Positions 1 to 64,000 of a DNA stretch of 64,000 bases are shown here, piece after piece. Made by a program: the position numbers and the translations under genes. The stretch covers positions 1,426,001 through 1,490,000 of the forward strand of contig NC_047076.1 of the NCBI RefSeq assembly GCF_902459465.1, read 5' to 3'. The stretch comes from Asterias rubens. Its lineage: Eukaryota. The notes beneath the pieces were generated by a model. That model had not been told where the DNA came from and made no database searches. It saw nothing but the letters and a program-made list of their open reading frames with translations. The stretch's first letter is position 1. Every line of letters begins with the position of its first letter.

Positions 1-65
1 AATAACTTACCAAGTGAAATTTCGAAACCTGAAAACACAGCTTGGATTGGAGTCAAAATGCAAAA

Positions 66-290
66 TGATATAGGGGAAAGGGGGTGAAGGGGAAGGTGTG
101 GTGGGGGGGGGGGGGGGTGAAGGGGAAGGTGGGTGTGGGGGGGGGGTGAAGGGGAAGGTGGGTGTGGGGGGGGTGAAGGGGAAGGTGGGTGTGGGGTGGG
201 GGGGTGAAGGGGAAGGTGGGTGTGGGGGGGGGGTGAAGGCGAAGGTGGGTGTGTGGGGGGGGGGGGGGTGAAGGCGAAGGCGGGTCGCGG
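66..290. repeat. G-rich minisatellite, about 29-nt unit GGTGAAGGGGAAGGTGGGTGTG(G)n
   Basis: About 7 units with variable G-run length; source of Pro-rich track ORF 7..369. Confidence 0.9.
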
Positions 291-1283
291 TGACAGGTAA
301 AACATTTGTGGCGAAGGTACTCTTAAAACGAAGACCTCCAAAACCAGGGGTGAGAGTCACTGCTGACAAAAAAAGTCTGCAAGTGGGATCCAGATCTTAG
401 GAGTTACATTAAAATAATGGCATTTCCACCTCTGGATTTATAGATTCCAAGTGTTTGAAAACAGTATCCCCATTGCTACAGAAGTACATCAAATAGCACA
501 ACTTAATACATTTTGTGAAAATACAACAGTTTTGTTACCAGGCAGGCTTCTAAAAAGTCTGAAATCAGTTAAAAGTCTGAATGTTTCATCCCTGCAAAAC
601 TGGCTACACTACATTAAGGTGACCCCTTCTCTTTAACATGTTTCATGATAAACAACACTAGAATGACGTCAAGCAAGCCAATATCCTCCCCGCTAGTCCA
701 TTCTCACAGCTATCTACCCCCAACCTCACAGGTCCCCTCGGCAATTAATTAAACGTCCGTCTGGCAATGCTAGCTTCTTCTTTTATAAACAATGCTATGT
801 AAATACCTGGATGGATGGTTAAGAACTACTCCACACACTAATGAAAGGTGATATGAAGTATGGATGTACAAAGGTACACTGTGTTTGTTTTATGTCTTCT
901 TCATGTTCAGTCCTCATCATTTTACAAAATTTAATTCAATTTTTGTGTTGTCCTGTTGAGCAATGTTAAAGCATGGAGGTAGAAATACCTACATGGTTAA
1001 ACTGTAATAATCAGATTTATTGCATCAGAATAATGGGTAGCAACAGAATAATCAAATTGAATTTTGAGATGGTTGTTTTCAAATAATTGATCATTAAGAT
1101 AACTAACAATATAAAAATACAGAGTCTTATATAGTGCACGTATCTGCCAATAAGGTACTCATGGCAGTTAAACAAAAAGAGACATTTAAGACAGGTTTTT
1201 GAAATTAAAAAATTGTGAGACCTATTTATGTCGCACCTTGATGGGTTTACAAGTTGCTGAAGAGCTTTAGCAGACACTGCCAG

Positions 1284-1722
1284 AAACACCCGGGCAAACC
1301 CCTGAAACACCCGGGCAAACCCCTGTAACACCCGGGCAAACCCCTGTAACACCCGGGCAAACCCCTGTAACACCCGGTCAAACCCCTGTAACACCCGGGC
1401 AAACCCCTGTAACACCCGGGCAAACCCCTGTAACACCCGGTCAAACCCCTGAAACACCCGGGCAAACCCCTGTAACACCCGGGCAAACCCCTGAAACACC
1501 CGGGCAAACCCCTGTAACACCCGGGCAAACCCCTGAAACACCCGGGCAAACCCCTGGAACACCCGGGCAAACCCCTGAAACACCCGGGCAAACCCCTGTA
1601 ACACCCGGGCAAACCCCTGTAACACCCGGGCAAACCCCTGTAACACCCAGGCAAACCCCTGTAACACCCGGGCAAACCCCTGTAACACCCGGGCAAACCC
1701 CTGTAACACCCGGGCAAACCCC
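1284..1722. repeat. 21-nt minisatellite AACACCCGGGCAAACCCCTGT, about 21 copies
   Basis: Direct reading; gives the LQGFARV / RGLPGCY / GVCPGVT ORFs. Confidence 0.97.
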
Positions 1723-4700
1723 TTTTCTTATATTGTAGGTGTACATTTTTCACAAGTGTGGGGCATTCTGGACCCAAAGTTTGGATGTTTGGCCAATTAA
1801 AGCACACTATATATACTACCCCTTGAACCTCCTCTCGCTCAACGCCCCTCTATTGGTCTGCAACCATTCTCAACCACGCTCTAATCTCCCACAGTTTCAA
1901 TCTTGTGTTCAAGGTAACACTGGATCAAGAACTAGGTCTACAGTCAGAGTATTTAGGTCGAACGCAAGACGCTGGACGCAGAGAGGCAAGCAGGGTGGTT
2001 TAAATCACACATTATGGTGAACTGGTAGAATTGTGATGTAAACATTGCTTTAAGTGGGGCATGTTGAAGCGAGGGTGTGAAAGCGAACTCCCGTTTAATG
2101 GAGCATCATTTAAAGGCAAAGTATACCTTTGGTTTTTTTGTGCATATGTCCGCGTAGGAAGAGTAACTCCTACTAGGAACACACAATCTGTAAGCAGTAA
2201 CGTTCTCATATTCAAATTTTGGGGGGATAACATTTTTTCTTTTTGCAACACCACTTTACTTTGAAGTGAATAGTTTCTCAAAATGCTTCATACTATTAAA
2301 TGCTGCTGTAGGCATCTAACCTAAGGTTTTGATTGCCATAAAATTGTTAGAGTGATTACCATTCATATACCTTGCATCTGCAAAAGTAAAACGACGTGAC
2401 AAATCCTCTAGATTTCAGGAAACAACTCAACCAAGTTCGACATGGCCAAGGTTTGAATTAGCAATTAGGGAGAACCGCATCCACAAGACCACAGGGCTTG
2501 TGGCTCAAAATCTTTACTGGACCAGAATTTATTTAACAAGATTTAAAATGAGTTGAACAAGCACTCGGAGAAGATCTATTTCATTTGTGTTTATGTGTCT
2601 TGTGTACTTTGATACTCTTGAAAGAGCATAGTAAGATAATTATCTCTTTCAAAGTCAATAATTCTTCACAAAGTTACAAAAAGAGGTATGAATATTCAAA
2701 CGGAAAATACAGGATCATCAGGCTGGTCGCTTCGTAAGTTTACTGGCCTGACAATAAAACCACAGGCCTCGGGCCTGGTCCAGTGATAATGTTGAGCCCC
2801 GATGGGTAATGATTTCCATGAAATATACTAGCATGGCATTCACAGACCAGAAAGAGAGCTTGGCAAACCTTGAAGCCTCTGGGACACTTTTGAAGGGACA
2901 AGGGCACAAGGGACAAGATCAGGGGCAACAGAGGCCATGTTATTCTAGGGCTTAATTCATACACAGTAGTAAGCTCACAAATATGTTCAACGCAAAAGTG
3001 TCTCGCTTTACGAAAGTTGTTAACCAGTCAACATACCATGTATGGCACACTCACGACCAGACTGCAAATCAATTTGAAAGTGATATCTTTATAAAATTTT
3101 GTCTAGGTCTTGAAAAAGGGTCCAGTTTCTTAGTTTTTATGTCTTTATGCTATATCATGTCAATGGCCCAATAACAATATCTATGGCTGATTGATTGGGT
3201 TCCCACCAAACTCAAAGCAAACCTGCCGCTAAGAATGTCCCAGAATCAATCAAAACAATCATTGTTTTAATGAGACACTATAAACAAGTTGAGACAAGAT
3301 AAGTTTTATATGTACGTAGCTTGTAGCAATTTGTTGATGGAGTGAGGGAGCCCAACCCCCCAACCCCCACTCTGCTGCTCATGGATGTGGTCCCAGCAAA
3401 TTGGTCACCTGTTTTTCTTTGGCCGCAAAGAACAAAACATTAACATTTCTAAGGATGCAATATGACATATGACATCACAATGTGAAACAGCACCCTCACT
3501 GAAGCAAAAGAAGACAGCTCGTTGGGCCAAACCAACTGGTTTTAAACTGCAGTTGAAGAACTCGTCGCTACCCTTTTATTCCCTCATGAAAATTTATTTT
3601 TATAATATTATTAGGTAGATAATTAGTATAAAATGCTGTCACACATGGGTTAAAACAAAATAATATTTGTTATCCGCAATGCAAATTTAACACCGATTAG
3701 ACAAATCAACTGATTGCATAGCTTGTATACATACACAACTGAAGTACACGTACAATGTGAATGCATTTTTTTAAAACAACAACATTGTCTCTTCTTTATC
3801 CTACTCACCAAATCAAATAAAAACACCAACGAAAAACAAACAACAATCAAGGTGATATAAGCACAACATACCATCGGAATCCAAAATCAATGAAATCACT
3901 TCATGACATCATCATCTTGACTTAAAATCCCTACAGAGAGTGACGGACGACGAACACCACGTATCACTAAACATGTGTCTCCACAGATGTCTGACAAACC
4001 ATCTCCACAATGTACGTAGAAAGAAAGGTACGACATGTACACATAAAACCCCAGCATACAGTCAGGCAATATAGGAGTTGTACACAATGACGTGGGTGGT
4101 AGGTAACAGACAGTGTTCATGCATGGAGTACACTGCAATACAGCCTGCTGCACAGTATACTGTGAGATAATCAATATAGATCTTCCATGATTTCAATTCC
4201 AAACTCTGCTTGTGGCTTGTGTAGTATTCAATGTCTGTAGTGGCCGTGTGACGTCACAGACCATCAGAATATCTAATATGTGTTTCCCTTGTTAACTGCA
4301 GCTGCTATGGTTAATTTTGTAGGGTTTTACATCCAAGGGGGTAGATGAGATGAGAAAATGGGTCAGATATAATGGAGGAAATCCTAGGAGAATCTTGATG
4401 TGGGTGGTTGAGATTTGGGACTGGTTACTCGGTCAGACGGAAGCGTGAAAACAACGTACATGTACGTCAACAATCCCACTGCACATAGGGACATATTGGA
4501 CGGTCTTAATGTTAGACTCAATTTCTTAGCCTCTATTGTCCGATAATTGAATGTTGTTAAACTTGATCGCATTCGACATCCGGAGTTCCGGGTAAACACG
4601 TTCAGTTTAAATTGCCGTGTTTGTCTTGGACTTGTTGTTTAGTTCGTTGCTCAATAGGGATGCTAAAAATACTTCGCCATGACGCCATTCATGTTGGATG

Positions 4701-6138
4701 GTTTGTCACTTTGTAAATGTTTGTGCGAATCTTTACATGCTTTGTAGGTTTTCTCGTGTCCAATTCTTACTCCCTTGGGTTATGTCTTAGGTTTTCTTCC
4801 TCGATCCATCACAGTGTTGAGCAAGACATGACCTTTCTACTAAGAGTTTTAACCTCCTTGCACTGAAGGGTAAATGTAGCGGAAACACTGTCTTAAGGCT
4901 ATGCCCAAACAGCCATCAAACACAATTGTAAAAAATCTCTACAAACTTTTATGGAAAGAACTTTGATGTCATTCAATTTTTGAACAACAAGGCCTCAAAA
5001 TACCCCTTGGCTCCCACAGCGATTACCTTGATGCCCTGTGCTTTTGCTGTGGTGCCTTTCCCAAAGTTCCAATCAAAATTTCAATTTTCCTCATTGAAGT
5101 TCCTGTTACCTGAGGAAAATTGCTGTGCCCGTTCAAGAACTCCAATCAAGGCACTACAGTAACCAACAGGTACAGTATATTAATTGGAGTTTTACCCATA
5201 TACCCCGATGTGTATAAGCACTGCACTGCTAGGGAATGACACAATGAATAGTTTCTGAAAATAAAGCAGTAGGCCTAATTATTTAAAGAATGACATTTTT
5301 AGCAGTATACTCAGTACTTTCCTGAGTTCTGTTTTAAAAAAAACTCACAGGTATATTACTCGGACGAGGGTCAAACCATAGATCTCTGCAATTCTAGAGC
5401 AGAGTCTTTACTATAGACCCGGGCCTGATACTTCACAGAGGCAACAAAGGTGATTGCCTCCATGCCCCCTGATCATTGCCTTGGTGCCCTTCAAATGCTC
5501 CAGTAGAAACTTACAATTTCCTCATAGGGTGCCCTTTACCAAGGAGAAAGTGCCCTGGTGCCCTTTAAAATAGACGCACACAGGCCTGATGTAGACCACC
5601 CAATGCAAATTTAACATAGGTACAGTATACTCTAGGTAAAATATTTGTTGAATGTTTTCTTGAATGCCAATCACAATTTCAACAGACTGATAAGCCGAAA
5701 AGTCCAAAGAGGAAATGGACTAGGAGTAAATAAACATATCTCGGTCCACTTTCCATTTCCTGGGAGTTTTAGTCCTGGCTTATACTGTAACTGAATTATG
5801 TGAGTCAAGCAGGTGTTGCTGACTGACGATAACGCTCAGCATCTTATCAATTAAGATAAGACAAATCCTCGTTATTCTTAGGACTATTTTCTTGTTTGTT
5901 TCATGATTCTATTCAACTTCTCCAGATTATTTCAAAATATGACATCAGACGGAAGTGCCACCCATAATATTTAACGACTATTCGTTGTAAGGGCATATTT
6001 CCTTAGTAAAGGCACCTCTTCGCAACGGAAAGACTATTATATTGGCACATCTCAATCTCACTAAACATGTACTGCTAAACAGATTTAAAGGAGAAAATGG
6101 CTGTTGCAAACTGCTTACCAACCAAAAGACCTATGGTA

Positions 6139-6173
<35 letters not shown>
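6139..6173. repeat. (AAAT)n microsatellite; others are (AAT)n about 30969-30996 and 50520-50547, (CT)n about 33249-33270, (TTTA)n about 60409-60432
   Basis: Direct reading. Confidence 0.9.
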
Positions 6174-8323
6174 AAAAACAGATTTGAAGAAAAAGAAATG
6201 GGGTATTGAGAAAGACTCTACTAGGGTCAAAACGTCAGGCCAGTAACCATTTTTAGTTAAAATGATTTAAGGATTATTGTCCTCGCTTTGGAAAACTAAA
6301 ATGAACTTAGGGAGGAGTAACACAGAAGCATCTACAAGAAATACCCTGGAGGGAGGCAGGGCCCCTTGGGGAAGGAGATCTGGCCCCTCGGGAGCCTCCT
6401 ATGTTATATCCAATCCTTATTTAATTGGATGCTGTCCTTAAATCGTGTGGCGATGTAGTTTTCTAGGGATTGCCACACCATCCAAAGCTTCTTAACATCT
6501 TAATCTCATTGAAGGTTCTCTCTGTGTGAACACGTCTTGGAGACAAACTGGACTGAAGCGGTCGACACCGAGATGGTTATTAAAATTCAAGAGGTTAAAA
6601 CCCTGCGATGCCCCGGCCCTGTCAGATTCACCCGGCTGCCCCCACTGGTCTGCAGCCAGTAGACCGTCGGGAAACAAGGATAACTCGGTTGTAATTTGTA
6701 TTAAACACTTTCTCACAAAGCGAACATACTTTTAAAAAGTGAAGAGACAGTTTGAGACAAAAAAATTACAAATATTATTATTATTTTTTTTTTTAATGTT
6801 GATTAGTATGTTTACATTGTTAAGCTGCAGTATTTTTGTGCACAGTAAGAGGATAGAACTTAAAGGGTTTTTTCACAAATTTTGGAGGAAAAAAACAACT
6901 TTATTTATCCTAAATTATATACAAAAGATTGGGCAGCTCCAAAAATGAAGTCCAATCCAAACTGTAAAAATCTTTCATTGAAACAAACTATCAATGAAAC
7001 AATCAGTTGATATTTCCATTCAAAGAGGTGTGTGGGGTTTTTTTTTCAGCAAGCATGAGTTGAATATTTGGAATTTAATAACGGACTTTCGCCGTCGGTG
7101 GGACTACATCCGTGTCAAGGCAAATAAGCCAAAGGCTGATTGTTCTCCGCAACAAAATCACTTCACTATCAACAATGAAATGAAATTGAGTTTCATAAAG
7201 CACTTCTAGGTGAGAGGACATTTGTTTTCTTTTAAGATTTCAGGAACGGTCTCATAATAAATTGTTGCAAGTGTTATGTTTTATGGTTACAAAATATTAT
7301 ACCACTGTTAAATTTGACCGTGTATATTTATTTATTTATTTATATTTTGTTTGTGGGTGATGTCACTTAAAATGCTCAACCACTCCATAGGCAATCCACA
7401 GCTTGCAAAAAAACAAACTGTCTCGAAACATGCAAGTAAAGACCCGTCACTAAATATTCTCAACCACAGCGTAGACAATGCACAGCTTGCAAGATCCTAA
7501 TATTGATCCATAAATTTCAGGCCACTTTCCGCTCTAAATATAAACCTGAACGTGGGCGAGCAAACGAGCACCCACCATCTCTCTCCAACGCCTTGATGAA
7601 AATATAATCTTGATAAGAAGGACTCTGATATCGTCTGTTTTCCTGGGCCCTATTTCATAGAGCTGATTAAAGCAAAAAAATGTTGCTTAAATATTTTCTG
7701 CTAAGCAAAAATGAGCAGGATACCAGTGACAGATTGTACATGTGACGCAGCAGTTTGGCAGGTTACCCTGTTCTGGTAAGCAAAATTTGGCCGGCCCTTG
7801 GTCAGAGCGTCATACTTCCTACTGACTACTTCAAAACCTACATGCAGACTGGTCTTAATACATCAACAAGATTCGTCTTCACGTTTCGTTTTATTCACGC
7901 CCAAACAACAGACACTTCAAAACCACGACGTCTTCTCCCCTTGAGCTATGTATCTTTGTTGCAGACGTTCGTTTCACAATATCAAGTTAGAAAGTTAATT
8001 TATACTTGGAGAGGGGACAAATTCCCATTGATGTTTACACCAACGGAAGTTGTAACAGACTTGCGCTAATATGTCTGGAAAAATTAATCATAGTCTTACA
8101 TTTTTATTGTCCAGTAACAGTTTTATGGTTAATCATTTAGAAAAAGAAATTAAGAGGACAATACATTTTAATAAATATGAGGGTTGCAGAGTTTTAATAA
8201 CTATTTTTAGCATCACAAACTTATGGTACAAAATTTTACAAATTAAAGTGAATTACTGCCTCCCGCAATATCAAGAATGAGAATTAAAGGCAAAGTCTTT
8301 GGTTTTTGAAACTGTTTGATTGT

Positions 8324-8707
8324 TTAAAGGCAGTGGACACTATTTGTAATTACTCAAAACAATTATTAGCATAAAACCTTACTTTGTAACAGGTAATTGG
8401 GAAAGGTTGATAGTATAAAACATTATGAGAAATGGCTCCATCTGAAGTAACCTATTTTTTGAGAAAGAAGTAATTTTAAACGAATTTGATTTCGAGACCT
8501 CAGATTTAGAATTTGAGGTCTCGAAATCAAGCATCAGAAAGCACACAACTTTGTGTGACAAGTGTGTTTTTTCTTTCATTATTATCTCGCAACTTCGATG
8601 AGCGATTGAGCTCAAATTTTCACAGGTTTGTTATTTTATGCATGTTGAGATACAGCAAGTGAGAAGACTGGTCTTTGACAATTACCAATAGTGTCCACTG
8701 TCTTTAA
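8324..8707. mobile_element. Kolobok-like non-autonomous element, family A
   Basis: TTAA|AGGCAGTGGACACTA...TAGTGTCCACTGTCT|TTAA; internal GATTTCGAGACCTC / GAGGTCTCGAAATC palindrome. Confidence 0.85.
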
Positions 8708-9009
8708 ATCCTAAATAAATGAAGATGTATACAATAAACATATACATATTCAAATGGTCGTAGCGTTTTTGAGATAACACCAAATAGAGCGGTTTTGTCC
8801 ACGCAGAAAGAATAATCCCCAATAGGAATAAGAGAATAAAAGGGTAGCGGCGAGTTCTTCAACGGCCGTTTAAAGCCGGCAGGGTCGGCGGCCGTGTGAT
8901 AATAATAATATAAAGGCCCGAGCCGAAAGCAAGGGCCTTTATCGCCTGGCAACGACCCTGCAAGGTTTTCACAGACGTTTAAGAACGAGTCACTACTCTT
9001 TTATTCCCA

Positions 9010-9330
9010 TTCATAAATGCCCTTTTGTTAAAAAACGTAAAAAAATACACTTTAACAATTGAAAATTCGAGGTTTGAAATATTTTTGTCAAAAACTTTGT
9101 GAAGAATCTGTTCGATGCGCGTGGGTTGTGTGTACACGCGCGCTTAGATTACGCGCTGTTACTAAAGCCATGAATTGCGTTCCGCGTGATAATCTTGCGC
9201 GCCCGACAAGCGGAAGCCAGCTTGTTATAAACAGCTCCAGCTGGTCATTATCAAAGGTTTAAACACCCCCACGTGTTGCGCTCTCCACCAATAGGAGTAG
9301 AGAAACTGTCTGGGGTATTTATGAATAAAT
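9010..9330. mobile_element. CpG-rich dispersed element with ATTCATAAAT / ATTTATGAAT ends (relative at about 23280-23497)
   Basis: Inverted ends; shared CCAAT..A.TAGA.AAACTGTC..GGTATTTATGAAT terminus. Confidence 0.5.
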
Positions 9331-9584
9331 AGGACTACACAATTTGAGAAACTTACTAAGAGTAATGTTCTCAGATTCTCTTTGAAGTGAAACGTTTCAA
9401 GATCCTTTAAACTGACCAGGTCTTTTAACCAATAGTTTTTATTGCCATGAGTTTTAAGAGTGATGACTATTAAAGATCATTTCCAACATCACAAATTTAT
9501 GGTTAAAAAATGTAACATTTAAAGTGACTCAGCACCTCCGGCAATATGAAGAATGAGAATTAAAGTGACTTAGAGAATACTTAC

Positions 9585-9668
9585 TCAATATCAGTGAATG
9601 ATCCTAGAGGGGCATCCAGTGCGTTGGCCAACTCCTCAACAAGCATCTCAGCTTCCCCAAGACTCACC
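9585..9668 (-). CDS. PTPRN: IA-2/PTPRN-like exon 9 (VSLGEAEMLVEELANALDAPLGSFTDI); gene continues, next exon not found in window
   Basis: ccttcttcag acceptor, GA|GTAAGT donor, 84 nt phase 2 to 2; resembles the ectodomain helix plus GSF..I strand. Confidence 0.85.
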
Positions 9669-10389
9669 CTGAAGAAGGAAAAAACAATTACCAATCAATG
9701 AGGCTATCGATTGCAACATTCAATTCACTTTCTTTCCCTAAATGTACGCATTGAATAAATAAGTAGAAACTTCCTTGAATATTGTTCAATTTTAGAGTAA
9801 AAAAAACTCTGTACATTCTGGATTTATTTATTTTTTTTTATTTACCTGAATATTGTTCAATTTCAGTTTTTACTAAGTAAAAAAAAAAAAAAATAAAAAA
9901 AAAATGTAACTTAAACTGTAAATTCTAGATTTTTTTAAGGTTCTAGTGAATATTTTTTAATATTCAACAACTCTCTTTCATTAATTTCACAATGAATTTT
10001 CTTAAAAAAAAAAAAAGAAACAGCTATTTTCTCCCCACATCCTTTCTCTCTATACAAAGATAAACAAATAAAATAAAATAAAAAAGTACAAAATGACTCC
10101 TCCCTGTGCAATGCCTCAAACCACATTTTAAAAAAACCGTTGTTTGTTGTATGAATATCCAAACAGATAGCAAGCAAACAACCCAATTATAATAGAATGA
10201 ATTTATGAATGGGATAGCCACTATAGATAGCGTACCCACCATGTGGTGCACACATTACACCATATTCAATTAAAATACTCTAATCGTTTTTGGAGTATTT
10301 TTAATTATCATGTTTGTAAGCCTATCACACTAATATAGTAAGTTGAGTGAACAGATTGTCTGATGCTAAAGACTGTCTTTCAACAGACT

Positions 10390-10640
10390 GGTTTATATTT
10401 TACTGATTCTTTGGCTAGCTGGTTATTGAAACGTTGAGACTAATTCAAGAACTGACTCCGCGGTAGTGCAGTTAACTACAATCCTATAAGATGAAGCAGT
10501 CCCGCCAATTTTCTACACCTTCCGCCCGGATAGTAGTTAAAAAGCAGGACAGTTCTTTTCAGAACTTAATAGTCTCCCGAACCCCTGAACATCTACTCCG
10601 CGATTGTAGAATAAAGAAAGACAGTTCTCTAAGAACAGTT
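10390..10640 (+). mobile_element. Penelope-type terminal repeat, second family (also about 40060-40345 and 46360-46640, minus strand)
   Basis: GAAACGTTGAGAC...AGAACTGACT...GGTAGTGCAGTTAAT in three copies. Confidence 0.6.
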
Positions 10641-10777
10641 TATCTATACACACATGGTGTTACCTCAAACCAAATATATATTGATACCTCACCATGCAAT
10701 GCCTCAAATCCTATATAGCTGGTTATTATTAAATTGTGTTTGAAGCTTTGCATGGTGTGGAGAATAAGAGTAACTAT

Positions 10778-11044
10778 AAATATAAATATGAATAGTGAAC
10801 TTGCGGGTACAACCATGGGTAAAATCTCTTTTGAAGGAGTGGTCACGTGGCTCTGAAAAGAGCCGGTTTGGTCTTGACGTTTCGAACAGTATACATGTAC
10901 TCTGCTCGTCTTCAGGAGAATCCGCAGAGTATACCGTTCGAAACGTCGAGACCAAACCGGCTCTTTTCAGAGCCACCACTCCTTCAAAAGAGATTTTACT
11001 CATGGTTGTACCCGCAAGTTTATTATTCATATTCATATTTATAG
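10778..11044. mobile_element. Fold-back pair of Penelope-type terminal repeats
   Basis: Two arms of about 120 nt in inverted orientation, each with TCGAAACGTC[AG]AGACCAAACCGGCTC; single-arm relatives near 22960-23020, 48585-48612, 50750-50885, 51005-51050. Confidence 0.65.
10871..10920 (-). ncRNA. Minimal type I hammerhead-ribozyme-like motif
   Basis: UUCUC CUGAAGA C GAGCAG(loop)CUGUUC GAA ACGU C AAGAC: core, stem II and palindromic helix III present; one stem I mismatch and a 1-nt insertion after A9. Confidence 0.5.
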
Positions 11045-11576
11045 GTACTCTGGTTATTATTGTTAATGTTGCATTATACAGTCATGAAGTTTTTTTAGGA
11101 CAATTATATTGGGTACAAGTTCATATGGTGTATGGTTTAATCAGGTTTCCAGACTATATCGCGATTTTTATAAAGTATGTCCGAATATAAATATAACTGA
11201 ACGATTATTCAGTTTCATGTTGTTAGAGGAGAGTTGGATTTTTGAAATGTTTTATTTTATTTGATAAATCTTGGAATATGGCACTAAATGAAGGGAACGT
11301 TTAAAACAAAATTATGTTAAGTACCGAGAAACTAAAAATCAAACAAAACAAGTCAGCATAGTTAATTTGTTGATCTTCTCATTTTTGAGGCAATTTTTAA
11401 ACTTGTTATGTTGCTGTACTAAACATGTCTAAAGAAACCACCAGGGCCCTTTTTGGATTAACTGAAAATTCTGAGCCGAAATCCTAAAAAATTATCTCAG
11501 TTGAAGATTCTGTACAATATCAAATCAAACATAATTATTAAGTTTTGAATCAGCAAATTTGGTATGTAGGCAGTGT

Positions 11577-11915
11577 TTAAAGACACTGGACACTATCGGT
11601 AATTGTCAAAGACCAGTCTTCTCACTTGGTGTATCTCAACATATGCATAAGATAACAAACCTGTGAAAATTTGAGCTCGATTGGTCGTCGGAGTTGCGAG
11701 ATAACTATGAACGAAAAAATAACACCCTTGTAACACAAAGTTGTGTGCTTTCAGATGCTTGATTTCGAAACCTCAAATTCTAAACTTGAGGTCTCGAAAT
11801 CAAATTCTCACAATGTTTTACACTATCAACCTCTCCCCATTACTCGCTCCCAAGTAAGGTTTTATGCTAATATAATTATTTTGAGTAATTCCCAGTAGTG
11901 TCCACTGCCTTTTAA
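11577..11915. mobile_element. Kolobok-like MITE, family A (opposite orientation)
   Basis: Same TIR and body, TTAA flanks. Confidence 0.85.
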
Positions 11916-14759
11916 ATGATTTTAGTATGTTTCAGAGTGTTTAATACATGTACACAACAGTAATTACTTTATACGAGCAAATCCAAACAGGCCACAAGAG
12001 GGCCTCCTTCGCTTTTCACATCAAGCCAAACTGAGACCGGGTATTGATCATGTGACCTCTGGGGCCTCTTTCATTGATTGAACTTCCGCAATGCAGCACT
12101 CTTGAGATGGGAAAGGGTTGTGTGCTTCAATCGCTATAGTCAATGTCGTTATGCAGATGCACTAGCAAGACAGCAAATTTCTCCATCAAGCAAGTCATGC
12201 TGGGAAACAAAACTCGCACTGTAACCTAAGATAGAGTCTAGCAATGTAATTATACAAAGGAGCAGTGGTTAAATTTCAGCAGAAACTCCGCCAGACTAAA
12301 CGTCTTGCTGACCATCGGCAGGGCTAGAAACTAACACTGGACCACAGGCCTGAAGCAAGTGATTTTAGCAAGCGGACATGCGGGTGTCCCTTCCATGACA
12401 AGACAGGTCAACTTGAAAAACGACATTTTGAGAAAAGCAAGTACGGAGCTGTTTTGCTGTTCTGCCAAATGGGTATGAAGAAAGTGTAAAAAGAGGCTGA
12501 GATAGGATGTGTTATACCTCCATGGTTATACAAACAACCATACAATGTGTGTAGCCTTCAAAACTTTGAAATGGAAAAAAAAATAATAAATACAATCAGA
12601 CATATATATATTCACATCCATACAATAGTAGGCCTTTGCCTTTTGAACTTTAAAAATGGAAAAAAAAACTCAATTTACCAAGAAATGATCTTTAAACATG
12701 TTGCCATGGGAGGCCCACGCACTGGTGTTTTCTTTTGAATGTCAATAGGCTACATAATTGTGTAATTTGTGAAAAGATGTTGACTATGAATTTGATTAAG
12801 AATTCTGTTGAGTATTTGATTACACAGTTTACCATCGAACTGTTTTCTACTGTTGTCTTTTTTCTTTTTGCTGTTGTCTTTGTTTCTTGGTTCTCTTTTG
12901 ATGTGCGATCAAGGGTCTTTTCGTGGGCCTGCGTTTCTGTTCGGGGTTTCCCTTTTGCACCAAGTTGTATTTTGATGTTTGTTCAATAAAGTTAATAAAC
13001 TAAACTAAACTTTCAGAGAATTATATTTAGTTGAAGCAGACGATGGTCACTTTTCAGATGATGCAATCGCGATGGTCAGTCAAAGTAATGGTCAGTCATG
13101 GTCAGTAATGAGGCACCATTACTGAAGCTTTTGTCCCTTCCTCTAAACAAATCACTCAAGAAAACCCCAAATTGTCACGGTTGATCAGAGACCAGAGCTG
13201 AGATTGTGTCTCTTCCAAGGGAAAATTTAAACAAATAGGAAAAACACTTCAAGCTATCAAGTGTTTTGACTCTTTTCCACACAGCACAGGCCTCCGAAAG
13301 TAAGTATTCTTCAGTTGTCGGCCTTCTCCGGCCTCGAAACATCAGACGAATACAAATGACCTGATGGATCTGGGGTGACATTGTGGTCAAGTATTGAGGT
13401 CAAGTGTCAAGTGCCAGAACTCAACGATAATGAGAAGCCGAGGTCGTGTCGTTGAAGAGACTCGATAGGGTGGTCGAGATTCAACAGGGCTTTTTTTTCC
13501 ACACAGAGAATGAGAAAGTACCGAGTTTGCAGTGCTTACACTCATCGGTGGAATAATATAGACAAAGACTTGAAATGCCCACATAATGCAACTTGCTGGG
13601 TGATCAAGGCGCAGTCAAACCAAAAACAAAACAAAAGAAAACAGACACAACTCAATTAGTCCTTGAAAACCTGTGACATAAGACAAGTTTTGAGAAGAGA
13701 TTTGAATTTTGTGGTACAAAGACAAGATCTAAGATTAAATGGTAGAGAGTTCCAGATGTATGGTGCAGCTGAAGAAAAAGACCTGTCACCCCATGAGTGT
13801 CCAGACTTGGGTTCAATGAGAAGAAGCATGGAATATCGAAGATTCCTTGATGGAGTGTAATATTGAGTATAAGGGGTAAACCAAATAATCTTTGTCCCCC
13901 ACGCAAATTAATTTTAAGCTAACAGCAGGCTGGACAAACTAATTCATTTATTTCTTCTACAAGTGGTCTTCTTAAAACCAAATTTGTCAAATGTCATATT
14001 TATTTCTTCAAGAAATATCAACATCATCAAGATCGTCATTATTAAGATCATCCCACATCATTCCTCCGGCAAGACAACAATTCAAAACCAAGATAATAAT
14101 CAAGACTCAGATTTTGTTATTCTATTTGCCTTCTCTCCCCACGATGACTCCAAATTGGCGACTGCTTTAACCCCCGTCAGCTACCGAGGGAAAAAAATGT
14201 CACGACTACTGGTTTAGATTACGGGAGAAATCAACACTGGCCCCAATGCTTGGTTACCCACACTCAATGATATCCATCTCACTGGTGCCCTTCAACCATG
14301 AGGCTTCTTCACACCACATAATGGGACATTACTTAATAAACCTATCCCCCGAGATAAGACATTTTCTTTCACGGTTTTTGCTTTTTCTTAAACTCTGATG
14401 TATTCTTTGAGAGGGTCTGGTGAAAGTGCAGTTTGACATGGACGTGACCCGTTGCTGTGAATCAATGATTGAGTCTATTTTGGGTGCAAGCTTCCAAAGG
14501 TCTTTGAAAACAGACAGAGTCCAATGGTTAAAGAGGTGAGAGTACTTACAAATGGATGGTATGTGTGAATGACTTGACGTGAATGATTACTTATGCATAC
14601 ATCCACATCATGAATATTCATTGGGTATTATGATATATGGCTGAACTTGACGGTTACATAGATGATTACAATGTGGTTTAACACTTGGCCAGTTGAGGGC
14701 GGTATTTAATAATAATAGTTGTCACGTTGTATTTTGATGAATATTTGTTATAAAAAATA

Positions 14760-15075
14760 TGTTGTGGCCAAGCGGTTAAGAGCACTGAACCAGGCTTTGG
14801 TGTTTCTGATCAGCAGAGTATGGGGTCAAGTCCCAGTCTTTTTACTTGTTTCCTTGAGCAAGACACTTTTAACCATTACTGCTTTGTCCTCCTGATGGGA
14901 CCTTAAAGCCGTACACATCCCGTGGGTTGTGTAATGCACATAAAAGAACCCAGTGCACTGATCGCTGAGAGAAGGGTTTTGCCCCGGTGTTTCTGCCACT
15001 GGCTGCTGAATGCACTGCAGCATCTTGTAACCCCTTATAAGGTGCTACATAAAAATGGTCTCATAATTCAAACAA
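14760..15075 (+). mobile_element. tRNA-derived SINE, near full length
   Basis: A box TGGCCAAGCGGTTAAGA, B-box-like GGTCAAGTCCC, CORE/V-SINE-like CCTTGAGCAAGACACT, 3' body GGTCTCATAATT. Confidence 0.8.
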
Positions 15076-15161
15076 TTTCAAAAACCTGTATTAAATATCT
15101 GGCCTAGTGAGTAATATTCTTAAATTATTTTTTAACACTATGTAAATAACTCCTGGCTTAC

Positions 15162-15276
15162 CCAGACTGAAGAGCAATGAAGACATATCCGCTTGGAGCA
15201 AACGTCGTCGGCTTCAAGGTGGTCAGAACCGCTGGGGTCTTGTCCTTCCCAGAAAGCTCTGGTATTGCCGTGGCAA
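15162..15276 (-). CDS. PTPRN: IA-2/PTPRN-like exon 8 (VATAIPELSGKDK...PSGYVFIALQSG)
   Basis: ttttgatccag acceptor, GG|GTAAGC donor, phase 1 to 2; GYVFI matches the start of the IA-2 juxtamembrane ectodomain. Confidence 0.85.
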
Positions 15277-16624
15277 CTGGATCAAAACATAAGAAAAACA
15301 CTAGTTGTTAAAATGACGTTTATCATTCAAAATCTGAAAGCAATCAAACCAGCACCAGAATGAAAGGTTTAAGAGAGAAGACAATCAACCATGGACACCC
15401 AAACACTTAAGTGAGTGGTGAGGAATTTCATCAAGAAATTTCACATAAATCTTTGCAAACTGCAAGTTTTTATACATGTACTGTAAAGAACACAGAGACA
15501 AAGCACCTCAAGAAATCAGTTCAGATGGGGCTCTAAGTGGGAGGACTACTTTAAGGGAAAAGTATACCGTTTTTTTGCGCGCAATTTTTTTTTTGTAGTC
15601 TTATAGAAATGTATACAATAAAACTAACCAGTGAAAATTCCAAAAGGTAGTAGCATTTTTGAAATCGCTGAAAAACGTTTCTCAGATTGTATCGATATAG
15701 AAGGAAGTTGTTCTTTTAAAATGTAATACATAGTCAACAGCTACAGCGCTTCTTCCAAACTAAGTTTTTTTTATGGGGAATAATGTTGAAGGAATTACCA
15801 AAGGTATACCCCACCACGCTTTTGATTAAATGTGACCCAAAAAATACCTTTCGGAACACCACCACCTGCAACATATACTTCAATTTAAACCAGTCAATAT
15901 TTCAAAATCGTCCATTGCATCTAAAATAAAGTCCAACTCTGGAACATTTCCAACATGCAGTCTATGTTTCACTCCCATCACCAAAAGAAGCATCAAAATA
16001 TCATTCTGTAAAATCACTTACACTGAGCGTGTGGAGTCCAAAACTGATTCCTTAGCAAAGTTGTTTACAAGTGGGAAAAGTTTGGATAATGTTAAGTCAT
16101 TTTTTATTTGTTTAATGGTAGGAAAAAGGGTTTGAGAAATTGCTGTCAAAAGTGGAAGATTGTTCAAAATATTTCTTCAAAAGCATATTTCTGGAAATGA
16201 AATAGATTGAAATATAATTTATGTTGATTTGAACAAGTCAATTTGATCTCAGCCCCCGCTCCCAACCTTTCCCAAAACAAAACGACATAAAATATCTATC
16301 AAATAAAATGACTGACCTCCCCCACTCTTCCTTCAAGCGCCTTGAGCACCTTATTGGTGGGTACGTGCAATGTAAGACTGCGTTATTATTATCAGCTATA
16401 CATACAATGTATGCAAAAATAGAGTCTCGCACACAGTCCAACTGTCAATTTGTTTCTTTTGGTTGCTTGTGGTTAAAAATTAACCCAGTCCTCTGCTCTC
16501 TGACACACTTGGAACGTTGTAAATAAATCAGAGACGGGCAATCACAGTAGGACATGAAGACTCTGGAGAGCTAAGACTTGATTTAGGCTGAAAGATGATC
16601 AAACAAAATCAATGCCCCTTATCG

Positions 16625-16870
16625 TTGCCTTGATGCCTCTGTTCATTGCATTGGTGCCCCTGGTCTTTGTCTTGGGCCCCTGGTCATTGCATTGGTGCCC
16701 CTGGTCTTTGCCTTGATGCCTCTGGTCATTGCATTGGTGCCCCTGGTCTTTGTCTTGGGCCCCTGGCCATTGCATTGGTGCCCCTGGTCTTTGCCTTGAT
16801 GCCTCTGGTCATTGCATTGGTGCCCCATGTCTTTGTCTTGGGCCCCTGGTCATTGCCTTGATTGATGCCC
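16625..16870. repeat. Hierarchical tandem repeat, 83-nt period built from 41+42-nt halves
   Basis: Direct reading; duplicate track ORFs offset by exactly 83 nt. Confidence 0.9.
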
Positions 16871-17667
16871 CTTGCCATTGCCTTAGTACTACTCTTCATT
16901 TCTGTGGCGCCCATTCAAATGTTCCAGTAGATATTTCCGTCTCCATCTCAGAGATGCCCTTTATCAACTTGATAAATGCCAGGCAGCCTTGCCCTTACAG
17001 AACCAAAGATCCCACCTGCTGAGTCGAGTACGCTCACCCTTTTTGCCTCATTCCTTGCAAATTGCTCCAAGTGTGCAATCAGCAAGAAATCAATACTAAG
17101 CTCCATCTTTAGAAACCAAAGTCAGAGAGATTCTCTCATTTCTCGCTCCTTTAAGTTTGGATAAGTACTCCACTTATTAGATTGCCATCTTAAAGACAAA
17201 GTTTTTACTGTATGCGAGCATTCAAATTACCCTTTTTGGGATCTAATAAAGATTAGTTGAATTGAATTGAAATGAAATGAATTGTTTTCTAACCATTTGA
17301 TTGTTTTAATCCTAATGTAGATGTATATAATAAAACTAAAATGTGAAAATTTGATTTTGATTTTCGAAGTCACATTTTTGACATATCGCTGAAAAACCAG
17401 AGCAAACATGTCCACCCAGAAAGAATGTTCCCTAATCGGAGAAACGTTACTGACAGTAACACTTGTCAGATTAAACTTTTGGGGCATAAAAACTGATGTA
17501 TCTTTTTACATAACCACCAAGTGATAGTTTCCCAAAATGCTGTAAATTACCAAAAGCCGCTGTAGGCTTTTATATAACACCCAAGCAGATCCTTGCCATT
17601 TGATTGGAGGATTGTCCGTCACGTGATAGCAAATAAAAGTACCATTGCACGCTGAGTCACTCACCGT

Positions 17668-17744
17668 GCTTTTTCGTTCCATCCGAAAAGTACCATTGCA
17701 CGCTGGCAGCGTGCAATGGTACTTTTCGGATGGAACGAAAAAGC
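17668..17744. repeat. Perfect palindrome, 38-bp arms with 1-nt spacer
   Basis: 17668-17705 is the exact reverse complement of 17707-17744. Confidence 0.92.
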
Positions 17745-17904
17745 TGAGTAAAAACATCACTGCGTGCGCGTGTCTTTGGTAACGCAGCAGGTGTTACTGC
17801 AAGAAGGCATAGTAAAATTACTAGCATTCGGCTTCTACAGTTGAAATTGTTTGTTTTGAAAGTTGTATCTTTCAATCAAAATGACAAAGATCTACTTGGA
17901 TGTT

Positions 17905-18080
17905 ATATAAAACAAATAATGAATGTTTTTCATTCGTGCAATGGTGCGAATATGTTCATTCGTTGAAAGCTGGAATATTCCATTCAACTCGGCTCCGCCT
18001 CGTTGAATAGAACATTCCATCTTTCAACTCATGAACATATTCGCACCATTGCACTCATAAACATTCATTATGTGTATACT
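17905..18080. repeat. Imperfect fold-back element, about 80-bp arms
   Basis: GTGCAATGGTGCGAATATGTTCAT pairs with ATGAACATATTCGCACCATTGCAC. Confidence 0.8.
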
Positions 18081-18285
18081 AACCAACAGTTTTTATTGCC
18101 ATTGATTTTAAGAGTGATTACAAAAGAGTGACATTGCCTTCCCTTTAATGAGCTGAAGGGGAAGCTGATTTTTAATAGGAACCCAGGGGCAATTCTTCCG
18201 GAACACTGAAGTCAAATTACTGGATTTACAGGTGTATGTTAATACAAGCTGCCTGCGATTAAATGGATTTGTGGGAAGGCATCTC

Positions 18286-18489
18286 CAGGGTCCAATTTCA
18301 TGAAGCTGTTAACATGAGCAGAAAATTCCGCTAAGCAAGAAATACGGCTAAGCAAGAAATGACCTGGTACTACCATTCGCAGCAATTGTAATTGTAACTG
18401 GCTGGTAACCTCTACTTGCTAAGCAACTTAAAGGTAATTGTTTGCTAAGCAAGTTTTTGTGCTTACGGGCTTTATGAATTTGGGCCCAG
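18286..18489. mobile_element. PIF/Harbinger-like MITE
   Basis: TIR GGNCCAATTTCAT, CAG duplicated on both sides; relatives near 7645-7800, 18490-18620, 46130-46220, 54700-54900. Confidence 0.65.
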
Positions 18490-18737
18490 AAAAGTCTTGC
18501 TTAGCAATAACCAGATTACCAGCCACAATAGCATGAGGTTTGCATTATTGTGATTGGTGCTTAGCAAAGACACTTGGCAATCAGTATTTTATAATAAACA
18601 GCTTTATGAAATTGGGTGCAGACCAATGTAGAAAGGAAAACTGCAAGCACACCGTGTCAAAGAAAGATGAGTGATGAGAGGCAGGGGTTGGAGTGGAGTG
18701 GTTTCAGGACATGTGAATATAAACATACACTTGCCTT

Positions 18738-19117
18738 TTAAAGGCACTGTACACGTTGGGTAATTGTCAAAGACCAGTGTTCTCACTTGGTGTATCCCAT
18801 CATATGCATAAAATAACAAGCCTGTGAAAATTGTGGCTCTATCGGTCATTGAAGGTGCGAGAAAATGATGAAAAAAAAACACCCTTGTTGGACGAATTTG
18901 TGTGCTTTCAAATTGCAATAAAAGACTTCTAGCCAAAAGTCTTTTATTATTTTAGTGAGAAATTACCTCTTTCTCAAAAACTATGTTACTTCAGATGGAG
19001 TCATTTCCCACAATGCCTTATACTAACAACAGCTCTCCAATGCTCGTTACCAAGTCTGTTTGTAAGTTAATATTATAATTTGTTTTGAGTAATTACCAAC
19101 ATGTACCTTCCCTTTAA
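18738..19117. mobile_element. Kolobok-like MITE, family A sub-variant
   Basis: TTAA|AGGCACTGTACACG...TGTACCTTCCCT|TTAA; body shared with family A. Confidence 0.8.
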
Positions 19118-21107
19118 ATACGTACATGACCACAACAGATCCATCAGTTCAGAAGAAAAACTGTCAAGTAATGACTATTATTCCAGAAAGCTGGCAACAT
19201 GATGTGAACCAGTGAAACAAGTACCAGTCTAGCATGGTGTTTTATCACTGGTCTCCCTCCTCAAGGGAACTGGATTAACCAGTGTAGAGATTCATCTGTG
19301 TACAGAAACGAGCGCTGATGAAAAAGACGAACATGTGTGGCGCCGATCACCCAAACACAAACTTATGGCATGGGTACCGTCAATCACTGTTTAACTTAAT
19401 GTTCTATCCACACAAACTGGCATAGGAACCAGTTAAATCAACGTTGTATGAAATCTGGAGTACCCTTGAAAGGAAGACCGACAAGTTCCTCAAAGATTTA
19501 AATTTGTCAGAAGAAAGGTCAACAAGCAGGCCCTCTCAACAAATCGGGAAAACACCAAAATGAGAGTATTGCTGATCAACAACTAGTAGGGATGCGAATG
19601 AGAGGCTGTTACCAGTAACTGTTTCAAGCAATGGCAAATGATCAACCAACAGCAAGTTCAACCGAAACAGTTCTTGGTTCTGAATGAGAAAACGCACCCT
19701 AGACAATGCGAGAAGGACATGGATAAGCCCAAATAATATCATCAGTGGTCCAGAAAAGCATCAATGAGGAACGATATCAAAATGCAAACTCGTGGTACAT
19801 GTACCAGCTAGGCATAGCTGATCAGTAATGGTGAGAAACACCGCTCCTTAGGGACCGATTAGCCTTGATAGGCTGGGGTGTCCATGGATCATGGGCGGAG
19901 GGTCTCGCATGATAAGCAGACAAAATGGTGATCAGCAAACACAAGATGAATCGTGATGAAGTCTTGGTGTGTTTCCTCAAGACAACTTTCAGGAGATGAT
20001 ATTCATAAGTTGGCTGTGATGAGAACCTCAATAATGTACCTTGGTTATCAGTTTCCTTCTTTAAGAAGGTGCAAACTTAGAACCACACTGACTTTCATTT
20101 CATTTGATTTAATTTATTCTGGTTGGTGAAACCAAAAACTCTCAGAAAAGCAAACTTAATCACTGTACTGACCAAGAAAACCATGGAGAGAAGACAAAAA
20201 AAGGAAATTTTAATTTTACATATATATGGGAGAAAAACCCAAGATAATTTATCAAGGGAAAACCCACCCAATCTGGTAGGGACTGAAAACCCTATCCTTA
20301 CATGTACACAGTGCATCCTCCGATTTCATGGTACCCGATGTTCACTAGTTAAAACTCATGAGTCTACGAAAAATAGGTTTGAAGATTCCTTTAACTACAC
20401 AGACACTTAAAAGACACAAGATTGGCCACACTTCATGAACATGCAGTCTACTCACCCTAAATATTCACACATATTGTACGTATGTAGTCAATAGCGCCCT
20501 CGCTAGCCAATAAATCATCAGTTTTATGAGCAATCTATTTTAATGAGAATCCTACATGCTTTAAAACCCTCCAACGTGGCACTTATTCGGTCCCAATGGA
20601 CTCACCCTCATCACAATGTAAGCACTTTGTTTCTGAACATTTTTCATCGGTTAGGGGGTCCGCTATGAACATTTTTCATCGGTTAGGGGGTCCGCTGTGC
20701 ACTTCTTAACAACTTTATTTACATGTGTATCTGGCATGTCTGGATACTGTCTGGGTTATTTGGACTTTCATTGACAATCTGAACACGTACACAAGGCTGC
20801 TGGCAGACTTTTTCCTTGCCCCTATCATTATTGTCTTGTTATTTATCACATAAATTCCAAAACTTTCAAAGGTCAATTTCAAACTGCTTAGGCTTATAAG
20901 CAGAAAATATAGCTAAAAAATTGTATTTGATAAGCAGAAAATAGCAAGAAACCAGTCAACGTTTATGTTCATCACAGTGTATTTTGGCTGGTCACCCATT
21001 TCTACTAAGCAAGAATATATCAAACCCTCGCTTAATAAACTAATCTGAGTGGTTTATCAGCATAAAAAAAAACATGAAAACAAAGAATGAGATTTTATCT
21101 TACGTAC

Positions 21108-21209
21108 CATCATCCTTCTTGGCGAGGTCAACAGGCACGTTGACCCCTGATTCCTTGGGCTGCTTCAAGGGTTCAACGAACTCTTGTCCTGGCTCACCCA
21201 CTCCTTTAC
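21108..21209 (-). CDS. PTPRN: IA-2/PTPRN-like exon 7 (GKGVGEPGQEF...VDLAKKDD)
   Basis: cattttcag acceptor, ATG|GTACGT donor, 102 nt phase 1 to 1; KK dibasic site near the end. Confidence 0.85.
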
Positions 21210-22669
21210 CTGAAAATGAAGTGAAAATAAAACGTTAGGAAGATTGTTCGATATTTTGTTTGCTTGCTTCCTTAATGGAACATTTTAAATGTAGGGTCAT
21301 CGATTGGTTACAACTCCAAACATGTATACACGTAGTTTGAGAGAATTTCCTTTGAAGTAATACAGTTTGGATAACTTTTTAGCCCCCCAAAAACATTTAA
21401 ATGTAATAAATGATTCATAGATGAATGGTTTCTCTAACATTTCTAAGGGTTGGTGTTCATTTGGGTATACTGTTGCCAGAGCTAAAAATCTACCTGCTGT
21501 CACTCACTAAACATGGATGGATTTAACTTTCTTGTGAACATTTTGTGACAGTTTATTTATGGGGTTTTTTTCTAAGCAATTAGACACTGTATTCAGCTTA
21601 TTCTTTCACTTGTGACTTTTAATGCAAATTTCTTAATAATTTGTTGAAAGCAATAGAATGATGAAAATAATAGTTCATGTCTACACCTCTAAGATGTTTA
21701 TTGTGGTTCTTAATTCCATTCAATTGAATCTAAACCACAGAGTGTGCTTTGCTGGTCGTAACCAAAAACTGTTTCGGTCATTGGCCAGTGTTTAACCAAT
21801 GGCCAATCCAACCCAAAAAGTTATTGATTACAGGCCATCAAAACGCACCCTGCATGTACATGTAGGTTAGAAGGGAAATGTAGTCAGATCCCGTATATAA
21901 TTTATACCTGCTATAGTTATTTGTGTAGTCAGGAATACTGACCAAAATGGCTTCTGTAAAATCAAGGACTGTGAAATTTCTCCTTGTAGTTTTGTTTCTG
22001 CATGGTTGCACTTGATCACACCTCACATCCTTCATAAATTATGATTATATATACTCCAGTTATTTATGAAATCAAATGCAACAAAGGTGTGTGAAAAAAT
22101 ATGACAATTTCACAGCACAGCGATGGAAAAACTGATCATGGAGAATACCGGTGCAAAGAGAAGGCTAGAGTGTTACTGTGTTAAGGGCAATAAGGACAAG
22201 TACGCCTCGAGGGATAGTGGTGGTGAAACGCTGTTTATTTCCTTCGGAGTTCATCTCTCTTTTTTTCTCTTTTTTTTTTCCATTTTTTTTTCAGGTCATG
22301 AAACAAATAAGCTGAGTTGTGTGTTTCCAGCACAGAAATGTGAAGGTATGAACAAAATATGAAGAGAAATTGGTGATGAAATTTGTGTACTTTGTGACAA
22401 ATTTTGTGTATTTGTCCAGAGTTGGCTTTAGTGGGCAGCTTGTATCATTGAGCACTGTATAATTAAGTGTATGAGAAAAATTATTTTCAAATTCTTTCCA
22501 ATAGAATGATTGCGCATGATGTCATTTACCGCCATCTTTGATGACAAAAATGGATAAATGTGCAAGTGTGTACACGCTGCACACGACTCACAGCTAATGA
22601 TAGCTTTTTATGCTTGTATGTTTCATCAAAGACGGTACAATAGCCTTCTTCGGCTTCCAACCATCTCAC

Positions 22670-22873
22670 CTTTAGCCTCTGCAGCCTCCTCCTGATCCGC
22701 CTCTCCTCCCTTCTTCTCCTTCACATCTCCTTCTTCTTGCTCTTCCTCCGAGATGTCCGCCTCCTTGAAGTACAACTTGAAGAACTCATCCATCACTCTG
22801 TCTTTCTCTTCCTCTGGTAGGGAGTTCCAGTAGTTCCCATCAAGGCTGTCTAAGATGACATCCACGATGTCTT
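22670..22873 (-). CDS. PTPRN: IA-2/PTPRN-like exon 6 (EDIVDVILDSLDGNYWNSLPEEEK...AAEAK)
   Basis: ccttttcag acceptor, AAG|GTGAGA donor, 204 nt phase 1 to 1; inside track ORF 22626..22889. Confidence 0.88.
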
Positions 22874-23515
22874 CTGAAAAGGAAGACATTTCAGCATGTT
22901 TGTTATTTTGAAGACGGACCGTGCACAGTGATCATAGCAAAAACCGGCACTTCTTAGAGCAACCAATACTCACAAAAGAGATTTCTTACATGGTGTCACC
23001 ATACACCATTCACTACACCATAATTAACTCTCTATTCTTTTTCAGCGCTTTGATCTTCCTGTTAAAACATTTTTTTAAATAATAACAAGGGAATAAATAT
23101 GTGCTTGGTCGGTTTTAAACACTCTGTTTAATACCGGTTGCAGTCTGGAGTCGAAAATTACCCCGAGCAAAAAAAACGCAAAAAATTGTAATTGTTCAAT
23201 GACTTCTTTCAAAAAAACACCCCTCCAGCTATGAAAAGGTAAGGCCCTCTGGTGTAAACTCCTTATAAGGAGATTGGCGAGCGTGTTGCGCGTATCACGT
23301 GATGTGGCCCAGGTGGTCCAGCCGTTGTTCTCGACCAATAGGAATGAATAAACTGTCTTATAAGCACAGGTGCAAGCTCGCGTGTCACGCCCATGTTTAA
23401 ACACGTTTTACTGGTGTTATATCATCCGTTCAAACAACCCGACGTGATGCCCTCTCGACCAATCCTAATAGATAAACTGTCTTAGGTATTTATGAATAAT
23501 TATTATTCGATCTAC

Positions 23516-23705
23516 CTTTCTCTTCTGCTCCTTCATCCTGTACCTCCTCACCCACTTCCTCCTCTTCTGGCACTGCATCCTCAGTAAGTATCTCATTGAG
23601 GAACTCATCATTCCAATTCTCCTGGTAGGAGAAGGTTGACTGCATCAAGTCCTCAGAACCTTCATCTGATGGTGCAAGATCATCTTGATTCTCATTGTGA
23701 AGAAG
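23516..23705 (-). CDS. PTPRN: IA-2/PTPRN-like exon 5 (LLHNENQDDL...EGAEEK)
   Basis: ttcttgatag acceptor, AAG|GTAGAT donor, 190 nt phase 0 to 1, open and Glu/Asp-rich. Confidence 0.85.
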
Positions 23706-23733
23706 CTATCAAGAAACAGACAAAGAGGACATT

Positions 23734-24090
23734 TTAAGACACTGGACACTTTTGGTAATTACTCAAAAACTTAATTAGTAACAAGCAATGGAGAGCTGTT
23801 GATAGTATAAAAGAATGTAGGAAATTGCTCCGTCTGAAGCAACATAGTTTTTAAGAAGTAATTTTCCACAAAATTAGCATAACAAATCAAGCATCGAAAT
23901 CAAGCATCTGAAAGCACACAACTTTGTGTGTCAAGGGTGTTTTTTTCGTTCATTATTAATTATCTCGCAACTTTGACAACCGATTGAGCTCAAATTTTCA
24001 CAGGTTTGTTATTTTATGCGTATAGTGTTGAGATACACCAAGTGAGAAGAGTGGTCTTTGACAATTACCAATAGTGTCCGGTGTCTTTAA
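23734..24090. mobile_element. Kolobok-like MITE, family A
   Basis: TTAA flanks and TIR; lies 28 nt from the IA-2 exon 5 acceptor. Confidence 0.85.
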
Positions 24091-24242
24091 AGCAGGCCTT
24101 AAATAACCCACGGCACCCATTGCCACGGTGCCCAGTGCTTTTGTTGTGGTGCCCTTTGCAAAGTTCCAAATTACAAATTTACATTTTCCTCAGTGAAACT
24201 GCTGTGCTCCTTCAAGAGGGAAGTTCTAGGCCTGTTGGCCTG

Positions 24243-24594
24243 TTAAAGGCCGAGCGTACCTTTGGTTTTTGGAGCCATTCGATTGTTTTAATCCTAAATG
24301 TAAATACATACAATAAAACTAACATGTGAAAATTTCGGGGGGGTTTTCATCGCGTTTTTATAGATAATCGTCCAAAAATAAGGAGCAGTTATGGAAGTAA
24401 AGTCCAGGAAGCGTAACTGAAGATTCAAATATTGGGGCATTTAAACATATATCTTTTTCCATAACTACAGTATTTCTAAGTGAAATGTTTCTCAAAATGA
24501 TTTTAACAATCGAAAGCTGCTGTAGGCTTCTCACCAAAAGTTTGACGTGCATTTTATTTTAAGAGTGGTTACGAAACGGATACCTTCTCTTTAA
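24243..24594. mobile_element. Kolobok-like MITE, family D (related pieces near 2110-2345 and 15551-15830)
   Basis: TTAA|AGG start, TTAA end, shared GTACCTTTGGTTTTT...CATAACTAC body. Confidence 0.55.
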
Positions 24595-25539
24595 GGGTGA
24601 TACACATGTAGAAGCAAGTTTTTGAAATAGTGCATGTAATCCAGTAATCAATTTCAAAGAACTTCAGACTTGGGCTGTATCTGAATGGGCAACAACAGCT
24701 ACGGCTACATCTGTTGCTTAGAAGAGTGCTGCTAAGAATGTAGAATACTATTCTGCTTAGCAAAATGTTTGAATGCTTAGCAAATTCATTACTAAACCAG
24801 TCTTGTCTCAGCTGTCTGAATACAAACAAGTACATCTCATCATATTCATCTAGATTTCTCATGCTAGGCTGGAAGCGAGATGACATACTTCCCTCTGATG
24901 AGCTTCACAAAAGTAAAAAAACAAACAAAGGAGGAGTTCGAAGCCCTTCCTCCCCTCCCACAAAAGTCCTTCAGAATATTTGCAGAGGAATATTGGCCGA
25001 TATACAAACAGTAGAAATAGGACAGGCTTGGAATTATCACAACGGCAGGCAAATGTTGGCTATAGGCAGAAGGAAGCCACCCACCAGACACTTGCCCTAC
25101 TTAAAGTAGCACCGCTAGATTTTTTTGCTAAAAGACTGAACCGTGTTTTCCACGAATGAATTTTGACAGATGGTGAAACTTGAAAATAAAATAAAAACTC
25201 AATTGCGTGTTCCATGAAAAACTTAGCACAAATAGCCCAAAGGCATTTCCAAATGCGCAAAAGATTCTGAGTAATATCAGAGTCCAAGCAACACTGGCAA
25301 CCATCATGGAGCGCTGATTTCAAAGCAATCCAAGCATAACTATACAGCCTGGCATACATGTAGTTATTTTACATGTAAACTAAAGCATGGCATTCAGCTT
25401 AACAGATTGATTTTTGTTTATCTGTACTCGGTTTCCCAAGATGCATTGAGGTATATTTTTCAAGCAGGGCTTGCTTTTACATGGCTGCCAGTATTATCTA
25501 AATCATGTAAATAGCTGTAATCAGGATTTGGGATTGAAC

Positions 25540-25690
25540 AAAGGAAAATTTACTAAAGCGGGATTTGAATCAACGACTTCCGAATTAACGTGCCAGCGCT
25601 CTGTAAATTGAGCTATCTAGCCCTATGTTGGCAATCTCCTATTTTGTCAGTATCTTTATTTGGGGGTAAGTCAGAAGCCGTACAACCTTT
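25540..25690 (-). mobile_element. tRNA-derived SINE, third family (relatives about 36490-36605 and 41170-41340)
   Basis: Minus strand GGGCTAGATAGCTCAATT...GATTCAAATCCC head repeated at three loci. Confidence 0.65.
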
Positions 25691-25736
25691 AAATGGCTTG
25701 TAGCCAGGGATCACATAAGATCCATGTTTTTTTTAC

Positions 25737-26216
25737 CTGTAGATATTCCTTAAGTTGTTGCATCTTATACATTCCTTCCCAGTCATCTCCATCTTCTCCC
25801 GCATCTTCAAGATTGTTCACTCCAATCTTCATGCCTTCATCCGGCCCGCTATACATCTTCAGCAATGATAGATACTTGTCATAGTAGAGGTCGTATAACT
25901 TCTGCAGACTCTCCCTTTCTTCGTCCTTCAGAGTCTGGATAAGCTCCAAGTATTTCTCTCGTATCGCGACACCGTACTCGTCAAACTCATCCCCGCCCAG
26001 CCCGTACTGGTTGATGAGTTCATTGTAGACATCGTAGCGTTGTTTGTACTCGTCGACGACGGCTTGGTAAGCTTGGGCGAGTTCGTCGACGTTGGACCAT
26101 ACTTGCTGCTCCTCGTCTGTCATGGAGGGTTTTTGAGGATTACCCGGGGGTCGGGGGTCAGAGTTGAGAGGGATGATGTTGTGTTTGTAGGGATAGAGAA
26201 CATCTTGAAGGGAATC
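25737..26216 (-). CDS. PTPRN: IA-2/PTPRN-like exon 4, acidic Tyr-rich pro-region (DSLQDVLYPY...QLKEYLQ)
   Basis: 480-nt open exon, ccaacag acceptor, CAG|GTAAAA donor, phase 0 to 0; contains track ORF 25689..26123. Confidence 0.88.
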
Positions 26217-26289
26217 CTGTTGGGAAATGAAGAAACAAATTAAAACTTAAACTGTGCGGTACTCGCTGCTGAAATATAGGATTCGAACT

Positions 26290-26410
26290 GCCACAAGCTA
26301 TCGGGCAATCTCGGTGGTCTAGTTGGTAAGACATCTGCTCTTGATTGGCAAAGGTGGAAGGTTCAAATCCCACCGAGTAATATGCCTAAGATTTTCTTTT
26401 TCACAGAACA
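26290..26410 (+). mobile_element. tRNA-derived SINE head
   Basis: CTCGGTGGTCTAGTTGGTAAGAC...GGTTCAAATCCCACCGAG; degenerate anticodon arm. Confidence 0.55.
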
Positions 26411-27120
26411 CAGAAAAAGACATTTCTCTATAACTTTCAAGATGAAAACTCTTCACAAGTTCAAGGCCTTTTGTTCTTGAAGGGGCACGGCATTTTCCCT
26501 CTGGTAAGGGGCACTTCTATTTGGAAAATGTAAATTAATTTTGTACAAAAACCTTTAAAAAGGGCACCACAGCAAAAGCACAGGGCACCACAGCATTTGC
26601 TGTGGGTCATTCCAAGGCCTGAATGTTGTTTGTACTCGTTTTTTATAAAAAGAGATGGTTCTTTCAGCATCTTGACATGTACAAGCTTTACTTTAAATGA
26701 AATAAATAGTTAATGGCCTGATGTTGCGACCCTAGCAGAGTCTTTCTCGAAGGAGAACTGACTCTGTTAGCGTCGCAACGTCTTGCCATTAACTATTTAT
26801 TGCATTTATACCATTGGTCCTTTTGGTTGGTAAGTTGTTTGCAACAGCTAATTTTATTTTATCCTTTACTTTAAATGTTAACAAAAAATAAAAAATTGTG
26901 TAACCAAAATAGATAAAGTGACATTTTCTAAAGTGCAATGAAAAAGGACATTGACAAAATCCTGGGGGCATTAACAATCGATGCAATTTCACACCAAATG
27001 TAGTTAAAGTTGAAGGAACAAACTGATTGGACTGTACTTTCTCACATCAAGTCATTTACTCAGAAGTAATTGTGCGTCGCAAATTGATGTTCATGTTTTA
27101 AAATACGAATGTCACTGAAA

Positions 27121-27396
27121 AGTGCATGCACCTATGGGTGTCAAGTGCATGCACCTATGGGTGTCAAGTGCATGCACATATGGGTGTCAAGTGCATGCAC
27201 CTATGGGTGTCAAGTGCATGCACCTATGGGTGTCAAGTGCATGCACCTATGGGTGTCAAGTGCATGCACATATGGGTGTCAAGTGCATGCACCTATGGGT
27301 GTCAAGTGCATGCACATATGGGTGTCAAGTGCATGCACCTATGGGTGTCAAGTGCATGCACCTATGGGTGTCAAGTGCATGCACCTATGGGTGTCA
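27121..27396. repeat. 23-nt minisatellite AGTGCATGCAC[C/A]TATGGGTGTCA x12
   Basis: 12 units with a single variable position. Confidence 0.97.
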
Positions 27397-27901
27397 AGTA
27401 CATTTGGGGTCATGTATAAACAACCTGAACGTCTTGAATTTCATCTTTGAAGGGCCATTATCATTTTTCGAAGGGCACTTCCATTAGAAATTCTTAAAGT
27501 CTATGCACCAAGGCCAAGACCGAGGCAACAGAGGGCATGGCCTCCGTGCCCTCTGAGTAAATAGTATAATTCAGCTTTAAAAAATTCTGGAAAATCTACC
27601 AAAATACATCCAGTGTTTTTTTTTATTTGCCGATCCTTTATGCAAAATATTACCTTGATATTACAATTTGGAACTGATGTTTTCATCAGTCGAAAATTCA
27701 TCAGTCGAAAATATTATTGTTTGCTACAGAAAGATTCTGGTATGGCTGCAGCAAATTGGCATGCACCACATCACTATGTACGTGCGTCTCATACTGTCAT
27801 ATTCAAAAACAGTAGCTCTGTATACCTGTAGTAAACTACATGTAATGTTGGTGAAAACAACCGGACATTGACGTAGAGTTTTGCTGATCTTTGAATCCTC
27901 T

Positions 27902-28386
27902 ATAGACCCCTTGCAATAGGCGCAACGAACTCACATGTGCCTATTGGCTATTGACCCATTTCACCTGACATCATCAGCAGAAAAATCTTGAATGCGCCAT
28001 ACTGGTGGGCAATTTCACTGTGCGGTTTTATATATATAACTCTATGCTGCGTGTTATGCAGTAAAGTGTGCATTTTAGGCGACGCAGCGTTAATACACAT
28101 AAGCCTAACTGCCCACCAACATGGTGAGCGTGGCATTGGTTGCCGCGTGTGATGCGCATGCAAGGGGTCAATACAAACATGCACAAACGAGAGTTTGACA
28201 CCCAAAATTATGTGCATTGTTCGGAAGCGCGTTCTGTATTGTGTAAGAAATCAATAGCTCCCCCTTGCATAACGCGAAACACTACAGGTACACTGAGGTC
28301 ACGCGCACATTTTTACGCACAGAGAACAGCTATTGTCCAATGATCTGCCTCCTTTTTGAGAGTGTGACGTAATATGCATTGGGTCT
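27902..28386. mobile_element. Probable MITE with TAGACCC...GGGTCTA ends
   Basis: Short inverted termini, CpG-rich interior. Confidence 0.45.
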
Positions 28387-28587
28387 AAACAGATGTTGTA
28401 ATAAGTAAATAAATAAATAAACAGTTGAGACATCATGTTAAGTGCAGTTCATAGTGTATTATAATATTATTGTCATATCATTCATGTCATTACACGCATG
28501 ACCAGAAGTGTGTGTATTATGTCTCTGATACATCATGTACTTAAAGGAGGCAACGCAGGCAATGCCTACGTTGCCCCCGTCTCAAAG

Positions 28588-29277
28588 TCTAGGTGCCCCT
28601 TGAAGTGTTCTAATAAAAAAAATTAATTTTCTCTTATATGTAGAGGTGCCCGTTACCAAGGAGAAAATGCCTTGTTGCCCTTGCCCCTTCAAAAACAAAG
28701 AATCGCCCTTGCTCTTCTATCTTCGTGCATGTAGAATCGTGCATGTAGAATCGCCCTTGCTCTTCTATCTTCGTGCATGTATTGCCCCTGGTCAATAACT
28801 GCATTGTCTAGGTGCCCCTTGAAGTGTTCTAATAGAAATTTACAGTTTCCTCAGAGAGGTGCCCTTTACCAAGGAGAAAATGCCTTGTTGCCCTTGCCCC
28901 TTCAAAAACAAAGAATCGCCCTTGCTCTTCTATCTTCGTGCATGTATTGCCCCTGGTCAATAACTGCATTGTCTAGGTGCCCCTTGAAGTGTTCTAATAG
29001 AAATTTACAGTTTCCTCAGAGAGGTGCCCTTTACCAAGGAGAAAATGCCTTGTTGCCCTTGCCCCTTCAAAAACAAAGAATCGCCCTTGCTCTTCAACCT
29101 TCGTACATGTATTGCCCCTGGTCAATAACTGCATTGTCTAGGTGCCCCTTGAAGTGTTCTAATAGAAATTTACAATTTCCCCAGAGAGGTGCCCTTTACC
29201 AAGGAGAAAATGCCTTGTTGCCCTTGCCCCTTCAAAAACAAAGAATCGCCCTTGCTCTTCAACCTTCGTACATGTAT
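28588..29277. repeat. 165-nt tandem repeat, about 4 copies
   Basis: Unit starts at 28807, 28972, 29137, plus a diverged first copy at 28588. Confidence 0.95.
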
Positions 29278-30494
29278 TATACATGTATTGTAACATACTA
29301 AGTTTAACGGACTTGCAGTAAATAATGTAGTTTGTACTATGAGCGTGCATAATTTAAAGTCACTTTGATAAATTCTCCTTTTTTATGGGTAGTACTAATG
29401 ATTCAACCGAATCCCTAACAATCATAGTGTTAGCCAGAGGGTGTCTGGGTGTCTTTTGGACAATCTGTTTTAAATTTGGACACCGTGTTTTCAGCTTCCA
29501 GCAATTTTTTTCATCTACCAGCAAATTTCAGCTTTTTCAGCTTCCAGCAAATTTTGACATCATTTTACCAAATCCTGACAAAAAGAATAACCCAACTCTC
29601 TCAGCACAATCAAAATGGAGACTTTCCACAGAATTAAAATCCGAAAAACAATCCGAAACTAACCGATGATCCAGTAAGACAACAATAACAATGCAACTCA
29701 TCATATATGCAAATATTTCCCACTACAGTCAAAAATTAATTCCAAATGAGAGTATAAATAACACCCAAGCAGCAGTTGGTTACTTCCATGACTTCATCAC
29801 AAAGAAAATCATCCCGTCATCATCTCAGACAACCAATGAAGACTACTCCCACGGGGTCTAATGCCTACATGACGTAAATCTACCATGAAAGAAGGAGAAA
29901 ATAAGGTTGCCGTGGGCAACCTGAGGCAAATCACGTAGGAGCGATGGAGCTCTGTTAATCTAGAGGTAGCCGAGTGAAAAACGTGGAGGTGCTGTGGTAA
30001 ACAGCTGTTTGGCATTATAATGGCATTTTGTTCCATCGTAAACTGCAAAATTATTTCACAATATTTGAAATCCATGCTTGTAATTTTCCTTTCTGCTTTA
30101 TTTTCAGTATGATCAACATATAGTATGCCTTCAAAATAATTTATCATAGCCTTTGGAATATACATGTTCCATGCTTTCCAAAAACAACTTAGTCATTTGG
30201 TACAAAGGAACATTTTAAGTTTTTGAAACTCGGCCTTGTTTGCTTATGAAGCTGCAGTCTCTTTCAACTCCTGATGAACAGTGAATTAAAACATTTCTTC
30301 AATTGTCATTATTACTTCCTTCAAGATATTTACCATTAATCGACTGTTTGTTTTTCTTTCCTGAAGTAGTGTCAATAGACATTTTCATTGCAACGTCACA
30401 GCCCAAGTGTTTACCTTGCCTAAAGAGAAAGAGGTTACTCCTCACTAAAATATTAAAAGGCTTCATCTCTGAAGTCTTTTCATATTTTTGTAGG

Positions 30495-30708
30495 CAGATT
30501 AAAGCACACAACATTTGTGCAACAAGGGTGTTTCTTCTTTCATTATTCTCTTACAACTTCAATGACCAATTGAGTCCAAAGTTTCACAGATTTGTTATTG
30601 TGCATATATGTTGGGATACACCAAGTATGAGAATACTGGTCTTAGCTTCCACATGGCGCTCGACTTGAAGATGGTCTTTGACAATTACCAAAGGTGTCCG
30701 GTGCCTCA
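30495..30708. mobile_element. Truncated Kolobok-like family A copy
   Basis: AAAGCACACAAC...TTGACAATTACCAAAGGTGTCCGGTGCC half element. Confidence 0.7.
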
Positions 30709-30789
30709 AAGCATCAGGGGATATTGTTAATCACTCAATATGCAGAATACTTTTAAATGAGGTAATCCGATGATCATTTTGATACCAAC

Positions 30790-30932
30790 CTGAGCATATT
30801 GGTCCTCCCAAGCAAAGCCCTGATCCAGTAGATACTGCACCGTAGCTTTGAGTCTCTTCAAACCAGTAGGATCCAGAGCGTAAGATGGCAAGTAGTTGGC
30901 TACACGCTGAGTGCATGTCCCAAATAACTTAT
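30790..30932 (-). CDS. PTPRN: IA-2/PTPRN-like exon 3, RESP18-homology region (DKLFGTCTQRVANYLPSYALDPTGLKRLKATVQYLLDQGFAWEDQYAQ)
   Basis: aaacag acceptor, CAG|GTTGGT donor, phase 1 to 0; D.LFG.C and L.RL...L...G..W.D..Q motifs characteristic of IA-2/phogrin. Confidence 0.92.
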
Positions 30933-30964
30933 CTGTTTACAACGAGAAATGACAGTATTCTAAG

Positions 30965-30996
<32 letters not shown>

Positions 30997-32164
30997 GTGG
31001 CTTCTTTTATAGTGCGCATCCATCACTCAGTGACCATCAAGGCACTTCAACATTCAGTATTTTCCTGAAATGTTTGTGGGACTTCATTTGAATTATGAGA
31101 CCTACTCTGTTTACATACACTGTAGCACCATGCAATGTTTTACAAAATGCTGTGGCGCAATATGTTGCCGATCAGACAAGGAACACAGGGGCAGACCTCT
31201 TCTCTTCATGATAAGTGCACTGTTTTTGTTTTACGTGCGTTACAAAACACACATTCTACTGTACGCATGTATACTCCATTATTAAATCAATAAGATATGC
31301 CAGGGCTTGAACTTAACACTGGACATTGCTGGACCACAGGCCCGAAGCCCCTGGCCAGTAAACTCTAGACTGGACAAGCCCAATTGGTTTTTCAAGCTTG
31401 AATAAAATTACTCCACTGTGTTATATCTTTTTACAGAAAGAAGTAATGTTCAAATGTTGAATTGAGTTGAGTCTTGTGATAATCTTTCAATTCTAGAATA
31501 TCAAAAGTATTATACGTCATTATAGTAAGTGCTTTTAAAATGTAAAACTGTGCAGTTCTTTCTCACATAGATTTTTGTCTCGGAAAAATCTATTCTGGTC
31601 CGAAAACAATTTTGAGCTAGAAGCCCTGCTGCATAGTGGAAACTGACACCAAATTTGAGTCCTGTATGCCACGACTTCTCTTAGCAAAATGTCCTTTCTT
31701 ATCAACCCCAACCCTCTCCCATTTTCTTTATCTGTCATATATCCCTCTTCTGTTTGACCCTGCGACCTTTATCCGCCGTGCCCTTTCCCCATTCGACTAA
31801 AAGATACGGCCATCGCTCGTTCTCACATTCTTAATTGACACTATTGGAAAATTTTTACAAACTTCATCAAAACTACTCCAAACAAAATTATTTTCAAGTC
31901 TATGCTTAAAACATACCTCCTTCATTAATTTATTAGTTATTCTTTTGAAAGTGGTACGAGCATTTATGTGAGGCGCTTGCCTTTATCAGTATGGTTTATT
32001 ACTATTTTTTTTATTTGTGCTCATCCGTTCAGTCCTTTTATACCTGCTTATTCTCACCAAAAAGTAGGCCCACGTTTTTCCCTTCCCTTTGGCCCGACCC
32101 TTTTTCTCGCCTTCAAGCTAAACGTTCGGTCTTTTGAGAAATAAAAGAGGCAAATCCTACAAAC

Positions 32165-32212
32165 CTTCCGCACACACTTCATCTTGGTCGCATACTGGAC
32201 TGAAGCGACATC
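32165..32212 (-). CDS. PTPRN: IA-2/PTPRN-like exon 2 (GCRFSPVCDQDEVCAE-D)
   Basis: Polypyrimidine tract + CAG acceptor, G|GTTTGT donor, 48 nt phase 1 to 1; GC..C..EVC spacing of the IA-2 N-terminal Cys region. Confidence 0.9.
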
Positions 32213-32499
32213 CTGCAAAGAGGAAAAGGATCACAGAATAATTACTTACTGCATGTTCATCCAGTCATCGTAAATTAACACATTATGCCCCGACGATTTT
32301 AGCGACTTTGAAATTCAACAATTGGATAAAAGAGCCCATCACCAAAATGTGTTAGACACAATTACAAATGAACTGGGACTCTTAAAAAAAATTGTGTCAC
32401 AATTGATTCTGTATTGTTAATGGAGACAACCCCCACCCCCTTCAATAGCCTACACACCATCTTCCTCTTGTATAATGTAGAAATATCCACTAATATCAA

Positions 32500-33790
32500 A
32501 GCACAAAATGAAGACACAACGAGAGAGGACGGGGGGGGGGGGGGGGGGGGGAACATATCAAACATCACATGGAGTGAATAGCATTTCAATAAATCTATTA
32601 TTTTTCCAACTCACAAAAGATTCCTTTTGGCCTTCTATTTCTATTTAGTTTGACAACGAAGATGTGTAAGATGGCTCTCTCTCAATGACATTGGTGTGAC
32701 GACACAATTCAGAAGGAGAGGGTACCATATCAAGCACAAAATGGAGTGAACGACGCATCAATAAATCTTTATATTACTACCTCACAAAAGATTCCTTTTG
32801 CCCAGCTACATTAAATTCTATTCTGTTTGACAACGCTAACTTAAAGACAGTGGACACTATTGGTAATTGTCAAAGCCTAGTCTTCAAGGCGTATCTTGGT
32901 GTATCTCAACATATGCATAAAATAACAAACCTGTGAAAATTTGAGCTCAATCGGTCGTCGAATTTGCGAGATAAAAATGAAAGAAAAAAACACCCTTGTC
33001 AAACCAAGTTGTGTGCTTTCTGATGCTTGATTTCGAGACCTCAAATTCTAAACTTGAGGTCTCGAAATCAAATTCGTGGAAAATTACTTCTTTCTCAAGA
33101 ACTACGTCACTTCAGAGGGAGCTGTTTCTCACAATGTTTTATACCATCAACCTCTCCCCATTAATCGTCATCAAGACAGGTTTTATGATGATAATTATTT
33201 TGAGTGACTACCAATAGTGTCCACTGCCTTTAACAAGTATGAGGATGGCTCTCTCTCTCTCTCTCTCTCTCAATGAAGACACAGTTCAGAAGGGGTGGGG
33301 GTTTCATATCAAGCACAGAATGGAATGAACGACACATCAATAACTCTTTATATTTCTGCTTCACAAAAATTGATTCCTTTTTCCATTCTAAATTCTATTC
33401 TGTTTGACAACCCTGAATAATGATGGCTCTCTCTCCCTGAAGACGCAATTCAAAAATGGAGGGGGTACCATATCAAACAACAAATGGAGTGGAACAGCAT
33501 CAATACATCTTTATATTTCACAAAATGGATTCCTTTGGCCCTGCTAAATGTTTGACAGTCGCTGATTTGGCTTGATAACTAGTCCTGACTTTCTCTCATT
33601 ATACTCAATGAAGAAACAATTCGGAGAGAGGGGGGAATACCATATGGAGTACAGATTGGAGTGAACAGAATATCAATTTCTTTATATTTCTGCTTCACAA
33701 AAAACGGATTCCTTTGGCCCTGCGAAATTCTTTTCCAATTGACAACGCTAACTTAACGAGTATGAAGACGAGGACAGCTCTCTCTCTCTC
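32500..33790. repeat. Degenerate tandem repeat, unit about 170-190 nt, about 5 copies, interrupted by a MITE
   Basis: Recurrent CAATGAAGACACAATTC...CATATCAA...GGAGTG...GATTCCTTT...TTTGACAAC. Confidence 0.8.
32841..33233. mobile_element. Kolobok-like MITE, family A, inserted in a tandem array
   Basis: TTAA on both sides; empty paralogous site at 33740-33770. Confidence 0.92.
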
Positions 33791-34561
33791 TCTATCCAGA
33801 ACCCTCGTATGTGTACGAGATAATTGCTAATAAATTGCGACGTTTCTCAATTAGTCTAGAATCAAATGGTCATGCCTTCAATTAGTCTGCGTTGAGTCTC
33901 AATGTCATCTGTACCACCTACTGGCCATTTATAATCAGTGCTTCTATTTACATCGTTAAGGCAGTGGTTTCCTTTCGTTTACAGAGTACATGAATGGTGA
34001 TGGCAAAGGCTGCCAACATTTGCATCTTGCAATCAGGGAGTTGTTGTACATGGTACAACAATCAAGGAGATACTTAGAATTATGTTTAAAATTAGGGGGG
34101 AACAAATTTCATTTACAGGGAGTTGATCAGAACATGGAAAGATTAGGGTTTTTTTCAGGGAACTTTCTGCAGAATCAGGGAGAATTGACAGCTTCAGAAT
34201 GACCTAAAACAATCAGGACAAATTCCATTAAACAGGGAGTTGATTTTTTTTTTTCAGGGAACTTTCTGCAGAATCAGGGAGGGTTGGGCTTGAGATGTCA
34301 TAATACATGTATCTGTATCAGGAGATCTTTATTATTACATTCAACATAAATTTAAGAGGGAAACAAGTTTCATGTAAATCTTCATCGTCAAACAGAGTAG
34401 AATTTAGCAGGTCAAAATTAATCAATGTGTAGCAGAAATGTCAAGATCTATTAGCATTATAATGGAGGGTTGGAAAAAAAACTTTCCAAACAAAATGACG
34501 AACAATGTTGTACGGTATGTAGGTATTTCAAACGTTCAAAGTCTGTTTCAAGGCAGTCAAC

Positions 34562-34912
34562 ACGTTTATTAATTGTCAAAGACCAGTCTTCTCACTTGGT
34601 GTATTTCAACATAACAACCCTGTGGAAATTTGAGCTCAATTGGTCATCGAAGTTGCGAGAAAATGATGACAGAAAAAACACCCTTGTGGACGAATTTGTG
34701 TGCTTTCAGATAGAAATAAAAGACTAGAATGGAAGTCTTTTATTTATTTTGGTGAGAAATTACCTCTTTCTCAAAATCTATGCTACTTCAGACGGAGCCG
34801 TTGTTTCTCACAATGTTTTATACAACCAACAGCTCTCCAATGCTCGTTAGTAAGTCAGTTTTTAAGTTAATATTTGTTTTGAGTAATTACCAAACGTGTA
34901 CCTTCCCTTTAA
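34562..34912. mobile_element. Kolobok-like family A sub-variant, left end eroded
   Basis: Closely similar to 18738-19117; ends GTGTACCTTCCCT|TTAA. Confidence 0.75.
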
Positions 34913-37131
34913 ATGTACAGGTATTTGTCACAATGTACATCAAAGAAAATAAAATAGAAAGTACAACCACATTAACAAGCTTGTACTCTAAAAGAATATA
35001 TTAATTTAGGAATTAATTGGATTGAACATGGTATAAGCTTACATGTAGTAGTAAATTTAAGTGCCCAGTACAACAATACAATGAACAATTTAATTTAATT
35101 TTACACTCTCAACCATGTCAATGATGGCCATTTAATCGGCTGCCATAGCAACTTGCATATCAATGTAAATATATTATCAATAAAGTTGTGATGTGGGGTT
35201 CCAATTTGTGGAAATTTTCTGTCGTTACCTATGTATAAAGCGTATCGCAGTACCGGTACAGTGCGCAGTGGTCATATCTTGTTTAAGTACATACGTATCA
35301 TATAGACATTTTGATAGGGCCCCCACAAAAAAATTGGAGCGCTTTACAAATGCTAACATAAATAAAGTTACAAACAAACAATGCATTGATACAGGATTTA
35401 CAGAAACTATACTAAGCAAAATTATATGATTTTGAATCTATTTTTGTAGAGCTGTTCGTGCTTCTCATCATATTGTAATCTTTCGAGGTTTGTGCTTTAT
35501 ATCTTTGAAAAATTCCCCTTGACTTACAACACATTTAAATTAAGCGTTGGTACCCTTACACCAATATGTGAGAAGCGCTGCATTTGTACTCTGTGCTTTC
35601 TGAGACTTTCTGAGAAATTTTAATGTCCCTTGTGTATAAATATTCTCCTCTGCTTTTTAAATTATTTATATAAAAAGTGTAAATCTGTATTATAATTCAG
35701 TCTTTGGGCTGCGACAAGCAGATGTTTTTTAATAATAAACCAGTAATAATAATAAATTTCATCATTGTCCGCATTTTCTATTACTCTATTATAAATTGTT
35801 TGAACAAAATCTAATCGTTTGTTTATCTAGCATTATTTAACGATTTGTACCATTTCTTCTTGTTTGTTCTTCATTTGTAACAGAACCTCTTCTTCACAAT
35901 GAAGCATCCAGGTACAAATGATGTTCCGTCTTTTACTCTCTCCGAGTACAAAACAGGAAAACTACGATCGTGTTTCCTGTCGCCACAAGCCTTTTGTATT
36001 GAACATTCCACCTAACATTTAGTAAAGAATAGCCCTGCAAAGATTCTCACAAGAACCATCGAGCAAGCCTCACGATGAATCCACTAGGACGGACGCCCAC
36101 ATTAACCAACGCCTACACAAACTACCTACATGTATGATGTAGTGTTGATTCTATAGTGTTTTGCCTCGCAACGTTAGAAGGTCATTTATTATACTGGACA
36201 ACACTTCTAGTACATGTATGTGTACATGTACGTCTAATGCCGTCACAATGAAGAAATTTCATCCTCGACGGATTTCTGTAAATTGTTTGCGTCAATTTAT
36301 AGTTTACTGATCCAAGTGAGATGAAATTAAATTTCTTACATTAGCGCCTCGTTAAGATGAGTTTAGAGGTAAAGATGTATTTGATTATAATTTTATCAAG
36401 TTTTGTTGCCAGGTAACCAGGCTAGAGAATATTATAATTCAATAGAATCATAAAGTAACTTTTGGTTGAATGAAACAAAATTGACTACTGAGGAATTTGA
36501 AACCATGACCTCAGCCACAAATCGGCGCTCTCCCAATTGAGCCATCTAGCCCTAATGTTGGTGACCCCCCCCCCCCCCCTAAATTGTCAAATATCTTTAT
36601 GGGGAAACATCTGATAAAAATGAAATTCAAAGGTTCTCATGATCACAATTTGTTTTAATTTCAAACCACAGAATTGATCAAGGTGTTTGTACAAGAATGA
36701 AGAATTAAGTAAAGTGAAAGAAAAATATTTGTGGTCAAAGAAGTCTTAAAAAAGGACCATGATTTCATTGTTTTTTAATTTATTCATTTTTCTGTTCTTA
36801 TTTTGTATTTTGTGTTTTAAATCTAATTTTATCTGGTAATTTGTTCAGATGTTTGGTAATTGGAGCGGTTAATGAATAGAATACTCAGTCATCCCTGCAT
36901 CAGTATTCATTTGGCCTTCAATCCAATTCATAATAAATTTGAAATTTGTCCTTCTGCCATTTGATCGATTTGACTCCAAAAGCCCTGTCAGTAAAAATGT
37001 GCATAATTTCTCGCAGTCCGCATCTGACAGTCCACCATCACTTCAGATAGCCTGTCATAATGTCCTGCATGAAACGATAAGATAATTTACAATGCCTGTT
37101 GTCCATAGTGCTGGAATGATTCCGAGATACA

Positions 37132-37533
37132 ATGTACAGTAAGCTTGGGCGATATCACGATACTATCGAATATCGCGATATTAATTTGGAAACGATTTCG
37201 ATATCGGATGGATTTGGTTTTAATCGAAATATCGATATATCGTGATATCGCAATAATCGCGATAATCGTGATATATCGCAATATCGATTAAATATCGCGA
37301 TGTATTTGCTAGCTGAGACATCTTGCACCTCATAGGTTTGGAGTAAAAGCAGAAGAATAGGTCATTAGAACACCTCTCTTAAGCTATGACTGTCTCTTCT
37401 ACAACTTTCACTTGGAGTTTAAAGACTGATGATGTCAAATTTCATTAATCGCGATTATATCGAATATCGCGATATATTGTCGGCGATATATCGTGAATAA
37501 AATAAATCGATATCGCCCAAGCTTAATGTACAG
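37132..37533. mobile_element. hAT-type MITE with 8-bp TSD ATGTACAG
   Basis: TIR TAAGCTTGGGCGATAT at 37140 and its complement ending 37525; identical 8-bp flanks at 37132-37139 and 37526-37533. Confidence 0.9.
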
Positions 37534-37873
37534 TGTATCAGGCGCACAAACATGTACACTGAGACAATAATGACTAAAATGTTAATGAGTTCCTGTTGCA
37601 TGACCAGGCCTTGTAGTACATTGTAACCCTCGGCACCCACAACAATTGCCGTTGTGCCCTTTGCTTTTGCTGCGGTGCCCTTTGATTTTCACTCATTCAA
37701 ATCAATGTAACCAAACTGAGGCTGGAGGGAAATAATAGTCAGGTTCCTTTGTGTACAATAAATATTAGCATCCATTACTGTTATTGGATACAGGGAACAT
37801 GACCAATATTGTGACATCATTGGTCTATAGGAATCATAACAAGCATGACAGCAGCATAACAGTCTAATTGGTT

Positions 37874-38186
37874 TTAAGGAACATTACAGAATTTGTAAGA
37901 AAAACTTGTCTAAGATCACAGATTTACATAAAACTTACACGGTCTAATGATTATGATAGTAGAAAACATCCCTTGAAATATTTCTGTCTGAAATGTCATA
38001 TTTGATGAGAAATAAATAAAACTAATTTCCCATTTATTTTTCTTTGAATCGATGTCATGTCATTTCACTTCACTATTTTCTCGTGACCCATGGCCGATCA
38101 ATCTCAAACTTCTACAGGTTTTTCAGTTTCCTGCCAGCAATTGTTTCGTTAGCAAAAAACAATTTGTAACTGTAATGTTCTTTTAA
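37874..38186. mobile_element. Kolobok-like MITE, family B
   Basis: TTAA|GGAACATTACAG...CTGTAATGTTCT|TTAA. Confidence 0.75.
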
Positions 38187-41100
38187 CCATCAACAGTCAA
38201 TGGTCAATATAAAAGCGTGCAGCCAGGATAGTTATTAATGATTGATTCTTCAATCATGCAATCTCCATACCCTTCCCCACCCCACACCCACAATACATAG
38301 TTCCAGTACCATACATAATCGGCCAGTCCGATGCATTAAATTTCTAAGAGTGTGTTACAGTGTTGATGGCTAGCTCTCGAAGCCTTGCCATCATCCGATG
38401 ACAGAAAGACTGACCAGTCATGCTAGTAGCTGAAACAGTGTGACCCTCATGATTCTTGTCAAGACCCATTGTGCCCTTGAAGTTGTCATGGTTACCGTGT
38501 CAATTTTAATAGTACTAGAGAAATAGGTGTGAGGAATATGAACTACATCTCCCGCGTTTATTATCCTTTATGTTTAAAACCAAAACAGCAACAAATGTAC
38601 AGCGAACAGAAACTGTACAACTGTATAGTAAAACAAAAAAACTTAAAATTAAATATAAAATCGTTCAGAGTTTCCAGATTTTAATGGTCAACAGTTTTCC
38701 ATTGATGCTCAGCACAATCTTTACAATTCTCAGTGCAAATTTTACTTAAATTCCTTTCAAGCAACAAAATTAATTAACAAAAATCTTTTGAAACCTCAAT
38801 GCAATATTTTCTATTCGTTTCAAGCAAAAATTAATTAATAAAAATACAAATTTCAACATACACATCCCTGTGTAAAATCATTGAGTTCTCAGATTTCAAT
38901 GGCCGACGCTATTCCCATTCGCTGTTGAATTACTCATTGATGCCCAGCACAATCTTTAGAAACCTCACTGCAATTTCGTCCGTTTCTTTCTAGTAAAAAC
39001 CCTTGAGGAGTGCGTGTAGCTTTACAGAGAGATTGATGTGAGTGGACTCTGGAGTGACCTCATCTGATGCGAGTGAATAATGGTTTTCCTCTGAATCCAT
39101 TTAAATGGCTGAGATGGAACAATCCTACTGTACTTGATGCAAATTGTAGCATACATACATCTATGCATGCACTGTGCAAAGCCACAATGTGTGTGGGTAC
39201 TCATTTTGTTTTCGTGTCCATTTTATAAATAATAGTTTGAAATAACTATGACTAAAAAAAGAGCACAAAAGTTTGATTTTTTTTCAAATTCAAGATCTGA
39301 TTAATTTAATTCAACAGACATTTATTTTTCATGTTGACAATAACAATTAAGCAAACAGTAGAAAACAAATAACAATGAGTAAAATAATGAAGGATGGATG
39401 CCAGATAATTTAACCAGTAATACAGTGTACATGTATAGAAATTTAAAAATAATAACTACAGAAATGTACGTGCTAGTCAACTCAACATGCAGGGAAAATA
39501 TTTTTTACATTGCTTTTGATTAGCCCAAAGAAAATGTCTATCTCCATGAATTCATTTTACAGGCATGATAGTTGGCCCTTGGAAAATACACTCGTTTTAA
39601 AGATTCATCCCAACAATACATACAGTGACATGCACAATCTGAACAATGGGGAAAATGCATTTTTGACATTTTATTCATTGTGCAACAACACACACTGAAT
39701 AGTGTAGGCCTACATGGACAGACAAGAAAAACCTTTGTAAAAGTGGTTTAAGAATTTAATTTTCTATGAATATTGTTTGTGTTGGGTAGAAAAAGGTCAC
39801 CTTTCATTCAGCCTATATCAGTCAGTCATGCGTCCAGGAAGCCGTGCGAAACCAATCCACCCAAAAATTCATTTATCATTTTCATATTCAATGAACCAAA
39901 TCTGATGAAATTTTCACAGGGTTGGGCGTTAAGGTTTGACAATATATCAATTGTGAATATGTAACAACAGAAACAGGTGACAATAAAGAGATGTTACCTT
40001 GTGAAAACAGTTCTACGTTATAGGATTTGAGGCATTGCATTGTGAAGTATCAATAATATTGGTTTGCCGAAACACCATGTCAGCATGTGGGTATCTACTT
40101 GCTGGGTAGAGTTTGTTTTTAGAGAGTTGTCTTTCTTTATTCTACTACGGTGGAGTAGATTTATCGGATGTTCGGGAGACTTCTCAGTTGTCCTGCTTTT
40201 TAACGACTACCCAGCCGGAAGGTTTATAGAACAATTGGCTGGGACTACTACTTTAGCTTTGAGGGTCGTAATTAACTGCACTACCGAGAAGTCAGTTCTA
40301 GAATTGGTCTCAACGTTTCGTCTAGATTGCTCTAGTCAGCGTCACGGGACTGTTCTACTTTACTTTTACACAATGGTCATGAAATCAGATCCGGAAACTA
40401 CATGCACCCATAAGCCTGGAATTAATCACACTAGAACTGCCTGATTCTCGGAATGGCTTCGAAAGTAACTACAGCATAATTTTAAAATTTTGGTTTTGAA
40501 ATTGAATTGAAATTTAAAATCTGGGTGACCAAATTTTTCACTTTATGTATGTAAAATTGATGTAAATGACAGTTAAAACAGGGCGTCCAAAATTTTAAAA
40601 GGGTGTCCAAAAGAAACCGCTCTGTCTAAAACTATGACAAGTTCTATGGTTTGGACATTTTTATTCCAGTTACTAATAAATTAAAATACAGTAATTTTAA
40701 ACATCGTACATGATCAAAATTCTCCATTAAAACCTTGACAGTTCTAGTTACGCTCAGATGAATTTTTTCATTTTATAATTTCAATTAATTGAAAACCTGG
40801 CGTCATCAGATCACACGACACCAGTCATTGATCCGACTGCAATCAAAGCCTGCTCATTAATCCGTCCACAGTCACTATAATGCTAAATATCAGTCCATCA
40901 CACACAGTCAATAATACTTATAATAATTCAATTCATGCATGACGTACAGTAAGATGGCCGCTGCATCAATGACCAATGGACTTAATACAAACACTCAGTG
41001 TGCAAACACGATGGACAAGCAATACACACTGCAACTGAATAATGCGTGTTGGCGTTTAATTTTATTTATTTACCATGAGCTGCTGTGCTCGGTTGTTTTC

Positions 41101-43081
41101 TTTTCTTTTGATTTTTTTCCTTTCATCAGAATAATTTGGGGTTGAACAAATAATGACTATAGTAAATAGTATGCTAAAGCGAGACTTGAACCTACAACCT
41201 CCAGATTAATAGTCATCATGACCAACAGAGGTATCTACAGAGCCCTACATGTATGTTGATGGTCTCCCAACTTTGTCCGTTTTCTTAATATTATTTGGTA
41301 CATGTAGTTGCCACATTTCTAAGCCATTCAACCTACATGTATATTAACTGTCGTCGTAAAGCCAGGGATCACACTCAAGTTTATGATACAACCTCACTTA
41401 AATTATAAAAAAATATCAAGAAATTGGGGCCTAGTATACCACAAAGGAAACTAACTGGGTTAATTTCAAATTAATGTCTGTTTATAAAAAAAAATCTTTT
41501 TGAAGGAAAATGCATTCAGTGTTGTTTAGAACCAACTATTTTGAGCTCACCTCTATAATTAAATTTGATTTTAAAAAAACAGGATGGGAATTAATTAACT
41601 CTTCCAAAAACCAAACGATTTATAATTTTATGAAAAATGGCACCCGATTCCTGTTTCATGGCTAAGGAAATTAAAGCTTAAAATTCATTATAAAATGTAC
41701 TGTTTGTTGATTAGGTTTGTTTTCACCTAAAGAATGTTGTTTTTCTTGTCATCACATTGAGTGGTATTTTCATCAGTCATTCTTCGTAAACAAATCAAAC
41801 TGGTAATTACACATGTCAAAGAACCCATTCTTCCTAGCCGCATCTCAATAAACGCATACAAATGATGTTAATGACGTCAATCGAGAGGGAATTAATTTCA
41901 TATTGTGTCCGCGGTGCATGGCCGACACCATGGCCCTGATGAACTGACATCCTGTGATGTGTATGATTAGGAGTTTGCAGGAGATAAGACGCTGTCCTAC
42001 GTGATCAAGTCATGCATTAAGAAAGCAAACCATTTATCGCTGTCTCATACTTTGGTTGGTCATTTACCTCATGTCAACCTGTACTTAAACAAACAAATGT
42101 TTAGCGTCCCAGCAAGCTTCCTTTTTAGAGACCGCCTCCTTTTGTTTTCCTTTTTCTTTTTTCAACGAAAACTAAATCAAAACAATCTCAGACAAAAAAC
42201 TCAAATTTTAAAACATAGCCCAGCTATTTTGTCTTTAACAATGCGTCGGCCTGCCATTTTGTGAAGAAACAAAGAAAGAAATCTCCCCAGGATTTTTCAA
42301 AACTGTGGGCATTCCGCTCCCATTTTTGGGGGTGTTTGGCTAAGGCACGGTGAATTGAAAAAAACAAATTCTTGGGAATGTTGTCTACTTGGTGTTTATC
42401 TTGGTTTTGGAAGTCATACTTTGCAATCTGGAGCATTCTATGGTTTTTATCTTGATTATTTTTGTGAATATAAAAGTTTTTTTTTTTAAATCACCGGAGA
42501 TGTTCTTGTATCAGCACACAATACGCGCGTATTGGACAAATTACACCATTGAGAGAACTTTGTGTACCGATTGACTATTTGGTTGTCATACAAATTGGAG
42601 CCGATGAGAATTTCCAATGTGTTTTTCCTCAGAAAGTTTTTTTTGCAAGGGTTTTTGCCCGAATACACTCTCAGCAATTAGTCATTTTAGGTAAGTGCTG
42701 TCTCTATGGTGACACTGACATGATCATGGATAAATGGATACATTATGTTTGTTTTATCAAGATAAATGTATGAATTATGAGTAATAATATATAGGCCTAA
42801 TATTGTTTTTGTAGAGATGGTGATCTTGTAGATTCAGGGCCCAATGAAAACGAGTGAAGATGTTTTGGCAAAATGAGAAATGGTAAAAATGTGATAAATT
42901 TACACACTTGTACACACAATGTTCACATCAATCATATTCATATTAAATGAGATGAAAAGAAATGACTACCCCATGATTGTGGTTGTGCACAAAGATATTT
43001 TAACTGACAAGTGTTGACAGAAAACATTGGAAATAAGAAGAATATGCAAATGGATGGCCCAGGTTAAGAAACTTGGGAAAT

Positions 43082-43203
43082 TTTTTGACAAAGTTTTCCT
43101 CTTAAAAAAATAACCAAACATACATTAATGTTGTTTTAGTCGTTCGTTTCCTTAATGTTTATAACATTTGGTTATTTTTTTAAGAGGAAAACTTTGTCAA
43201 AAA
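43082..43203. repeat. AT-rich inverted repeat, 37-bp arms, about 48-nt spacer
   Basis: 43082-43118 pairs with 43167-43203. Confidence 0.88.
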
Positions 43204-44732
43204 CAGTATCTTGCAGAAAGAAAGGCTTTTATTAAAAGAAAAACACTTTTCAGGATTCTGTGAAAATAATAAAATCAACATTTTGTTATGTTTTGTTATT
43301 ATGTATTATTTATTAAATTATTTAATTTTGATTTTATTTTGTGTAGGGGAAGTTGTCTGTGTTGAAAATGGAGGCTACATATATTTTTTTTTTCTTTTCT
43401 TATAATTATTTGTTTTTCTTTCTTTTCTTTTTTTCTATTTTTTTTTTCTTCTTAAAAGAACCTAAAAACCCAATTCTTAAGAGTGACATACAGTCACGTT
43501 CTGGAGCTTAAAACAAATTGACACTGCATGTCATGTTGAAAAGCAAAGTTTTTCCTGCATGCATGTCCGGAGCTGTGACTTTTTTTATATTTTTGTGTCG
43601 TATTTGATGACCGGAACAGAGGTCGCAAGGACCGCTATTTAGCATAAACAGAGCATGATGAACTCACTGCAACGCTTCATTTCAGCAACACAAAGAGGAT
43701 GGTCAATGGTCAGATGCTTAAATCTCTCTTTGGGTTGGGCTGGGTTATTATGTAATCCAGGGATTCCAGGCATCCACTGTTGTGTTTCATTGTATTTTCG
43801 GCTCAATGGACAGAGAAATTAATTGAATGAAATAATTAAGTTAAAAACAAATTTGAGATGTTTGTTTCTATTTGCTTTTTTCTTGTCTCTTTTTTGTTAG
43901 GGGGGGGGGGGGTACTTTAAAGTATTCTAATTGAAAATACATAAAAATTTGGGGGGGGGAGACAAAAAAAATTGGCAAATTTCAACCTGTTGATTTATCA
44001 GTGCATCGTAACCCTCATCACCCTTCTTCAGAAGGACCAAGGGTTGTGAACATCGCCATTGAACTAGTTATTAAAAAAAAATTGAATTAATTGCAAGTGA
44101 ATTTTGATTCCCTTAATATCTTTATTACTAATTTTGACAAGCTTTGTGATACCACCTAACCGTGGATTGCAATAAAAAACAATTGACTGGTTTAGTTATT
44201 TTATAAATATACACAACACCCAAATGACAACTGTCATGCCTGTAGAACGGTCAGCCAACTCTCGGCACGTCCCATAAAAATTAGTCCAAACTAATTAATA
44301 GAATCATAAATTTGCTTTTTCCGTCGTAGTGATTTTTATTTAACTAGTCGCGGTAATCATCAGGATCTTACGATTATCGCAAACATTTAAATACATACGT
44401 GTATGCAAAAACTGGCAAATCACAAATAAATAGCCAACTGATTGGCCAAAATTGAGCCTCACTCTCAGTATTAAAACTCGGTACACAAACAGGACAGCTT
44501 ACTTGGGTTTAATTTTTATTTAATTAAATTATCATGATTATGCACAACGAACAATAAATTAATAAAGCAGGCACAACAAAACAAAACTCCTAATTACTAA
44601 ATTAATTTAACACAACACACTTCCAAGAACTGTTAATGTTATAATTAATTTTTGATGTTACACATATTATAGGCTTATGAGATATGATCATAAATTAACC
44701 ATGGAGGTTCCCATCTCCGTAATTACCATTCA

Positions 44733-44758
44733 TGCAGGAATGAATATTCATTCCTGCA
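44733..44758. repeat. Perfect 26-bp palindrome TGCAGGAATGAATATTCATTCCTGCA
   Basis: Direct reading. Confidence 0.92.
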
Positions 44759-44840
44759 ATTGCAATAAAATTGAATCTGAATAATTTCGCGCGTGTAAAG
44801 CCTATGCCATTTCCTAACATTTCCACTTGTTTTTACTCAC

Positions 44841-44919
44841 CCAATTTTCCAGATGGTTCGCTCAAAGATGGACTTGGTGTGGCCAAAAGAATGACCAGAA
44901 GAAAGAGGGAAATATCCAT
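44841..44919 (-). CDS. PTPRN: IA-2/PTPRN-like exon 1, signal peptide (MDISLFLLVILLATPSPSLSEPSGKL-G)
   Basis: ATG at 44919 in caagATGG context, hydrophobic signal peptide, G|GTGAGT donor in phase 1, matching the phase of exon 2. Confidence 0.85.
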
Positions 44920-45170
44920 CTTGTCACGAAGACGTCACGTCATTTTAATTTAACATTTTCCCCAATCTGTGAAGATAAAGTTTTTATCCGGAGAACTGAC
45001 AGCTGACTATTTTGAGTTTTGACGATCGTCAAAATGTACTGCACACTCGGTTTGTGCAGTAAAAAATGTATACAAGCACTGCTGCATGTGTGGTAAACAT
45101 TGGCTGGTTCCGTAGTATAAAGTCGCACACTAACCCTTGCAAAGCAGGGTACCAGTGAAAACATGGGGGC
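44920..45170 (-). promoter_or_regulatory. Probable IA-2 5' UTR / proximal promoter with overlapping CRE-like half sites
   Basis: TGACGTGACGTCT on the minus strand about 10-25 nt upstream of the ATG; locally CpG-rich. Confidence 0.4.
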
Positions 45171-48046
45171 GAGTTATTACATTAGGCACTGGTGGGGCGA
45201 GTTCAGATCTGAAATACACATAAGTAATACGGGGCGATTTGGTAGTTCAGGGAAATTAGTTTGTTATTGTTTTTTTTTTAACTCTGCTGTTCAACAGCAG
45301 AATTTGTTGTGTAAATTTGAAGAAAAACATCAAATTTATCTCCAGCCTGTTTTAATCCATGGAGGTCGTATCACATCAAAATATGTGTTGGGTTTAGGGT
45401 TTGAAATAGTTTCGACCTGGATATTTAGTGTTTATTTATGCATTTGTTTGTTTATCATGATTACGAAATAGGACCACTCATGGAGGTAGACCTCTACCTC
45501 CATAGACCACTTATAGTTTTTAAAAGTTTTGTTCTTATAGTCTTTAGTGGAGACGTAATTATACAAATCGCAAACAAATCCTACACAATGTAACCTCAAT
45601 CCATCAGTAGATCTTGGTATTTTTTGTTTTCATATTATTATAAAAATTTACAAATTGGTCCTTTGTATAATTTATCCTTCAGAAAAATTATGAAAAATAT
45701 CTGTTGTATGAGGACAGTTTTCTCTGTCCTTACTCTATGGTTTTACTAATGTTTTTGATAAATCCAAAATACTCAAAATTTAAGATGTGCTCACATTTAA
45801 CTTCCCAAATCATAATGTCACTAAATTCATTAGAAGATAGCCTTCCCACAATAAAAGACTTCAATAAACACTCAATTTGTCAGAAAAGTTTTGTTTTATT
45901 TTGATTCATTTTTAATAACTAATTAAATAAGGCATTTTTAATGCAACAAAAACAAAATTATTGAATAATTTTTATTGGAGTTTGATTGGTGTAACTTCGA
46001 AATTAAAAATAATGTTTAAATTTATTGTCATAAATCATGTGAGTTTGACAATAAAATGGTTTTGAGTAGATTTCTAATGAGAAAACAAATAATTTTGTAA
46101 CCAACTGATCTAGGATTTATCATCACAAAAGAGCACAATTTCATAAAGCTGCTTAAGCAACAACAGCTGTCTGTTTAGCAAGTATAAGCAGGATACCAAT
46201 CACAGTGCATGTGGAATGGTATTTTGGCTGATTGTATCGTTCTTAAGATGTCAGAGTTGCTTTTGGAACCAAGAAAAGGGCACTCCACACTATTGCTTAA
46301 AAATAGAAGCTCAATTACTGAAAAGCTAGACAACACATTCTTATTATTGGTTTGCGGTAACACCATGTGTGTATCTACTTGCTAGGTAGAGTTTCTTCTT
46401 TGAGAACTGTCTTGCTTAATTCTACTACCTCGGAGTAGATTGTTCGGGTGTTCGGGAGACTTCTCAGTTCTGAAAAGAACTGTCCTGCTTATTCACTATT
46501 ACCTGGGCGGATGGTATAGAATTAGGCTGGGACTACTACTTTAGCTTATAGGATCGTAATTAACTGTACTACCGCGGAGTCAGTTCTTGGGTTGGTCTCA
46601 ACGTTTCGACTAGCTTGCTCTGGTCATCATCATGTAGATAGATAGATAGAATTATCCCACAACTTATGTACATGCCCAGAGTATATGTTTACTCGTCTAT
46701 ACTGCGGTCCGGCTGGAGTGTCGATCACAAGTGGAATGTTTGTCTCGCATATTTTGAGGAAAGGACGTCATTTACAAGGGTACATGACATTTTCTTAAAT
46801 CTTATTGCAGTTTTATTGCAAACATGGGTAATTAAGTCTGGAATTTATGGCAAGAGTAGGCCCAAAGTAATGTAACCTTTAATAAAACCTCAGCTTAGTA
46901 AGCCACTGGCTTAGGCCAAATATCTTTGTTATGATACTGCAGGATACAGGGCGACTTAGTTTTGAAACCATAACAAGGAAATAAATATCAATCAAAACAA
47001 AAACAAATTGTCAACAATATTCTGCAACAAATACTGATTCATCACTGGTTTTGTTGACCCTTTTCAGCTTCACTCAAGCCAATGTCACATGAGACAGGCA
47101 ACCAGTTTCTGGCAATATCAAAGAAGAGAAGGCAGTCACATTCAAATGTTCATTTAATTATTCTTGGGAATCATGAGGCATGTTTGAAAATTTACTTCTA
47201 TGTGCTACCAAAGTTGTCCTTCAGTATGCACTGCAGTTGGTTGCCTCCAAGTTCCCTCGAAAAGTTGTCGGTTGTTTTCACAAAGAACTAAGATTCAATC
47301 TTAAATGAGTTGTCAATATCAATATAGTGATTGGTACTGTGACATCACACTTTGCTTAGCAATTAAGATTGATACAGTTAAGACCATGAGTCTAAATTCT
47401 TTTTGAAATCGGGCCCAAGAACCAACTTCATGGCTCTGCTTACCCCTAGCAGGGAATTTTTGCTTGTGCCTGTGCGTACTCCATGTTACAAGACATTCTT
47501 TGCTTACAAAACTAGCACAGAAATTTGTCATTTAAACAGAAAACAGAGAGTATCGTAAGTTCAGAGTATGGCGGTAAGCAGAGTCATCAAACTGGCCCCT
47601 TGTGTGACAAGGACCTTAGGAAGCACCAAGTTTCCATTTCTAAAAGGACTTTTGAGCTTCAACCCTTGGTCTATCAGTCTAAACATAAAGTCAATAACAA
47701 TTTCTGAAAATTACTATCATTTACATATATTTTTCTAATTTAACAAAGTCCAAATTATTAATTCTTTAGATGACCCTGGAAGAATAAATAATATAAACCG
47801 TTTTCTGCATACAGAGCACGGATTACAATTTGCGCCCCCTCCCCCATAATATGGTTACAATAAATAAATGTTATGGGTACATTTTATTTTGATGTAAACA
47901 TGTTTCTACCTTTAGAATATATAGTTCAATATTTATGTTTGGTTAGTTTCGAGTCTTCTCTGTCTTTCACCTATGTTTCTTAGACCCCGGTTCGAATCCC
48001 ACCTCAGAATGGAACTTTGATTATAGATTGGGTTTTCAGTCTCTAC

Positions 48047-48221
48047 CTGGGCACAATTTCATAGAGCACAAAAAGCAGCTAAGCACAACAAAATTGTGCT
48101 TAGCAAAATAAGTTTACCTGCCAAACTACCATGTCACATGTACAATTTGTGACAGGTATCCTGCTCGTTCCTGCTATCCTAAGCAGAAAATTGTTAAGCA
48201 GCTCTATGAAATTGGGCCCAG
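48047..48221. mobile_element. Harbinger-like MITE nested in a SINE
   Basis: CTG|GGCACAATTTCATAGAGC...GCTCTATGAAATTGGGCC|CAG; the SINE resumes on both sides (about 47985-48290). Confidence 0.65.
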
Positions 48222-48321
48222 AATGTGTGGGTTTTCCACAGTTGGGGTTTTCCTCCTACAACTAAACCCTAAAATGTCTTCAACCTGATGGTTTAGGAAG
48301 GACAGTAAAGTTTGATAACTG

Positions 48322-48405
48322 TTAACTTCCTTGCGGCTGTACTGTAGCTTGCTTCTTCCTTCGTATGGTCTCCACTAATTCTTTATACCTCAACAAACAC
48401 TCCTC
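48322..48405 (-). CDS. DNAJC1: DNAJC1 exon 9, last coding exon (EECLLRYKELVETIRRKKQATVQPQGS*)
   Basis: ttttcag acceptor, EEC..RYK.LVE...KKQ ending, TAA at 48324-48322. Spliced CDS is 1614 nt, 537 aa. Confidence 0.93.
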   Translation of the reverse strand, partial: EECLLRYKELVETIRRKKQATVQPQGS

Positions 48406-48694
48406 CTGAAAATATAAATAATAGAAAGCTTTAAAAATCTTGGCAATGCAGAAATCTAGCTACAGCCATAGCTGTAGCTATCAATTCAGGAATGACCATA
48501 GAGTACCAAGCGCACTTTTAATGAGAGACCACATGACATTTTACAAGGTGCAATTTGCAGTTTTTCCAAAAATAGTTTGCACTCTCCTGAAGACGAGCAA
48601 AGTTTACTGTTTGCAGGCCTATTGATACTTAACGGGGACAACAAATGCAATTGCCTCCATGCCCCCTGGTGCACTTGAAATGCTATGGTAGAAG

Positions 48695-49085
48695 TTAAAG
48701 AAACACATTGCCTTGGATCGGACGAGTTGGTCTTTAAAAAGCGTTTGTAACCGTTTGTTATAAAATGCATATGGATAGAAAGATCTTTTAAAAGTAGACT
48801 ACAATGATCCACACAAATTTGCCTCGAAATTGCGTGGATTTCCTTTTACTTTGCGAACTAACACGGTCGGCCATTTATGGGAGTCAAAAAGTTGACTCCC
48901 ATAAATGGCCGACCGTGTTAGTCGAAGTTTGTGAAAGAAAAACCGTGCATTTTCGAGGAATGTTTGTGTGGATTGTTGTATTCTACTTTGACAACATCTT
49001 TCTCACCATATGCATTTTATAACAAACGCTTGCAAACGCTTTTTAAAGACCAACTCAACCGATCAAAGGCAACGTGTTCCTTTAA
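48695..49085. mobile_element. Kolobok-like MITE, family C
   Basis: TTAA|AGAAACACATTGCCTTGGATCGG...CGATCAAAGGCAACGTGTTCCT|TTAA; central CGGCCATTTATGGGAGTCAA palindrome. Confidence 0.85.
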
Positions 49086-49384
49086 CAATTTCATCATAGG
49101 GTGCCATTTAACCAAGAAGAAAATCTAATAGTTGTTTAATTTACATTCAGATGTTAAATTTACATTCAGGCAAAAGAAGAAAATGCCTTGAAAGAGTTTT
49201 ATACATGGTTGTACAAGAAAATTTACAACTAAAGCCTTTCATAAACTTCAGTTTCTTAATTCTAAACCTCCTTTAAGTTCAGCAAATACATGAATTAAAG
49301 AAAGAAATTGTAGGTCTTGTAACAAAAATCCGATAAAGTTCTGATCTTCAAGAAATCTCAAAGCACAGTTTCAACAAAACTTAC

Positions 49385-49782
49385 TTTTGTCTTTCCCGGT
49401 ACTGCATCCGCAACCTTCTCCCATCTTTCTGATGTTCCTTTGGTGTAAATGGACAAAGCTTTCTCAAAGATCTTCTGTTGTCTCTGCGTCCAGCTGCACG
49501 TCTCGACACCTCCTTGTACTAACACATCCTCCCCATCATCTTGACTCTGTCTGAGGTCTTGGGGCGTCTTACTCGGTTCTGATGTCCCATTAGTTGAAGC
49601 TTCTGTTATAAGCAAAGTTCTATCCACTGCCTTGGATTGGTTTACAACTTTCGGTTTCCTTTTGGTTTGCTTGTTGCTTGTGTTGTCATTTTGTGCGATA
49701 GGTTCTGATGTCGTTATGTCATCATCAGTGAAGGTTTTGCCTGTTTTACTGCTTACCGAGTGCTTTACAGCTCCAGTAATAC
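49385..49782 (-). CDS. DNAJC1: DNAJC1 exon 8, linker and SANT domain 2 (...WTQRQQKIFEKALSIYTKGTSERWEKVADAVPGKTK)
   Basis: 398-nt open exon, phase 1 to 0; WTQ.QQK..E.AL..Y.KG..ERW.KVA..VPGK motif. Confidence 0.93.
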
Positions 49783-49835
49783 CTAAAGATAATTTAGGAA
49801 ATCAAGTTTTAGTTAATATTTATTTATTCTTGCTG

Positions 49836-50003
49836 TGAAGCCAAGGACTCTCAGAAAAGCAAACTTAATCACTGTACTAGCCAAGAACCCAATGGAACCC
49901 ATTCAGGTTGGGACTGAAAACCGAGTCCAGTCCACGTAGGGCCACTGGCGTGATTCGAACCAAGGTCCTAGAGGTGGAAGGCGAGGAAAGATACCACTAC
50001 GCC
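49836..50003 (-). mobile_element. tRNA-derived SINE, second family (relatives about 20125-20290 and 47985-48290)
   Basis: Minus strand GGCGTAGTGGTA (A box), GGTTCGAATC (B box), shared TTTTCAGTCCC.ACC body. Confidence 0.75.
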
Positions 50004-50297
50004 ATAGAGTTATATATAAGAACTAGAGGGCGCACGGGTGATGCTTCTGGCACAAACGCGACGGGACCGCAAGGAGACACGCACGCGCCATTCTGTACGC
50101 GCGTTGAATATAAAACACACGTTGGAGTTTGTGTTTATTGAACGCTACGCGATGCTGTTTTGTTCAACTCACAAAATGGCCGCACAAACACACGCTGTGG
50201 GATGCCAGTTTTGTCAACTTAGAAAATGGCCGCCTGCGCGCATGCCGGGGCGCATAGATAGGCCAGTGCGCCCTCTAGTTCTTATGTATAACTCTAT
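50004..50297. mobile_element. MITE with about 32-bp TIR ATAGAGTTATATATAAGAACTAGAGGGCGCAC
   Basis: One-mismatch inverted ends; superfamily not assignable from the TA/AT flanks. Confidence 0.75.
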
Positions 50298-50624
50298 GCA
50301 CTACTTAGTCCCTTTTCAAAACAATTACTTCGGCTTTGGATTCAGCTTAAGGCTCCATTCTCTCATCTGAAGGCCTGAGTGCATACGCAAAGCACGCACA
50401 ATTTTCTAAACAACCGTCAAGCTAGCCTGAGCCAAATCCAAAGCCGAAGCCGTGGTTTCGAAAAGGGCCTTAGTAATGAAGTTAATAGAGTAATGAATTG
50501 AATACTTCAAGTAGGTGATCTAATAATAATAATAATAATAATAATAAGACTTGTAATGCGCATGTGTCCACCCTGCTGGGTGTTCAAGGCGCAGAAAAAA
50601 CTCTTGCGCAGAAAAAAATCTTAC

Positions 50625-50691
50625 CTTGAGTTGCAGCCTGTACACTGACTACATACCCGCCAGACTTGATCTGTTTAGCCTTCTTGATAAC
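50625..50691 (-). CDS. DNAJC1: DNAJC1 exon 7 (VIKKAKQIKSGGYVVSVQAATQ)
   Basis: ttcag acceptor, AAG|GTAAGA donor, phase 0 to 1; completes SANT1. Confidence 0.88.
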
Positions 50692-51419
50692 CTGAAGCAT
50701 TTCAAATAACAACAAATCTTACTAAGAAAATGTTCACACAATATTTTCTCGTTCTCATAAGACGATCAGAGGAAAACTGATCGAAATGCCAACCAGAAAC
50801 CGGCTCTTATCAGAGCCACCACTACTCACAAAAGAAATTTCTTACATGGTGTCACCGCAAGCCTTACTTACTTCATATTTTATTCAGTTTGAGCAAATGG
50901 TACAAAAGAACTTAAGACAAAACATTCAAACTCCAAGGATGTTTTAGGTGACACCATGTGTTAATTTTCTTTGAGTTGCAGTAGAACAAGTGCATTGACC
51001 ATTCCTCTTCTCAGAACCACAACTTCTCAAAAGAGATTTTACACATGGTGCACAGCAAACGTCACGCGATTGTACTCCCACCATGCAAATGTTAAAGTCC
51101 AACATGTCTTTCAAGGGTCATGTTACACTGGGCAATTTACAGGCAGCTATTTTCAGGCAATCTCTGAGAAGAAGAAGCATTACATTTGAAAGTTCATATA
51201 ATTTTCTAGGGGATCGTAAGACATCGTCTGAAAAAAACCTCAAGTACTACCAAAGTGGTCCTGTGGCATGAACTGCAGTTGGTTGCCTTCAAGTTGGCTG
51301 CAAAATTTGCCTCGTTTGGCAAGGACCTTAGAGCTATCTAAACTCAGAGGGTTTGGAGCCAGTTGTTACCCAGCCGGATAATATTGAACAGATGGGGTAA
51401 TTAGGGCTACTTCTCCTAC

Positions 51420-51539
51420 CTCATCTACTGGTCTGAATATCTCATCAGCGATCTTCTCCCATCTTGCCGTTGTACCACCAGGAAACCTGGCCATTACACG
51501 GATCAGTTTGGTCACTTCATCTTGGCTCCATTCTCCAGC
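51420..51539 (-). CDS. DNAJC1: DNAJC1 exon 6, SANT/Myb domain 1 (AGEWSQDEVTKLIRVMARFPGGTTARWEKIADEIFRPVDE)
   Basis: W..E...L......FPGGT..RWEKIA motif; canonical splice sites, phase 0 to 0. Confidence 0.95.
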
Positions 51540-51610
51540 CTAAAGGAGGTATCAGTAAGATAATAACACTAAGGGTTAGGGTAGAACTCTTGCCATATTT
51601 CATCTTTTTC

Positions 51611-51989
51611 TTAAAGGCAGTGGACACTATTAGTAACTACTCAAAATAATTATTAGCATAAAACCATACTTGGTAACGAGTAATGGGGAGAGGTTGAAAG
51701 TATAAAACACTGTGAGAAACGGCTCCCTCTGAAGTGACGTAGTTTTCAAGAAAGAAGTAATTTTCCACGAATTTGATTTCCAGACCTCAAGTTTAGAACT
51801 TGAGGTCTCGAAATCAAGCATCTTAAAGCACACAACTTCGTGTGACAAGGGTGTTTTTTCTTTCATTATTATCTTGGAACTTCGACGACCAATTGAGCTC
51901 AAATTTTCACATGTTTGTCATTTTATGCATATGTTGAGATACACCAATAGTCAATGGTCTTTGACAACCAATAGTGTCCAGTGCCTTAA
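51611..51989. mobile_element. Kolobok-like MITE, family A (DNAJC1 intron 5)
   Basis: TTAA flanks, TIR, internal palindrome. Confidence 0.85.
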
Positions 51990-52442
51990 ACTCAATTCTT
52001 AAACATTTATGAATTTAGTCTTTTATCTCTAAATTTAAAGGTTCGTTTATTATTAATATATTTCCCTTTCCTGTCATTGGTCGCTGTTGGTTTGCACAAT
52101 TACAAACGAAAATACAAATCATTTCATTTTCCTTTGAAAAAAAAACTGCTTTTAAAAGCCTTGAACCTTTCAGAGAAAGCCAATATGTACAGCATCTGTA
52201 ATCTCATATTGATTGATACCTGCCTGTTAAAACACGTCGCAGAAGTAGAAATTTGTCTACAGTTGCAAAAAAAATTGTTTTTCTGACGGCGACTGATGCT
52301 GTATCTCAACACTGTCAATCTCAATCGTCAATTGATATGTTTCCAATAGTCTTAGCTCAGGCACAGCTTTATCCCAAACAAAAATAAGCTGCCAACTGTT
52401 TTTGTGTCATCACAAAGTCGACCCGAAGGCGGCTTCAAATAC

Positions 52443-52889
52443 CTTAGTTTGTTGTGCTCTGTTTGTGTTTTCTGAAATCGTTTCTGCAGGAGTATAAGTA
52501 ACTGGTTCTGCTGTGGTTGCCTCGTACTCATACAACGGTAGATCCACCCTCCTCCTCTTCTTGACTTTATCTTTCCCTTCATCCTCCTCCTCCTCCTCCT
52601 CTAACTCCGCCTCCGCCTCCTCCTTCATCCGTTTCCTTCTCTCTCTCCACATCTCAATTTCAGATTTGACGCTCAGGAATGTCGAGGGCGCTGAGATGAT
52701 GGTTGAGAGAACGAGGCGGTAGAGCTTACAAGGGAGTGCGTCACTTAGTAAAGGCTTGACTGGCATGAAGGGGTCATCTACTGGATTTTCTTGAGCAGGG
52801 ATCTCTTCGTTGTCTTGGGGGATGGTGGTTCCCGCAGCTTGCCTGTTGGACTTCTTGGATTTCTTTTTCTTTTTTGGGATGATTGATTC
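52443..52889 (-). CDS. DNAJC1: DNAJC1 exon 5 (ESIIPKKKKK...RAQQTK)
   Basis: 447-nt open exon inside track ORF 52410..52895; tgcag acceptor, AAG|GTATTT donor. Confidence 0.9.
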
Positions 52890-52994
52890 CTGCAATTAAG
52901 AAATAACAAGAAAACAAAACTATTGGTGAACCATGTTTTTGTTTACACAAGATAGTAATAGCTCACTTAGCAAGTATGACCAATGCCCAATAGA

Positions 52995-53490
52995 ATAGGG
53001 AATAGTCAAACAGTAGGAGGGTTGACTGTGTACAGTGTAGACACTGTATGTAGATACATTGAAAACACACCATATTGCAGGCGTGCATAGTTTAACTCCA
53101 AACCACAGTGGATGATATTGAATGGCCAGACAGTAGGAGGGTTGACTGTGTACAGTGTAGACACTGTATGTAGAATGTAGATACATTGAAAACACACCAT
53201 ATTGCAGGTGTGCATAGTTTAACTCCAAACCACAGTGGATGATATTGAATGGCCAGACAGTAGGAGGATTGACTGTGTACTATGTAGATGCATTCAACAC
53301 ATACCAGTTTATCTATAATTCTAAACTACAGTGGATGCTAGGGAATGGTCAGACAGTAAGAAGGTTGACTGTGTACTGTGTAGATGCTCTCAAAACACAT
53401 CATATCACAGGATGCCTTAGTTTATCTACCATTCCAAACCATAGTGGATGCTAGGGAATGGTCGTACAGTAGGAGGGTTGACTTTGTACT
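52995..53490. repeat. About 120-nt tandem repeat, 4-5 copies, DNAJC1 intron 4
   Basis: Recurrent CAGTAGGAGGGTTGACTGTGTAC and CCAAACCACAGTGGATG. Confidence 0.85.
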
Positions 53491-53581
53491 GTACGTTACA
53501 GTCAGGAATGGTTAGAGAGAGAGTGGGAAAGTCAATAATGTAATTTGTAAAAAGCAAATGTGTTTTCTGTTTTGTCTTTAC

Positions 53582-53753
53582 CAAATCCAGAAGTCTTTCC
53601 CAATAGATGGACCACAGGACGATGTAATGTCCGACAGTAAGGATGATAAAGAGAAGTATCCCTAGCTCAACCAGACCCATCTTACGAACTCGTCGGTAAT
53701 AGAACACCGGCTCCCGCCAATCAGGAAGACCATGCTCCAGAATATGGTTGTAT
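53582..53753 (-). CDS. DNAJC1: DNAJC1 exon 4 (YNHILEHGLPDWREPVFYYRRVRKM + TM helix + WSIYWERLLDL)
   Basis: GLPDWR.PVFYYRRVRKM signature followed by a hydrophobic helix; phase 2 to 0. Confidence 0.96.
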
Positions 53754-53790
53754 CTTAATAAGGAAGAGAGAGGAACAGATAATAAAACTA

Positions 53791-54138
53791 TTAAAGGCAG
53801 TAGACACTATTGGTAATTACTCAAAATAATTGCTAGCATAAAACCTCACTTGGTAACGAGTAATGGGGAGAGGTTGATAGTATGAAACATTGTGAGAAAC
53901 GGCTCCCTCTGAAGTAACAAAGATTTTGAGAAAGAAGTAATTTTCCACAATTTTGATTTTGAGACCTCAAGTTTCGAAATCAAGCATCTGAAGGCACATA
54001 ACCTCGTGTGACAAGGGTGTTTTTTCCTTTCATAGTTATCTCGCACCTTCGACAACCAAGCATATGTTGAGATACACCAAGTGAGAAGACTGGTCTTTGA
54101 CAACTACCGGTACCAATAGTGTCTGGCAGTGTCTTTAA
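53791..54138. mobile_element. Kolobok-like MITE, family A (DNAJC1 intron 3)
   Basis: TTAA flanks, TIR; internal palindrome partly deleted. Confidence 0.85.
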
Positions 54139-54470
54139 TACGAAGCATTACAAAACAGGTAAAACTTCTTGATTCTTTGGGGTACAGAGAATGGCTTCCT
54201 CATGTCGATCCAATAATCTTCGTAACTCCACCCAACTTGCTATCCATCTTTGCCAAACCGAAAGAAATAAAAACAGCCCCATAACTCTGTTTTAACTATG
54301 CTTAACAATAATTCTTAATTATGTGTTTTGTGTGTATATTTAATCCTTTGTTTTTATGAACCTTTCATTATAAATATTCATAATTTTTATATCAGGTAAG
54401 CCATTATTAAATTGTGTAATGGTTTAATTCAAAGATGTTCTTGTTGCTACACAGAATAAACCATTCTTAC

Positions 54471-54517
54471 CTTTGTCGCATATCTTGATTTTTAAGAATT
54501 TCAGCAACAGCCACCAA
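54471..54517 (-). CDS. DNAJC1: DNAJC1 exon 3 (LVAVAEILKNQDMRQR)
   Basis: ttcag acceptor, AG|GTAAGA donor, phase 0 to 2; J-domain helix IV. Confidence 0.92.
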
Positions 54518-54963
54518 CTGAATTTGACAAAGAAAAAAACACAATAAAAAATATGCCTGCCAAACACTTAACAACTACAAAGAAGGCGATTGCCTCTTTG
54601 CCCCCGATAGCCCCCTTGAAATTTTCGAATAAAATGTAGTTTCCTCGTCATAGAGGTTTCCTTTACCAATTGGAGAAAATGTACCACTATCAAGAACAAC
54701 CAAATTGATGTAATTGATGTTTCACAGACTGAGCTGCTTAAGCACCAAAAAGTTGCTAAGCACAACAAAATTATGCTTACCAGAATAAGGTTACCAGCCA
54801 AACTACCATGTCAAAAGTACTACTTTGGAATGGTATCATGCTCATTTTTGTTAAGCAGAAAATTGTTACGCAATATTTTCTGCTAAAGCCGGTTCTATGT
54901 GATCGGGCCCCGGTTAGGCACAAGTTATTTGTCGTTTTATTTATTGTTGTCCATAGGGCCTAC

Positions 54964-55065
54964 CTGTCTAAACTTTTCCTCTGCATTTTCTTCTTTATTC
55001 TTGTCTGGATGTAGAAGGAGAGACTGCTTCCTGTAAGCCTTGCGGATCTCTGATGAAGTAGCGGT
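54964..55065 (-). CDS. DNAJC1: DNAJC1 exon 2, J domain (TATSSEIRKAYRKQSLLLHPDKNKEENAEEKFRQ)
   Basis: HPD motif; tacag acceptor, CAG|GTAGGC donor, phase 0 to 0. Confidence 0.96.
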
Positions 55066-55790
55066 CTGTAAAAGCATCAAAATAATAAAAGGAATTATAT
55101 TTGGTCCTTGGGAAAAATAGTATGAACAAAATTACAAGGGCTGATCTCATGTAAACACAGTGTTACTGGTGTAAGCTCACAGACTTTTACGTCAGGGCAA
55201 AATAATGAGCTTGCAAATGCAATCACCATTCTTCGCTTTTAAAACTAGTCATCAGGCAGGTCAAGCACTGAACGGAGATGCCACCACTTTTTCATTATAA
55301 AATATATAAATACATTTTTACTCAATCAAATGAGACCTTTTGTAAAAATGTGTTCAATAGTGGTTGCAAGGGTTAGACATGGAAAGATTTTCCGCAGCAT
55401 TTCTGCATTGGAGGCAACATATATCTAGTTTCCGTATCAATCATGCCACCATTTTGTCATTTGTTTAATAAGTTGTAGTTATAATTTTTATATTGATAAA
55501 ATAAAAGAGTTTCTAGAATACTATTTTACTCAATCAATCAAATCATAAATGAGATTGTAAATTATAAAAGCTAGTGGCTGGATACGGAAAGTTTTCCCCA
55601 TTATGTTTGTCAGTTTTATTATAGTGTGACCACGTCAATGTGGACCCAAATTCATTCAGTTCGGGTTGAGCATGGTGGACCAATCTTGATTGTGAATAAT
55701 TAATTATGAACAGATGATCATCATTGACATTGAGTCAATGTGTCAATCAATGATTGACAAGATTTTATTATCATCCGATGCCGCACTTAC

Positions 55791-55967
55791 ACTTTCAACA
55801 CCAAGGAGCTCATAGAAGTTCCCTTGAACTTCCTCCACCAGATCAAACAACTCAAAATCTTCATTATCATATGCTCTTGTACTTGACACAAGACACATTA
55901 AAACACACAAAATGGTACAAAAAGATACATTTTGCGAATGCAACCGTCGTCTGCAGGAGGCTGACAT
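55791..55967 (-). CDS. DNAJC1: DNAJC1 exon 1 (signal peptide and start of J domain, ...RAYDNEDFELFDLVEEVQGNFYELLGVES)
   Basis: gccaacATG start, ELFDLVEEV..NFYE.LGV motif, AGT|GTAAGT donor. Confidence 0.92.
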
Positions 55968-58078
55968 GTTGGCAATATGGCGACACTGGTTAACATCGCT
56001 ATCAGTCGCTGAGTGGTTTATATGCTTCGACGGAAATAAACGCGGGTACCAGTTTTCTTCGGGACCACACATTTGAAATAGCGCCCTCAACGTATACTTT
56101 GGGGTATTATTAAAGGTGCAATCTCTTCTCCCCCCCCCCCCACACCCCCTTTTTATTTCTAGTTCTTTCTCCGACTTTAAATAAACAACTCACAATCTTG
56201 TCATGATTTTACAAACACTTTCATAGAATTTCAATGAATTCAGCCCCCTCAACAATCTCTACCCCACCCTATCTTGCCCCGTGAGGTTAATTCCTAATGA
56301 ATGACCCGATACAGGAATAGCCCCACCACCATAAACAGAGCATAAAAATTAGGTCATATCCCCAGACTGCCCCCCCCCCCCCCCTCGTCCGAAGAATTGT
56401 TTTCCTAATGATAAAATGTTTGGTTTCTCCTCGACCATAGAGAATGGACCAACCTCTCTACCTCTCAAACCCGTGATACCCAGAAAAAAGGGTTATGTCC
56501 AGCCTCTATGGTCCAGCACACGGTTGGCAACACACCCACCCCAACCCCGCCAGACCCGACCCCACCCTTTTCCCGGCCAAAAAAAGTGTGTATACTAATT
56601 GTGGGCGGGGTCATCTGGGTTGTGGTTGTTCAATTCTCAGGTCCCTGTGTTTTTGCAGAGTGTGCACAGTGCATGCACCATGCAGCACACTATGGTCCAG
56701 CACACGGTTGGCAACACACCCACCCCAACCCCGCCAGACCCGACCCCACCCTTTTCCCGGCCAAAAAAAGTGTGTATACTAATTGTGGGCGGGGTCATCT
56801 GGGTTGTGGTTGTTCAATTCTCAGGTCCCTGTGTTTTTGCAGAGTGTGCACAGTGCATGCACCATGCAGCACTAAGCAGTTGCATATTGCAAGCCCGGCT
56901 GTAGGTTTTAATCCACTTCTCATATCTCTCAGTCATTTGACATGGGTTGCTTGCGGAATGCGTACATAAATCGGCACTTAAAACACAAACACAGTGTGTG
57001 TGTGTGATTTGGCCGTGGCATGAGCTACAAAACAGACAAGTTATCATAATAAAACTGTTCATAATAAATAGGAGCTTAAAACGAGTATTTCTCAGCCCTT
57101 TGATTTCTTCGAATGTTTGTGTTTGTATTTCTTCATATATTATGTGATTGTTTGGTTCATATCAAAAAGTAAGATATAGAGTATGCAGTAGAATTTTGCT
57201 AACAGAAAACGACCGTTTTTGTGTTTTATACAGATTGTTTTGAGTTTGGCTAAACCTTCTCGTGTATAACCCAACCACCCGGGCCCGGCCAGACCAAGTG
57301 GTTGTGTATGTGTTGTAAATAATGCATAATGTGCGTTACATGTAGGCTACAAACAGAAGTGGCGTTGTTGACCGAGTGATATTTTCTGCCAAAATCTTTA
57401 TCATAAAAAAATGAGGGAAGTCATGTCGTAAAAAAATTCAGGTTTTGAATTTGTAAAATTTTGCGTCTGTGTGTAGTCCTTGCCAGCCAGGTTTATGGTA
57501 ACATGTGCATCCTATGGTCGTACCACGCAGACAGAAGGAGGCTGGGCGAACCTCGGAGTGTGATATCTAGTTTTGAAATAATTTACGTAAGACGAGAAAC
57601 TTGCGGTCATGTGTAACCACAATCAAGAGACGAAGGGAAACGGTTATGTTGGCACTTGGTTTATTTGATAGTCGGATGCGAGTGGCTGTTCGTGTACGTC
57701 CATTGACAACACATGGGTTACACAGCATGGCAAAGTTAAAACCCTGGTTTTTTCAAAAACATAACGGTACGACGTGCTGTCGGTGTTCTGCGTTTGCATT
57801 ATTGACATTATCACGGTGGGCTGTTCTATGACAGTTTTACACACACACAAGATGGCGGTCGGTTGTAGGTCGGACAGTGAACCACGTCGCTGACACTGAT
57901 AACAGAGTAGGATTGTTAACAAAACGTTCTCATATGGCACTAGGACAGAACAGCGAGCATAAATCTAGCACAGTGCACATGATTAACACACAGTGCGGCT
58001 GCACAGCAAAGCCTCGTGAATTCTCGAGCCGACAACGAACGAAGGTCCCGGTGACTAAGCAAGACAGCAGCGGACGCC
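55968..58078. promoter_or_regulatory. Divergent (bidirectional) promoter region, DNAJC1 / SKIDA1-EPOP-like
   Basis: Start codons 2.1 kb apart and pointing away from each other; CpG-richer than flanks; YY1-like CAAGATGGCGG near 57848-57858. Confidence 0.6.
56505..56872. repeat. 184-nt direct duplication, two near-identical copies
   Basis: TATGGTCCAGCACACGG starts at 56507 and 56691. Confidence 0.95.
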
Positions 58079-59497
58079 ATGGCAAGACACTGTCCAGAGC
58101 TTACGCTGTGCAGCACGGCCGAGATCGAGCAGCAAGCTTCCCACCCGCCCGTTAAATTTGTCAATGGCTTCCAGAAACGTCTTGGCGTCTACATGACTGA
58201 CACCAGAGAAAATGACATTTCAAGCGACAGCGAAACCGATATTTCAAGTTTGGAAATCGACTCTAATTTGTCACATTCGTCAGACTTATCCAATACCGAC
58301 TCGCCAAACTGTGCATTTCTTTCGCAAAATAATGAACATCTGGGGGAGAAATTTTCAACAGCGAACAATTCCCAGCGAAGTGGAAATTTCGATGGCGTCG
58401 ATGCTAAACAACATACGACTCCGTTGCCTGATGAAACTCAAAGTGACAATTCCTTCCGTCAAAACAATTTAGCTTTGAAAAACATCTCTCGGGATGACCT
58501 ACTCCTTCCACTTTCTGTAAACAAGCCCAAGGTAGCTCCGATTTCTCACCAGCGAAATTCGGATGCGGATAGCCCGGGGAAGACGCTGGATTCCAACTCG
58601 AGAGACAAGCCTCTTGTCATCAAAATACGGCGCAGAACGTGGACTGTTTCGGAGAATTCCCAGTGTCACGAATCTATCCAAAATGGCGGCGTCAAGAAAT
58701 CTAAAATCAATGGACCGACTTGCACACAACAAGCAGATACTAATCCAGCCTTTGAACTTTCATCGTCATCAAATTACAACAATAACAATATTGAGGAGTG
58801 GCAAAGCATCGGGGATTGTCTTCCAGATAAGAAACACAAAGCAGCTGAAAAGTTTTTCCCGCCTAAACCAGAAAACAATAAGAAAGTGCTCGAAGCGTCA
58901 AAGACAAAGCATCATCAGCGGCGCAAGTCAAAGAAACTTAAAGGGGAGTTTACCGAACATCGTAAAAAGAAAACCTCACATCAACATCATCATAAAACCA
59001 AACGGAAGAAAAGCAGAGAAAATTCTTTCAAGGAACATTCCAAATCGAACCCACCTCACCCCGGAAAAACTCTTCGATTACCAACCGATCCTCAGAAAGC
59101 GGTGAAGGTTTTAGAGAGAGCTTTGGAGTCAATAAACGCACAAATCAAACAACTCAAGAAAGAGACAAGTCATGGAAACAAACCAAGGTCACACAGAGGT
59201 CTGCGATCCAAAAAATCGTCCAAGAAAAGATTACACAAAGAGACAAGATCGACCAAGATCGAGAAAAAGCCCGACCTTCTTCCAGTAACCATGTCACTCT
59301 TCAAGCTCCATGATTCTTTCTCCATCGTACCGTCATTAATCGTCCGAGACGGTGATCTCCACCCAGCCTACAGCGCGTCGGTGGACCCCAGAGAACCGCC
59401 AGCAAACCACCCTATTTGGCGGTGGAGGATCGGACAAACTCCGTTACCGAAACCAACAGCACACGATAATCAAGTTATGGACTGGTTGAATAACTGA
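58079..59497 (+). CDS. SKIDA1: 472-aa mostly disordered, Lys/Ser-rich protein with a SKIDA1/EPOP-type C-terminal region
   Basis: Longest ORF in the window; gccATGG context with in-frame stop at 58052; basic stretches; C-terminal PSLIVRDGDLHPAYS...PP..HPIWRWRIG resembles the SKIDA1/EPOP C-terminus as I recall it. No SKI/DACH domain is visible, so the symbol is tentative. Confidence 0.75.
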   Translation: MARHCPELTLCSTAEIEQQASHPPVKFVNGFQKRLGVYMTDTRENDISSDSETDISSLEIDSNLSHSSDLSNTDSPNCAFLSQNNEHLGEKFSTANNSQRSGNFDGVDAKQHTTPLPDETQSDNSFRQNNLALKNISRDDLLLPLSVNKPKVAPISHQRNSDADSPGKTLDSNSRDKPLVIKIRRRTWTVSENSQCHESIQNGGVKKSKINGPTCTQQADTNPAFELSSSSNYNNNNIEEWQSIGDCLPDKKHKAAEKFFPPKPENNKKVLEASKTKHHQRRKSKKLKGEFTEHRKKKTSHQHHHKTKRKKSRENSFKEHSKSNPPHPGKTLRLPTDPQKAVKVLERALESINAQIKQLKKETSHGNKPRSHRGLRSKKSSKKRLHKETRSTKIEKKPDLLPVTMSLFKLHDSFSIVPSLIVRDGDLHPAYSASVDPREPPANHPIWRWRIGQTPLPKPTAHDNQVMDWLNN

Positions 59498-60519
59498 GAT
59501 AATACAGTCCTAAACATGGTTCAGATAAAACTTGAGAAAACTTCCAGACAATCTTGAAAAGTCAAGACTGATTAATAGTCTATAAATTCCATATAAAAGC
59601 AAATTTCCAAAGACGTTTTTGTTACTTAAAAAAAATGGTAATTGTTTGAACTTTTGTTCTTATCTTATTATTAGGGAAGATCATGTGTATAAGACATGAC
59701 ATTGACAATGCCTGTCAATGGCTCAGCAAACTTCAGAATGCATCTCGTTGTACATGCATATGGCTTAATGGCCACCACAAGCTTATGATAGTCTGATAAA
59801 TCCAACAGTTTTTACCAGAAATAAACCGTTCCTTTGAACAAAACCGCTCTACAAAAAATATGCAGTCAAGGAGGTCAAAACCTTTGTACGTGTATCTATA
59901 ATTTTATAAACGACGGCTCGTTATTCTACAGAATAAACGCCGTGTATTTGAACTGATGATTGACAATCGAGTAGTGTTGTGTTCTACATTTTGTTCACTC
60001 TTTCATGCTTTATTTGTTGGTTCCGTATTCTATGATTGTTTTCCTGTAGTGTACATGCTCCGGGTGGATTTTATAACATAATTTGGGATAAGTTCGAATT
60101 GGTTGATGTTGCACAACCTCGCAATCTCTAATTGTTTTTGTCTGCCTTCGCAATGCAGCCTTATCATACAACGCCAGATTATTTTTGGCTTGAATGTTAT
60201 AGCATGACTCCTATCCTAACTCATTCCATTCACCAACAATCCACAATTAATACATTCGTACTCTATTCATATTACTAACACCTGCTTTACCATAATTGAC
60301 GTTTGGAAAAGATTCCTAAAATTTCAGTTAAACAATTTTTTAGTGTACTGTTCCGATAAAAAGTATAATTATTAAAAAAAGATACGTAATATCCGAGCTT
60401 CATCTGTCGTTTATTTATTTATTTATTTATTTGTGCTTAAAAAGGGTTAATTTTTGTTCAGAAATAGGAGGCATTTAGTAAATTCTCAATGATTGTTATT
60501 TCGTTGTAATAACACAAAA

Positions 60520-60885
60520 CACAATGTCCACAGATTTACATTAAACTTACACCGTTTGAAGATAATGATAGTAGAAAGCTTCCCTGAAAATATTAGATGA
60601 TGAGGTGCTGTAGTTTTTTAGAAACGAGTGAAACAATGTCATAACAATACGTTTTTACATGCTAAAATAGTTTTCGTCTCCCCTCATGATCAGTGAGACG
60701 AAAAAAAAATTAATGACATTGTTTTACTCATTTCTCAAAAACTAGAGCACCTCAGCAAGTAGTATTTTCAGGGAAGCTTTCTACTACTTTCATTATCTTC
60801 AAACTGTGTAAGTTTAATGTAAATCTGTGGACATTGTGTTTTTTGTCCCAACCCCCCCCCCCCCAAATTTACATAGACCCTTTAA
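60520..60885. mobile_element. Kolobok-like MITE related to family B
   Basis: Subterminal inverted repeat CACAATGTCCACAGATTTACATTAAACTTACAC; right end GACCCT|TTAA. Confidence 0.7.
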
Positions 60886-61270
60886 AGACAGTGGACACTA
60901 TTGGTAAGCAATTGTCAAAGACCAGTCTTCTCACTTGGTGTATCTTAACATATGTATAAAATAACAAACCTGTGAAGATTTGAGCTCAATTGGTCATCGA
61001 AGTTGCGAGATAATAATGAAAGAAAAAACACCCTTGTCACACGAAGTTTTGTGCTTTCAGATGATTGATTTCGAGACCTCAAATTCTAAATCTGAGGTCT
61101 CTAAATCAAATTCGTGGAAAATTACTTCTTTCTCGAAAACTATGTCACTTCAGAGGGAGCTGTTTCTCACAATGTTTTATATTATCAACCTCTCCCATTA
61201 CTCGTAATCAAGAAAGGTTTTATGATAATAATTATTTTGAGTAATTACCAATAGTGTCCACTGCCTTTTA
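60882..61270. mobile_element. Kolobok-like MITE, family A
   Basis: TIRs present; shares its left TTAA with the neighbouring element. Confidence 0.85.
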
Positions 61271-62039
61271 TGTAAGTTGAATGTGGTGGTGTTGTGCTAT
61301 TTGGTGCACAAGATGTAAGTTGGCACAAAGTGATGAACAAAATACTGGCTATGGGGCTATCGCAGATAACATGAAAAAAATACCATACAAAAAAACTATG
61401 GCAGCCATTTTGAAAATTGCATGTAGTAATCTATCCATATTTCGTTTTCAAAGGACAATGTGCGAAAGCCCATAGCCGATCAAATTTCATTCTCATATTA
61501 TAGCTTAATACTCTACTAGTAGCCATTTATAATGTGCTATAGGCCTATCTGCTAAAAGAAAAGACACTCCTGACGCAGGATCGGAGAGAATGAGTTTCGA
61601 TACAGATGACATTCTAAACACAAAATCGGTTTTCAAATGAGTGTTGAAGCTGGTGACTCGCCGAAGATTCCATATAGAAAGATAGGCCATTGTGTGAGAA
61701 GGATTGGGTTCCGTGTGACTGACTGTGCCATGTTCTATGTCTGTTATATTAACTGATCATAAGCATAACACCCGGAACATTTTCCCCTATCTGCCCCTCA
61801 TTACTGGATATTTGGAATGTTATGGGTGAACCCGTGACAAAATGGAGTTTGACACTTGCGTAAAACTGGCCTCATTAATTTTTAACATGAGCTGGGGATG
61901 TCTCTCGACTGTTAACGGTTTTACAGTCATATCATGTGCTGTCGTGTAGTTTCGCTGATAGAAACACTGGGTCGAGACGTGTATGGGTGTAGCAATTCGG
62001 CTCAGATAATCATGCTTTGTGTTGAAGGTGGGCTGGAGC

Positions 62040-62230
62040 CTTTTATTAGACATCTGAAAGCACACAAAGTTTTGTTAACAAGGATATTTTTTTCTTTCAT
62101 TATTCTCTTGCAACTGCGATGGCCAATTGAGTCCAAATTTTCACAGATTTGTTATGTTATGCTTGTTGGGATAAATCAAGGGGGGGATACTGACGGTCTT
62201 TGACAATTACCAAATGTGTCCAGTGCCTTT
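62040..62230. mobile_element. Truncated Kolobok-like family A copy
   Basis: CATCTGAAAGCACACAA...TTGACAATTACCAAATGTGTCCAGTGCC. Confidence 0.65.
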
Positions 62231-62398
62231 CTTTTTTATTTATTTTAACATGGATTCTTCTTTGCGTGTGTTCATAAAGATGGTCCACAACATGCCATTT
62301 TCAATAACACATATTTTTTTAATCACACATTTTGCAAATGTTTATGAGATGAATGGCGGGTATGCGAGTGAAAATGACGTCAAACCATTTACATGAAT

Positions 62399-62789
62399 TT
62401 AAAGGATCACGTTGCCTTGGATCGGACGAGTTGGTGTACAAAAAGCGTTTGTAACCGTTAGTTATAAAATGCATTATGATTGGAAAGATGTTTTAAAAGT
62501 AGAATACAATGATCCACAAAAATTTGCCTCGAAATTGCGTGGTTTTCCTTCCTTTGCGAACTAACATGGTCGGCCATTTATGGGAGTCAAACATTTGACT
62601 CCCATAAATGGCCGAACGTGCTTGTCGACGAGGTAAAAGGAAAACCGTGCACTTTCGAGGCATGTTTTTGTGGATCATTGTATTCTACTTTTACAACATA
62701 TTTCTAACCATATATGCATTTTATAACAAACGGTTTCAAACGCTTTTTATAGACCAACTCGCCCGATCCAAGGCAACGTGTTCCTTTAA
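62399..62789. mobile_element. Kolobok-like MITE, family C
   Basis: Second copy of 48695-49085 with TTAA flanks. Confidence 0.85.
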
Positions 62790-64000
62790 TAATTTTTAGG
62801 ACTGAGCGATTTACAAATGCAAAAACATCGCTGTAATGGGATATTTTAAGTGTATTTATGTTTTGGCGGTCTGTACAAGCGTCAGTATAGAGTTTGTACC
62901 TCTCGAGTTTTGGGAATGAGGATGTAGAACATTCAAACCGGGGACGTGTAAATGAGGACAATCCACGGCTAGGGATAGGTCCACTGAGTTAGAAAACGTG
63001 TACAAAACCAATAGGAGCTGAACATGAGGTCGCAGGCGTATTTATACAAGCTTGGGTGTTCTGGTTGCTTGTTAAAAAAATCCATTGCAATTATTGATAG
63101 CCTATAATTAGAGGTCATAACAGTATCCTTTGCTTCATTTTGAAACATGTCACTCACAATAGAAATGTTGCATTTCCATGGTAACTATCGCGTAGAGATA
63201 GTCGGGGTCTATATGATTTTTTTCTTCAGCGAAGATATTTTTTTTTCTGGCATTGAAGATTGTTGACTAATCTTGCAGCAGGCCTGCCTGAAATTACACG
63301 GGTGTCAAGGCCACGGCCTCTGTTGCCCTGGTTTCGTGTGCCATAGGGTTTCCGAGACTTCATAAGTTCAAATTGCTTGCGAAAATTTGACTAATATTTT
63401 GCTCTAGTTACGAACATTTCAGAATTGAAAAAAAAAAAAAAATGAATGAAAAAGTAAAAAAATAAAATAAATGCATAATCTGTGATATTTTTGATTAAAT
63501 TATTTCTAAAAAAAGAAAAAGACAAAACAACAAACTTGTTGCACAGTAGCCTAATTCTGTTGTGCTTTCGAGGCCTAACAAAATATTAAAATACTTCAGG
63601 CCTGAAGCCTTTATTTGAGTGAGAAATTACCTCTTTCTCAAGAACATTATAGCTCCGTATACCAAGTAAGTTTGTATGCTAACAGGTTTGAGTTACTACA
63701 CACAGTGTCCAGTTTTATAGGCATATACACGGGCTCTCACAATTTCTGTACAAGTTGGCCATGGTATAGAATTGCATGCGTGATTTTTTTTTTCGGCGTT
63801 TGAGTCAAACTTGTAATCAGACTCTTTTGATAAAACAAATTGTAGGCCTATCTGAGGTCGATTACTAGATCGGGGTATAAAACGAACGGGGCAGCATTCA
63901 ACTTGATGAGGAAGAAAAAACTAATTTTAATTTTGTTGATTTTAAACCCCAAAGCGATTCAGTGTAGGCATATTTGTCCGTTTTTCTTTACCGAAATAAC

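Follow-up and report, generated by a model that had tools for sequence, protein, structure and literature searches.

A SKI/DACH-less SKIDA1/EPOP-family gene in the starfish Asterias rubens, apparently shortened from an ancient two-domain gene

SKIDA1 and EPOP are regarded in a 2022 review as vertebrate innovations of PRC2.1, the ancestor of which is held to have arisen in early vertebrates, and EPOP together with its BC box is considered mammal-specific (PMC8864842). Our literature searches found no paper on invertebrate SKIDA1/EPOP orthologues. An intronless gene of the starfish Asterias rubens, the product of which ends in an EPOP-type tail and carries no SKI/DACH domain, raises the question of how old this family is and which architecture came first. 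According to the original prediction, made from the letters of the DNA, this is the unduplicated ancestor-type gene with an EPOP-like architecture, and its C-terminal module predates vertebrates. We analyzed the gene within a window of 64 kb, by which we mean the whole stretch of DNA under study, and compared it to its relatives in other animals.

The open reading frame and its conserved parts

The intronless ORF of 472 aa plus stop codon is present at positions 58079–59497 on the forward strand, including the predicted C-terminus, coiled-coil stretch and KPLVIKIRRR motif. Based on the ORF itself, Pfam, a PDB match and the alignment with a homologue from the starfish Patiria, we annotate it as the single-exon CDS of a SKI-less SKIDA1/EPOP-family orthologue. 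It is by far the longest non-repeat ORF of the window. The next-longest ORFs, of 230 and 186 aa, both lie within a minisatellite (1285–1723, 21 nt x 21 copies) which is the source of these spurious frames; as the runners-up are repeat artefacts, the 472-codon ORF is not a product of chance. The start codon lies in the context gccATGg and is preceded by an in-frame TGA 8 codons upstream (58052–58054, forward strand). The sequence between TGA and ATG is purine-rich, unlike a splice acceptor, and contains no pyrimidine-rich acceptor tract. In the alignment with the Patiria protein the start Met falls on an internal 'MAR', and an ENA assembly record holds a protein with a single difference, I16L, from the window protein.

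The protein had been described as disordered and basic, which agrees with a pI of 9.68 and a fraction of 69% polar, charged, Pro or Gly residues. Its N-terminal third is acidic and serine-rich. Residues 261–405 (58859–59293, forward strand) form a very basic, Lys/Arg/His-rich and NLS-like segment with a net charge of +32, within which an amphipathic helix is located. Judged by its sequence, the product appears to be a nuclear-type, intrinsically disordered, basic protein.

The EPOP-type module at the C-terminus comprises residues 406–460 (59294–59458, forward strand). A short helix (410–413) is followed by a loop, a beta-hairpin (420–429, DGDL-HP) and a second loop containing HPIWRW-IG, as delineated from Pfam, PDB chain 9xzi_D, an alignment of 36 proteins, an AlphaFold model and the published structure (PMC12901234). 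The predicted homology of this module to SKIDA1/EPOP was borne out in both search directions. Pfam EPOP (PF15223) scored 29.3 bits against the window protein (curated cutoff 25) with an E-value of 8.5e-7, aligning residues 355–463 to profile positions 301–410 of 414, and human EPOP chain 9xzi_D matched residues 406–460 with an E-value of 2.1e-7 in HMMER. Conversely, a two-sequence starfish profile, built from the last 143 residues of the window protein and the Patiria homologue, was searched exhaustively against 1.84 billion proteins and returned 49 hits, each matched at its own C-terminus or close to it. Those hits that are named in their source are all SKIDA1 or EPOP, from amphibians, reptiles, fish and a whale; the remainder include unnamed invertebrate relatives, among them uncharacterised echinoderm and hemichordate proteins and one protein from Nematostella. 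Two of the 49 (P0014, P0047) lack the HP.W.W part and are probably spurious. With its presence in echinoderms, hemichordates and Nematostella the module does predate vertebrates, as had been proposed. When the window protein was searched against a protein atlas, only composition-driven look-alikes (LCOR/PALI-type, PWWP2A) were retrieved.

PDB entry 9XZI is the crystal structure of SUZ12-RBBP4-PHF19-EPOP determined by Gong et al. (PMC12901234). In this structure L315 and F319 of the short EPOP helix dock on the ZnB helix and zinc finger of SUZ12, the interface with PRC2 is shaped by prolines P320, P322, P323 and P335, and the beta-hairpin rests on SUZ12 ZnB and RBBP4's N-terminal helix; deletion of EPOP residues 317–321 abolished PRC2 binding (PMC12901234). 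According to the HMMER alignment, EPOP residues L315, F319, P323, L325, D330-L333 and P335 correspond to L410, F414, P418, L420, D424-G-D-L427 and P429 of the window protein. Positions F408, F414, P418, L420, G425, L427, P429, H444, P445, W447, W449 and G452 are each kept in 32–36 of the 36 family members. The AlphaFold model, built on the 36-member alignment, places a helix at 410–413 and hairpin strands at 420–423 and 426–429 (pLDDT about 94), and the elements follow one another as in EPOP(C). Both the SUZ12/RBBP4-contact residues and the helix-loop-hairpin-loop order are thus found in the starfish protein, except for the prolines and the cysteine of loop L1: P320-C321-P322 of EPOP is replaced by S415-I416-V417, so that part of the interface differs. 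When the tail model was compared to the PDB by Foldseek, 9xzi_D ranked at the top without reaching significance (E 4.2, 27 columns), the query being a monomer model of a peptide that folds on binding.

The full-length alignment of ambulacrarian proteins shows five colinear blocks, namely SKI/DACH, RFVNGFQ with LS.LEIDSNLS, LVLKK..W.V, a helix and the tail. Only block 1 (SKI/DACH) is missing from the window protein, Patiria, sea cucumbers and, less clearly, brittle stars. Block 2 spans residues 25–66 (58151–58276, forward strand), where 'KFVNGFQ' precedes the acidic/serine stretch 'SETDISSLEIDSNLS'. Block 3 at residues 177–190 (58607–58648, forward strand), KPLVIKIRRRTWTV, matches the ambulacrarian 'LVLKK...W.V' motif. 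Both were delineated by alignment and motif scan. Block 4 is the amphipathic helix at residues 338–362 (59090–59164, forward strand), which is supported by AlphaFold (pLDDT about 92), by alignments and by the extent of the profile hits. It shows a 3-4 hydrophobic repeat (V342, L345, L349, I352, I356, L359) and is kept among echinoderms; it is not detectable in vertebrates, and in the motif scan blocks 2–4 were specific to Ambulacraria. The coiled-coil helix and KPLVIKIRRR, which had been put forward as candidate binding sites, are accordingly conserved blocks of the ambulacrarian alignment with a putative binding role. A conserved EPOP-type N-terminal BC box was not found in the window protein. 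A loose pattern for the Elongin BC box matched only at residues 7–16; neither Patiria nor the other ambulacrarians have this match, 34% of shuffled sequences give one as well, and it was discarded.

The missing SKI/DACH domain and the neighbouring genes

SKIDA1 proper is characterized by an N-terminal PF02437 domain. The window protein has no match to Pfam PF02437 (SKI/SNO/DAC), and the same holds for all ten open pieces of the 2.1-kb intergenic region upstream of the gene. Searching by tblastn with four SKI/DACH domains retrieved nothing in the entire 64-kb window, including the 58 kb upstream, and nothing in the 10-kb flanks of the genes of Patiria, Amphiura and Apostichopus. The same queries served as positive controls and cross-detected the domains of urchin and acorn worm at 1e-11 to 1e-17. 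The anticipated absence of the domain was therefore confirmed for the ORF, the upstream open pieces and the 64-kb window. We also considered a SKI remnant in the starfish N-terminus ('FQKRL' vs 'FHKRL'); a family-specific HMM gave no alignment there with filters off, and the resemblance was put down to chance.

A DNAJC1-like gene is located head-to-head to the ORF (48334–55966, reverse strand), as revealed by tblastn of Patiria exons and the Patiria gene call (Pfam DnaJ, Myb). It encodes a J domain, two SANT/Myb domains and two hydrophobic segments, the first of which is an N-terminal anchor. Because of the two hydrophobic segments and the domain order we assign it to DNAJC1 rather than DNAJC2; comparison of the SANT exon with the PDB did not separate the two. 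Since this upstream neighbour is transcribed divergently, a distant upstream SKI exon is unlikely. The shared 2.1-kb intergenic region (55967–58078) is probably a bidirectional promoter and has no SKI/DACH-coding potential.

The same intergenic region contains a perfect 184-nt tandem duplication (two copies, 56506–56872), which is C-rich with poly-C flanks and looks recent. A minisatellite at 53010–53288 (127 nt x 2.3) lies within an intron of the DNAJC1-like gene, and further minisatellites of the window are found at 16613–16860 (21/83 nt), 27120–27403 (23 nt x 12) and 28747–29278 (165 nt x 3.2). Pfam gave no match at E < 0.01 for an acidic, helical-looking ORF of 144 aa at 25689–26123 on the reverse strand, in which D, E, Y, L and K abound; it could represent a small gene or an exon.

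In Patiria the gene is placed between a head-to-head gene with DnaJ and two Myb domains and a PHD/zf-HC5HC2H gene downstream. The latter, at locus positions 16560–21593, is AF10: its PZP exon scored 67.5 bits with AF10 versus about 31 or less with PHF14, BRPF1 and JADE. In human 10p12.31, SKIDA1, MLLT10 and DNAJC1 are listed as adjacent (PMC11361830). The starfish gene hence occupies the orthologous position, with a DNAJC1-like gene beside it in the window and both a DNAJC1-like gene and AF10 flanking it in Patiria. DNAJC1 and AF10 were looked for without success within 10 kb to each side of the loci in urchin, Saccoglossus, Amphiura, Apostichopus and Ptychodera.

Relatives and the history of the SKI/DACH domain

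The sole close homologue of the window protein is that of Patiria miniata (530 aa, locus coordinates 10001–11593), for which the RefSeq model is a single exon without SKI/DACH. Identity between the two starfish proteins is 39% overall and 77% in the tail when counted column by column. The Patiria protein falls below Pfam EPOP detection despite this similarity of the tails, and its RefSeq name, 'probable serine/threonine-protein kinase mkcB', is apparently a low-complexity artefact, as there is no kinase domain. A maximum-likelihood tree of twelve ambulacrarian proteins reproduced the classes, with holothurians grouping with echinoids, and placed the window protein as sister to Patiria (support 100/99). 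Because the gene tree follows the species tree, we regard the ambulacrarian genes as single-copy orthologues in which echinoderms lost SKI/DACH two or more times, besides the losses in Ptychodera and in the mammalian EPOP lineage. The tree and the neighbouring genes in the window and in Patiria both speak for an unduplicated orthologue, as had been predicted.

Ski_Sno_DHD and the EPOP tail are found together in proteins of S. purpuratus, Diadema and Saccoglossus as well as in an urchin-like ENA protein. In Saccoglossus both parts are encoded in one exon of 2391 nt; a single intron is present in the S. purpuratus gene. Several unnamed invertebrate-type proteins likewise carry SKI/DACH and tail. 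For one of them the nearest atlas cluster consists mostly of cnidarian proteins; 84% of its members carry Ski_Sno and 19% EPOP. Most vertebrate hits carry both domains, including source-named EPOP proteins of a caecilian, a toad and a lizard. These non-mammalian two-domain proteins named EPOP agree with the SKI-bearing 'SKIDA1-like' gene from which mammalian EPOP derives (PMC8864842). The genes of starfish, brittle star and sea cucumber are without SKI/DACH.

Ptychodera flava shows an intermediate state: SKI/DACH sequence is recognisable in frame just 5' of the annotated start, with 46% identity to Saccoglossus over 184 aa, and is interrupted by in-frame stops. At this locus the SKI/DACH homology with several in-frame stops extends over 9824–10051, the annotated start is at 10001, and the start Met of the annotated protein falls within the final ~24 domain positions. 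Unless the stops are assembly errors, the locus seems to show a domain on its way to being lost. For Diadema antillarum a second entry of 540 aa exists next to that of 825 aa, in the same 90% cluster and on a different contig. It is without the first ~285 residues including SKI/DACH, which puts FVNGF at residue 58 rather than 343. Possible explanations are a haplotig whose gene model is truncated, or an urchin copy or isoform devoid of SKI.

As SKI/DACH and tail occur together in urchins, Saccoglossus, cnidarian-type proteins and non-mammalian 'EPOP', we conclude that the two-domain form is ancestral and the starfish form derived. At this point the original prediction does not hold: the SKI-less starfish gene is no ancestor-type prototype but a derived form parallel to mammalian EPOP. 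We accordingly see the absence of SKI/DACH from the starfish gene as a secondary loss, by which an ancient two-domain gene was truncated convergently to an EPOP-like form.

Two other histories would explain the same architecture. The SKI-less form could itself be ancestral and SKI/DACH a later gain of vertebrate SKIDA1, which would fit with the domain being missing in starfish, brittle star and sea cucumber alike. This is opposed by the two-domain proteins of echinoids, Saccoglossus (in one exon), cnidarian-type and non-mammalian vertebrate EPOP sequences and by the domain decaying in place in Ptychodera. It is further opposed by the N-terminal blocks of the starfish protein, which are homologous to the region downstream of SKI in full-length proteins: block 2 sits downstream of the SKI/DACH domain in the urchin and acorn-worm proteins, and the Patiria N-terminus aligns to the Saccoglossus sequence directly after the SKI domain. 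We hold a late gain to be highly improbable. Alternatively, the gene might be an ordinary two-domain SKIDA1 with its SKI/DACH exon far upstream or unannotated, and the intron of the S. purpuratus gene shows that splicing is possible within the family. Against this, a stop codon ends the starfish frame 8 codons upstream of the ATG with no acceptor-like tract in between. Pfam gave nothing in the upstream open pieces, and tblastn remained blank over the window including the 58 kb upstream, most of which lies beyond the divergent gene, as well as 10 kb to either side in Patiria, Amphiura and Apostichopus. The RefSeq model of Patiria is a single exon without the domain, and the position of Met1 is conserved with Patiria. 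A hidden exon is thus considered very unlikely. Secondary loss remains our preferred reading. Extended to the whole family, it would describe a cnidarian-bilaterian PRC2 accessory composed of SKI/DACH, linker and a putative SUZ12-docking tail, which lost SKI/DACH independently at least four times, in asterozoans, sea cucumbers, Ptychodera and the mammalian EPOP lineage; to this broader scenario we give slightly less than an even chance.

Putative role and comparison with known proteins

Compared to vertebrate SKIDA1 (C10orf140), the starfish gene shares the PF15223 tail, the long disordered middle and the AF10/MLLT10 and DNAJC1 neighbourhood, the AF10 side being taken from Patiria. It differs in having no SKI/DACH domain and in length (472 aa versus roughly 780–900), and its FVNGFQ, LEIDSNLS, LVIKIRRRTW and helix blocks are undetectable in the vertebrate proteins. 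Mammalian EPOP (C17orf96, PDB 9XZI) is SKI-less and mostly disordered like the starfish protein and ends in a tail of the SUZ12/RBBP4-docking type, docking being predicted for the starfish; counterparts of L315, F319, P323, L325, DGDL, P335 and HPxWxW-G are all present. In contrast to EPOP, which lost the domain independently, the starfish protein has no conserved Elongin BC box, its loop L1 is not proline-rich, and overall it is basic rather than proline-rich. The nearest full-length relatives are the SKI/DACH and tail proteins of sea urchins and Saccoglossus (e.g. S. purpuratus LOC105440533), single-copy orthologues with blocks 2–5 in colinear order, which unlike the starfish gene keep SKI/DACH and a linker of about 250 aa. 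The sole published hint of an invertebrate relative is Drosophila Corto, to which the EPOP tail is weakly similar (PMC12901234). Corto or insect proteins were not recognisable among the starfish profile hits, many of the 49 being unnamed.

We consider it probable that the gene is an asteroid-type single-copy SKIDA1/EPOP orthologue with secondarily lost SKI/DACH, the tail of which docks on PRC2 and makes it an EPOP-style modulator. By analogy to the EPOP crystal structure, residues 406–460 would dock on the SUZ12 ZnB-helix/zinc-finger surface and on the N-terminal helix of RBBP4. The docked tail would then compete with subunits of the JARID2/AEBP2 type, giving rise to a PRC2.1-type subcomplex in an invertebrate. 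Having no SKI/DACH domain, the protein would be devoid of putative DNA or chromatin targeting and most likely act as a modulator of PRC2, not as a recruiter. FVNGFQ/LEIDSNLS, LVIKIRRRTW and the amphipathic helix may serve as additional partner or self-association sites; for helix 338–362, self-association or an EPOP-like control of dimers is a matter of speculation.

A different function is conceivable for a true member of the family if the echinoderm tail binds a partner other than PRC2, or if PRC2 binding is confined to vertebrates. Such a role might be suspected from loop L1, which is unlike that of EPOP, from the restriction of blocks 2–4 to Ambulacraria, and from our literature searches, which found no invertebrate PRC2 proteomics mentioning SKIDA1. 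SUZ12 and RBBP4/p55 are core PRC2 subunits conserved across animals, which argues against it. Moreover, the positions kept from cnidarian-type to mammalian proteins are those contacting SUZ12 and RBBP4 in 9XZI, and we rate a function apart from PRC2 as rather unlikely. The fast evolution of the gene, with 39% identity to Patiria, and the partly decayed Ptychodera locus could also point to a relic or pseudogene that is decaying after loss of a functional SKI/DACH domain. However, all 472 codons are intact, and the protein of the ENA assembly record differs by only one residue. From asteroids, ophiuroids, holothurians and echinoids to hemichordates, sharply conserved blocks stand amid linkers that diverge, and the tail is 77% identical to that of Patiria. 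A decaying gene thus has next to no probability, and a single-copy orthologue modulating PRC2 in the manner of EPOP remains the reading we favor.

In summary, the view of an early-vertebrate origin is outdated on the basis of the sequences compared here, with the docking-type module and the SKI/DACH-tail architecture occurring in echinoderms and hemichordates and, at profile level, in cnidarians. The UniRef label of the urchin protein already reads 'SKI/SNO/DAC domain-containing', with Pfam matches precomputed. As the invertebrate homologues are already public as "uncharacterized" or misnamed proteins, the finding corrects and refines the existing picture and does not add a new kind of system. 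If the reading of repeated loss is true, linker and tail half would constitute a self-sufficient PRC2.1 modulator, and EPOP-type PRC2.1 subcomplexes would exist in invertebrates. The repeated natural "EPOP-like" truncations make embryos of sea urchin (with the domain) and starfish (without it) tractable for studying the role of SKI/DACH in PRC2 targeting, and the same embryos may serve to test whether disruption of the PRC2 dimer by the tail is an ancient function.
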